Below are positions 1 through 64,000 of a DNA stretch of 64,000 bases, in pieces. The notes below the pieces were generated by a model. It searched no databases. It had not been told where the DNA came from and worked only from the letters and a program-made list of their open reading frames with translations. The stretch lies in the NCBI GenBank assembly GCA_973895155.1, contig OZ316893.1, forward strand, positions 6,472,963 to 6,536,962. Direction: 5' to 3'. The position numbers were made by a program, and so were the translations under genes. Every line of letters begins with the position of its first letter. Within the stretch, counting starts at the first letter, position 1. This DNA is from Marsupella aquatica. Taxonomy: Eukaryota > Plantae > Marchantiophyta.

Positions 1-2875
1 CAATCCTTCCCATGAAATTTGAATTTACAGGATCATGATCTATTTAAGGGAGATTCCAGAGCATATTTTGTTTAGGAGAATGTAGGAGAACTTACAAGAG
101 GAGAGACTTACAATGTCTGGAATCCCGTGATCCCATCTTTCCTTGATTCAAGTCAAAAGTGAAATGCCCTTCTCTTTTTTTTTCCCTCGAAAAAACTCAT
201 TAAAATTCATCCAAAAAGCCAGCATACACCATGGGTGGCCCACAAAAGGGGGGAACCAAAGGTCACGGAGCCAAAGGAACCGGAGAGGCTGGCACCAGGA
301 GAGGAGCAAGCCCAGCACCCAGGGGGCCAAACAAGACATTTAACTACTGCAGAAAAAGCGACACAACTCCAAAGATCGGCCAGTGAAGAGGTACGGTCGG
401 GGCACCTACCAGTGGGTCCGTAAGAAAGGAAAAAACAATATAGATCTAGCCTGCAGTGAAGCTCCTACTCCTGAAATACACACTAAACCATGGAGGGCAA
501 GGAGGCACCGGAGGCACTTGTGGGATATCCTCATGGATTTTCCACAGTCCAACCCAAGATCCGTAGTTGAAAGTCACGTAGGAGATGGAGTCACCTAAAG
601 AGATTTTACTGGCCTGAATTTTAAATTGTTGTTTGGCCCAGTCTCTTGGGATATAAATCCCCAGGTGGTGCCAGGATTTCCTGATGACCACACTATCACA
701 AGAACTAGTATGCTCAATGAAGAGTGAACTCCTGTCCTTCCAAAGGATCCAGGAAAACAATGGCCCGAAGGGTATGCCAAAGTTTCAGGGGTGCATCCCA
801 ACCATCCGGGATGGGGGCATCCACACATATGTATGCCCTTCTCTTAAAAGGAGTATGTCTTGCCACCTGGATCCAATTTGAACATAAATTATGGCAGATT
901 GAATATATACCCTGGCTCTAGGTAACTCCTTACCTCGCTCCTTACATAGAGTGGCAGTACTGTAGTGTGCACTTAGGGGAGGCTATTAAACAACAAGGAA
1001 GGACTGTATTGAAATAACTAACTTAGGGGGGCTATTAAACAAGGAAGGTATTGAAATAACTATCCTAATTTTTTTTCATGCCAGGATACACTTCCTAGTT
1101 ACTTCTGATTTCATAACATTGGATAGAAGACTGGCAGGCCTGCTGGCAGGGTTCCAAATTAAAGATCAAATCATTTGACTGAAACGTTGACCCATTGAAT
1201 GATAATGCTATCTTATACCTAGATTCAGTCACTATATAATTAGGAGTAGAACATTTGTTACTATCTTCCACTACTTTCATATCCATCAAATTTAATTTCT
1301 CGTTTGGTAGTTCCCCGGGTAGTCTGTTCATTTCATACATTTTCTTTCCAGAGTTTCCTAGAAACTTCCATTGATCCATTTGGCTTCCATTCATGTCACT
1401 CAACCCAAATGAAGGGTTTATTAAACTAGACTGGTACTCTAGTTCTTAAAGCCCAGTAATTTAGTTTCCACGCTACAAAGGAAAATACACATTTTAAAAT
1501 CCAGCAATGGCATTTAGTGGAACAAAGGTCCAGGCCAGGCTATCAAATTTGACAGCTGATTAATTATAAACAACCCTGATTGATGCCTTTGCATTGCATA
1601 GAAAATGTTGAAGCAAGGCAAAGAAATGAAGGTGAGGCAAAGAAGTACTAAAATGTTCTGTGGTTTGGAGGTGTCATGTGACGCACAATGAGTAGGTACC
1701 AAGCACCCTCAATACTAAGAAAACAATTAATGTTAAGACTACTTTTCCAAGAATTCCTGGCTTGAAGCATTTGCTTGCTCACTTGATTGATCATTGGCTA
1801 AGAAAGAGGACGGTCCAGAGTACGGTGGAAGAGAATGCACAAGAAATGGTCGGATTTTTTAGATCAACAGATGAGGTCAAATGTTGATAATTAGCCATGA
1901 TGGTGTGCAAATGAATCTAACCGAAAGTACTTTTAAGCTAGTCACACTCTTGGGGTCACACTGGTATTCTTTTTAAGGTTATTTTCATTATTTTCTTTCT
2001 ATCAATACTACTAAGGTATGTAAAAATCTTGGGGGTCTCATTATATAGAGGTCCCCCATGACTTCCATGTGTAAGCCTTAGACGGTCCCTGAAATGGAAT
2101 AATGTTTTATCTTTTATCCCTATAAAATTGGAATATTCTTAGAACATTCTTAAATTTTGATTAAAAAGGCCACAATGTACTTTTCAAAGTGCAAAATTTT
2201 CTACTTTCCTTGGAATGGAGGACACGAATATGAAAATTGATCTCCCAAAAAGTTTTGATGACCCTCATTTTCAAACCAATCAAATGATTGAAAGAGATTG
2301 AAGGGAAACAAGCAAAAACAAAGTGAGTTAGGATTGCTGAACAGAAGTGTGCACATAAGAAAGAAAGAAAGCAATTTGGAGGTAAGGGGTGTACCAAGAA
2401 ACGGCAACAAATATTGGGTAGCAAGTTTCCAATTAGTTGAGTTTTTTTTATAAGTTTTATCCGCAAATTTGTTTCCACTTTTGTTGCAAAACCCCATCAT
2501 TGGTTTCAGATATCTTTTAATTAAAATTAAAATGTCTTTTTATTTGGTTTATATATATTCATCAATTCTTTCATTAAGTGTGGTGAGGGCAGGTCAGCAC
2601 AGATGCTCAGATAAGAAAGAGATGTATGGGTATAAAAAACAATTCCTCCAGAGAAGGTTTTTATAAGGCAGGCCCAGGATGGTCTCATGCACACGCACCT
2701 TTCCCATTTTGCAAGCACACAGCTTTTTGGTGGGATGGTTTGTTGTAGTACTTGATAAATTATATATAATGGAATATTTTAATTTAGGGTATAAAAAACA
2801 AGTTTAATTAATTTCAAATGATTTTAATTGGTAAAAAATTCAATTTTGATAATTTCAAATTGAGGGAGAATAGCT

Positions 2876-3871
2876 GACGGATATGGTTAATAGACCCCCT
2901 CCTGGAGATAGTTTGCTTGATCAGCCCCCTGGAAACATTTTTGCCCCAGTCGACCCCCTCTTTATGATCCGTAACCTTTGTTCTTCTATAATTTATTATA
3001 AAGTGAGTTTCTGTCTTACAAAGACCAGATTGGGTCACTTGTCACTGTAGCCATTTCAACCACGAACCATATGCTCAGAATCACAATGACCGAGCGTTGT
3101 CAAGCCGCAACTGTTCCCGGGCCGCAAACTGAACTGTAGGCGTTGAACATTTGCGCCGCTGATACATCGGCATTAGGTTTATTCTCATGTGAAGACATTG
3201 ACATGAATGTCTTCGCTTTATAAACATCTTTCCGTAATTTTTTGATATCCTCCCATTCTGCTTTTCTTGTCCACACTTGAACGGTGACGACTTCTCAGCG
3301 GCTTTTCATGAGGGGCATGGTTCACATGTACAACTGAAGTGAGGTTTAAGGAATGGGAGGATATCAGAAACCCTAAATACCCCTTCATATGAAGAGTTTC
3401 TATAATTTAATTGGTAATGTCTGATCATGATTCAGTCATGGTTGATATGAATGCACTCAGCAAAAACCAGGGCTATAAAGTAGTAAGACAATCACATGAA
3501 AGGATAATAAAAAAAATCTGGATATCAAAAAAATGTGGAATGATGTCTATAAAGCAAAGACATTTATGTCAATGTCTTTGCATGAGAATAACCTTAATGT
3601 CGATGTATAAGCGGCACAAACGTTCAACGCCTACAGTTCAGTTTTTGGCCCGGGAACGGTTGTGGCTTGAAAATGCTCGGTCAGTGTGATTCTGAGCATG
3701 GTTCGTGGTTGAAATGGCTACAATGACAAGTGACCCAATTTGGTCTTTGTAAGGCAGAAACTCACTTTATAAGAATTTTTAGAAGAACAAAAGGTCCTGA
3801 TCATAAAGAGGAGGTCGATTGGGGCAAAAATGTTTCCAGGGGGCTGAGGGGGTCTATTGAGCATATCCCTC
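2876..3871. mobile_element. Non-autonomous Mutator-like (MULE) MITE with long terminal inverted repeats
   Basis: 2876-3228 is the diverged reverse complement of 3542-3871. Ends are GA...TC, with an exact 10-bp TSD GAGAATAGCT at 2866-2875 and 3872-3881. No coding capacity. Confidence 0.85.
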
Positions 3872-4442
3872 GAGAATAGCTTGAAGAACAAAAAGGTCCG
3901 TCCATCGAGGCGCACATATACTGACATTGACAAATATCCATTGCAGACCAATTTAGTGAGAACCGTTTGTAGATTGAACAAAAAGCTCCGCCCATGAAGC
4001 GACAACACGATGTGAAAGGCTATCAGAGACTAAATCTGCCATCTTCTTCATGAATGTACCAATTGGTTGTGGTCTACTTAGGACTCGATCTCAGCAGAAT
4101 GTCTATTGCATTGAGCACCTGATTCTGGTTCTCACTGTAAGAAACTCTGTCTCCATTAAACTGATATTCTCCAAGAAATTAAGAGGTCTGGACTCTGGTC
4201 TGGATCTATATGCATCGTGTCTGGAGGCTTATTTCAAAAAGGATGTGCTGCTCCTCCTCTTGCAATGCTTAGCTTATATCCTTGATTATTCTTCCTTTTG
4301 CGCATTTCTATAAGCAAGCAATGTGAGACACACTGACAGGAGTCTGCTCAACTATGACCCCACGGGCAGAAGAGATCTCTTCTTCCAAACACGCTGCCTT
4401 GGAGCGCGTTTGGATTTAGCTTTCTCAATTAATTTCCCGCTA

Positions 4443-6700
4443 TTACAATTGGAGAGGGCAGAAAGAATACTCATGCCAGTTGAGGAGAGTGTGAGTACAT
4501 TCGATCTCCTGAAATACTATCTCATGCCCAGACCACTTTCCTATAAACAGGGCCAAGTCATAATCCTGTCCAAGCTGGGTTCTAATACCAATTCTTGTCA
4601 GACCGACTATCGTCAAATCCTTCAAATCACTCCTCACAACTGTCACTCCAATCACTTCCTGAACATCCTTCAACGGTTGAGGCCAGTCGTACACCGGCAC
4701 TCTGTATATGTCTAAGAAAGTTGAGAAACAAACCCCCTGGTAAAATGGCAATGGCATTCGCTCTATCGTTAGGTTCAAGAATTTCCATAGAATTGAGACA
4801 CAAGCAGATGACCAGGAGCGCGAAGCTTCGTTGTAGACTTCCAGGGTTGAATTTTTGAGATCAATCGTGTGCAGTTTCTGGTTAATGGTGAAAAAGGCAT
4901 TGGTAGTATATGTCTCTCCCTCAGTCTCTCCTTTTGCAGGTCGGACAAATGTCCATTGGTCCTTGCCTGTGTCGTAAGTGTGCTTAACAGTCATTTTTCT
5001 TAACCCGTCCCTAGAGCAGAAATAGCTATGCATTACGAAAGTCTCCCCAACAGTTGCAAACTTGTCAACCGAACTGTACTTGACTATGTCTGGGAATGGG
5101 ACAGGGGCGACGATATCCCATAGATCCTCGTTGGGGTCATACACTTCCACCTCCACGACTGTCCTCTCAATATCTTTCGTTCCAGCGGGTCCGTTTTCAC
5201 CCCAAAAGACATAAATGTTTCCGTCGTTGACGCCACAAGGGAACCAGGCCCTGACAAGATTCCTTTCCGCGCATTTCGTCCACGTTGTGTCCTGGGCCAG
5301 CTCCCAAGTCTAATGAACATACGTCCTGTCTCGAACCCTTGTTGGAATTATCTAGTTGACATATATATGGCCACATCATAAACCTTTGTTAGCCACTTTG
5401 GTGGAACTTTTCTCGTAAGATCATTTAAGGGGAACCAGCCAACGATCACTAGTTTGGCGCCTCCTCTCTACTTTATCTCTACCACTATCTTAAGCGGTTG
5501 ATCTTAGGTTTCTCCTTCTTACCGTTGATTCCCCGGTCTCTACGGGGTCCTCTCTCCGCTACTTATAATGGCTCCTTCCCGGCACTCTATGTAGCAAGCG
5601 GAACAATCTGCTTTTACCAACACACTTACAGTAGGTGTCGTCATGACCCTAAACAACATAGAGATAGCTCTTTGACTAATTGATAGACTGGAACAAAATG
5701 TCGCCTAATAGCTGCAAACTGAGCCATCTCATGACCGCCTTCTTAATTTGATTTCATGGTTCCCTAACACAATCCCACTCGAGAGGTAAGATGATCATTT
5801 GCAGACTGGACGAGGCAGCTAGAGAATGTCTGAGTTGTTACAATCCTCGCTCTTGATTTGACTAAACTTTGTGAAAGTAAATTGTGAACTGGTCTACGCT
5901 CTGTAGAAGTGTAAGTCTTGAGTGAAGAGACTTGTGGTGTATCTTGCCATTTCACAGTACTATCCAGACTCCAGTCCTCTCAACTTTGATTTAAAACATC
6001 TATGGCCAATTCATTCAGAATCGAGGATCACAGAACTCGCCGGCAGATTGTAAGTTTCGGAAGCACAGTTAATGCTTTGAACTTCGATGAAAGTACTTTA
6101 AGCATTGATACATTAAGTCACAGTACCAGCCGTTTCATAGTCAGACGGATTAAGATTCAACACGATCGGTTCAACTGTGACGGACCTCCCTGGAGCTCTA
6201 CATACTGGCCTTTAAGATTTCTGCCGCGAAAGCATATTTCGTTTTTGTTTTTTTGTGGGACATTTACCATGCTGCTAAGCAATACCTCGTTTCCTTCCAA
6301 ACGCACCGCCTTCGAATAAAAATCTTACCCAACTATGTATCAAATGAACTATTCATAGTAGAAATTTGTTCAATGTATGAATCGCATAGAACGGCAAATC
6401 AGCAGCGAAGTGGACATTAATAGCACCTAATACTTTTTTGGACCCAAGACTCTGGAAACATAATTATCGACTGCGAGATAATTTGTCAAGAGTCTTCAAA
6501 CATAATTATTGTTATGATGGGAACGAGGGGTTGATTGCAGCCTGTAGTTACACGGGCGTTGTATAATTGGCGACTCTTGACTAATTTCTGCCACCTCCTC
6601 TTCAAGCGAGATCTGGTGAACACTCCTGTCCATCGTAGCTTCGGCACGATGTGGTGTATGGTGATGTCGTCAGGAAGTCCCACAACAGTAGCCTAGAGCT
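4443..6700 (-). pseudogene. F-box/kelch-repeat protein pseudogene
   Basis: F-box-like N-terminus (GLPDDITIHHIVPKL...RRWQKLVKSRQLYNAR, 6486-6683). Kelch-like blades (VEVYDPNEDLWDIVAPVP, HTYDTGKDQWT, LEVYNEASRSW) in 4443-5156. Frameshifted kelch pieces at 5084-5379. The middle is not open. Confidence 0.65.
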
Positions 6701-7818
6701 GCTGTTATTAGACAGACGGAGTGCACGGCTGAGCTCAACTCTCTTGGAAGGAGGTGTTGGAATCACCATCATCACGGATTCAGTTCAGACCTCATCACCC
6801 GATTCAGTTCAGAAGCCATCTCGAATCTAAGTGATTGGGTCGCAGCGACAACTTGACAGCTGACCTGATAGTCCACTCATTATCTCAAAGGAATCTTGAC
6901 AACCACGGAAAGGTGGCGTAATAACCATCGATGACAGAAGTGACTGCAGTCCGAGTCAATCACTAACAGGCGCTTAAAAATGAAGAATTAGTTAGTGGAC
7001 CCCTTGGCTAATAAAATTAGGGGGAAGAGTCGATCTGAGCCGTCTCCATTTCTTATCTCCGGAAAGTCGTCTCCATTTCTTATCTCCGGAAATCTCGTCC
7101 GTCTATCATAATGGCCAATCTATGGCTCAAAAGAAAGATCTCAAATATATCTATGGATGGACTCTGTCCGTTTTGCAAATGGGTTAATATTTTTCAAATG
7201 AAAAATTAAATAAATCCAAGCCTTCCTAGCTGTCGATTTTGTTAATTTTACGATCTTTGTCGTCCATTTTATAATGCCTCTAGAAATCTTATTCATCCAT
7301 GTTAGAAGGCGATCTAGGGTGCAAAAGAAAGATCTCAATGAGATTTACGATTGGGTATTTTTTGTTTTGAAAATGAGTAAATAGTTTTGAGTATAAAATT
7401 TGATGAACTTTCAAGATTCCAGCCATTCCTCCTCCGGTCCCGATCCTGGATTTCTATATGTTCTTCCCAGCATTAATGGCCGTACAATACGAAAGGTCCT
7501 TACATACCGGGAGTTGAGGTTTAACAAGGAAGTTATCAAGTTAGTTATTAATCATTATTTATTATATAAAAAATTATTTTTATAAATCTTTGAATTTAAG
7601 TTTTAAAATTGGAAATGTAACTAAAATGGTTACATAGTGACAGTTTTAGCCGTCTTGCTCTTTGCATTTCCAATGTTTTTACTTTTTTTTTACGGCATGA
7701 TGTCCCAAAATTTACACCCAAATTGACACAAACATGAAATCAATGAAAACTATAAGTTTGATTCACAAAACCGATGAGTCTTGTTTGTTGCGGTTGTTGT
7801 TGACGTGGCATGTTGTGA

Positions 7819-8797
7819 TGTCAGGATCCTGGATACTCTAGTGAGATTAGTAACTAAAATGAAATATGCTAAGGGAACGTGACACACAAGCAAGTAGAAA
7901 GCCTCTACCTATCTACATAATAAATCATCTGGTAACAATGCTAAAGGCTTTTCTTGGCAAATAATACTGTGCAGTGAAAATCATCTGGTAACAATGCTAA
8001 AGGCTTTTCTTGGCAAATAATACTGTGCAGTGAAAATCATCTGGTAACAATGCTAAAGGCTTTTCTTGGCAAATAATACTGTGCAGTGAAAAGGCAAATC
8101 GATCTACCTAACGGACTCACGAGAGAGAATCTACTTTCCACATAAAGAACAGAGGGCAGGTGTAACGCTGCTCGGACTTCAGTAAGATAGGGCTCACATA
8201 TGAAGAACGAAGAGGACATGTTATGTGCTACTGGCGGTGCTACGGTTGCCGGGAGGCATCATTTGTTCCATGCAAATAACACGAAGAATTTGGGACAAAG
8301 TCTTGTTCTAGCCACAGAGACACCAGAGATGATATGTCATATATGCCTGATTTTAGGTCTCGCCAAAGATTCTCGTTGGTGTTATGGGAAAAACAGATGC
8401 TTGGCTGTGGTTAGCCGCAGTTACTTCCAACTAAGGTGGTTCGCTGTGGTTTCGCGCGTCTCCTGTTTGCTTACTCTAACGTCTCTGCCTACTCCCAACC
8501 AGAATAGAATCAGACATCCAAAGGGCGGAGGTGTTGCTAAACATTCCTTTATGCCTTCCTTGTCATTAACCAAATGTTTTGTTGCATTGTGAACCTGCAT
8601 ATTCTACACTTGTTCCTAAGTTGCGCTTGCATTCTTTCATTTCCTTGTTGTTTTCTCTTGTTTGCGTTTTCTTTGCTCCTATCTTTGTTGTCCCTGTGTG
8701 AGTATATATTGAAAGCATGCAACGTCGTTTTCCTGAGGCCGTCTCGCTTTTCTGGAATGTCTCTAATATATTTCGCTCTGACCCAACCCAGATAACA
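7819..8797 (-). mobile_element. Possible LTR of a degenerate retrotransposon
   Basis: TGT...ACA-bounded segment with a purine-rich tract (AAGGGGAGTGAAAT on the minus strand) immediately before the minus-strand TGTTA start. No partner LTR or TSD found. Confidence 0.3.
7922..8092. repeat. 56-bp tandem repeat x3
   Basis: Unit TCATCTGGTAACAATGCTAAAGGC...GCAGTGAAAA recurs at 7925, 7981 and 8037. Confidence 0.95.
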
Positions 8798-8953
8798 ATT
8801 TCACTCCCCTTGCAGCAAAATTCTCACAGGTCACGTAAACATCACTGTGAGAAAGTTACAAAATTGGTATAGCTACTGCAGCGATCATGCATAGCCCACA
8901 ACATTTGTACTTACTCTTTTGACAATGGTAACAGATACAAACCTGATATATAA

Positions 8954-9081
8954 AACCTGGCTTGTTGTTATAAACCCCTGAAGAGATATATTATCAACCT
9001 GGCTTGTTGTTATCAACCCCTGAAGAGATATATTATCAACCTGGCTTGTTGTTATCAACCCCTGAAGAGGTATATTATCAA
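8954..9081. repeat. 42-bp tandem repeat x3
   Basis: AACCTGGCTTGTTGTTAT...ATATTATC recurs at 8954, 8996 and 9038. Confidence 0.9.
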
Positions 9082-10298
9082 ACGGACGCAACGAAATTCT
9101 CCTCCTAAAATATAATTTTATATAGAACATCTTGCCGTTGAGAGCGTGATCGATCTCGTCGATCGCATGAGGGAATCTAGTTTGGCCCTCTTCGTACGAG
9201 CTAGAAGGCCCTGGTCGTAATCTGGAGGCTCTCGCTCAATCTTGCAGTAGAAGGAATCCAGTCCTCACCTTCACCATACGGTTCCCATAAACAGGCGGGT
9301 CTTATCGGCTGCAGGAATCGCTGTTTTCCCCCTCCGGACCGACAACAATAAAAGTTCTCCATTGGTTCCATCTTGAGGCAAAAGACGGCATGTAACTTTG
9401 CGATAGCGCAGTCATGATCTATATCTTTGTTTCGGATGATTTCGGACGTGGAGTCAACCTGCCCTGAAGATCACCTTCAAGGGTGGAAGGCAAAGAAAGT
9501 TTCTTCTGGGGAGCCGGAGCCAGCAGTGAAATAGACATGTATGTCAAGATGCGGAGGAGTGTCTGAATCTACTAACATGACAGGGGGGCTTTGTACTATA
9601 CGGCTATTGGAATTGGTAGAGGGAATAGCTAGTTGTTTTGTTCTCGTACGCTCTCCGTTGCTTAATTGCAGTAAACGTGCCACCATTTAGCTCCATCCCA
9701 AACACCGCCTCAAATATATGCCTAGTGACAAGCCTTGTGTTGAACTCGTCTAGGTTCTAATTAAGAGCTTGTAATATGCCAAAACGTCTTGGACAATTAT
9801 TGCTGTACAATAATCTCAGCCTGCAGATTTTATCAAAAAATCGCACTCAGAGATCGATACTTCCAACGGGATAGCCAGTCAATTAGTAAGTCAAAGAAAT
9901 GTTTAGTCGAAGGGAAATATATTATTTGATATCAGGAGGACTGACAAGAAGGTCAGGTCCAAGACTTTTGGAAAACGTAACACATGGTTTAAAGGAAACA
10001 GATTTCATTGTTACAACGGAGACAAGAAGATACTCCATTTGACTCAGGTAGAGAAATATCGAGTACGGGACACAGGCTATTAGATCCTTGGCCGACAAGG
10101 AAAATTCCCTCAAGCCCAGATACACTGTCAGGAGCATACAGCTAACCTCCCGTGTTTCCCACACCTCTTGATGTTTGCACTGGAGGCCTACTCATACTGT
10201 ATCTTCACCTTATCACTGACTAACATTATTTCTCATCTTAATTAATGGCGTTTGTTGATGATGTCGAGACAAAGTTGGTATAATGTTTTTATATCAAA

Positions 10299-13200
10299 CT
10301 AGCTCAATACCCGTGCGTTGCACAAAAGATGTCGACCGAGAGATTGTTGAGAAGAAAGATTTCATGTCGGCCAAGAGGTTGTTGAGAAGAAAGATGTCGT
10401 GTCGCCCAAGATGTTGTTGAGAACAAAAGATGTCATATCGGCCAAGATGTCATTGAAAAGAAAGATGTCGTGTCACCCAAGATGTTTTTGCGGGTGTTTT
10501 TGAGAACAAAATATGTCATGCCGGCCAAGATGTCGGTGAGAACAAAAGATGTCATGTTGGCCAAGAAGTCATTGAGTCTAACAAAAGATGTCGTGTCGGC
10601 CAAGAGGTTGTTGAGAAGAAAGATGTAATCACGACCAAAAGCTTGTGGAAAAAATAGAGGTCGTGTTGCCAATGATGTCGTAATGTGTTATGCCTGGAAA
10701 GGTTTTATTAAGTATAACAATGTTGTTAAGTACAAAATAGTTTAATACCCGTGCATTGCACAAAGATGTCGTGTCGCCCAAGATGTCATTATGTGAAAGA
10801 TGTTGTGAAGTAAAAAGATGTCGTTCAGAGCGATGAAATTGTTTCGCCAAAGATGTAGTTATATGAAAGACGTTGTCAAGTAAAAGATGTTGTTAAGAAA
10901 AAAGAAGTGCCAAACATGTCATCAAGCAAAAAGTTGCCATCAAGTAAATAGTTGTCGTCAAGTTAAAAATTGTCGTTACAAAAAAGAAGTCGTTTAATTT
11001 GCCAAAGATGTTGTTATGTGAAAGATGTCATGAATAAAAATATGTCATCAAGTAAAAAGACAATGTGGTGCCAAATGGGTTGTTATGTGAAAGATATTGT
11101 GAAGTAAACAGATATTATCAAGTAAAAGTGTGCCCTCACCTGACACCTAAGTGCCATCAACGCCAGTGCCATGATCTTTACTATGTCTTTGGAGCTTATA
11201 ATTTTTGTTTTTTTTGCAATGAAAATTGCACACAAAATGAATGTAAAAAATCACCTTAAATATTGGGAGAATAATGTTTTATTGATTACTAGCTCAATAC
11301 CTGTGCGTTGCACAAAAGAAGTCGTGTCGGTCAAGATGTCGTTGAGAAAAAATGCTGTCATGTCAGCCAAGAGGTCATGGAGAGAAAAGATGTTGTGTCG
11401 GCCAAGAGGTCTTGGAGAGAAAAATGTTGTGTCGCCAAAGAGGTCGTTGAGAGAAAAGATGTTGTGTTGGCCAAGAGGTTGTTGAGAGAAAAGAAGTCAT
11501 GTTGGCCAAGATGTCGTTGAGAAAAAAAGATGTGTCGACCAAGAGGTCGTGGAGAGAAATTATGTCAAGTCGCCCTAAAGTTCTTTCATTGAGAGAAAAG
11601 AAATTGTTGAGAAAAAAAAGATTTTGTGTCAGCCAAGAGGTTGTTGAGAAAAAAGATGTCGTCTTGGTCAAGACGTCATTGAGAAAAAAGATGTCGTGTC
11701 GGCCAAGATGTCGTTACAAAAAAATTGTCATGTCAGCCAAGATGTTGTTGAGAAAAAAGATGTCGTGTCGGCAAAGACATTGTTGAGGGAAAAGATGTCG
11801 TGTCGGCCAAGACATCGTTCTGGAAAATACCTGTGCGTTGCACAAAAGATGTTGTTAAGAAAAAAGATTGTTCCTTTCAAACCTTCACCTCCCCCTTTTT
11901 CCCTTTTCCTCTTTTTGGTCTTCTCTTTTTCACATTCACCATCATTCCACTCGTTCACCGCCCCCCTTCCCCACCCATGTGAGATCAAGGGGCTACCCTA
12001 CATTGCGAGTGTGCCCCTCGCCTGAGACCTTGCCATCAACACCCATGCCATGTGCTTCACTATGTCTTTGGGCCATATTACTTTTGTTTTTTTGGCATTG
12101 AAAATGACTCTGCAAATGAATGTAAAAATCACCACAAATATTGGGAGAATAGTTTTTTATTGATCTAGTGACTAAAATATTATTAGCAATTAAATTACTT
12201 TTAGGGACTCTTACCAGTATTATACAAACTTATGATGCACACAATATTGAAATATGTACAATGAATATGTACAATACAAATTTACTTGTGAATATGTACA
12301 ATATTTATTGCAAAGATGTATACTCCTTGATCCTTGTGCATTGTGTTAAAGTCTTTCCCTTCTTTTTTTGTGTGCCTCGTGTGATTATTCTTGCTTGTCT
12401 TGGGCACCGTGACTCACACTAAACTCAATTCACACTTTGGCTTTATTGCTTACCTTTGACCAGATGTTTTAATTTTTGTGCCCTGCAAATTTGAATGACG
12501 ACCACTCTAAAAAGTGGCGCAACTGTGTATTATAGTTCTTGATTGTATGCAGGATTGTATGTAGTCCCCTATTGATTAAAATAGTATCTGAAATTTAACT
12601 CCTACCAAATATTACACTAAACTATGCACTATCTTACTCAATACTCTATTGAATATGAACAATCCTCCCTATCATGGATCATGGAGGGAGGATACTCCTT
12701 GATCCTTGTGCATTGTGTTACTGAGGTCCCTTTTTTGTTTGTTTATTCCATTTGATTCCCTCCTACTTGGACATTGGTGTGACTCTTTTTCATTCATATT
12801 AAATTAAATTTATTTTGTCTTTATTCCTTCCTTCCACCAGATTTCTTATTTTTTGTGCCCTGCAAATTTGAATGACAACCACAGGAAAAGGCATAACCTT
12901 GTATTATAGAAGTTAATGTCGTGAAGTACAAAAACATTGTTAAGAAAAAATAAGTTATGTTGCCAAAGATGTTGTCAAGGAAGATGATGTCGTTACGTAA
13001 ATACGTCATCAAGTAGAAAGATGTCATAAAATAAAAAGATGTAATGATGTCAGTAATGTTGTCATGTCCAACTGAAGATGTCGTCAAGTAAAAGATGTTA
13101 TAATGTCAAAGATGTTGTCAAGTAAAACTATGTCAGGATTCCAAAGATGTTGACCATCAATTAAAAAAATGTCAAAAAATAATATATGTTGTTGCTCAAA

Positions 13201-13400
13201 TGATCTCGCTAAGTAGAAGACATCATTGCGCAAAAGATGTCTAAGGCATAAAGGATATCATTTGGCAAAAGATGTCAATGCATAACGGATGCTCTCATAC
13301 TAAAGATGTTTTTGAGAAACATATCATGAACTGTGCAAGATATATCTGTTAAAAAGATCTCATTGTGCAAAATATGTTATCTAGTGAAAGATGTCATGGC
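10299..13400 (-). mobile_element. Tandem non-autonomous Helitron-like units with AAGATGTC minisatellites
   Basis: Minus-strand 3' ends GTGCAACGCACRGGTATTGAG-CTAG|T at 10299-10324 and 11289-11314. TC-starting 5' ends at 11285 and 12163. A ~150-bp block repeats at ~11130-11285 and ~12015-12163. ~34/17-bp CCAAGATGTCGTTGAGAAAAAAGATGTCGTGTCGG arrays are present. The right boundary is approximate. Confidence 0.65.
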
Positions 13401-15327
13401 ACCAAAAAAGGCTTGATAACAACCACAAACTACGTACCTTGAGGTTAGTGGTGGACCTAGCCACCCAGCGCCCTCACCAATCCCAACAATATATGCCTAA
13501 GTGCCCCTGGTGCCCAAAGGCCTCCACGGAATACCTCGAGCAAGCAACCTTGTGCCCCTTGCACCACCAGCGGCCCCTCCCATACGAAGCCGCACTTGCT
13601 CTCCAACACGATCATTACTCAACGGTCCTCACTGCCTGCACAAGCAACCAAGCATCTCGGTAAGTAACCCTTCAGGAGCTAGAACTCCCCAAGTCTAGCA
13701 TCCTAACTCAAGTTCAACAGACATTGGTAAGTAGATTAGCGATAGGTCCTCCCGATGCCATAAGCCGGAACCAGAACCGACGCCCATTGTTTGTCTAGAA
13801 CAACTTCTTCCTTGGGCGCAGACCGGGTTCCCCTCGTACCTATCCATCACCAATTGACCACCCTGCACCCAGGACATGCTCATGGCCCAAATAGCATAGC
13901 TTGTCCCAAAGCTTGTCCCTACACGTTGGGACCAGAATGGCCCTGACTTTAGCAACCAACTCCCGGTTCTCGCCCCACTGATGGTCTAGGGGCCAAGTGC
14001 CCTTGGAACTCAACCTCCACACCTACTTGGCCTTGCCTCCCCAACGCAAGCTCCCTTGAGAGACTGAACGCGAATTGGCTGTTGTTTCGGTAGGATTAGG
14101 CAAGCGGGCGAGATCGCACCTGCAAACCTCAAGAATCTATGGTTCCCCCAAACCCAGCTGAGCTCAGGAGGATGTAGTCTTTGTCGAGAGCTTTCCAATG
14201 CACCCAAGAAGTCCTCCAACGGATTGGAGGACTTCTTGTTGGAACGTTATTGTTGTTTCTGTTTGACATTTTCCCTTAGTGTCATGACCGCCGTGGCTCA
14301 CGACTTCGGCTCGCCCTTAGCCCCCAGGGAGACACCACTCCCCTCATATATGTTTCTAGAGACCTGCCACCCCTGGACCAACTTTGGTCCCCAAACTTTT
14401 GATCCCTGTGGTGCGTCCCATGGCTCCCTAAACCCAAGAAACCCCCCAGCTCAAGCCGATTCCCGCAGGTTTCGTGCTTGGCAAGGCCGTTTCCGCGGCT
14501 TAGCGGCATGGGACGCTGCTAACCTTCTACTACTACTATTAACATTTTACACACATATACTGGACAGATCCTTCATCGGGTCATGAGATACGTAGCCGGC
14601 CTAATATAGGCCTTCCCCTGTCTTCCCCTGTCTTCCCCTCCGTCTTGTTAGGTATGTTTGGATTCCACCGCCGGAATGATCCCCAATAGGCTTGGTTAAG
14701 CCGCTAAGACCTCTCTTAGCTCGACACATCCAACTCTCACTCCCCTGCTTGCTTTCCTTCCTTCTGTTGATGTGGGCACTCTTCACACAAGTTAATGCGA
14801 CACACAAATAGCAAAATGACTCATTCTGACTGAGTCATACCATGCACTTGCCATACAAACAGTACATCTCATACACAAGTTCTGCGAACTAAGCCGTGAG
14901 GCCAACTCTATTCAGCTCTTAGGCATGAGGAAACATGAATATACACAAGGGTCACTGTATGACTAACCAAGAGCTTCTCGTACTACTTGATCCCAGCCCG
15001 GCTGGTGCAAACTAAAAACTTGCTAAAGAAGAGGCCCTGAGCTCCCCGCTGCCCAGGTACTTATCCTGGTAGTGGATCCGCCATTCTTTGCATCGTAAGC
15101 CTAATCTACTTAACAGTAATCTACTTGCCCGAATCTACCTATGTACAGCAAGGCAGGAGCACAAGTGTTGCTCCTACCAGTGGGACCGCAATCCCACTAA
15201 GCTAAGTGTCAGGGCCGCTCCTGGTTCTGATCCTAATCCTAAACGTGGAGATCCGCGCCCGCCCTGCCCACTCACGCCTCCTCCCTCCACGTCCGCCCTC
15301 CCTAAAAGGAACGGCGCCCTTGCACCG

Positions 15328-17449
15328 TCACGACACCGGTGGTGGATCCTTAATGGACGCCCCCAACGCTTCCTCCTTAGCCACTGCCGTAGGCTCATTC
15401 CCTGACAGATTACCTGCCCTTGACTGAGTCAACTCTCCATCGGCCTGACTGGGTCCACTATCGGCGTCGGCATCGGCTCGAGAATCGGTTACGGCCTCAG
15501 CCTCGGCTACGGTCTCCCCGGCCTGCTCAAGAGGCGGATCTGGAATACTGGCCTCCTTACTGAGTAGTTCGGCTTGGGCCGCACCATCCCTACCTGTGAT
15601 CATAGCAGGATCTATTACCATATTCATGTCGGAGGATGGTGTTGGTTCTACCTCTTTGGTCACCACGGCTTGTGGAGTCGGATTACTCCTTGACCCTGAA
15701 GGTTTCCGCTTTTTCTTCTTTTCTGGTTCGGCAGCTGGTCCCTTCCCCTTCCCACTTACCTCCGGCACTGGTGCAGTTGGCGCGGCTTTTTCTTCGGCCA
15801 GTACCACTCCTGGTAACTTGGTTGCCCCAATTGGAGTTGGGCCTGATGAAGACAAGCACCTAAATACTGCGGCTTGTTTCTTCAGCCGCTCCGTTTGGTT
15901 GTCGGCCCGCCGCTGGAGGTTCTCCATCTTCCTCGTGATTTCCTCCAACTCCTCCTGGGTCTCATCCAGGTCCTTGCGTGCCTCCTCTAGTTCCTTCTGG
16001 GCTTCCTCCCATTCTTGTTTCAAGGTAGTCCTCTCCTCTTGGGTTGCTTTTAGCTCCTTGTCGAGCTCTGCAATGATGACAGACTCCATCTGGTTCATCT
16101 TGGCGTAAGTCTGTTCGAGCATCTCGTCCTTCTCCCTTAGGTCGGCCTTGAAGCTGGCCGTCAGGGACGCAAGCTCCTGCTGCAGCGCCATAATCCCTTG
16201 ATAGGATTTCCCTAACTCGGCCTCCTTCTGCTCAAGGGCTCCGCGGATTTTCTCGAGCTCCCCTTTCAACGCCCATTCCTTTCTTTGGGTCTCCGCCATG
16301 GCCCGGCTGTTGGCTGTTATGTGGGCCTCCTCTGTATTCTTCAGCTCTTGCTTCCACTTCTCCCTCTCTTTGATCGTGTCGGCCAACTCTTCCTGCGTCT
16401 GAGTCAGTTTATCCTTGATATTCTGATTATCAGCCTGCGCGGTGTCCAACTGCCCCTGCATGATGTTCAGCTCATGTCGTTTAATCCGCAGTTCATCTTG
16501 GGCTTTCTTGGCCGCCCTTAGATCTTCAATCTCGGCTTCCATCCTCCTAAGCCGCCGAATGACCTCGTCCTTCTTGCTTCTCTCTAAAGCCACCGCTTCT
16601 TCTAATTGGTGCTTCTCCAACTGCTCCCTATGGAAAAAGGGTCCTACCTCCAACTCCTCTCCAAAGATGCCGAGCGCAAGTTCCCCACACATCTCACCAT
16701 ACTCCATGGCTCTATTCTTAGCGTAGGTGGAGTAAGTAGAAGTGATCGGCATCGCCCATCGCGGCCTCTGCTCCCAAGCCGTCCTGCGGATCTCTTCAAT
16801 CGTGGCTAGAGGTTTGCTTCCTTTTTTGGCTAGCCGCCTGATGTCCTCCGGCCAATCTCCTCCTGGTAAATCCTTTTCCTTAGCCAGGGTGGCCTCCTCC
16901 TCCTGCTTGATTCGCTCCTGAAATTCTTGCACCGTCTGTTTTATGCCGTCGAAGCTCGGGGGAGCAACATCTGGTGGGGGAGACTCAGGGCTACTCTGCT
17001 GGTTGAGGTCCCCTCGCACTACCCTTGGAAGTGTGGGGACAAACCGGCCACAGGTCCTTACTCCTGGAACGTGATGGTCCGACCCATAGCCGGAATTATC
17101 ATGGCTGCAGTCCTCCACTGCCTCCTCTACCTCTTGGACGTCCGGCTTCTCCCTCTCCTCTTCGTCGGTAGGAGCTTCAGGCAATTCTGCCTCAGATTCG
17201 GAGCTTGAGGTTCCCACGTACATTCGAACACCTGGCTTGGATTCCGGCCTGATTCTCTCCTTGTCTCCAGCAAAGGGGTTTTCTCTTGTGAGCCGGTGTA
17301 GGCCTACCTCTGTAGTAGTGTCCTGCATTGTTGCCGTTGCCGTTGTTGTTGCCGATGCCGATTTCTTTTCTTTCTCCAGTAGTTTCAGCAGACTCTGCAT
17401 GCCTGGTTGCTGCATCGGCAAGTCTTCCTTCCTGGGCCTAAACACCTGC
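15328..17449 (-). pseudogene. C-terminal part (acidic region plus long coiled coil) of a large TE-associated ORF split by the Gypsy insertion
   Basis: The first codons of the 714-aa ORF lie in the LTR. Removing 17450-33702 gives in-frame ...PTIEQV|FRPRKED..., joining it to the ORF at 33698-35213. Confidence 0.8.
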
Positions 17450-20400
17450 TGTAGTTTGCCATAGAGAACCAAAAATCACATTTTAAAGTCTCCAAACTCG
17501 GTATTCGTTCCCTTTAAGAACAAGATGGGGTTGGTTTGATGTAATAAACTAAAAACAAAGTTTTAAGCTCTTGTGTCACACATAGTAATCAATCTTGACT
17601 ACTTTAATCAGGTACTTTGAAGATCGCTCCACAGCGGTGAGTAGTTTTTGATGATAACTCAACATCAGATAACCTTCAATTAAGCAAAAGATTGCAATTA
17701 ACAAAACACAAGGAAAAATCTCTCAGAGTATGCTTAAGGGAGTCTGGAATAGACCAAGGTTACTCCTTAGACATAAGTAATAATGGAATGACTTAAAAGG
17801 AAATCCAAATCCACACGGCTTTTCAGATCTAAACTGCATACTAGAGTATCCTTTTAAAATGCCGGCAACATGTCTTGACCTTTCTTCCTAAGTGATACTT
17901 AGTCAAGATCTAAAAGGATAAATACTTCAGCATTTAGATGGTACTAAGCAACATGAAGGTGAAAACATCATTTCCAATGTAACTTAAACTCAATGAGTTA
18001 ACTCTAAGAACTTGTGAGATTACAATGTGTCACCAAAGCGGAATCTGACATTATAATTCACGAGATTCATAACTGAGGTTTTACTTCAAGTATTTGGGTT
18101 CCAAAATACAAGAAGGAGGTAAGTCTCTCCAAATGTTAAACCTGATCTCGAACTCATAGATTCATGATCAACTAGTTTAACACAAGGGAGAGGCAAAACT
18201 GCAAAACTTAACCATCTCTCTACACTAGGGGAAGAGGTATAAATAGTGATGAACTACAGAATAAGAGGTCACAGGGTCGAAGAGACATGCCTCTTCATAC
18301 CCCTCAAAATTTTAAAATGGCGATTCAGTAAGTGAAAAGCCGGAAAAAATGGCTAAGTATGAACTCTTAAACTCTTAAAAACTTAAACTCTTAAAAACGT
18401 AAAAACTTAAACTCTTAAACTCTTAATTTCAGTATACTAAAAATTGAGTAGATTCAACTATTTTTAACTTTCTACTCCTGGTTCAGAAAACTCTGAAATT
18501 TTTCCAGCAGGGTTTCCTAGGTACAGACTACAGCCTAAAGAAGTATGACAGCTTCTAAAGCTCTAGAACACATTTCTAAAAATCAGATAAGATGCACTAC
18601 TCTAAAAACTAACTAAGAACACTTAGAGACTTCTTCAAGCTTGCTGTCGGATGTCCTCTGGTTCTAGTAACTCCACAAGGGTAACAATTCGGTTCTGGGT
18701 AACCTCTATCAGCTTAGCTTGGCGTGGGGATCCTCTAGAGTAGGGTAGGCACCTCAGTTGTCTCTCAGGATACATCAAAGGCATTCGCTTCATCAAATAA
18801 CAGGAATCTATACGAAGAGCTTCTCTGTATATCCCTAGTACATCATAGTTGTTGCAGGTGGCAGCATATACTTGGGGATAGTGATGCAGAAACTCATCAC
18901 TATTCATCATCCTGGAATAGAAGGGTCGAAGTCTCCATCTGACATCCTTAAAATATCGGTTGAAATGAGCCAGGGTCTGAGTAGTGACATTATTCCAGAT
19001 CCTCTGTTTCTCAGCTAGGGAACTGGTGGAAACAAGGACAACCTTCGGCTCTCGTGGGATGTAAGAGTTCTGGTGAGAAGTGGATTTCTTACTCTGCATG
19101 AGAAAAGAAATCACAAAGTCCAGAGCGTAAGCTGCAAAATTCCCGAAATAGGCCAAAACCAAATCTGGATCTTCTACTTCTACATCCCCTTGAAGTAGCA
19201 TCATAGCAAGGATGGGTCGGAAGTAGATTGAGTCAGCCCAGAACTCATCAAATTGAGCCATCTCCACTCTTGAAGTTCCGAAACTTCTGAGGTCAAATAT
19301 GTAACTGGCCTCAGTCTTCTTAAGGTAGTAGTATCTCCAAAACTCTCCAATTGGGGGTCTGTTGGCCTGCATTATCTTACAAGTCTCCACGTACCTCTGC
19401 ACTTGAGACTCTGGATGTCGTGTATATCTTTTCTCAATGACAGAATACCGGGGTGTTTGAGTAGAGGAGGTGACAACTGCCACTAAATTTGGATCAGATC
19501 TTAAGGTAGTGTCAACATCCTCAAATCCTTGCCTTGGTGACGACTCGACAGAGTTGTCATAAGATCGGATGGAATCAAAATCAGAGGGTGGATCAGAATC
19601 CTCAGGAAGATCCTGTCTAACAGAAGGATGTTCATACTGTGGTTGGGTATAAATAGGTCCCTCGGTTGGCTCATAATTGGAATCTGGACTATAAATGCAG
19701 TCACCCGGGTTGGAAGGGCCTTTGAATTCTGTGTACTTCGGAATTAAGTCACTAACCACAGAGATTATCTCCTCAGGTTCACACTGAAGCAATTCCAGTA
19801 GGTCAGTTACAATTGCAACACAACTTGTGTTTCCTATCCTTGAGACAGGTTCACTTGGCTCTGGAGGTAGATTCTGTGGGACAGTAGGAGTGAGAGCAAC
19901 AAATTCTTCTGGTGCTGACCTCTCAATGGGAGAAGCGGTCCTGACAGGGGTTAGCTGATCTGGAAATGGAGAGGATAAGCTAACTGCCTCGGATCTCAAA
20001 TCACAGACAACATCGTAGAGTTCAACATCACTGCAACCGAAGAGAGAGATTAACTTATCAATAAGCTGCTGATTTGACTCTGCTTTCGAAAAAGGGGGCA
20101 TGGTGACTCCTCGTATGGCAGTAATAGTTGGTTCAACAACGACTTCTTGTTGCTCAGGAAAAATCTCGTCTCCTTCAGCTTCAAGTTGATCTGCTCCACT
20201 GATTTCTCTTGGAGAGTATAAAATGACCTCCATGTTGTGTTCAGGGGGAAATTCCGAACCATCTATCGAGACATCCTCCATATTAACATCCTGATCAGTG
20301 GAATTCAGCAGAATGTCCTGTTCTGATTCTGCTACACTAATTTCTTCCTCAATGTCCAACTCGATCAGAAGTAATCCCCTTTCTGTTTTCTCCTCCGGAT

Positions 20401-21519
20401 GTAAACAGTCATGTGCTTGATACAGCTGAGATAGATAGACTTGTAGACAAGTAGGTCTGCCTGCCTTCATACTTCTCACCTGATCGTGCATCACATTGAA
20501 AAGTAACAACGCCCAATTTACTTGAATAGCTCCACTGTGAGAAGCTACGATAGTATTCGCCAATGCCACAGGGCAGATAGTTGGTCTCTTCGGATGGAGA
20601 ATGGGCACTAGAAATTCTAAAAGAATCCTCAAATCCGGATAGGTACATTGTGTCACATTCCAGCCATTGGTAGGATGGCGAATCCCTGAAAAGTAAGGAG
20701 TGGACAAATCTTTTTTCTTTGAATATAATCCTTCTCCATCTAAGGGGCAGCGGAAGGCATGAGCTACTTGCTCAACTGTCCATAAACTTGGCCGAGCTCG
20801 AATGGTTTGTCGAAATTCAGGGGCAATCAGTGATCCTCTCACAAAATCCTGTAAATAAGAGTCGAGCTCCACATTCCAAGGGATTGCGAGTAGATGTTCC
20901 AATCCGAGCTGCTGTAACGATGTTCTCAAATTTTCACAACTGTCGGGCGCCAAAGGAATTCGAGCGACCACACTCTTAGGAATTGCCAGAGTTTGAACAC
21001 GATACTGTGCATCAGCGTTCAAGTCAGCCATAGCTCAAATTCTGCTCACTGAGCTACGCGAAGAATTGTTTGGAGTCGAGAGCGATGAAAGATGCAGCGG
21101 AAGAGAAGTCAGGAGTGAGCACCTATGTTCTGGATTCCTCCCCCTTCAAGGCCTGCTCCTCGTTTTGTTGCAAAGTCCCGTTGGAGTTAGCCGTAGCCTG
21201 TCACAATCGCGGGGCTCGCCAGTTCGCAAGTCGCAACTCTTAAAGTCGTAAAGTCTTAAAGTAGGGTTTACTCGTAAACCCTTAAACTCTTAAACTATTA
21301 AACACTTCAACTCTTCAACTCTTAAACTCTTAAACTATTAAAGTAGGGTTTACTCGTAAACCCGTAAACTCTTAAACACTTTAACTCTTCAACTCTTAAA
21401 CTCTTAATCTTCGGCAGAGTTTAGTTTACTCGAGTTATCAGCAAATATAGTTTAACTACTTCAAAAATTTAAAAATTTTCCGGTTTTCTTCATGACTTTG
21501 GAATTACTGCCTATCTACA
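17450..21519 (-). repeat. 3' LTR (4,070 bp)
   Basis: Near-identical to 29628-33697 at a constant offset of 12,178; preceded on the minus strand by the PPT. Confidence 0.97.
18635..21031 (-). CDS. 798-aa LTR-encoded accessory protein (3' LTR copy); N-terminal domain resembles plant TE accessory domains (Transposase_32/Athila extra-ORF/PMD-like)
   Basis: Intact ATG-to-TGA ORF entirely inside the LTR. Motifs GLEHLLAIPW, WTVEQVAHAF, LLEFLVPILHP, VNWALLL and YLSQLY, then an acidic/Pro-rich linker and a C-terminal globular-looking region. The domain assignment is by recognition only. Confidence 0.85.
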   Translation of the reverse strand: MADLNADAQYRVQTLAIPKSVVARIPLAPDSCENLRTSLQQLGLEHLLAIPWNVELDSYLQDFVRGSLIAPEFRQTIRARPSLWTVEQVAHAFRCPLDGEGLYSKKKDLSTPYFSGIRHPTNGWNVTQCTYPDLRILLEFLVPILHPKRPTICPVALANTIVASHSGAIQVNWALLLFNVMHDQVRSMKAGRPTCLQVYLSQLYQAHDCLHPEEKTERGLLLIELDIEEEISVAESEQDILLNSTDQDVNMEDVSIDGSEFPPEHNMEVILYSPREISGADQLEAEGDEIFPEQQEVVVEPTITAIRGVTMPPFSKAESNQQLIDKLISLFGCSDVELYDVVCDLRSEAVSLSSPFPDQLTPVRTASPIERSAPEEFVALTPTVPQNLPPEPSEPVSRIGNTSCVAIVTDLLELLQCEPEEIISVVSDLIPKYTEFKGPSNPGDCIYSPDSNYEPTEGPIYTQPQYEHPSVRQDLPEDSDPPSDFDSIRSYDNSVESSPRQGFEDVDTTLRSDPNLVAVVTSSTQTPRYSVIEKRYTRHPESQVQRYVETCKIMQANRPPIGEFWRYYYLKKTEASYIFDLRSFGTSRVEMAQFDEFWADSIYFRPILAMMLLQGDVEVEDPDLVLAYFGNFAAYALDFVISFLMQSKKSTSHQNSYIPREPKVVLVSTSSLAEKQRIWNNVTTQTLAHFNRYFKDVRWRLRPFYSRMMNSDEFLHHYPQVYAATCNNYDVLGIYREALRIDSCYLMKRMPLMYPERQLRCLPYSRGSPRQAKLIEVTQNRIVTLVELLEPEDIRQQA

Positions 21520-21522
21520 TAG

Positions 21523-21532
21523 CCCTCTCCTC
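21523..21532 (-). promoter_or_regulatory. Polypurine tract (PPT)
   Basis: GAGGAGAGGG on the minus strand, 3 nt before the 3' LTR TGTAG and 16 nt after the integrase stop codon. Confidence 0.85.
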
Positions 21533-21548
21533 AAACGGCGCCGTGCCC

Positions 21549-24500
21549 TCACAAGCCATTGGAGTGGGGTATATAATATTTCTTCACTCTGGATCCATTG
21601 ATTCTGGTATCAAGAGGTTCTCTATTCAAGGTTTCCAAAGTTAAAGACCCATTAGGCCATACGGTAACAACTCTGTAAGGGCCGATCCAGTGAGTGTGAA
21701 GCTTCCCAGGGAAGAACATATACCTAGAGTCATACACAAGCGCCAAATCTCCTGGCTGTAGTGTCGGTATTTTTAACCTCTTATCATAGGCCATCTTCCG
21801 TTTATCCTGTTGTTGTATGGTATGCTGTAACGCTAGAAGTCTATGTTCTTCTAATTCATCCAGAACTTCCAACCTAGTGTGGAAACTATCAAGTTCAGGT
21901 AACCTCTCAGAGATCAGAAGCCGTTCAGTAGGTAGTTCAAATTCAATGGGGGTAACACTATGCATACCAAAAGTTAAGTAGAAGGGCGTTCTCAAGGTAG
22001 TAATCTTTTCTGCAGTTCTGTAAGCCCATAAAGCAGAGTGGAGTTTGATGTCCCAATCCGTTTTATGTGCTTCCACCATTTTATTCAATATTTTTCCCAT
22101 TAACCCATTAGCTCTTTCAGTCAATCCGTTAGCTCGGGGATTATAAGGGGTGGTCTTTCGATGCTTAATCAGATATTTCTCAGTGATGAGCTCAATTGTC
22201 TCATTAAGGAAGTGCAGGCCTCGATCACTTACCAATTCCAAGGGACAGCCATACCGGGTAATAATGTTTTCAAATAAGAAATTGGCGGCTGTGGCAGCGT
22301 CATTCTTCCTAGTATGCTTAGCCTCCACCCATTTGGTGAGGTAGTCCGTAGCAAGAATGATATATCTGCTTCTACTTCGTCTAGCAGCAGGGGAAATGGG
22401 GCCAATAAAGTCTATCCCCCATTTCTCAAATGGAGCTAGAGGCAAAATGGGTGTTAGAGGCCATTTTGATGTTGCAGTAGGCTTCCCTATTCGCTGACAA
22501 GGGTCACAGCTTTGAATGTAGTTATAAGTGTCCTTATGCATGGTAGGCCACCAAAATCCAGCGTCCTTAATTTTCTTAACAGTTGTATTTACGGCATAGT
22601 GTCCACCGGAGGCTTCAGTGTGTAAGGCTGAAATGACCTTTGGAACTTCTTGAGCTTCCAAGCAACGGTGAAGTCTCTGATTTGGCAATAATTTAAATAG
22701 AACACCCCTCACAATAGTATATGGTCCTACTTTGTAGAGGAAAACAGCTTTTTCTTCTGCATTCAACCCTGGTGGATAAATTCCGTGAGTAAGCATCTGA
22801 ACAATGTCAAAGTACCTTGATTCTTCTCCTTCCAAATGCCATAGCTGTTCGTCCGGAAATTGATCAGACAAAGGTTCGGCACTAGGATCTCCAGGCAATC
22901 GTGATAGGAAATCTGCATTCTCATGGTGTTTCCCGGCTCGAACTTGTACCTCATAATCATATTCTTGTAAAAGAAGTACCCACCTAGCAATGCGCCCACT
23001 TAAATCTGCCTGATTCACTAGGTATTTTAAAGAAGAATGATCCGTGTGGAAAATAGTTTTATAACCCAGAAGATAGTGCCGGAACTTTTTACAAGAGAAA
23101 ATGACTGCTAAGGCCTCCCTCTCTGTGACCGTATAATTCTTTTCAGCACTATTCATTTGCCTACTGGCATAATATATAGGGTGGTCTTTCTTCTCATCAT
23201 CCAGTTGACTTAAGGCAGCGCCCACACAAAAAGTTGAGGCATCAATATACACATGAAAAGGTTTCTGCCAATCCGGTGGTTGTAGAATGGGCGCAACAGT
23301 TAGTTTGGTTTTTAAAACTTCAAAGGCTGTTTGCCTTGCTGCAGTCCATACATATGCCACGTCCTTCTTAAGGAGCTGGGTTAAAGGCATGGCAAGGTCA
23401 GCATACTTCCGTATAAATCTTCTATAATACCCCACATAGCCTAGGAAGCCTCGCAATGCCTTCAAATTTCCAGGGGGTTGTAATGCCAGAATAATTCGAA
23501 CTTTCTCTGCATCCACTTCGATTCCTCTTTGGGAGATAACATGTCCTAACAGAATACCTTCCTTCATACCAATGAAACATTTCTCAGGATGTAGACACAA
23601 CTGTGATTCCCTACAGCGTTGGAACGTTTGTCTTAAGTGATCCAGGTGTTGGGTGGCTGATCCATAAACACAAAAATCATCTATAAAGATTTCCAGGAAT
23701 TTTCTGAGAAAATCCTGAAAAATAATCATCATAATCCTTTGGAAAGTTCCAGGTGCATTACACAGGCCAAAGGGCATAACTCAAAAAGCATACGTTCCCC
23801 AATCCGTAGTGAAGGTGGTTTTGTCTCTGTCCTCCTCACGGATTGACACCCGGTTGTAGCCGGAGTATCCATCTAGGAAACTATAAAGTTCATGAAGAGC
23901 AACCATATCCAACACAAGGTCTATGAATGGTAAGGGATAGTGATCTTTTCTAGTAGCAGCATTCAGCTTCCTGAAATCTTGACATACTCGGATTTTTGGC
24001 TTCCCATCTGGTCCGGGTTTCTTTGGAACAATTACAATGGGTGAAACCCACTCACTGCTAAGGACTGGGTAAATAAAACCAGCAGCGGTCAACTTATCAA
24101 GTTCCTCTTTGACAAGCATAGAATATTTGGGGTTCAAACGATATTGTCTTTGCCTTACTGGAACTGCTCCTTCAATTAAGTCAATCCTGTGCTCTCCCAA
24201 GTGAGGTGGTATCCCTTTTAAGTCTTTATGGCTCCAGGCAAATACATCCTTATACTGAGTAAGCAAATCAATATATTTTTCCCTTAACTCTCCTTCAATA
24301 TGATTACTGATATTTAAAAATTTTCCGGGTTCGATCTCAATCTTCTGACATTTTCGGAGATCGACAATTCCATCTGTTTCGTTTGGTGAAATGTCATCCC
24401 AGGTGAGCGCCTTCCTTATATCGTGATTTCCGCCCATCCGAGTGTCTTCCTCTGCCCTCTCCTCATGTCAGGAGACTGGTGGGAGAGTCCCTTTACTTGG

Positions 24501-27500
24501 TGTGTCACCCTCGACCTCCATGATATCAAGATATCCGACTTCTAGAGATTCAAACTTGGGAGTTTTGATAAGGAGAGTAGAATCTGAGAAGTCAGAAGTG
24601 TACCCATCATCTGATTGGGTTTCGCCCATATGTGGTTCATCCATCCAACTGATAGTGACTCGGGGTGTCCCAAAGGACATCTGTCGTTGGTGCCAATCAA
24701 CCTTGACCTTGGCCTTATATAACCAGGGTCTCCCTAATAGCAAAGGATAGGAGGAGGGAACTTCAGGTCGGAGAACTACAAAATCTAAGGGGAAAGTCAG
24801 GCCCCCAATAATTGTGTCGATCCCAATAAGTTTTCCTACTGGCACTACTCTGGATTGATCGGCCATGCGTAGTACTTGTAAGGTCTTTTCAAACTTATGG
24901 ATGCCAATGTTGGATGCTGTTTCCTCGGTCATGATGTTCACACTCGATCCTCCGTCTACTGGTACTTCGGGTATTACACACCCCATGATCTGAACTTCAA
25001 TTTCCGGAGGTCCTTTATCTTCCCATTCTAGTCTCAAGGCCTCCACAGAAGGTAGTTTCCTTCTTTTCCTCCTTCCTGTCAGCAAGGTTCTTAACTGCTT
25101 TTTATAAGTGGGATTGTCTTCTAATAGCTCCCCAATCGTAATGTTGGCAGGTTGGCTCTTGACAACGTCCACGATATCATACCCCTTTGGTTTGAGTGTT
25201 GGTACCAAGGTCATCTTGGGTTCAGGCTTTTTTAGCTCTGGAGGGACTTCCTTCCGTTCCACTAGCAGGGGTGCATCCTTGGTTAACTCATGTATTTGAG
25301 TTTTAACCTCTGTAGATATGTCGGGCTGGAAGTACTTGGGGTCATACCTGTCATAGGCTGGGTCATCCTCTTTTGGGATACCTTCCTTTGCCGGTATCCT
25401 TGTTTTGCTCTTCTGTTTGGATGATTTCTTCCGCTTAGAACCATCCTCACCGTGCTTCTTCTCATGATGAGACTTGGATCTGGTAGTGGCGTAAGTTTCC
25501 AAAACACGGTCCCGTTCTTGGACCCGTAGGTTGGGCATTCCCACAACATGGTCTTGTACTAAGTGCTCCAAATCAACATCCGGAATAGTGCCTGATAGAC
25601 TTTGGGTATAAATATTATGCACTTCCTCCTCAGCTTCTGCTTCTATGGTCACATGACTGCATTGCTCCCGATTTTCTTGGCTATATATCATCCTTACTTC
25701 TTCAGGTCTGGGTGCTTCCTTCACAGGCTCTTTAGCAAATCTTACCATCATCTTGGGTTTCGGAGGGTTTGGGCATTCAACAGGGAGATGACCTTCCTTT
25801 CCACAGTTGCCACAAATTGGTGTGTACCCTACTTCTCGTTTTGGGTACGGACATTCTGGTGAGTAATGCCCTGGTTGACCACAATTATAGCAGGTTCCTT
25901 GCACTCTTGGTGCTCCTCTGGGTGGATAGCCTCCAGGAGGTCCCATCGGTGGTCTTGGTATAGGCCGATTAAATGAGGAAGGTCCTGCTGATTTTTGTTG
26001 GGCCCATGAAGTCGGTCCCGCAGCAGGGGGAAAGTATTGCCCTGCAAACGGTGCTTGGACAGCATAGATATCTCCATAGTCTAATAACTCTTCCTCTTCT
26101 CCATAATTGACAGCTCGTTGCAATGAGGGGCACTCATGGTGATAGTGTCCTTGGTTATTACAGCGTGTACACCACACATTATTTCGTATGGTGGGTGGGA
26201 GTTTCCTAGTTGGTTTAAATATAGCGGCATTCACAGAGAGTTTATTCAACTTACTAGTCAAGGAATCCATCATTTTATCCAGGGTCTTGGCTTTCTGAGG
26301 TACCGTGCTTTTCTGCATCCTTTTGGTCTTGGTGTCCGCATCGTCAGAACTTGGACTGGAGCTTGAGCTACTGCTGGAGCCCGAGTCGGAACTAGTTCCT
26401 TCAGTAGTGGTAGTGTCGCTATCACCAGACTCCGAGCTTGAAGAGGACTTTTTCTTTTTCTTTTTCTTTTTATCCTTCCTCTTACCCTTCTTCAAATCTT
26501 TTTTTACTCTTTTCTTCTCAGAAACTTCTGAGTCCATGTATTTTTGTGCTGCTTCCTGAGCTTCCTCAAAGGTTGTACCACCTTCTCGTCTTACATACCT
26601 TGCAATTCGGGAGGGCAGCCCGTTAATAAACCAATCTCTCGTGGTGGACTTGGCTGTATTGGGATTATATTTATCCACTAGATCTAGTAATTTATCTGCG
26701 TACTTTCTCACTGAGCCATGTTTCTTCATGGTTAGTTGAGAGATTCTAGCAAAAGCCCTTGCCTCAACACCATCCTCCTTATATTTGTCCAAGAAACCGG
26801 TCTTGGTTTTTCCCCAGTCATTCTTATCTGGAAATCGATCATACCATTTTTGAGCATTCTTTTTTAATAACCCTCCAAAAATCGTGGCTTTTTCAGCGTC
26901 CTGGGTTTGCCCATTTGAGGTGGCTGCAGCTTCAAATTCCTTGAGGAAAGTCTCAGCATCCTCCTTAGATGTTCCCTTAAAGGTATCGTATCAAATATTA
27001 TTTCGAGCCATTTGAGGTCGTCTTATAGGAACCGGAATTGGGTTAATTGGAGGATAGGCTCTCAGAGATTGTGAGCTAGTGCTGGTGACTGATCCTTGAG
27101 ATGTTAATGGTGAAATTGAATTTACGGAATTTGGAGTGCTTATCGCACTTAAGCTACTGCTGGCACTTCCATAACCAAGCGAGGGTAGTGCCTCTGCTAA
27201 TCTGACAGATTCATCAATAGGCGTTCTTTGAAGTAAAGGTGAGTCAGAATTAAATTTTAAAGATTCAATTTGCTGAATTCCTCCTTCAATTATGCTTTCA
27301 TGCCTTGTATTGGTAGTTTTTCCTGTTCCAATTATCTGAAACGCAGGTGTTCCCTCATATTCATCCAAGCTTTGTGTTCGTCTCAGTGGTTTGGCTATGT
27401 CAATTTCTTTCTTCTTAGGCTTAGGTGAGATGTATTGGACATCCCTAGAGCGTAATTTATAAATTGTTGGTCGACTTGTTGCAGGCTTGTCTACTGTTCC

Positions 27501-27677
27501 TTCTATTTCATTTCGTTGGATGAGGGTAACTCGCTCTACTACATTTCCCGGTGTTGGGTAATCTGGGGATTGGAATTCGGGCAATAGTCCCCTAGGATTA
27601 AGGGGAGTTGGTGGTGCTTCTGATCTTGCTTTTTCTTCTTGTCTTAATCTCCAACTTCGCTTCCCTTTATCAGACAT
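21549..27677 (-). pseudogene. gag-pol: gag-pol polyprotein (single frame, 2,043 codons) interrupted by three in-frame TGA codons
   Basis: ORFs 26991-27677, 24468-26792, 23781-24437 and 21549-23777 are in one frame. Three CCHC knuckles (CTRC, CYNC, CGNC); protease VDGGSSVNIM; RT (DGYSGYN, MPFGL, FIDD); RNase H (YIDAS, TDH); integrase HHCC, WGIDF/SDRG/TERAN and GPY. Confidence 0.95.
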
Positions 27678-28115
27678 TCCTCATCCTGAAAGTCGGCAAT
27701 CTTCAGGAGCGAGTTAATGGTTTGGGACTGACTCTGGTTTCCTTTGGGAGTCTAAGTTTGCATGGAGGGGTCGCGTTCTTCCATTGTTCCTCCCGCTGGC
27801 ACCCTTTCGCACCGTCGTGGCCCTTGATGGCGCCTCTTCTCGTAACCCTCAGGGGGTGTACGCCCCAACAGTCGCAGCGAGTGGTCAAGTGTTGAAGTGG
27901 CGCGCCTGTTCATCGCGGCCCTTCAACTCGTAAGTCGTCAACTCGCAACTCGTAAGTCGTCAACTATTATACCCTTACTCGAGTATGTTTACTCGTAAAA
28001 CTTCAACTCTAAAAAAAACGTAAAGGCTTACTCGTAATGCCGTCCCTTCAGTTCTCGGCAGCGCCCATTTTTAGGAGAGTAGGTGTACTTAACAAATTTC
28101 TTGACCTAACTAATG

Positions 28116-28367
28116 TTATCTGTGTCTCCTAGTTTGCCTTTGAAGCAAGGATCTAGCTAATTCTTGTATAGAAATGATAACATACTCCTCTCCTGTAATT
28201 CTACCATTTAACTTTAAAATAACCAGATGCAAAATGCCTCCTTCCCACCAGGTAATAGATAACCAATGAACACCCCTTCGTCCTCTTAGGGACAGTACCC
28301 ATGTTTGAACATACCGATTATGCAAATTTCTTACTCTCAAAGTGCCTAAAGACCTGATTGGAGGCAT
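28116..28367 (-). CDS. Possible small (83-aa) ORF between the upstream accessory ORF and gag
   Basis: Open frame MPPIRSLG...QTRRHR in the element's sense orientation; no recognisable motif. Confidence 0.3.
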   Translation of the reverse strand: MPPIRSLGTLRVRNLHNRYVQTWVLSLRGRRGVHWLSITWWEGGILHLVILKLNGRITGEEYVIISIQELARSLLQRQTRRHR

Positions 28368-28449
28368 TTCAATTATTTCACCAAATTGCTTATTCAAAGT
28401 TGAAATCAAGATTGTAATTTGGGGAAATCCGCTCCTCTGTTGTCCTCTT

Positions 28450-29505
28450 TTATGCTGAGGTCCGGTAGTTGTTTAACAAATTTTCTAGAGTGTCCAGGGC
28501 ATCAACCCAAGGGTGTTCAACAAGGTGTAATTTTTCCAACACCTCCTTAATTCTTAGTTCTTCTTCTTCAGTAACCCTGTTACTAATTTGCCCCTTCTTG
28601 CTTATTAAAAATTCTAAATCATGTTCTTCCTTAATGGGCTGCAACTTGTATTCCTCATCATCAATCCAAACTCTCTTAAAAACCATTACATCAGTTAATT
28701 CAAAGCAGTGAGGGAGTGGGATGGTCCACTTAAAGGATGTCCTTTGGGTAGTTGCCTCCTTCCATTTCAATGGAACCCATCCACTTCCGGCATGCCATTT
28801 ACAAGTGTCAACCAACTCTCTTCTATTGGAGGTCATAACTGGTCTTTCCTCCCTAAGTATTAAATTGGGATTATTCTGGTAAAACTCTGTTAAAACATAA
28901 TCAAGTTGGTTTCTCCACAATGGATTCCCTTTTAACTTATCCAACGTTTCCCTTAATTGATGTTCAAGTTCCTCCTCCAATACTTCCTCCTTAATGTCAT
29001 GTTCTTTTAGTAAGGGGGGAATAAAATTGGCATCAAATTCCTCATCTTGAGTGGCTTCAATCAATTCCAGTCTTCCATCTAGGGCTCTTCTGAAAACAAA
29101 TACACAATCATACAAAATATTGGTGTCCCAGGAGTCAACCTTCACCAATTCGCCACCCCAAAAGTAGCTTCCTCCTCTGATGTTGGACACCTGCCTTCTC
29201 AAAATAGTTGTTCTCTCTCTTGCAGTGGCACTGATAATCGTGTGTGTTTGATTATCCCTTGACCTAATCAAGGCTCTTTCTCTTTTCTGAGGTCTGCTTT
29301 TCCTCACCATCTCTTTCTTGGGAAGGATATTCCCCCACTAAGCCCCATTTCGTCTTTCCTTCTTGGCTTTAGCTTTTCTCTTTCTTTCCAAAATTGAGGG
29401 AGGAGTTTCACCTCCAAATCTCTCCCTAAATGCCTCTGGTGCATTTTCCATTGTGAAAGATCGAATTTGTAATGGAGGGAACTCCCACTCTCCTTGGGGT
29501 TCCAT
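28450..29505 (-). pseudogene. Accessory ORF upstream of gag (286 aa open; 351 codons with one in-frame TAG)
   Basis: The 286-aa ORF 28450-29310 extends in frame through TAG (29338-29340) to an ATG at 29505 (MEPQGEWEFPP...KRKAKAKKERR). It shows an internal two-fold repeat. Confidence 0.65.
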
Positions 29506-29600
29506 GGTCAACTTCCACCTTTCTTTTGTTTATTCCAGATTCACTGAATTAACCTCCTTTTGGCATTCACTGCCTGTACTTCAAACCATCCTTGATTTGT

Positions 29601-29618
29601 TCCCCGGCAGCGGCGCCA
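29601..29618 (-). promoter_or_regulatory. Primer binding site complementary to the tRNA-Asp 3' end
   Basis: Minus strand TGGCGCCGCTGCCGGGGA. It differs by one base from the plant tRNA-Asp(GUC) end TCCCCGGCAACGGCGCCA as I recall it. It lies 9 nt after the 5' LTR. Confidence 0.85.
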
Positions 29619-29627
29619 AAAATCTCA

Positions 29628-32600
29628 TGTAGTTTGCCATAGAGAACCAAAAATCACATTTTAAAGTCTCCAAACTCGGTATTCGTTCCCTTTAAGAACA
29701 AGATGGGGTTGGTTTGATGTAATAAACTAAAAACAAAGTTTTAAGCTCTTGTGTCACACATAGTAATCAATCTTGACTACTTTAATCAGGTACTTTGAAG
29801 ATCGCTCCACAGCGGTGAGTAGTTTTTGATGATAACTCAACATCAGATAACCTTCAATTAAGCAAAAGATTGCAATTAACAAAACACAAGGAAAAATCTC
29901 TCAGAGTATGCTTAAGGGAGTCTGGAATAGACCAAGGTTACTCCTTAGACATAAGTAATAATGGAATGACTTAAAAGGAAATCCAAATCCACACGGCTTT
30001 TCAGATCTAAACTGCATACTAGAGTATCCTTTTAAAATGCCGGCAACATGTCTTGACCTTTCTTCCTAAGTGATACTTAGTCAAGATCTAAAAGGATAAA
30101 TACTTCAGCATTTAGATGGTACTAAGCAACATGAAGGTGAAAACATCATTTCCAATGTAACTTAAACTCAATGAGTTAACTCTAAAAACTTGTGAGATTA
30201 CAATGTGTCACCAAAGCGGAATCTGACATTATAATTCACGAGATTCATAACTGAGGTTTTACTTCAAGTATTTGGGTTCCAAAATACAAGAAGGAGGTAA
30301 GTCTCTCCAAATGTTAAACCTGATCTCGAACTCATAGATTCATGATCAACTAGTTTAACACAAGGGAGAGGCAAAACTGCAAAACTTAACCATCTCTCTA
30401 CACTAGGGGAAGAGGTATAAATAGTGATGAACTACAGAATAAGAGGTCACAGGGTCGAAGAGACATGCCTCTTCATACCCCTCAAAATTTTAAAATGGCG
30501 ATTCAGTAAGTGAAAAGCCGGAAAAAATGGCTAAGTATGAACTCTTAAACTCTTAAAAACTTAAACTCTTAAAAACGTAAAAACTTAAACTCTTAAACTC
30601 TTAATTTCAGTATACTAAAAATTGAGTAGATTCAACTATTTTTAACTTTCTACTCCTGGTTCAGAAAACTCTGAAATTTTTCCAGCAGGGTTTCCTAGGT
30701 ACAGACTACAGCCTAAAGAAGTATGACAGCTTCTAAAGCTCTAGAACACATTTCTAAAAATCAGATAAGATGCACTACTCTAAAAACTAACTAAGAACAC
30801 TTAGAGACTTCTTCAAGCTTGCTGTCGGATGTCCTCTGGTTCTAGTAACTCCACAAGGGTAACAATTCGGTTCTGGGTAACCTCTATCAGCTTAGCTTGG
30901 CGTGGGGATCCTCTAGAGTAGGGTAGGCACCTCAGTTGTCTCTCAGGATACATCAAAGGCATTCGCTTCATCAAATAACAGGAATCTATACGAAGAGCTT
31001 CTCTGTATATCCCTAGTACATCATAGTTGTTGCAGGTGGCAGCATATACTTGGGGATAGTGATGCAGAAACTCATCACTATTCATCATCCTGGAATAGAA
31101 GGGTCGAAGTCTCCATCTGACATCCTTAAAATATCGGTTGAAATGAGCCAGGGTCTGAGTAGTGACATTATTCCAGATCCTCTGTTTCTCAGCTAGGGAA
31201 CTGGTGGAAACAAGGACAACCTTCGGCTCTCGTGGGATGTAAGAGTTCTGGTGAGAAGTGGATTTCTTACTCTGCATGAGAAAAGAAATCACAAAGTCCA
31301 GAGCGTAAGCTGCAAAATTCCCGAAATAGGCCAAAACCAAATCTGGATCTTCTACTTCTACATCCCCTTGAAGTAGCATCATAGCAAGGATGGGTCGGAA
31401 GTAGATTGAGTCAGCCCAGAACTCATCAAATTGAGCCATCTCCACTCTTGAAGTTCCGAAACTTCTGAGGTCAAATATGTAACTGGCCTCAGTCTTCTTA
31501 AGGTAGTAGTATCTCCAAAACTCTCCAATTGGGGGTCTGTTGGCCTGCATTATCTTACAAGTCTCCACGTACCTCTGCACTTGAGACTCTGGATGTCGTG
31601 TATATCTTTTCTCAATGACAGAATACCGGGGTGTTTGAGTAGAGGAGGTGACAACTGCCACTAAATTTGGATCAGATCTTAAGGTAGTGTCAACATCCTC
31701 AAATCCTTGCCTTGGTGACGACTCGACAGAGTTGTCATAAGATCGGATGGAATCAAAATCAGAGGGTGGATCAGAATCTTCAGGAAGATCCTGTCTAACA
31801 GAAGGATGTTCATACTGTGGTTGGGTATAAATAGGTCCCTCGGTTGGCTCATAATTGGAATCTGGACTATAAATGCAGTCACCCGGGTTGGAAGGGCCTT
31901 TGAATTCTGTGTACTTCGGAATTAAGTCACTAACCACAGAGATTATCTCCTCAGGTTCACACTGAAGCAATTCCAGTAGGTCAGTTACAATTGCAACACA
32001 ACTTGTGTTTCCTATCCTTGAGACAGGTTCACTTGGCTCTGGAGGTAGATTCTGTGGGACAGTAGGAGTGAGAGCAACAAATTCTTCTGGTGCTGACCTC
32101 TCAATGGGAGAAGCGGTCCTGACAGGGGTTAGCTGATCTGGAAATGGAGAGGATAAGCTAACTACCTCGGATCTCAAATCACAGACAACATCGTAGAGTT
32201 CAACATCACTGCAACCGAAGAGAGAGATTAACTTATCAATAAGCTGCTGATTTGACTCTGCTTTCGAAAAAGGGGGCATGGTGACTCCTCGTATGGCAGT
32301 AATAGTTGGTTCAACAACGACTTCTTGTTGCTCAGGAAAAATCTCGTCTCCTTCAGCTTCAAGTTGATCTGCTCCACTGATTTCTCTTGGAGAGTATAAA
32401 ATGACCTCCATGTTGTGTTCAGGGGGAAATTCCGAACCATCTATCGAGACATCCTCCATATTAACATCCTGATCAGTGGAATTCAGCAGAATGTCCTGTT
32501 CTGATTCTGCTACACTAATTTCTTCCTCAATGTCCAACTCGATCAGAAGTAATCCCCTTTCTGTTTTCTCCTCCGGATGTAAACAGTCATGTGCTTGATA

Positions 32601-33697
32601 CAGCTGAGATAGATAGACTTGTAGACAAGTAGGTCTGCCTGCCTTCATACTTCTCACCTGATCGTGCATCACATTGAAAAGTAACAACGCCCAATTTACT
32701 TGAATAGCTCCACTGTGAGAAGCTACGATAGTATTCGCCAATGCCACAGGGCAGATAGTTGGTCTCTTCGGATGGAGAATGGGCACTAGAAATTCTAAAA
32801 GAATCCTCAAATCCGGATAGGTACATTGTGTCACATTCCAGCCATTGGTAGGATGGCGAATCCCTGAAAAGTAAGGAGTGGACAAATCTTTTTTCTTTGA
32901 ATATAATCCTTCTCCATCTAAGGGGCAGCGGAAGGCATGAGCTACTTGCTCAACTGTCCATAAACTTGGCCGAGCTCGAATGGTTTGTCGAAATTCAGGG
33001 GCAATCAGTGATCCTCTCACAAAATCCTGTAAATAAGAGTCGAGCTCCACATTCCAAGGGATTGCGAGTAGATGTTCCAATCCGAGCTGCTGTAACGATG
33101 TTCTCAAATTTTCACAACTGTCGGGCGCCAAAGGAATTCGAGTGACCACACTCTTAGGAATTGCCAGAGTTTGAACACGATACTGTGCATCAGCGTTCAA
33201 GTCAGCCATAGCTCAAATTCTGCTCACTGAGCTACGCGAAGAATTGTTTGGAGTCGAGAGCGATGAAAGATGCAGCGGAAGAGAAGTCAGGAGTGAGCGC
33301 CTATGTTCTGGATTCCTCCCCCTTCAAGGCCTGCTCCTCGTTTTGTTGCAAAGTCCCGTTGGAGTTAGCCGTAGCCTGTCACAATCGCGGGGCTCGCCAG
33401 TTCGCAAGTCGCAACTCTTAAAGTCGTAAAGTCTTAAAGTAGGGTTTACTCGTAAACCCTTAAACTCTTAAACTATTAAACACTTCAACTCTTCAACTCT
33501 TAAACTCTTAAACTATTAAAGTAGGGTTTACTCGTAAACCCGTAAACTCTTAAACACTTTAACTCTTCAACTCTTAAACTCTTAATCTTCGGCAGAGTTT
33601 AGTTTACTCGAGTTATCAGCAAATATAGTTTAACTACTTCAAAAATTTAAAAATTTTCCGGTTTTCTTCATGACTTTGGAATTACTGCCTATCTACA
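29628..33697 (-). repeat. 5' LTR (4,070 bp)
   Basis: Copy of 17450-21519; followed on the minus strand by the PBS. Confidence 0.97.
30813..33209 (-). CDS. 798-aa LTR-encoded accessory protein (5' LTR copy)
   Basis: Same as 18635-21031 except VVARIP/VVTRIP and SEAVSL/SEVVSL. Confidence 0.85.
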   Translation of the reverse strand: MADLNADAQYRVQTLAIPKSVVTRIPLAPDSCENLRTSLQQLGLEHLLAIPWNVELDSYLQDFVRGSLIAPEFRQTIRARPSLWTVEQVAHAFRCPLDGEGLYSKKKDLSTPYFSGIRHPTNGWNVTQCTYPDLRILLEFLVPILHPKRPTICPVALANTIVASHSGAIQVNWALLLFNVMHDQVRSMKAGRPTCLQVYLSQLYQAHDCLHPEEKTERGLLLIELDIEEEISVAESEQDILLNSTDQDVNMEDVSIDGSEFPPEHNMEVILYSPREISGADQLEAEGDEIFPEQQEVVVEPTITAIRGVTMPPFSKAESNQQLIDKLISLFGCSDVELYDVVCDLRSEVVSLSSPFPDQLTPVRTASPIERSAPEEFVALTPTVPQNLPPEPSEPVSRIGNTSCVAIVTDLLELLQCEPEEIISVVSDLIPKYTEFKGPSNPGDCIYSPDSNYEPTEGPIYTQPQYEHPSVRQDLPEDSDPPSDFDSIRSYDNSVESSPRQGFEDVDTTLRSDPNLVAVVTSSTQTPRYSVIEKRYTRHPESQVQRYVETCKIMQANRPPIGEFWRYYYLKKTEASYIFDLRSFGTSRVEMAQFDEFWADSIYFRPILAMMLLQGDVEVEDPDLVLAYFGNFAAYALDFVISFLMQSKKSTSHQNSYIPREPKVVLVSTSSLAEKQRIWNNVTTQTLAHFNRYFKDVRWRLRPFYSRMMNSDEFLHHYPQVYAATCNNYDVLGIYREALRIDSCYLMKRMPLMYPERQLRCLPYSRGSPRQAKLIEVTQNRIVTLVELLEPEDIRQQA

Positions 33698-35213
33698 CCT
33701 GCTCGATCGTAGGACTAACAGGTGGTAGAGGCTTCTCAGCCAACGGCCTCGGCGTTGGAGCTTCCTCGGGTGCCCTTACCTGCAGGGGAAGTACCGGGGC
33801 AAAAGTCTGACCTCTGGCATACCGGCACAACTGCGGCATGTGATAGCCCAGCCGCGACACGCTCCCCATGCCGATTACCTGCTGCTCCTCCTTTAAGATC
33901 TTCTTCAATTGGTTGAGGAGGTACCCGTTGTAGTCCCGACTTGGGTCTGGCCTTTCTGCCAGATAGACCTGTGCCTTGTCGATCTCTGCCCTCGGCAAGT
34001 TACAATGCATGGTCACCCGCAAGAAGTCGATCATCTCTCCTATGTGCGGGTTGGTGCAGGTGTTCCGGAAGAAGCCATTCTTCGTTGATGGCCCGGGGAA
34101 CGACCGGAACTCCTTGTCAGGCAAGGTCTTCCTGGTATCAACTTTGGTCTTATTGCCTATCGGCAGGCCAAACACTTCGGCAATTACCTTGGGAGTAAGA
34201 TAGAAATGCTTCCCATATATCCTCGTGCAATTGGTCTCGGGTTCCCATGACCCCACGAATTCTAATAGGTCTGACTCCGGTACCTCCGGCTTCAGCCATG
34301 GTAATCTTACAAAGGCCTCCAAGCCGGATCCGGCCATGAAGCCTTGGTACTTCTTGGTCTGCATGGCCGTAAAGCATGCATCCTCCTCCCGTGCAAAATG
34401 TAGTTGCACCTCCACCGGTAGGGTTGCCGCCCAGCCCTTCCAGGTGTCATCCCTGGTTGGAATGGCCTTGATGGGATCGACCTCCTCCTCTTCGGCTTCT
34501 CCCTGCCTCCTGCTCTGCTGCTCGGCTGGCTTCTTTGGTGCCGCCAACCTTGTTCTTTTTGCCGGGGTGGCTTCATCGTTGATGGCTCCCTTCCTCTTCA
34601 TCTCTGCTGCCGTGGAGGTTTCTCCTAGCACCGTTGCCTGGGTCCACCTTTCCGTGCTACCCTTTAATTCCCAGTGTATGTCGTTGCAGTTCTTGATGGC
34701 CTCTCGGATGCCGACGACGCTGTCTTTGCAAAACAGAAGATCGTCGAGTTGATTGGAAGTAGGCGTCCACAGGAACTCGTCCTTGATGAGTTCGCCTCCT
34801 AAGAAAGCCGTCTTCTGCAGCTCCCACAATCGAGCGAGCTCCTACCGTTCTCGAGCTGCCCTTTCTGATTCCTCGTCCTCGTAAGTCTTGATGTACTCAG
34901 TTGCCCGTTCGAACAGGCATCCCCAGAAATGTGCCGCTTGATTGACGTTGCTCATACCCTCCTTAGGTCGATTGTCGGTATCTACTCTCTCCCCGAGTGC
35001 TTGCCTAAGCAGCTGACAGTAGTTGGCCTCCCGTAGTCGTCTGCCTAGTTCGTGCTCGCAAATGAGCCACCATCTCCTGCAAGCGCTCCTTACCCCTCTC
35101 CTCTGCCGGTCCTTCTTCCCGTTGATCCTTCCTAGCCGCCGACGCTTAACGCGCCCTAACCCTAATCGGGTTTTCACCCTCAGCCTTACCTCCGGCCTCG
35201 GCCCGGGTTCCAT
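33698..35213 (-). pseudogene. N-terminal part of the split large TE-associated ORF (Transposase_32/PMD-like domain)
   Basis: ORFs 34842-35213 and 33693-34829 are in one frame, separated by one TAG (34842-34844). Motifs GLEAFVRLPW, LLEFVGSW and IYGKHFYLTPKVIAEVFGLP. Confidence 0.75.
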
Positions 35214-36299
35214 GGTTGCCCCTAATTGTTTATATTTTCCTTGTTTTGTCCCTATACTAAGGTGTTCCTAGGGTGCCTTCCTGCTTTACCCACTTAACCG
35301 GCCGAGTGATTCCTGTCTAGGCATCACAATCCCCAACCAAGACCCTATCCCACATGTCTTGGTGTGCCACCAACTGGCAACGCCCATAACTTCCTAGTTA
35401 GGCGTCCGCAAGCGGAGGCCATAGCCCGTTGTGATCGGGACAATCCAGTGCTCATGCCTAGGCCCTCAGATCTCATCACCGCCCGATCGGCCAAACCCAG
35501 ATCGGGCCATAACTCGCACCCCAAGCCGTTGCCCATGGCGTCAACTCCATTGGTCTTGGGCCCAAGAGGAGCTCTCACTCAAGCCCTCGGAACTCAAAGT
35601 CCGTCCGTGGGTCCGGACAGTCGACCTCGAGCCCGGCCCTTTTCCCCTTGACCCGACCAGCTCTCAGCTAGTCTAAGTCCTTAGTGTGTGTCACCAGCTT
35701 GGCGCCTTGCCCTCGCTAGTGCCACGTCTCATTGCCCACAAGTCTCCCCATGCTAAGTCCTCCGCGGATGGCCTATCCGGGCTTGGACCATAAGGAAACT
35801 CAGCGTCGGAGTCAGCGACGCCGGAGCTAAGTGTTAAGGTAGTCGAGGTCCGCGACTAGGTTAAGGATTACTTTGGTCTTTGCATTTTTCATGTTTTTTA
35901 TTCCTTTAAACCACTCCCCCCTCCCCTTTCCCTCTTTATGTTCACCTTCCTTGCTTTGTCTCATCCCCTATCTTGTACTTATGGGAGCCCGGTTTGAACT
36001 CTGACAGACTGTGTGACGGGGTCCCCGTCACTCGAAATCACGAATAATGGGTTGCTGAGGGGTGTGCCTTGTTAAAAGCCACTGTAAATAAGCTGTTTTT
36101 TTAATTTTTAGTTAATTCCGCCATTATAGGTTGATGATGCCCCAGGTGACTTTATGTTCTTTCTCTCGTAACAGTTCTAAGATTTGCGGCGACCTAAGCG
36201 GGCAAATATTTTGGGACCTTAAGAAGCGCTAGGGCCAACCCCATAGGACTTACCGTTTTGCTTGAGCTATCGTTGAGACCCCCTTGTAAAAAGAGGAAT

Positions 36300-37230
36300 A
36301 AAAGGGAGCCTAAGGGGGGGAATTAAAATCCCCCGTTTGAGGGGCTGCCGCGAGTGGTAGGCTTGGCCGGGGCGCTTAGGTGAGCCCGCGAGCACGTCAG
36401 CAGCCGAGGCAAGGAAACAGTCGGGCAAGCCCCTGCATAGGGAGGCGAGCCCTCCATTAAGTCGTAGGGTGTTGGGAGGGCAGGAAGGCGCAGGTGGTGA
36501 GCCCTTCTCAAGGGCGTTGCCTGATGGGGCGAGCCTCCATAGGGAGGCGAGCCGGTGATCGAGCCCGCGAGTGGGCGGCCAGGGTGAGCAGCTGGGGCGC
36601 AAAGGATGGGCGCGGGGAGAAAATGGGAGCCTAAGGGGGGATTTTAAACCCCCATAAGGATGCCGGGATGAGCTGCATAGGGCAGCCGCAGGGCAAGCCG
36701 GTGAGGCCGCGAGCCCTGCATAGGGCCGCGTGCAGGAGACGGTGGGGGGAATTTAAATTTCCCCGGCCATGGGGCGTGAGTGGGAGCTGTCGGGGAGAGT
36801 CGGGGCGCAGTGCTGCTCGGGCGAGTGCTGCCAGGGCGCAAGGTGCAGGCGCAAAGCAGCCGAGGCCTGGGAGGAAAGCTGCCAGGGCAGGGAAAATGCA
36901 CCCTGCATAGGGCTGCATGTTGAGGTTGGGGGGGATTAAATCCCCCGGCCTTGGAGGATCCGAGTAAGAGGGCCGCGCGTAGGAAGGAGCCGGCAGGTGG
37001 AGGGAGGCTTCGGGAGACTTCGGGAGGCAGGTAGGAGGTAGTGGACGGGGCAAATTAAGGCCCGACTTCCAGGAGACAGGTAGGCGCACGTAAAGGGGGG
37101 TAAATACTCCCTGATCCTCGGGCAAGTAGGACCAGACGGGGAAGGGGCAATATGAGGCACCTGGCACCCCGAAGCACACATAAAAAGGGGCTTACGCCCT
37201 TAAGGAAACCACGCCCCTTTTTCTTTCCCT
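36300..37230. repeat. GC-rich island with recurrent G-run/AT-spacer/C-run hairpin motifs
   Basis: G6-7/(A,T)6-11/C4-5 motifs at 36314, 36635, 36744, 36928 and (imperfect) 37095; CCCTGCATAGGG at 36431, 36714 and 36901. Confidence 0.75.
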
Positions 37231-38702
37231 TGATTTTTTTCGCTTCCCTTGAGATGCCGAAAGCTTCCCTCAAAACTACTTCCTTTGTAAAGTGCATCCT
37301 GGTTCTCCAATTTTCCCAGAGTTTTTCTCTCTAGCTCTTTTCCTAGTTCTTTTCCCGGAGCCCGGCATTGAGTGGTGTTGGAGGATTGAATGCTTGCTTC
37401 AGAAACATTTGTGACGACAGCGTCGGGGTGCCCCGGTGATAGGGGTGGAGCCAATCGTGACATGGGAGCCGTTCGGGCTAAGGGAAACAAGGATTTGGGG
37501 GATAATTGTCGGATAATTATCATGTACGTGAGAATTTTTGCGACGGTTTTCTTGGGTGGTCTGGCTGTGGGCATTTGATCGTGTTACCGGGATTTTTCTT
37601 TGGGCCAAAGAGTGAATTGTGATACGATTGAAGGAAGGAACTCGTGTGAGCCGAATGTGAATGAGCTCGTCATTGGAAAGACTGGAGTTCAGTAGGGCCC
37701 GTATTCGTAGATACAAGGCCGCTTACCGGGACTATGTTGCATCGCGGATTGCTGAAGAGAGGGGGGAGAGACATACAGCCCAAGGTAGGACTTGGAACGT
37801 GGAGGCAAGATTAGAGTTCCGTACGGAGGGGATATACTTTCATTGCACACAAAAATTGATTCCCAATACGGAGCTGGCCAAGCTATTGTTCCTGGACAAC
37901 CAAGATTTCACTTTTCAGCCAACGGAGCCACCGGGGATACTTACGTTGGAACAGCTGGCTGGAGTTGTGAGAGATCCCACCTCCGTGACCAACATTCCCC
38001 TTTCATCATTCAAGGAACCAGCTTTCAAGGGGTTGGTGGCCAAGATACACCAACGAGTGCTTGGCCGAGGGCAATCTGGAATGGTGAGTGGAGATCAATT
38101 GGCTATTGCCAATGACATCAAACCTCACCCAAGTCACACTTACGGATGGTGGTACTTTGGGCTGAAGAAAACGTTGGCCATGGATCCTAAAAGTGTGAAG
38201 TCCGGAGGAAGCGTGCATTTGATGGTGTCATTCCTCTTGGCCAGGTCAGAGGGGCTCCTCCCCTCTCCGGAGACTGAAGAAGCGGTGCCACCCTTCACCA
38301 CGGAAATACGGAGGATTGCAACTACCATCTTGGGTAGTCTCGCAAAGGAATCACCTTCTGAACCAACAGCCAAAATCACTACCGAAGAGGACCCGGATGA
38401 AGCCACAAAATCGGCCTCGCCAAGAGCGAAACCTGCAGGAATTGGCTTGTGCAAAGGGGTTTCTTGGGTTTAGGGAGCCATGGGACGCACCACAGAAACC
38501 TTGCAGACAAGCAGCCAGGCCTTGAAGGAAGTAATAAAGGCTAAGGAGGTGATCATCCCGGAGCAAGGTAAACAACTTACAGAGGCACAGGTTCAGATTT
38601 CTCAGTTACACGGAGCCTTGTCTACCAAGGCTAAGGAAGCATTAGAGGTGGGGGCTTTGAGGGAAGAATTGGCCAAGCTCAAGTAGAGCACCGGTGAGGT
38701 GG

Positions 38703-40493
38703 AACACGATTTCGGACCGACCGAGAAGTGTGTCAGAGTTCTCGTTTAGCCCGATCCCGTTTTTTTTCTAACGCAATGCAATGACCGATAAAACTGGCAA
38801 AAACTCTCCGAAACGCCACTTTCCTCCATTGCATCGCCGCGGGAATGCAGGGAGCGATACGTGCATCGGGTTTTACATTCCGTCAGTGAAAATGTCCGAA
38901 CTGCGAGTAACTTGGTCCGAACCACGTAATCCAGGAACGACCACGCACTAACCCAGGTAAAGGGGAAACTTAACCATGGTTAAGGGGAAATTAACCATGG
39001 TTTAGAGCGTCCCCTATATAAAGAGGAGCGGGCTGCCCATAAAACGTTTGCTTTTGCCAGAGTAAATATCTCCTGACTGAGAGCGAATACCAAACTCCCA
39101 TCGAGTCTTACATTCCTCCCAAGCGATTCGACTCTTTCTACCGAAAACCCGATAAATTTATCGGAACAGCCATTCCTGTTCAAGTTCTCCATGTAAGACT
39201 AACTAGTCATTTAGTGTAAAATGTCCAGATCCGAGCGGACTGTGATAAATTTATCGCATTCTGCATTCCTCTGTTGCAATCATTTGATCCAGTGTTTAGA
39301 GAGGTGTTGCCTTCATTCCGATAAATTTATCGGAGTCTTCATTCCTTTCATGGAAAGAGGAGTAATTGAGAATCCGATAAATTTATCGGAGTTGTCATTT
39401 TTGTGAAAGATTGAATTCAGGGCTTAGGTGTCTGAGGAAGTCATATTTTCAATTCGAATGCGGAGTGCGATAAACTTATCGCATCCTCCTATGCAAAAAA
39501 CTTATCGACGGTGGCCCTTTTATAGTGTCTGTTGAGGGGTTGGCCCACGTGTCCACTTTTGATTGGCTGTCACCCTAAACGACAAAATAGCAGAAATGGG
39601 TATATTTCTTGGATTTCCAATTTCATTCTCACACGTGCATCGTGGCAAAATTATATAGTTTTGAAATTGAAGCGATAAATTTATCTGATGTTGGTATTGC
39701 AAAAGTGGTTCCTTCATATGGAAGTTGCAATTTGAAATTGAAGCGATAAATTTATCTGATGTTGGTATTGCAAAAGTGGTTCCTTCATATGGAAGTTGCA
39801 ATTTTGAAATTGAAGTGATAAATTTATCTGATGTTGGTATTGCGAATAGTTTTCTTCATATGGATAGGAATTTTGAAATTTAACCGATGAACCGAAGGAT
39901 CTTAGTATTGTCGACTAGTATTTTTATCGCCCGTAGTTTTTGCGATAATTTTATCGGACTGCGCATTGCTGTTGAAAGAATGGCATGTTGACTATGGTCA
40001 CTTGCGGAGGTAACTGGTCAATTGCGGAGGTAACTGCAAGGTAAGTTTGACGAACCGTGCAGTAATTCTTATCGACTGTGATGTAAAATATTTTTGGTAA
40101 ATATCCAAAAACTGAGAAAATTGAGATTGGGTCGGAGTTTTCATGGCTCAAATCCGGAGTCCGATACAGTTATCGCACTTGGCTCAAAACGTGGATATGG
40201 ATTTATAGATAAGACCTTTCATATATCTTCGGAGAGCGTGAATATGAGGTTGAGGAGAAAGTTTTTTGGATCTAATTGTTCCTTGATAATATGAATGTTT
40301 GTTAGCATGAATTTCATTGGTTTTGATCATTATTAAATTTGCTGTTTCAATCCGAACTCCGATACAAATTACATTATTTCCCAAAAAATGTGTTTTTGAT
40401 GAAAAAAACTGCCGATTTCGCGAGATTCGGCGGAAAATGAAAATACACTTCTCGTTTAGAGGAAATAGTTCTCGTTCGGTCCAAAATCGTGTT
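38703..40493. mobile_element. Non-autonomous TIR DNA transposon (1,791 bp), superfamily unclear
   Basis: 25-bp TIRs AACACGATTTCGGACCGACCGAGAA / TTCTCGTTCGGTCCAAAATCGTGTT (2 mismatches). 4-bp TSD GTGG (38699-38702, 40494-40497). Excision restores the flanking reading frame. Confidence 0.88.
39660..39880. repeat. ~71-bp tandem repeat x3 inside the TIR element
   Basis: TTGAAATTGAAGYGATAAATTTATCTGATGTTGGTATTGC recurs at ~39661, ~39732 and ~39804. Confidence 0.9.
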
Positions 40494-40639
40494 GTGGAGA
40501 GACTGAAGCGACAAGTTGTGGAGTTACGGGGTCAGGTTGGGCTCCTTGAGACCAGGGCCAAGAGAAACAACATGTTGAGGTTGGGGAAGAGGAAAAGCCC
40601 ATCCTCACCTAGCCCTACTCTCCCCCCTAACTGACTTGG

Positions 40640-42571
40640 TCTCTAAGGATATAGAGGGGATTCCTTGGCATGGTGGGCTACTACCGAAGATTTGTAGAAG
40701 GCTATGCTAAGATTGCTTTGCCCCTAACTAAGTTGTTGAAGAAGGAAGCCCCATTTCAGTGGGGTGACCGACAAGAGGAAGCTTTTAGGGAGCTCAAGGC
40801 CAGGATGGTTAAGGCACCTATGATGGCAGCACCCAGATTTGACCGAGAGTTCCAAGTAACTGGAGATGCTTCAGGTTTTTGTATAGGAGTGATACTTTGG
40901 CAGTATGGGGAGAACAAGGAGGAAAGGCCCATCTACTATGCCAGTAGGCAGATGAGCCCAGCTGAGAAGAACTACACCACTACTGAGAGAGAATGCTTGC
41001 CTATTATCTTTGCATGTAAGAAGTTCAGGCACTACCTACTTGGCTATGATGTGGTTTTCCATACTGATCATGATGCCATCAAGCATTTGGTGAACAAAGC
41101 TGATTTATCAGGGAGAGTTGCTAGGTGGGTCATGTTGCTCCAGGAGTTTCAATACCAAATCAAGGTAAAGCCTGGGATGGGGAACAAGAATGTGGACTAC
41201 CTATCCCGGTTGGAGGAAAAAGAGGTGAGCAACTCCATTGTTGCTGTTTTTCCAGATGAGCATTTTTTTACCATTTCAGAGGAGGAGGATGAATATGCTG
41301 AGATTCGAAGGTACCTAAAGGAGGGAGTGATTCCACTAGGGAATACTCAGAAGCAAAGAATTTTTGTGGTCAAGACAGGACCATACACATTGATCAAAGA
41401 TATATTAATTAAGCTTGGCCAGATGACAGGTTGAGGAGATGTGTGAGCAAGAAGGACATCCTGAAAATTATGCACACATTTCACTCAGGAGAGGAGGGAG
41501 GTCACTTTGGGGTACAAACCACCATTAAGAAGATCCGGACTGCAGGCTATTGGTGGCCTACTCTTCACAAGGATGTGCACAAGTACATCAGGAGTTGTGA
41601 CCCTTGCCAACATTCAGGCAAGCCCTCAGTTAAGGACCACTGGCCTCTCACTCCTATCATTCCTTTGGGCCCTTTTGCCAAATGGGGCATTGACTTTGTT
41701 GGTCCTATCAGTCCAGCCACTCAGTAAGACCTATAGGTACAGGTACATCATCCTTGCTACTGATTATGCTACTAAATGGGTGGAGGCTAAGGCCACTAGG
41801 AAGAATGATGCTGAGACTGCTGGTAAATTCCTGTATGGGAATATTTTGATGAGATTTGGTGCTCCTTGGGAGTTGGTGAGTGATAGGGGTTTGCATTTTA
41901 TTAATGAAGTGATTGAAACCATCACTGAGCAACACCAAATTAGGCATAGGCTCACTACACCCTACAACCCCAAGGCTAATGGCTTGACTGAGAGAGCTAA
42001 TGGAATTGTGTGCACCATTCTAACCAAGATGGTTGCAGCACATAAGTCAGATTGGGATAAGAAGCTTGCTGCAGCTGTTTATGCATACAATACAGGCAGC
42101 TGAGAAGAGCACCACTGGGAAGAGCCCTTACTTCTTGGTATATGGACAGAACCCATTATCAATTGTGGAGTCCGAGTTGAGGACTGATCGCACCATTGAG
42201 GAGCATCCTAGACCAGAGGAGTGGCTAGACAGCAGGTTGGCCATGATTGAGGAGTTGGATGAGGAGAGAGATCGAGATTGCTTTGGAGAGGACTCAATTA
42301 AGCAGTCCAAGAACAAAGGAAAAAGAGGTTTGATAAGAAGATCAAGCATGACCCCGTGGAAGAAGGAGACCTGGTGTTGATGTATGACAGCCGACACCAG
42401 AAGTTCCCAGGGAAGTTGCACACTCGTTGGCTTGGTCCATTTCAAGTGACTTCTATTTTCAAGAATGGTTCTTTGTCTTTGGCTACTCTAGATGGAGAGG
42501 AGTTGCCAACCAAGGTTAATGGTTCTAGAGTGAGAAAGTACTATGATCTAAGGCATTTCTTCAAAGATTGA
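40640..42571 (+). pseudogene. pol: Ty3/Gypsy pol fragment (RT end, RNase H, integrase), frameshifted
   Basis: GMVGYYRRF, GDASG, FHTDH, HHCC (HSGEEGGH...CDPC), WGIDFVG, SDRG, GLTERANG and WLGPF, spread over several frames. Confidence 0.93.
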
Positions 42572-44766
42572 TCTTAGACATAGAGCACTCTCGGGGCATT
42601 CGCACGCTGGTCCTGGGATTATGTGCGCCCCCTTAAAGGTGTCACACAGGGCTGTTAGTTAATTTTTGAGCTTATTAAGCTTATAGTTACTTCTTTCTAT
42701 GTAATTTCAGTGTAGTTGAAGGCTTTAGGCCTTGGTCAACTTTGAACCTAGAAGATTAAGTGAGAAGTTAATAGTGATAATTTTAAGGTAGAGTAGTCTT
42801 TTGTGATATTTTAATCAAATCTTTGTAGGTCATGACAAACTCTCAAATTTTGATGAGTAGATAGATTTTAGATAGAGAAATCTACCCAAGAAAATATCAG
42901 ACAAAATGAACATGTTGTTAGGAAGTTAGGGTCATTTTTGTTTCGCATATTAACACTTTGGTTTTTTGACACTTACAATAGTTTTTTGTTTTTACAACTT
43001 TATACTAAATTAGTATCTTTAGGTATTTTATAGGTAGACTTAGATTAGTCCAAAAAGTCTGAGTTTTTGTGAGGTAATAGATTATAGGTAGAGGAAACGC
43101 ACTGGAAAAATTTCAGCACAAACTGAATTCAGGTTAGATTTTTAAAAATCACAAGGAATAGGCATCTAGTATTTTTGCCGCAAAACCACTAGGCCGCTAA
43201 GTCGTTTGGACGTTTTGTTGCGAGTTAACCAGGGGGTAACCCCTGAGTGAAAAGAGGGGTACTCCTAAAGATGGTACTCTCATGTGGATGAGGGTAGTCA
43301 AAAGAAGAGGAAAGAAGAGGTAGATTAATAAGGAGTAAAAGAAAGAAACAGGAAATTACTTAGTTGGTGATAAGACTGATTGAGGTATGGAGTTAGGTAG
43401 TAGTGAAGACTCCATCAACAATTGATTGATGAGATATGGTGGATTAGGTGGTCATCAGTTGCAAGAAATGAAGTGAAGCAATCGTGGCTTGGAAAGACAA
43501 GTCGAATTGGAGAGATAATGTCGAATCGCACATGGACGATGATTGAATGGAAGTAGGAGCTTGATTAGGAGCTAGTAAGAGAGGGGAACAGTCAGCCCAT
43601 GGTGAGGATTGGATTGGAGTGGATTGGAGTGGCTAAAAAATATTTAAGGATTGGAGTTTCTTGTGTGGGGGGACAGATGCCTGGTTGCTTAGTGAAAACT
43701 TCATCCACATGGAGTGGAAACTAAGATCCACAAGCATTGATCCCATAGTTGGATAGTTGTAGAGAAGTGAGGAAAAGGACCCTGGACAGAGGTTCCATTT
43801 TACCAGGAAAATTTATGATGTTACATAAAGTCTCTTTTTCTTGCATCATTCTTTGCTATGACTCCAATTCTGTAGTTGGCATGAGAACTAAGCTTTAGAA
43901 GGATTGAGTACCTGGATGTTACCTTGTACCCAATCTGATTGATTTTCTGGAGGTTCAGTGAGGAGAGAATATTGTGTTGTGATTTTAGGTTTTCCCTGGT
44001 TCGGGCAGTATACCTGGGCAGCGTATTGGCGATTCCTTATGATGCTTTGGTGTCTCTAGCTGTGGACTTTTGGCAAAACGATTACAGGTTTTCCCTGGTC
44101 ATTGTGTTTGGAGTACTTTAGTAAATCTGAAAGTGCAACCTTCTCACCATGTGTGGTTTGCTGTCCTGATTTGGCTGTTTTGTTGGCCGGAGTTAGTAGA
44201 CACCCCCAGGAGTGACAATCTGAATCTTCAGAGCTGGGAGGTGACAAGAAGTATTGATCTGGTCAAGGGCTGCTGAAACTTGGGTGCTTGAGATTGGGTT
44301 GCAATCAGGTACAATGGGCTCAACCCCTAGTTTTGTTTTGCAAACCAATTTATGGTAGGAGGAGCTGATGTGACCCCAACAACATGGTTTGTTCCAGTGA
44401 GCTTTTAGCAGGGTGATTTCTTACAGGTGTTCCCTGGTCACCTTGTGTAAAGAACTTTAGTAAATTTGGCACTCTCATGAGGAGGGGTCCTTGTGGAGAG
44501 TTAGGTCTTGTTGTTTTGTCGTTGTAGTCTATTGTTTTGAAGTGGAGAAAACTCTCCAGCCTCTTGGAAGATAGAGGTGGGGTTTTGTTTGGTTTCTAAA
44601 AGGTTTGTTCATCCGTCTTCCACTTGCGGTCCCACCCTAAGCTCTTCCATGGGAACGAACTGGTAGAGATAGCAATATCTTTGCTTGGGTTGTGTGCTAC
44701 CCGTGAGTTACCCTCCACAACACTACGCCGAGGGAGGAAAGAGCGATTCAACGGGAGAGAGCTCAT

Positions 44767-47700
44767 TTGCAGCAGCTCGCCGGGTGGCATGATACACAGC
44801 GACTGAGAGGGGCAGAAAGAGCTAGTCACTCCGTAACTGAAAGTGGCGTCGAAGAAGACATACCAGAAGAGGAGTCGGTAGGAAGAAGTGAGTCCCCAAC
44901 CGACATGGGGGAACTAGAGGCACGGCCAGAAGATAGGCCTGGGACCAGACTGAGCCAACGGTTGCGCATTCATTACAAGGCATTTCATGGAAGAGGAGAT
45001 GAGGATCCGGATGAATGGTTGGATGACTTCAAAGGAACCGCTGCAGCAAATGGAGAATCGGCCATCAAGATGCAGATTCTTCCCGGCCTGTTCAAGGGTG
45101 AGGCTAGGCCTTGGTACAGAGCATTGGATGTGGAAGATCAAGCCATCTGGCATACCTTCAACTCATTATTTGTAAAGGAGTTTCGACCCATTGGAACCTC
45201 AGAGCTAGCAGTGCTGAAATTGGGACAACTTTGGTTCAAGGAGAACAAATCCTTCAAAAAGTTCTTGCAACGCTTCCAAAAGCTGGTAAGACGTACAAAG
45301 ACCAATGCATCTGAAGGTATGCAACTTCAATGGTTGGTGAATGCTTTGCCACAGAAGATGAGTTTTGCAATTAGGAAGGAGAACCCAAAGACTTTAGCCG
45401 AGGCAATTAGAGATATTCAATTATACATTAATGCGGACATCACAAGCCGGAAAAAACAGCTCAAGTCTGAGAGTTCCTCATCGGAGGAAGGATCACCCCA
45501 TAAGAAAAAAGATAAGAAAAAGAAACATTCTAAGAAGTCAAGAAGTGATAACTCAAGCTCGGATAGTGGAAGTAGCAAGAGTGAGTCATCTTCTAGTTCT
45601 GAAGAAGAAAAATCTTGGAAAAAGAAGGGTAGAAGGAGGGGGAAGTTGAAAGTCAAGTTAGAAGCTAAAACGCTAGATAACATCGTAGCTCTTACCGAGC
45701 AGCTTAAGGCTATAATAGCATAGGTAAAGCCAAAGAAGAAGGTAGTACTCGAGGATAGCTTTGTATGGTGTGCCTTATGTTATAAAACCGGACATCATAA
45801 AGACGCATGTCCTAAACTTAATACTAGTCATGTTCGACATGTGGCTGAGGTCAGACCATGTCAGGGAGAAGTATAGTACTTTTTAGGGGATGCCGCTGAT
45901 AGTGTTTTTGGCATCAGTGAGACTGGAGCACGAGACCTATCCAACCGACCTGCATCTCTCTGATCAGGATTAAGGAACAACCCGGGAGAAATGTATCCTT
46001 GGATTATTCAGAATCCGTCAGTACCTCCTAGGCCGAATGTGCAATGATTTGCGGCATGCTATAATTGTGGTTAACCTGGCCATTTTGCTAGAGAATGCCC
46101 GAATGCACGCAAACAAGGTGATGGACAACCAGCTCAGCTATGTATGGGATGCCGATAGGAGGGTCACATGCTAGGACAATGTCCTACTTGGTTGGCAGGA
46201 CTTGCCGCAAATCATAAGCTCTTGCTGGTCAAGGTCTTGCCTCCGAGTACTACCCCAGGGCGAGTTCAAATCAACCACATCAAACTCGGATGGCAAGTGG
46301 ATGCCAAGGCAGAGTTTGGACAATCTGATGATGAGGCCGAGGCCCTATCAACATTTTCAGAAGAGGATTTAGATCATGATTGCTATTGGGTCTCTACTCG
46401 ATCCACCAGAAGGAAGGAAAGGTGGGATGGGCTGGCCAAAAATAAGGGGAAGGTTAAAGAAGAAAAGATTGACTCTTCATCAACATCAACAGAAGGAGAA
46501 CGAAGGGCGCCGGCAACACAGGTAAGCCATGAGTCCACCAGTGAGCCCAATCCTTCACAGGACAACGACTTCAATCGAGACCATCCTAAGTTGTTTTACC
46601 CCTCTATTACGGCTAGTGTTAAGGAACAACTGCGAGAATTGGAAACCCTGGAGAATACCGAAGCCATAGCTAAGGATGTGAAACGAGCAAAAGCTAGCGT
46701 TGTTCGCTTCGGAGGATCCAAGGGCTGTGGAAACTAGCGTGAAAAAACAGGCAGAAGCCCATACAGAGACACCGGCAGAAGAGAAGCCGATAGTCCCCTA
46801 TGACTTGGCTAAAGATGTACTAGAATCTAGAGTCTCGGCAACAGTAGGTCAACTATTGAAAAATAGCCTGTACTTTCGGAAGCAGTTAAGAAAGGCCATT
46901 CTCGGCAAGCCGAGATTACCCAAGGTAGCAACCCGATCCGACGTGCTGATGATAGAAGAAGATCAAGGAGCCCTAGCACTACCATTAATGATTCAAGGAG
47001 AAATATTTCTAAGGGTACCCATCGATGGAGGATCAGGGGTATGTATTATGATTGATTCAACAGCAAAAGGATGGGGACTAACGCCGGAGATGACTGGAAG
47101 AGTGTTGAACATGGCCAATGGGTATCAGGTCATTCCCACGGGAGTGTTAACCGGCATCAAGACTGAGATAGGAGGGATCTTCTTTAGCATTAACTATGTA
47201 GTAATGAAGCCGGTAAACCCTACATCATTTCGGCTATTGATTGGCAGGCCATGGCTGTATCTAGCCAAGGTAATAGAGGATTGGGGGAAGAAGGAGTTCA
47301 CTTTTGGAACCCCCGCTATCACGGTATCTTGGGACACCAAGGATGATCGAAGGAGAAGCATCAGGAAGGTAGACGGGTATGACAGTGGACTGGAGTTAGC
47401 AGATGAGGTACATTGGTTAGAATGCCTCACTAACCTCACCGAAGAAAGTATCTTTGAACTAGAGGTATCCCCCAGCGGACTATGGCAAGAACCTATGGCG
47501 AGTGACTTGGAGGAATATGAAGACAAAACCAAGGACTGCTTTGCCATAGAGTCCACCTTTTTAGCTTCAATTTCGGGGGAAGCACAATTAGTGGACCAGT
47601 TGGATGAAACGGCTAAGTGGGGAGCTGCATCCGAGCCAGTGGATTTTCCTCAGGCGTTGTGGCAGAGCCGGCAGGATCCACAACGCCGTCTATCATCGGC

Positions 47701-49787
47701 AATAAAGTAAATACCATGGAATCGGCATACAAGCCGATTACAAGGGCAGAAAAAATTGAGGCCCTATTAGAAGCCAGAAGAGCACAGCGACCTAACCCTT
47801 AGGAGGCAACCAGGAATGGATGAGATACACAGAAACAAGCCAGAGCCGAGGCCGGAAGGGAAGCCGATCACCAATTCAAAACCGAATAGTCCGGCGAGGG
47901 GACACTCTACGGATAACCAGGTAGAAACCGACTCGGCTAGTACGGCCGAGATTCCAGTTTATGGGGGTATGAGACTGGAGAGGCTGGAAGCCGAATTGGA
48001 CCCAAACTTAAAGAAGCAGATTAATATGATCCAAGCACGGCAATACCGAAAGCTCGACTTAGGAGAAGGAAGGGAACTGAACTTGGGACGGGACCTAGCA
48101 CCTGAGCTTGAGAAAGAAATCAGTGAATTACTGATTGAATTTCAGGATGTGTTTGCATGGAGTCACCAAGACCTAAAGGGAGTAGACCCAAAATTAGGAG
48201 AACATCGAATTGATCTCATGTTAGGGCCCAAATCATTTTGACAACCAATTCGAAGGATGAACCCTAAGTATTCCCTGATGGTCAAAACTGAAATCGACAA
48301 ACTAGTGGAATCCGGATTCATCACTCCAGTCCTACATTCAAACTGGGTGTCTCCAATTGTGATAGTTCCCAAGAAAGCTGGACCCGATGGTAAACCCAAG
48401 ATCTGGGTTTGTCAAGATTACAGGAAGTTGAATGAGGCTACGTTAAAGGACCATTTTCCTTTACCCTTTACTAATATGGTACTAGACATGGTAGCCAGTC
48501 ATGAATTATACTCATTCATGGATGGGTACTCTGGTTATAACTAAATCAGGATTAGGCAGGAGGACCAAATCAAGACGGCCTTCATCACGGAATGGGGGAT
48601 CTATGTCTTCAATCGTATGCCGTTTGGGCTTTGCAACGCACCAGCTATGTTCCAACGATTAATGGTGAACATTTTTCATGACTACTTGAGAAAGTTCATG
48701 GAAATCTTCATTGATGACTTTGCAGTATTTGGGAAAGCATCGAAACATGCTAAATACCTAAGGAAGACCTTCATGAGATGTAGAGAGGTAGGTCTCAAGT
48801 TACACCCAGATAAATGTTTCTTTGGAGTAACAGAAGGTGTACTGCTAGGGCACAAAGTATCGAAGAAGGGCATTGAGATTGACAAGGGTAAGCTAGCAGT
48901 ATGGCTTGATATCATGCAACCTAAAAACATAAAATATGTGAGATCCTTCTTGGGGTGCATTGGGTATTATCGCCGGTTCATCAAGGATTTTGCCAAGCTA
49001 GCTTTAGGTACCATTAACCAACATGCTCAAGGCAGGCGCACACTTTGAACCCACAGCAAAAAGAGTAACAGCTGTGGTGGAATTAAAGAAAAAGTTAGTA
49101 GAGGCCCCAGTCATGATAGCACCAGACTGGAACAAGGATTTTCATGTCTTCGTAGATGTCTCAGGCTTCTGTATCGGCTCAGTACTAAGTCAGTTAGATG
49201 AGAAAGGAAGGGATCATCCCATATACTTTGCAAGCCACCAGCTTGCCAATCTCGAACGGAACTACTCCACCACAAAAAGAGAAGCTTTAGGAGTCATTTA
49301 TTCATGTAAAAAGTTTAGGCATTATTTGCTAGGGTACAAGGTAGTCTTTCATACCGATCATGAAAGTTTGAAATACCTAGTAAATAAGCCAGACGTTACA
49401 GGCAGGGTAGCAAGATGGATTTTGTTATTACAGGAATTTGACTATGAGCTAAAAATCAAGTCGGGAAAGCTACACGTCAATGCCGACTTCTTTTCAAGGA
49501 TCACAGGTGAACCTGCCACCGATTGCATCGATGACCGATTTCCCGACGAAGAGCTATTCGTTGTGAAAATAGCTAATACATGGAACCCTGAGATTTTGCA
49601 ATTTCTCAGCACGTCCAGATTACAACCCGGGCTAACCCGAGAACAAGCCGCAGTCTTTCGGCGGAAGGTCAGACAGTATCAGTACATTAAGGGTGTGCTA
49701 CACAGGTATGGAATCAGCGGCACGATTCAAAGGTGTTTGGAGAAGGGAGAGGTAAAATGAGTCTTACGGGCTATACATTTTGCTCCA
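44767..49787 (+). pseudogene. gag-pol: Degenerate Ty3/Gypsy gag-pol, truncated in early integrase by the CACTA insertion
   Basis: Capsid-like YKAFHGRGDEDPDEWL...ARPWY; Ser/Lys-rich linker; knuckle remnants; protease IDGGSGV; RT (PKKAGPDGKPK, DGYSGYN, MPFGL, FIDD); RNase H. Many stops and frameshifts. Confidence 0.93.
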
Positions 49788-50159
49788 CACTAGAAGAAAA
49801 CAGGGCCCTTTATGACCAATCACCCAATGACGGAGATGAATAAATGACCAAAATTTTTAATGACACAAAAAGAATGACAGGGGAATGACTGTCCACAATG
49901 ACCAATGGACTGAAATGACAAAATGTTAACTTTTGCGTCATTTTGTATAATGTCTGTAATGACTGATGTGACCAAAATGACCCAATTTCCCTAAATGGTC
50001 AATTTATACACATGTCTTAAATGACGCAATTAATAACAACAATGATAAATCATTGTTTAACAACATTATAGTCACTCTGGACAATGATTGAAATGACCAA
50101 AAATCTATTTGAGTCATTTTGGACAACGGTGATAAATGACAAAAAATGTATTACCGTCA

Positions 50160-50615
50160 TTTTAACCAACGGTGTTAAATGACAAAATATAGGGTCAATC
50201 TGAAAATGAGAATATATCAATGTTTACAACAACATATTGTCATTATGGACTTCTCCCATAAATGACTAACTCTAGAGTCAATCTTGAAATTAGGACATAT
50301 CAGTGTTTACAAGAACATACCGTCATTATGGACTTCTCTCATAAATGACTAACTCTAGGGTCAATCTTGAAATTAGGACATATCAGTGTTTACAAGAACA
50401 TACCGTCATTATGGACTTCTCTCATAAATGACTAACTCTAGAGTCAAACTTGAAATTAGGATATATCGGTGTTTACAATAATATACTGTCATTATGGACT
50501 TGTTGCATAAATGACTAAATATAGGGTCAATCTAAAAATCATGATATATCAATATTTACAATAACATACAGTCATTATGGACTTATTGCATAAATGACTA
50601 CTTATAGAGTCATTA
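50160..50615. repeat. 83-bp subterminal tandem repeat (~5 copies)
   Basis: GTCATTATGGACTT recurs at 50239, 50322, 50405, 50488 and 50571. Confidence 0.9.
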
Positions 50616-50699
50616 AAGAACCCAAGAGATATGAAGATTAAAATACTCAATAGTCATTCCAGACACCGGTCATAATTGTAGAGTCATTGATATAGTTGA

Positions 50700-53600
50700 T
50701 AACCCTTCCACTAAGTGCGGGACACAATACTCATCATTGTCCTCCCACTGGTTGGGGCATTAGCAATTTGAACACATGTCTTGCATTTACTTTAGACATG
50801 ATGCACCTAGCTTTGGGGAAATCACTCCCAAGTCATACACCTTTGGAGTGATTTTCCATAAGTGTCACCATATATAGATGCGCGCATACTACCGTATCCA
50901 AAGGCAAATGAAACCTTTTTGTCTCTCCAAGAAGTAGGGCAATACCAATGGAAGGTTGTCATCCTTTGTTGTAATTGTGTCATGTTTGTGCCGGTGTTTG
51001 GATGGGGAATATTTTAATTTGCAAATAAATAGTGATGGGGCATTCAAGGAGCTAGTGTAATCTTTATTGGGTCATTTCTAAAAACATTTGCATCACAAAT
51101 ACCAATGACTACAAGTAGGGTCATTAAATTTGTCATATGGACTGTCATATAAGTCAAGTGACTGGACTTGTGGTTATTTGTGTGGTCCCTCATGCAGTCA
51201 TTAAACACAAGCACAAATGACCAGTTTGGGGCTGGGGGCTTGAGGTGGGCCCTAGAGTGCCATGGGGCCCCACATAGAGGTGAGAACCCCTCCACTAGGT
51301 GCGAGACACTATACTCATCATTGTCCAACCACTAGTTGCGACATAAACACTTTGGACACATGTTTTTGCGCTTACTTCAGGCATGATGCACCTTTGGGGA
51401 AATCACTCCCAAGTCGTATGACTTTGGAGTGATTTGCCAAAAGTGTCACCATGTATGCATACCATCACATCCAAAGGCAAATAAAAGTTGTTTTTTGGTT
51501 CTCCAAGAGGTAGTGCTGCACCAATGGAATGGGCAGGGGAGTCGTGCTTCTCAGTATGGTGTGGGTGCGGGATTAGGGTATAGGAATATTCCAATCTTGC
51601 AAGGAATCTAAAGCTGGCTCTAGTTGGAGGTACTAGGGCCTTTATTGGGTCATATGTGAGCAATGGCCCGTCATAAATGCCAATGACTAAAAGTAGGGTC
51701 ATTAAAACTGTCATATGGAGAGTCATATCAGTCTAATGACTGGATTTGTGGTCATTTGAGGGGTCCCTTATGCAGTCATTGAAAGGAAAAGCACAAATGA
51801 CCAGTTTGGGGCTAGGGGCTTGAGGTGGGCCCTAGAGTGCCATGGGGCCCCACATAGAGGTGAGAACCCCTCCACTAGGTGCGGGACACTATACTCATCA
51901 TTGTCCAACCACTAGTTGCGACATAAACACTTTGGACACGTGTTTTTGCGTTTACTTGAGGCATGATGCACCTTTGGGGAAATCACTCCCAAGTCGTACG
52001 ACTTTGGAGTGATTTGCCAAAAGTTCAACCATGGATGTATACCATCACATCCAAAGGCAAATAAAACATATTTTTGGTTCTCCAAGAGGTAGTGCTGCAC
52101 CAATGGAATGGGCAGGGGAGTCTTGCTTCTCTGCATGGTGTGGGTGCGGGATTAGGGAAGAGGAATATTCCAACCTTGCAAGGAATCTAAAACTGGCTCT
52201 CTTTGGAGGTACTAGGGCCTTTATTGGGTCATATGTGAGCAATGGCCCATCATAAATGCCAATGACTAAAAGTAGGGTCATTAAAACTGTCATATGGAGA
52301 GTCATATCAGTCAAATGACTGGATATGTGATCATTTGAGGGGTCCCTCATGCAGTCATTAAGGAAAAGCACAAATGACCAGTTTGGGGCTAGGGGCTTGA
52401 GGTGGGCCCTAGAGTGCCATGGGGCCCCACATAGAGGTGAGAACCCCTCCACTGGGTGCGGGACACTATATTCATCATTGTCCAACCACTAGTTGCGACA
52501 TAAACACTTTGGACATATGTTTTTGCGTTTACTTGAGGCATGATGCACCTTTGGGGAAATCACTCCCAAGTCGTACGACTTTGGAGTGATTTGCCAAAAG
52601 TGTCACCATGGATGCATACCATCACATCCAAAGGCAAATAAAAGTTTTTTTGGGGTTCTCCAAGAGGTAGTGCTGCACCAATGGAATGGGCAGGGGAGTC
52701 GTGCTTCTCTGTATGGTGTGGGTGCGGGTTTAGGGAAGAGGAATATTCCAACCTTGCAAGGAATCTAAAACTGGCTCTCTTTGGAGGTACTAGGGCCTTC
52801 ATTGGGTCATATGTGACCAACGGACCGTCATAAATGCCAGTGACTACAAGTAGGGTCATTAAAACTGTCATATGGGCAGTCATATAAGTCTAATGACTGC
52901 AGTTGTGGTCATTTGAGGGGTCCCTTGTGCAATCATTAAGGAAAAGCACAAATGACCAGTTTGGGGCTAGGGGCTGGAGGTGGGCCCTAGAGTGCCATGT
53001 GGCCCCACATAGAGGTGAGAACCCCTCCACTGGGTGCGGGACACTATACTCATCATTGTCCAACCACTAGTTGCAACATAAGCACTTTGGACACATGTTT
53101 TTGCGTTTACTTAAGGCATGATGCACCTTTGGGGAAATCACTCCCAAGTCATATGACTTTGGAGTGATTTGCCAAAAGTGTGTCCATGCATGCACACCAT
53201 CACATCCAAAGGCAAATAAAACTTGTTTTTTGGTTCTCCAAGAGGTGGTGCTGCACCAATGGAATGGGCAGGGGAATCGTGCTTCTCAGTATGGTGTGGG
53301 TGCGGGTTTAGGGAAGAGGAATATTCCAACCTTGCAAGGAATCTATTGCAGGCTCTCTTTGGAGGTACTAGGGCCTTTATTGGGTCATATGTGACCAATG
53401 ACTTGTCATAAATGCCAATGACCAAAAGTCAAGTCATTAAAACTGTCATATGGGAAGTCATATAAGTCAAGTGACTAGACTTGTGGTCATTTGTGTGGCC
53501 CTTCATGCAATCATTAAACAGAAGCACAAATGACAAGTTTGGGGCTAGGGGCTGAAGGTGGGCCCTAGAGTGCCATGTGGCCCCACATAGAGCTTGCAAC

Positions 53601-54650
53601 CCCTCCACTATGTGCAAAATACTATATTTGCTATTCTCCAACCACTAGTTGCACCATTAGCACCGTACCTCATGTGAGTTTTTGCATTTACTTAAGGGAT
53701 GATGCAACATTGGGGAAATCACTCCCAAGTCATACAACTTTGGAGTGATTTGCCAAAAGCACCAACATGGATCATGAATATCTTATGTTCCTAAGGCAAA
53801 TGGAGCCATTTGTTTTGTTCCTCAACGAGATAGTGCAACACCAATGGGATGGGCGTGGTAGTGGTGCTTCCCTCTATGGTGGACATGTGTGTTGGTCAAA
53901 GGAATAGGAATATTCCTATTTTACAAGAAATCTAAAGCGGCCTCTTTCTTGACGTACTAGGACCTTCATTGGGTCATTTTTTAACAAAGTCGTGTCATAA
54001 TTGCCAATGACTACAAGCAGGGTCATTGAATTGGTCATATGGGATGTCATATAAGGCAAATGACTGGACTTTGAGTCATTTGAGATGTCCCTAGTGCAGT
54101 CATTGGAGACAAGCATGAATGACCAATTTGGGGCTAAGGGTTGGAGGCGGGCCCTAGAGTGCCATGTGGCCCCACATAGAGCTTGCAACCCCTCCACTAG
54201 GTGCAAAATACTATATTTACCATTCTCCAACCACTAGTTGCACCATTAGCACTTTGGAGCTGTGTTTTTGCGTTTACTTTAGGCGGTATGTAACTTTGGG
54301 GAAATCACTCCCAAGTCATACAACTTTGGAGTGATTTGCCAAAAGTGTCACGTACCCTGCATGCATACCGTCCTATCCAAACGGCAAACAAAAATTGTTT
54401 TTGTCTCTCCAAGAGATATATAATGCAATACTAGTGGAAGACTATGTCCTTCTATATAACTATGTCATGTTTGTGCCGATATTTGGATTTGGATATATTC
54501 TATTAAATTCCAAATGAATTGTAAGGGGGCATTCTGAGAGGTAATCTACTCTTCATTGGGTCATTTTCACATAATGGTGTGTCATTAATGCCAATGACTA
54601 CATATAGTGTCATTTTTATAGTCATATTTGCGGTCATTAGACAGGTCCCT
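50700..54650. repeat. ~580-bp tandem repeat (~7 units), each with a ~50-bp imperfect palindrome
   Basis: CCCTCCACTRRGTGC-like anchor at ~50703, 51288, 51868, 52445, 53022, 53600 and 54190. Each unit carries TTGGGGAAATCACTCCCAAGTC-N4-GACTTTGGAGTGATTTGCCAA or a close variant. Confidence 0.92.
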
Positions 54651-55499
54651 CATGGTGTGTCATTAATGAAAACACCTCAAATTAGGGTAATTTTGGTTGT
54701 CATACTACAAGTAAGAAGTTCCAAATGATTGGAAATGTGGTCCTTACAAAGGCTATTGGGGGGGGTTCTCTTTGGAGGTACAAGGGAGTTCATTGGGTCA
54801 TTTGTGAATTAAATAGTGCTTCAATATGAATGACTAAAAGTGGGGTCACTCACGCTGTCATCTTGGAAGCCATTAATGTTGGCATATTGGAGGTCATATA
54901 GTGAGACTAATAAGGTAGTCCAAAATTGTGTTCATGCATATGGTCCTTTTTGCAGACATAACCTATCACCCAAAAAACATTGCCGGTACATAGTTAATTA
55001 CACTAATGTAATCCACAACACCCTCACCTCCCATTAAGGAGGTTTAAATGAGGGGCGGGTTATGGGCACCTACACAAACAGCCATGACCTTATGGGGGTG
55101 TCGCGACATTATGAGCTATTTACCTTCAGTGCCTTCCCTAGGGCCTTATGGGGGCGTCCCGACCTTGTTATTAACCTATTTAGTTGGTATTATCTATGGG
55201 CCTTATGGGGGGTTTTGTTACATTGTTATTAACTAGTCTCAAAAAATAACCCTAATTAATGACCCACAATATCCACCATCCCCATCCAACAAAATACCTT
55301 ACCTTTACGGGGTTTAGGGTCCAGCAATTAGGTTTATCCCGCTCAAGTTTTCTCGCGTACCAACAGGAGCCCTTTTTCCTCAACAAACATCAAGAGGGCA
55401 ACGCGTTATGTGCTTATTTCTTGGCATGCCTTTGTGTGCACATTGCAAGGGCTTAGGGCTGCGCAGCTTTGTGCTCCATTCCACCAAGCGCAGGGAACG

Positions 55500-55810
55500 A
55501 AGGCGAGCACATTTGCCCCGGGAGCATAGGTGGGAGTTGTGGGAGGGGATGAGCTGCGACACTCTTCCGAGCACATTTGCCCCGGGAGCACAGATTGGAG
55601 TTGCAGGAGGGATGAGCTGCGACACTCTTCCGAGCACATTTGCCCCGGGAGCACAGATTGGAGTTGCAGGAGGGAAGGGAAGGCATTTGCGCGTTGGTCT
55701 CACCGTTTAGACCTGCAGGAGCACAGGTTGGAGTTGCGGGAGGGGAGGAGTTTTGACACTCTTCCGAGCACATGTTTGAGTTGCGGGAGGGAAGGGAAGG
55801 CATTCGCGCG
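55500..55810. repeat. ~63-bp imperfect tandem repeat
   Basis: GAGCACATTTGCCCCGGGAGCA at 55505, 55569 and 55632, plus diverged copies. Confidence 0.8.
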
Positions 55811-58341
55811 TTGGGGACCCCAATCATTGTGGAAGGCAAAAACAGTGGAAGCTCGTGGATCGGAGGAAGTGAAAGCAACTAGTCTCACCGTTCGTGAAGG
55901 AGCTGTGGGAGCTACGGGAGGTGTTACATCGGGAGCTGCGGAGCTGCGGGAGGAGCTACGGGAGCTGCAAGAGGTTACATCAGGGAGGAGTTGTAGCAGC
56001 GCTGGTCGGTGAGGAGCTGTTGGTCGGTCAAGAGCTGCGAAGAGGTATGACCTTATTCCCATTGGCGCCCATGTTGTGATTTGCCTGGTTGCTCTGTGCT
56101 CTCCACTTCCGGCTCCACCCTAGCCTGGGACCTGCAATGTGCTATGTTGGGACCTGTGTTGCTGTGTGCCAGAGCTCTCTGCTTATGTTTTTTCTCTATC
56201 TATCCCTCTCCATTCGCTACATGTTCTTTGAGTTTGTTGAGTTTGAATTGGTTGTCCACCTTCTCGCCCTCTGTAGCCTTTTGCATCACAAGTGCCTGCA
56301 TTTCCTTCCCTGTCCCATGCTAGCTCCACTGCGACCTTCCATTAACTATCAGAGACCTAAGAAATTTAACTATCTTCGAGCTTTATTGTTTGTTTTGGCA
56401 AAATCTTCCCAAACCTGAACGGCTGCCTGCACTGCCCGCAAAAGCCTTTCGTCCTCCGAAACCCCATGCCTCCGTAGCTGAGCGCTCCACTGATCATGCT
56501 TCTGACGAAGTATCAAGACTTGGGCTTTGAATGACTCCACCTCAGCTTTATCATTTGTTTTGGCAAAATCTTCTTGATTGTAATCAGGCAGCAGAGATCA
56601 CAGACAGATCCAATTGCTAAGAAATGGTTTTTTCTCTCTCTATTTCTTTCTCCTATTTACCACAACTAAATCAAGTGCCCGAGTTTTGACCGAGTTGTCC
56701 TCTGTCTGTCTGCTGTTGATTTCTGATTGCTACTTGCGGGATTAGTCTACTATTGAGTGCAGTTTGTTTTGTCTGCTATGTTCAGCTCAGTTTGTTGTCT
56801 TGTTGTTGTCTGGCAATTATTGCCAATTATTTTGACTGCGTGAAAGGCTGTTCTATTTAGTGCTGCCTAATTGAACATAAAACTATGCTATTAAGTTGAT
56901 TGAGTTTAGGCAAATCTGGATGCCATACCCTTGTGTTCAAAATTCTATATCTGGCAGTGTTTGCTGTGCTTGTTGTGTTCAAAATTCTATTGGCAGTGTC
57001 TGACCTAGAAAGATAACCTGATGTATCGCCAACCTTTTGAGTGTGCTCCCAAAGTCCCTGTAGATACCACTCCTTCTCTGTTTTAAATGAGTAAACTCCT
57101 TTCCTCCATATTGAAATGTCATCCTGGACCTAAGCTGCGAGGAACTGCGAGGTGACTCGTGACAATCTCTGTGGTGCAAGGTGAGCTTGATCTCTTATTA
57201 TTACAATGTAGTCCTTATTTTTCCATTGTATGATGTTTTCCTTAGTCTGTCTGTGTTACTCAATCAATTGGTTTCCTTACTCTTCTTTTGACATCCCTCT
57301 GTATCATAGCCCTTTTCTTTTCTCTTTTTTTTACTGAAGAGAAGTGCAGGCATGTATGGTGAATCCTCACTGGATTCCAGCAGCGACTCTGTAGAATTCT
57401 GTTGCCAAAAAGTTTCAGAGTTTCGTGTATGGTTTGCCAACTGCTGTGCCACCTCATAGAATTCCTCAGTGGCTTTTGTACAAGCCTTGCTCTTCAACTA
57501 TGGTAATTTACAGCTAACTGTCTAACGTTCACACAACATCCATACACAGCAATGAATACAACTCCATGAATACAGCCACATGATTTCCTTTGGTCTTCAA
57601 ACTGGACGAAACTAAACTAAAATCAGCTTGGTCAATTTTAAATTCTTTGTAAGGGTCTCTGACAGCAGCCCGGTAATGCCACGACTGCACGAAGATAGAG
57701 TACGCGTACGGTGCAGCTTTTGAAAAAGTGGGTGGACCAGCAGCTTGTTGAGAGTAAAGCAACTTATGGTTCTGTAACAGATGTGTGCAGCAACTTAAGA
57801 TGTAGAAGGCACGCAATAAAACTTGGTTTTTACAGATTTAAAAAAAGGCAGGGTGAGTGAGCACTGCATGTTGAACTTACAGGTCCGAATTATCTTGATT
57901 TGATTTTGCTGCTAAAATTTGTGTCTCTTGCTTGAGTCCCAGTTTGCTGGAGTTTTGTTGCTCTCTGTGCTTTGTTGTGCACATCGTTGTGTTTGTTTGT
58001 CCATTTTAAAACCTGAGAGCCAAATGAATGCTTTGCTGAAACTCAATTGCTATTTGTTCTGTGTTGCCCTTACAGATTTTAAAAAGGCAGGGTGAGTGAG
58101 GACTGCTGTACAGCAAGCGAAGGCATAAAGGTTGCAATATTTGTGATTGCTTCCAATCATAGGCCAAGGTTAGGGCTCTGCTCAGCCCTAAATGCTTTGC
58201 CATCCATAAAGCATTGGTTTATGCTGCACCCTTGTGGTTACATGTCATATTTTATGCTGCACCCTCATTCTTTTGTGTCATGCTGCACCCTGTTATTCCT
58301 TCGTGTTTCACAATCTGATGTAGGTCTGAGTGTGCAGGACC

Positions 58342-61300
58342 ATGGCTCGCAATAAGCAGAAGGCCATGAATCGTTGCAGAGGTGAATCCTCTCAAGCACC
58401 TCAATTGTCCTTATATTCAGACATTGAGATTAACCAGAATAGTCCACATGTATGTGCGATTTGTGATGAGGGAGGGGATCTCATTGTTTGTGATGGGCCT
58501 TGCCACCGACATTTCCATAAGAATGTTTCCTGTCCTTTGGGTCAGCAATGGCTATGCCCAACTATATCCCTGGCTGATGGCCATGTTGGAGAATGGCTTT
58601 GTGTTGATTGCAAGAATGATGAACATTCTTGCTTTAAGTGCCATGTGTCTGGAAAAATTGGTGAAGAGGTAAGAAAATGTCCAGACCCTCTCTGTGCCCG
58701 GTTTTACTGTCGGCAGTGTTTGGTTCCTGGGACAGCATCATGTGGACTCCATATTTGTCTTACTTGTGGATAGGGGCCCAATGATGGGGCTAATGGCTTT
58801 TTGGTTCAGTGCATGAGGTGTCCTAAGGCATGGCACAAGGACTGCCTGCTGTTTATCCAGCAGAGGGGATTTGCCCATGATCCAACAATTTGGGATCACT
58901 CAGCGCATGGGCAGCCCAAGAAGGGGATGTTTTACTGTCCTGACCATGACATTGACCCTACACTAGGCACTCCTTGTGACGCCAATGACATGGTCCTTAT
59001 TTTGTAATCTGATTAAGTAGGTTGCTGTATGCAAGGAGTAGCTATTGATATTGCATAACAATTAGCAAGATGGCAAGAATAAGGGCAATCATGGCGTTAA
59101 GAGTAGGGAAATAAAAGCTATGTCGCAGGTGGTCGGCGACCATATCTCTTTCAATATGTCACCAAATCCGGATCTGTAAAGCGCATTGGAAAGATCTGGT
59201 CAAGGCGAGTAAAATCGATATAAAACACTCGGGAAACGGAGGTGTATTAAGAAAGATACGGCCTGATTAGTGTGACGGGTTAACTTGTGGCCGGAATTAG
59301 CGGATTCGGCTTCAGTTTCGGGTTAACCCAAGCTCGACCACGGCTTAGCTTATGTGAGCACGGCTTCAGCTTAGCTTAGGTCAGCACGGCTTCAGCTTAG
59401 CTCAGGTAAGCACGGCTTCAGCTTAGCTCAGGTAAGCACGGCTTCAACTTAGCTCAGGTAAGCACGGCTTCAGCTTAGGCTTAACCCGGGTTCGGATTAG
59501 ATTGATCCCGGGTTAGACTTAACTCGGGGTCAGGTTAGCATAGGTAAGCTCGGGTTCGGGCTCAGCTTAGGCTAGGATAGCGGATAGCGGATAGCGGGTG
59601 ACGGCCTAACCCGAGACCACGGGTTAGCTCTACTCGGGTTAGATAGGATAGCTAGGTTAGCCGAACTCGGGTTAGCTATGTAACTCGGGTTAGCGCAACA
59701 GTGAGTACCCCCTCTCGGTTACGGGGGCATAACTCTCTGTGTATTTGACCAAATTGGCTATAATTGACCTCGTTGGAAAGAGGAGCTCAAGCCGCTTCCA
59801 ACGCTGCTATCCACGCAGAAAATGGTTAAATAGAGAAATCGGGAGAGGAGGCGCAAGCTCGCAAAAACTATGGAGGAGGGCTGAATCCGAAGTACATAGC
59901 CAATTCGAGATAGAAATAAAGGTGCGAGTTAGGGTTCAGTAGTTAGAGATAGTGGCGGCTCTATTAGGGCTGGGATGGGGCTCCAGCAGCGTAGCATCCA
60001 CCCATTTGGGCTCAATGAGAGAGTATATAGAGCATCCCTCCGGTAGAGGCAGGGGGGGGACTTCAGTTGTGTGATCTCACTTAGACTGAGTAGCGGGGAG
60101 GAGCTCTGTGCAAGCAAGGCTGGACTTGGACGCTGCGTGTTGGGGAGAGCTTGGTTGTGCTATACTCAGGGAGTAATCAGCCAAGCTTCACAGCAACGGG
60201 TTGCTAGGTTTGCGAGCTGGATTGTGGCTCTTTCTAGTGGGCAGCACAACTAGGTTCTTTTCCCCCGATACAGAGCCTTGGTGATAGGTGATGTATTGGT
60301 GATTGTAAACTGTGGGGAGGATTTCAATTCGATTTGCGGTGGGCACATTAGGGAGGCTGAGGTACTGATTAAGGGGCAGCAGGAGGAGCATTTACAGTTC
60401 AGTCTGGCAAGGCTACGTGACCCATGGGGAGTCCCGGCCTTTGTCTGGTGGAGAGCACTAAGGGATCTATGGCCAGAGCTGAGCTTGCAGGGCAAGCGTG
60501 AGGCCGGGCCTCATTGCAGTCTGGGGTAGATCGCCGTTAGGCCTGGTACCAGCTTTGAAGTCGAGTCAACTATGCATGCGTAACTTGACGTTCTGAATTG
60601 GAGGTGTGAGATCTGTATGTGCCCCCAAGAATGAAGTGCAGTGAAGGAGGTTGAGTTCAGGATTGAGCTTGCATGGCAAGCACGGGGCTTGCAGGGCAAG
60701 CACGTCACAATCTGGAGGAGACAGCCTTCGGCCCTAGTGTTCGGATCAAGTGTTCTCAGTGAACTATTGTGCACATCTTTGAATCTAATTGAGTTTTCCT
60801 CTCAGGCCTCATTTCTCTCATGGATGTGTGTGTGTGTGAGGCAATCTGAGTGTATGATGGAACTAGCAGCGCCACTAAGAGGTGTATCGGGTGCATTGAA
60901 GCGGGCTGGGTGAGGACTGTCATAGCTCTGATTGTTGAGAGTGGAATGGCAGAGTGGTGGGGCAATGGCTTAGAAGTCCCTAAGCCGGGAATCAGTCAGG
61001 AGTCACTGGTTTATGGGTACATTTCGGCGGCGGAATAGAAACATACCTATGATAGTAAGCATATGTATAGACCTATGCGCACCGTAGCGTTAGGCCCTGT
61101 GTGTACGGGCCCAATATGAAGACCCCTTCTCACCAGAACTATCATGAGCGCAGATCTGATCCCCAACCTCGGTTCCTTGGGATTGAGCTTGGGTGATGTG
61201 TGATAGAGTCTTGCTATGATAGTCTGGTGTTAAGGGCATAAACTGGTGTTTACCGGCATTCACAACATCCCTTCGTGATCCTCAGGTACAAGGAGATGGT

Positions 61301-61386
61301 TTTGGCACCCATAGTGACGTTTTTGGTGTTAAGACCCATGTCAATCGCGTGACACTCCTGCTAGGAGCCACATATCTTGGATTTGA
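58342..61386 (+). pseudogene. EDM2/NSD-type multi-PHD zinc-finger protein carried inside the CACTA element (one TAG; split by a solo LTR)
   Basis: VCAICDEGGDLIVCDGPCHRHFH...CVDCKNDEHSCFKC...CGLHICLTCG*...QCMRCPKAWHKDCL...FYCPDHDIDPTLGTP. After removing the solo LTR it continues ARSHISWI* (61360-61386). Confidence 0.8.
58975..61354. mobile_element. Solo LTR (2,380 bp)
   Basis: TG...CA ends with a 19-bp imperfect inverted repeat (TGTGACGCCAATGACATGG / CCATGTCAATCGCGTGACA). 5-bp TSD CTCCT (58970-58974, 61355-61359). Internal 26-bp tandem AGCACGGCTTCAGCTTAGCTCAGGTA at ~59355-59480. No coding region. Confidence 0.88.
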
Positions 61387-61990
61387 TTGAGGCTGGATGG
61401 AACACAAACTTGAGATAGAGCTTTTTGATGGTTTCACGTGGACTTAAACAATTTTCAGAGTGCTAAAACATGTGGACTATTTATATGCAGTGTGATGAAC
61501 TCCTCATGTATACACACTCTACAACAGTGCATGGCGGATTGAGACAATTAATTTTGAGAAATCAACTTTATTATCTTTTCCAGGGTAGGAATCCGATTTT
61601 CAAGCATGTGCTTTGAGTGTGACTTTCCTCCATATTGATGTCTAAACTTCACTTGTAAATTTGTCACTGGTGTCACAAACGTTACTTATTCCAGACTTGT
61701 CTGCTCACATTCCTAATAGGCAAACAAATACTGGAAATGATGAAGGCACAGAGATTTACGTTCATAGTATCATTTTGATGACACTGTATGTGATGCTCTA
61801 TTTGTATGCAAGAAGGAGAAGGTGCCTCACTACGTACATTAGATTTGAGAAACTGGGCTATGTGGGTTTGAGCAATTGGACTGTGGTTGGCATCAGTTGT
61901 ACAACTGTGACGGTAGGCCCAATTTTGTATGCATGTCACACTGATTCAGTTTGAAAATCATAGTTTGAATACAATTTCAATCAAGCTAGC

Positions 61991-63874
61991 ATGGCACAGT
62001 TGCCACAGAATACGTTAGGTGTGGGTAGAACTCCAAAGTTGCCGCTCTTCCATCCAGCTAGAGTACAACATCGTGATGATGCTTTGTGGGTTCGAGAACA
62101 GAAGGCCTGCCACAAGAGTGGGGACCATAAGATGTACTACCCTTGTGTGAACTGCAAAGGGAATTATAGGACTAATCGGAATACTGCTAGACTGCACCTT
62201 ATTAAACATGGTCGGTACCCTGCATGTCGAGTGTGGGTGGGAGAGGGACAGGACTCTTTTGATGAAGAGTGGGGTGCTGACTACATGTCACAACATGGCC
62301 CTGAGGCATTGAGGGTAGCAAACCTTCAGCAGGCAACCTGTGCACAACAGCCAACTGTAGATGTTGAAGAACATTTATTTGTAGATGTTCCAGAGTATCC
62401 AACTGTGGATGTTCCAGAGTATCCAACTGTGGATGTTCAAGAACATCCAACTATAGATGTCGAAGAACATATCAGGGCTCTACTGGAAGAAACGTTGTTG
62501 AGAACCAGTGAAGAATCCCCTGAGCATGAGCTAGATGATCAGGACCGTTTTGACTTGGATTTTGTACTTGGGGATGATGAGAGTAAAGGAGGTGCCCATC
62601 CTGTAAACCCCCTTCAAACCTCCAAAACTCCTGTGGAGACTGATCCTGCACAGTTATCTTTAGATGCAGCAATGCAACCTTTGTTCCCAGGCAGCAAAAT
62701 AGATGTTGTGTCATTCATGTTGCTTCTGCTGAACATCTGTCATGGCCATGGATTCTCAAACAAAGGAGTGAATGCATTGTTGTCTTTGATGGGGGAGCAT
62801 GGTATGCCTGCAGAGCATAATCTGCCCAAGAACTTATATGCTGCAAAGCAGCTATTGAGAAAGCTTGGCTTGGATTATGAGAGAATCCCTGTCTGTGAGA
62901 AAGGTTGCATGCTCTTTAGGGGTGAAAATGCCAAGTTAGAAAACTGTTCAGTGTGTCAGCAGCCCAAGATGAAGAGAGTGGGGAATTCATTACAGGCAAG
63001 GAAGGTGGTGCGGTATTTCCCTATAATTCCCAGGTTGAAGAGATTGTATGCCACTGCTGGTACATCTAAACTCATGACTTGGCATCATGAGAATAGAAGC
63101 ACAGACAACATGGTTCGGCACGCAGCAGATTCCAAGGCTTGGAAGCATGTGGATACAAATATTGATAAAAAATTTGCAGCTGAACCAAGGAATGTGCGAT
63201 TTGGGTTGGCACTTGATGGGGTGAATCCCTTTGGGAATAATTCCACAGCTTGGTCTACCTGGCCAATCTTGTTGTTGAATTACAATTTACCTCCTTGGCT
63301 TACCACCAAGAAGTTCTTTGTCATGCTAGCTATGCTGATTCCAGGACCTGATTCAGTAACAGAGGAACAACTGGACATAATATTGGGCCCATTCTATGAG
63401 GAGCTGGAGCTGTTGTGGACGAAAGGAGTGCCCTGCTTTGACAAATTGCCACGCCCAGGATTGTCTCAACACTTCAACCTAAGGGCTGTGCTATTGTGGA
63501 CAATCAATGATTACCCTGCATATGGTTTAATATCTGGACAACAACACGCTGGATACAAAGGATGTGTCATCTGTGGGCCAAAATGTGTGGCACGTGGTTC
63601 TAAGCACTTGCAGAAATTAGAGTACAGTGGCCACCGTCGATGGTTAGCAGCAAGGCATCTTTTTCGTAGACCAGACAGTGCACAATACTTTGATGGTGCA
63701 ATTGAGAGCCGACCTGCACCGTGTAGAATGTCAAGCTCTGATAGAAAGAAGTGGGGAGACGAGACAACAGAATATTTGAAGAAGGGAGGGACCAAGGTTG
63801 AGGATGAGAGCTGCCCCATAAAGGTGCATGGAGTGAAGAGGGCTACTGGTCTGTACAAGTTACCCTATTGGAAC
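61991..63874 (+). CDS. CACTA TnpD/Tnp2 transposase (Transposase_21 family), first coding exon
   Basis: Motifs PCVNC...HLIKHG, YFPIIPRLKRLY, MTWH, HAADSKAWKH, RNVRFGLALDGVNPFG, NYNLPPW, LIPGP, LLWTINDYPAYG and LPYW. Probable intron donor GTAAGA at 63875. Small PTVDVxE(Y/H) repeat at ~62350-62470. Confidence 0.92.
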
Positions 63875-64000
63875 GTAAGACTCCATACTACTACAATGAA
63901 TTTCTGCAATCTCTTCATATGACTTTGAAATGTGTTTACTTCTTGTAGCCCAGATTTTGTAATTGTTGTATTCAGTGCCCTAATTTCTGAATTGTGTGTC

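Follow-up and report, generated by a model that had tools for sequence, protein, structure and literature searches.

What the extra ORFs carried by plant Athila, Tat and Ogre elements do has been debated for a long time (PMC7264820, PMC6317226). In the window considered here, that is the whole stretch of 64,000 nucleotides analysed from Marsupella aquatica, the question takes a particular form, as a 798-codon ORF lies inside each LTR of a Ty3/gypsy element: how did a gene come to be part of the LTR, and what would its product do there? The reading favoured in this analysis, with a probability of about 0.5, is that the gene entered the LTR by a shift of the PPT and encodes a predicted DNA-binding protein of the VANC/PMD type, which would counter silencing via the element's own arrays of short motifs.

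Architecture of the element and its insertion site

An Athila-like Ty3/gypsy element of 16,248 bp spans 33697-17450 on the minus strand, with the following features:

29628..33697, minus strand: 5' LTR, 4,070 bp, TG...CA, 99.88% identical to 17450-21519
17450..21519, minus strand: 3' LTR, 4,070 bp, TG...CA, from the LTR pair comparison
33698..33702, unstranded: TSD CCTGC, right
17445..17449, unstranded: TSD CCTGC, left
29601..29618, minus strand: PBS TGGCGCCGCTGCCGGGGA, 9 nt past the LTR end, an identical 23-mer being present in the metagenomic relative L002
28450..29310, minus strand: extra 286-aa ORF between PBS and gag, from the ORF list
24468..27677, minus strand: gag-protease frame, from Pfam, ORFs and runs
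21549..24467, minus strand: RT-RNaseH-integrase, in the same frame as gag-protease, from Pfam, ORFs and runs
21520..21535, minus strand: PPT in use; CTA separates its purine tract (21532-21523) from the TG of the LTR
15328..34601, minus strand (34601-33698 plus 17444-15328): host ORF, belonging to an older element and interrupted by the insertion, distantly homologous to the N-domain

The two LTRs differ at five sites, all of them transitions. The PBS, read over 18 nt, is of a type that we take to be tRNA-Asp. Pfam matches along gag-pol come in the order zf-CCHC, aspartyl protease, RVT_1, RT_RNaseH, Integrase_H2C2 and rve, and the purine tract of the PPT lies 16 nt past the integrase stop (which ends at 21549) and 3 nt ahead of the TG of the LTR. 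The 286-aa ORF is without Pfam match. Three in-frame stops are present in gag-pol, namely two premature stops private to the window copy, at 26993-26991 in the gag-protease frame and at 23783-23781 in RT-RNaseH-integrase, and the stop at 24470-24468 that terminates the gag-protease frame and is common to the whole family; with two copy-private stops and one family-wide, recoding or RNA editing was rejected as their explanation. The element is nested inside a homologous ORF of another, older element, the frame of which, once the insertion is removed, is open for 1,086 codons. The 286-aa ORF, the stops in gag-pol and the nesting were all absent from the first-pass annotation of this DNA.

The accessory ORF and its relatives

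The first-pass annotation had described the same intact 798-codon ORF in both LTRs, in the sense of gag-pol and beyond a PPT placed right behind the integrase stop, and these features are confirmed:

30813..33209, minus strand: 798-aa accessory ORF, 5' LTR copy, uninterrupted
18635..21031, minus strand: 798-aa accessory ORF, 3' LTR copy, uninterrupted
aa 10-220 (approximate), then an acidic linker, then aa 535-798 (approximate): N-domain, linker and C-domain of the 798-aa protein
aa 323-345 and aa 408-430 (both approximate): helical motifs in the acidic linker

The ORF starts 488 nt inside the LTR, fills about 59% of it (2,397 of 4,070 nt) and lies wholly between the PPT and the PBS-side end of the LTR. 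Its two copies show two missense differences and a silent one. On comparative grounds the ORF is not a chance reading frame, since a full-length homolog at 71% identity and 305 proteins matching at E<=1e-3 were found. By itself, its intactness in a young copy such as this is weak evidence because, at the stop rate of gag-pol, an intact ORF would be expected with P ~0.39 per copy. Against the relative P0001, the domains compared are 84%, 84% and 74% identical and the linker blocks reach 44-60%, except for the first motif at 80%; the protein P0066 retains N-domain, motif and C-domain at ~25% identity. That the domains are better kept than the linker across relatives supports, at the protein level, selection on the predicted product. 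From 19300 to 21031, no majority substitution or indel was seen within the ORF in three of three sequencing runs; the five ORF variants listed, three silent and two missense, are uninformative.

The two helical motifs of the linker were found as previously quoted and P0001 carries both, a claim resting on inspection, on a post-hoc pattern (present in 13 of 166 proteins) and on a one-motif relative, which remains in frame; BLASTP detected no internal repeat in the 798-aa protein. With 64 D+E in 319 aa and a pI of 4.05, the linker is a strongly acidic segment. As to a transmembrane helix of the sort seen in env-like ORFs, hydropathy over 19 residues peaks at 1.53, at aa 624, within the C-domain, which is predicted to be helical. 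Shorter C-domain proteins were turned up by phmmer and profile search; the word-seeded search found none. Regarding other sources, no relative was found in IMG/VR, and the PBS pattern retrieved from bacterial genomes 20 short contigs, none of which encodes relatives of the six query proteins.

Origin of the long LTR

The element L002 is a metagenomic relative with the same PBS, the pol of which is 65% identical in amino acids to that of the window element. Behind its pol comes a PPT-like tract (PPT1) with GG next to it; a spacer of 451 nt then leads to a homolog of the accessory protein (742 aa, 38% identity across the N-domain), and after this come PPT2, with TG next to it, and an LTR of 991 bp, so that the homologous ORF is internal and outside the LTR; L002 is a single collapsed assembly, and its LTR ends are inferred from motifs rather than from flanks. 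In the window element, a likely counterpart of PPT2 is found downstream of the accessory ORF:

30474..30487, minus strand: likely remnant of the ancestral downstream PPT/att, 5' LTR, 338 nt past the ORF stop
18296..18309, minus strand: same remnant PPT, 3' LTR

This remnant is shortened with respect to PPT2 of L002 and would define an LTR of 848 bp, and it is from this tract onward that relatives align (with a loose end at 18309). A PPT+TG pattern, composed after the sites had been seen and applied to the 64-kb window in both orientations, matches nowhere but at the PPT in use and at one remnant per LTR; when the 1,185-nt LTR tail was shuffled 2,000 times, 5 of the shuffled sequences matched. 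With blastn, the region of the remnant did not align to the LTR of L002. The host element also has its distant homolog stopping just ahead of a PPT-like tract. Together, the two-tract order of L002, the shortened downstream tract and the host homolog lend support to the earlier proposal that the PPT/att site has shifted upstream. The ancestor was probably arranged, like L002, as pol, PPT1, a promoter spacer of ~450-490 nt, the ORF, PPT2 and an LTR of ~0.85-1 kb.

From such an ancestor, plus-strand priming would have moved from the PPT behind the gene to the PPT ahead of it, PPT2 shrinking and PPT1 gaining a following TG, with 3.2 kb added to the LTR. The genomic RNA need not have changed, if transcription still begins in the last 850 bp. 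The cassette would then be copied twice per replication round and be retained by solo LTRs. According to the available text of PMC2829016, upstream PPTs are normally without att site and outcompeted; both obstacles appear to have been removed in the window element.

Whether the position in the LTR brings any advantage is a separate matter. The gene could be functional and its position a neutral accident of PPT turnover, the doubled dose and the solo-LTR copies being of no benefit, an explanation with odds against it and still the strongest competitor of the favoured reading. Consistent with such an accident, both L002 and the host element have homologs outside the LTR, the shift requires only few base changes, longer LTRs are costly for replication, and turnover of 3' ends is seen in run X5, where the integrase tail of a sister subfamily has diverged. 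What speaks against it is the spread of the arrangement, as the 4-kb form was present in five runs of three studies, one of which runs may be the window's own source, at 75-83% of the sampled words, and as in X1 and X2 the relatives sharing the C-domain and the LTR end have 5-10 times the depth of the internal region. A further run (X6) gave 35% of the words, in short pieces only. The contig depth of the ORF versus the internal region was ~291 vs 98-198 in X2, 1,417-1,804 vs 364-1,085 in X3, 1,238-1,271 vs 846-1,018 in the longest contigs of X1, 2,543-3,308 vs 2,017-3,685 in X4 and 58-63 vs 91-117 in X5, which gives no clean ratio of two ORFs per element, depth not being copy number.

Predicted folds and short-motif arrays

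The AF2 model of the N-domain has a pLDDT of 94. Among 48,161 solved chains, VANC21 was the sole match with Z>=5 (Z 7.1, rmsd 4.2, 199 aligned), the next-best chain reaching Z 4.2; it was also the top match with Foldseek (E 0.4) and after VIA re-alignment (Z 6.9, rmsd 4.0, 192 aligned). Sequence identity to VANC21 is 7-11% and the match is modest, as Z below 8 may reflect a common arrangement according to the tool's own note; a VANC21-like fold is thus predicted for the N-domain with modest strength, and a shared fold by itself shows no function. In Atlas features, the N-domain lies near the PF20167/PF03078 clusters (0.91), which serves as a lead only. At the curated Pfam cut-off, none of PF20167, PF03078 and PF10536 matched the 798-aa protein; one of 87 alignment members matches PF20167 (E 0.005), and PF10536 matched neither the protein nor its 86 aligned homologs. 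Likewise, no Pfam or PDB sequence match to VANC/DUF1985 was obtained for the N-domain, and its alignment profile searched against PDB sequences gave only coiled-coil and low-complexity matches from the tails of homologs.

The C-terminal domain, which the first-pass annotation had called unrecognised, keeps that description after a search by structure. Its model (pLDDT 84) had no Foldseek match at E<=0.001 in PDB and BFVD, no match with Z>=5 among the 48,161 chains (best 3.8) and only Atlas matches under 0.9. The C-domain is conserved yet, as judged from these comparisons, resembles nothing known, and the lack of a match does not prove a new fold.

Besides the protein, the element carries arrays of short motifs in tandem:

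33412..33585, minus strand: AAGAGTT / TTACGAG array with an 8-bp period and an 82-bp higher repeat, upstream of the ORF
21234-21407, minus strand: second copy of the upstream array, 3' LTR
30540..30604, minus strand: second AAGAGTT array, downstream of the ORF
18362-18426, minus strand: second copy of the downstream AAGAGTT array, 3' LTR
27923..28035, minus strand: ACGAGT array, upstream of gag

AAGAGTT occurs 15 times in the window element (shuffle mean 2.3, max 7) and once in L002; conversely, AGCGCTA occurs 11 times in L002 (shuffle mean 0.1, max 2) and is not found in the window element. These are element-specific short motifs in non-coding tandem arrays, and it is to such arrays that VANCs bind, as described in the available part of PMC5735166.

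Putative function of the accessory protein

With the VANC21 fold match and the element-specific motif arrays, the anti-silencing idea of the first-pass annotation gains a structural lead, and sequence-specific anti-silencing is the best guess for the protein, held tentatively and a little short of even odds. In such a mechanism the predicted N-domain would bind the AAGAGTT/ACGAGT arrays, the helical motif and the acidic linker may oligomerise or recruit, and the orphan C-domain could act as effector that reduces, in trans, the DNA methylation of family members or other marks that repress them. A wider claim, that a plant lineage of LTR retrotransposons possesses a sequence-specific anti-silencing system of the VANC type with family-specific motif arrays, and that in this family promoter, target arrays and gene were packed as a module into the LTR by the PPT shift, is to be regarded as doubtful. 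A limit is set by the window copy itself: at 11 picked sites where run X2 reads another letter almost throughout, nine changes are of C-to-T type, five of which lie in CG, compared with 10% of internal cytosines. This copy decayed like methylated DNA, with a bias towards CG, so that the intact gene evidently did not keep its lineage methylation-free.

The same decay is also compatible with another function following the same PPT-shift origin, in which the protein would be a transactivator or a chromatin-tethering factor (Tat/Tas-like, or a helper of integration or nuclear import) and the arrays its own sites or those of a host factor. Here PMD proteins provide a precedent, as cellular members have the VANC-type fold, and those sharing it bind promoter motifs and oppose Polycomb (bioRxiv 2024.09.27.615353). 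The acidity of the linker would suit such a factor, and so would the arrays upstream of the ORF and of gag, placed like the Sirevirus motif arrays ahead of extra ORFs that the available text of PMC2829016 interprets as cis-regulatory boxes; regulatory roles for extra ORFs have been proposed besides (PMC7264820). However, the sole solved structural match is an anti-silencing protein, and the turnover of motifs between related elements fits coevolution of the VANC type, which makes the transactivator rather unlikely.

In the favoured reading the promoter may still lie in the ancestral short LTR. Alternatively, the ORF could belong to a very long R, a single promoter near the LTR start giving both an accessory mRNA and a read-through genomic RNA. 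A motif array is found within the first 488 nt of the LTR, along with a stretch rich in pyrimidines immediately ahead of the ATG, and no canonical TATAAA or AATAAA was found on the LTR sense strand, both of which would fit. Yet there is a TATA-like TATTTATA directly past the remnant PPT, at LTR position 3,275, where the promoter of the ancestral short LTR would sit, and an ORF-first RNA would presumably need splicing for gag translation; a long R is therefore improbable.

It had also been held that relatives with short LTRs would reveal the 4-kb repeat as a one-off rearrangement; such a relative does exist, but it shows the probable ancestral state rather than a one-off rearrangement, since the TG/CA ends and the TSD indicate that the 4-kb form passed through reverse transcription and integration. 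An assembly artefact or a rearrangement, e.g. by unequal recombination between short-LTR copies, is hardly credible despite the existence of short-LTR relatives and depth ratios that depart from a clean 2:1 in some runs, for the repeat starts exactly at the TG behind the PPT and ends with CA before the PBS, a perfect 5-bp TSD lies in a host ORF otherwise open, and the five transitions between LTR copies exclude a duplicated read.

Relation to known elements and significance

Coding sequence inside or overlapping the LTR, and duplicated at both ends, is familiar from MMTV sag and HIV nef. The present case differs in being a plant Ty3/gypsy element, with a 2.4-kb ORF in a 4-kb LTR and an unrelated protein. 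The literature searched yielded no case of a plant retrotransposon whose LTR contains a complete gene, and no LTR ORF was met in the available part of a study on fungal LTR U3 diversity (PMC10787394). In REXdb, 5'F and 3'F extra ORFs are counted at 33/18% for Tekay and 23/26% for TatII; LTR-borne ORFs may be concealed among these, in which case the arrangement would be less novel.

The element has the TG...CA LTRs, TSD, PBS, PPT and GAG-PR-RT-RH-INT order of Ty3/gypsy, and shares with OTA|Athila of REXdb its 5-bp TSD, large size and sense extra ORF 3' of pol. No Pfam match at E<=0.1 was obtained for a chromodomain or aRH, the frame ending directly after the integrase C-terminus, and the absence of a second RNase H from the gag-pol ORFs sets it apart from Tat (TatI-III, Ogre, Retand). 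Phygy and Selgy, which are short, lack extra ORFs and have a 4-bp TSD, do not correspond to 16.2 kb, two extra ORFs and a 5-bp TSD. With its domain order and non-Met PBS also in agreement, the lineage is best described from these features as Athila-like, and it is not filed as Athila. The sense 3' extra ORFs of Athila include ATHILA ORF-1 PF03078 (PMC6317226), whereas here the ORF lies behind the PPT and wholly in both LTRs, and a second extra ORF precedes gag. Ogre and Retrosat2/RIRE3 likewise combine long LTRs (3-6.5 kb) with extra ORFs to which no function is assigned but, in the available text of PMC6431247 and PMC3485330, these LTRs count as non-coding and the extra ORFs lie upstream of gag-pol or internally. 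Sireviruses (multiple PPTs) and Athila4/Calypso (an extra PPT) also possess PPTs in excess of the one needed, located after pol and before the 3' LTR, and repeated motifs in the LTRs and upstream of the extra ORF are shared with Sireviruses; as far as the accessible part of PMC2829016 goes, the upstream PPTs there are without att TG and form no LTR boundary, while here the upstream PPT is the boundary.

VANC21 and VANC6 of VANDAL (available part of PMC5735166; PDB 9LNJ, 9LNK) give the best, though modest, structural match over the whole N-domain (Z 6.9-7.1), and VANC factors also have conserved domains flanking a variable, internally repeated middle, together with element-specific motif arrays. 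They differ by their carrier, a Mutator-like DNA transposon, and by their low sequence identity; the window protein has in addition a C-domain without known match, and its DNA binding and induction of hypomethylation are putative. Structural homologs reported for the VANC DUF1985 domain are PMD proteins (Ogre PMD-A; MAIN/MAIL1 PMD-C), retrotransposon-encoded members included, though the 3' ORFs that encode PMDs in Ogre mostly run antisense and the window ORF is sense.

In the literature found, VANDAL DNA transposons are the only elements for which anti-silencing of a sequence-specific kind has been demonstrated. The present element provides a candidate protein, predicted to fold like VANC, along with candidate target motifs, and L002, with its different motifs, a built-in specificity control; this natural before-state and the remnant PPT would illustrate the capture of a gene by an LTR whose boundary was displaced by 3 kb. 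Hosts usually shed such elements by forming solo LTRs, and this would leave the accessory gene intact; if the wider claim of a module packed into the LTR is true, every solo LTR would be a self-contained anti-silencing cassette, outliving deletion of the element and able to keep relatives active in trans. Pipelines assuming non-coding, neutral LTRs would overlook the gene, and the ages they assign to such elements could be wrong. As for gag-pol, the single stop between PR and RT in the family is the known GAG-PROT:s:RT organisation, which REXdb lists for Retand and Ogre.

Architecture and class of the element

Self-comparison of the window revealed a single direct repeat of this kind (17450-21519 and 29628-33697), 4,070 bp long, gap-free and with 5 mismatches, both copies of which run from TG to CA, with CCTGC on each side of the pair; because of this target site duplication (TSD) and the TG/CA ends, the 4-kb LTR form is proven for the window insertion. 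That the element bears a gene inside both LTRs is certain. The first-pass annotation had described the same intact 798-codon ORF in the element's sense in both LTRs, starting 488 nt inside and covering about 59% of the LTR, with the polypurine tract (PPT) just behind the integrase stop and the ORF beyond it, in the presumptive U3; the coordinates agree on every point of the layout, U3 being a putative label.

Features of the element
33209-30813, minus strand: accessory ORF, 5' LTR copy, uninterrupted, 798 codons
21031-18635, minus strand: accessory ORF, 3' LTR copy, uninterrupted, 798 codons
ending at 21549, minus strand: integrase stop, upstream of the used PPT
21532-21523, minus strand: purine tract of the used PPT, followed by CTA and then by the LTR's TG
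29310-28450, minus strand: second extra ORF, 286 aa, between PBS and gag

The two ORF copies differ by two missense changes and one silent change. The PBS begins 9 nt past the 5' LTR end (window 29627-29601), the corresponding distance from the LTR's CA being 11 nt (7565-7593) in L002, a metagenomic relative of the element; both lie beyond the 0-5 nt of the REXdb PBS search.

Pfam domains follow the Ty3/gypsy order, and neither a chromodomain nor a second RNase H was matched by Pfam in the element. Within the REXdb tables (PMC6317226), the 5-bp TSD, the 16.2-kb size and the extra ORFs agree better with Athila than with Tat, Phygy or Selgy, and an Athila-like assignment appears to fit better. 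By its element type and a neighbouring CACTA transposase the source is a plant, perhaps, in view of Marchantia proteins, one outside the seed plants. The gag-pol region is a single frame of 2,042 codons with 3 stops. Those at 26993 and 23783 are private to the window copy, a sense codon occupying the site in nearly all contig depth (sequencing runs X1, X5 and X2 in one comparison, X2, X3 and X4 in another), whereas the one at 24470, at the protease/RT junction, is covered by contigs without variant. L002 likewise has a stop at this junction, and the portion of REXdb concerned (PMC6317226) gives a stop between protease and RT as the organisation of Retand and Ogre. The window element is therefore a very young yet broken copy. 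At 24470-24454 (minus strand), the family-wide protease/RT stop has behind it, within 3 nt, a 12-mer with the sequence of the used PPT, which may be a central PPT or serve as a signal for recoding. As for the 286-aa ORF, it has neither a Pfam match nor an equivalent in L002, and a joint from 28229 to 29598 in X2 skips it. A deletion derivative devoid of gag and protease, likely non-autonomous, was also seen over window 23777-29595 (25952 joined to 29595, and 23777 to 25921), at a depth of 90 in X2 and 30 in X5.

Among retroviruses, genes in the LTR are exemplified by MMTV sag and HIV nef. In plants, the extra ORFs covered in the relevant part of PMC7264820 sit ahead of gag or in the stretch from pol to the 3' LTR, whereas the present gene lies inside the LTR, beyond the PPT; the long LTRs of Ogre and Retrosat2 are, in the descriptions at hand, treated as non-coding, whereas this LTR is coding. 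A literature search, with incomplete coverage of key papers and of REXdb, found no report of a plant element whose LTR contains an entire gene. The parts are known already, and it is their combination that appears to be new.

Origin of the LTR-borne gene

As the first-pass annotation had proposed, the gene probably (about 0.8) entered the LTR through an upstream shift of the PPT/att site; this reading draws on L002, on a remnant tract and on the host element, i.e. the older element into whose accessory ORF the 4-kb-LTR element inserted. A metagenome scan for relatives reduced 106 candidate stretches to 2 loci. L002 is a contig of 10,852 nt whose ends overlap, hence a collapsed element; it has the same PBS and a pol 65% identical at the amino-acid level. 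After pol comes a first PPT-like tract ending in GCTA and followed by GG, then a spacer of 451 nt (vs. 488 nt in the window element) and a 742-aa ORF whose N-domain is 38% identical, with one helical motif and a C-terminus of another kind. A second tract after this ORF ends in GCTA and is followed by TG, then by 991 bp to CA, these LTR ends being given by motifs in a flankless contig whose LTR does not align to that of the window. In the window element, the first tract ends in GCTA, is followed by TG and forms the LTR boundary, while a shortened tract followed by TATG lies 338 nt past the ORF stop, 848 bp from the LTR end. The PPT pattern matches only the used PPT and one remnant per LTR in the window, and only the second PPT in L002; it arose in 5 of 2,000 shuffled LTR tails, an optimistic figure since the pattern was devised after the sites were known. 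In X1, the match of relatives starts exactly at the remnant tract (loose end at 18309).

Host element
34601-33698 and 17444-15328, minus strand: accessory ORF split by the insertion, 1,086 codons otherwise open

This ORF encodes a distant homolog of the accessory protein (domain E 1.8e-5) and ends directly before a PPT-like tract; its C-half is coiled-coil and CCCTATGCAG motifs are clustered upstream. With two outgroups and a remnant PPT, the internal gene position would be ancestral. Spare upstream PPTs lacking the att TG and outcompeted are reported in the part of PMC2829016 concerned, one being cited in Athila4 and Calypso; here, by contrast, it is the upstream tract that has the TG and the downstream tract that is shortened. 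Shortening of the downstream PPT, together with an upstream PPT bearing TG, would move the LTR boundary upstream and so take in the gene.

Spread among relatives

Five runs from 3 studies contain the window LTR, with 75-83% of the words sampled, and another run does so at 35%; one run is possibly the window's source. An excess of ORF over internal depth was taken as a sign of the 4-kb form, bearing in mind that contig depth is not copy number.

Contig depth (not copy number) and its weight as a sign of the 4-kb form
X2: ORF 291, internal 98-198; suggestive
X3: ORF 1,417-1,804, internal 364-1,085; suggestive
X1 (longest contigs): ORF 1,238-1,271, internal 846-1,018; weak
X4: ORF 2,543-3,308, internal 2,017-3,685; weak
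X5: ORF 58-63, internal 91-117; contrary

The pol contigs of X5 (window 21616-22560) belong to a sister subfamily, about 98.6% alike in pol, whose match ends at the integrase tail, a hint that the PPT/LTR/accessory block is swapped or turns over fast. Over window 17420-19450, the C-domain and the last 1.2 kb of the LTR exceed the internal region and the N-domain 5-10x in depth in X1 and X2; relatives with only the C-domain/LTR end in common are abundant.

The accessory protein

The accessory protein is real and three-part. The homologous protein P0001 (808 aa; cluster of 5 members, 3 full length) shares 71% identity with it from end to end, with 84% at aa 1-215, 84% at aa 541-650 and 74% at aa 651-798, the linker blocks being 44-60% identical except for the first helical motif (80%). 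At E<=1e-3, phmmer retrieved 305 proteins, the best 150 of which matched the N-domain (135), the C-domain (14) or the whole protein (1). Across 166 compared proteins, the N-domain profile matched 141 and the C-domain profile 30, with both domains in 5, including P0066 (about 25% identical). Over ORF positions 19300-21031, none of three runs had a substitution or indel at half of the depth or more, and a one-motif relative (X1, X2, X3, X4) keeps the frame despite a net loss of 252 nt. The intact ORF of the window copy is itself weak evidence, as it is often expected at so young an age (P about 0.39 per copy), and the five ORF variants listed, three of them silent and two missense, are uninformative on dN/dS.

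The N-domain was modelled at pLDDT 94 (alignment of 87 sequences) and the C-domain at pLDDT 84. A fold search, advocated by the first-pass annotation for both domains, bore fruit for the former only: Foldseek placed DNA-bound VANC21, an anti-silencing factor of VANDAL DNA transposons, first but weakly (E 0.4, TM 0.44), VIA alignment gave Z 6.9 over 192 residues, and in a Foldseek-independent search of 48,161 chains VANC21 alone reached Z>=5 (a modest Z of 7.1, rmsd 4.2, 199 aligned), the runner-up having Z 4.2 over 56 residues. By language-model features, the N-domain, itself without Pfam match, lies near the PF20167 and PF03078 clusters (0.91); VANC and PMD/MAIN domains are presented as structural homologs in the sections at hand of PMC13547354 and bioRxiv 2024.09.27.615353. 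The C-domain model resembles nothing known in structure and feature searches.

VANC targets, as far as the available part of PMC5735166 goes, are short, family-specific motifs in tandem arrays within non-coding parts of the own transposon. In the window element, AAGAGTT occurs 15 times (shuffle mean 2.3, max 7), 14 of them in two arrays in non-coding parts of the LTR, and gag is preceded by an array of ACGAGT. In L002, AGCGCTA occurs 11 times (shuffle mean 0.1, max 2) and forms four clusters, two of the four within coding sequence; AAGAGTT occurs there once and AGCGCTA is absent from the window element, so that L002 with its different motifs would be a reciprocal control for VANC-like specificity. 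Neighbouring elements in the window have arrays of still other motifs. A sequence-specific, VANC-like anti-silencing role of the protein is thus a plausible, still tentative reading of model and motifs. Against it stand the modest Z-score, the motif boxes of Sireviruses, which in the pertinent part of PMC2829016 show that such arrays are readable as plain cis elements, and the CG bias of private changes in the window copy, 9 of 11 chosen sites being of C-to-T type, 5 of these 9 in CG vs. 10% background.

Other features of the window and relatives

Related but decayed gypsy elements, with pieces of pol 44-59% identical, occupy 37661-49800 on the plus strand; a near-palindromic GATAAATTTATC array with a tandem repeat of 71 bp lies there at 39-40.5 kb.

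Further ORFs of the window
37661-38473, plus strand: orphan ORF, 270 aa, among the decayed gypsy elements
61991-63922, plus strand: CACTA/En-Spm transposase, Pfam Transposase_21 with Transpos_assoc

A repeat region of short period lies at 10330-11870, and a tandem array with a period of about 580 bp, its copies about 85% alike, at 50690-54415. Twenty short contigs from bacterial assemblies (L003-L022) have the Athila-type PBS pattern, but no protein related to the queries is encoded on any of them; they are probably plant contamination of these assemblies.
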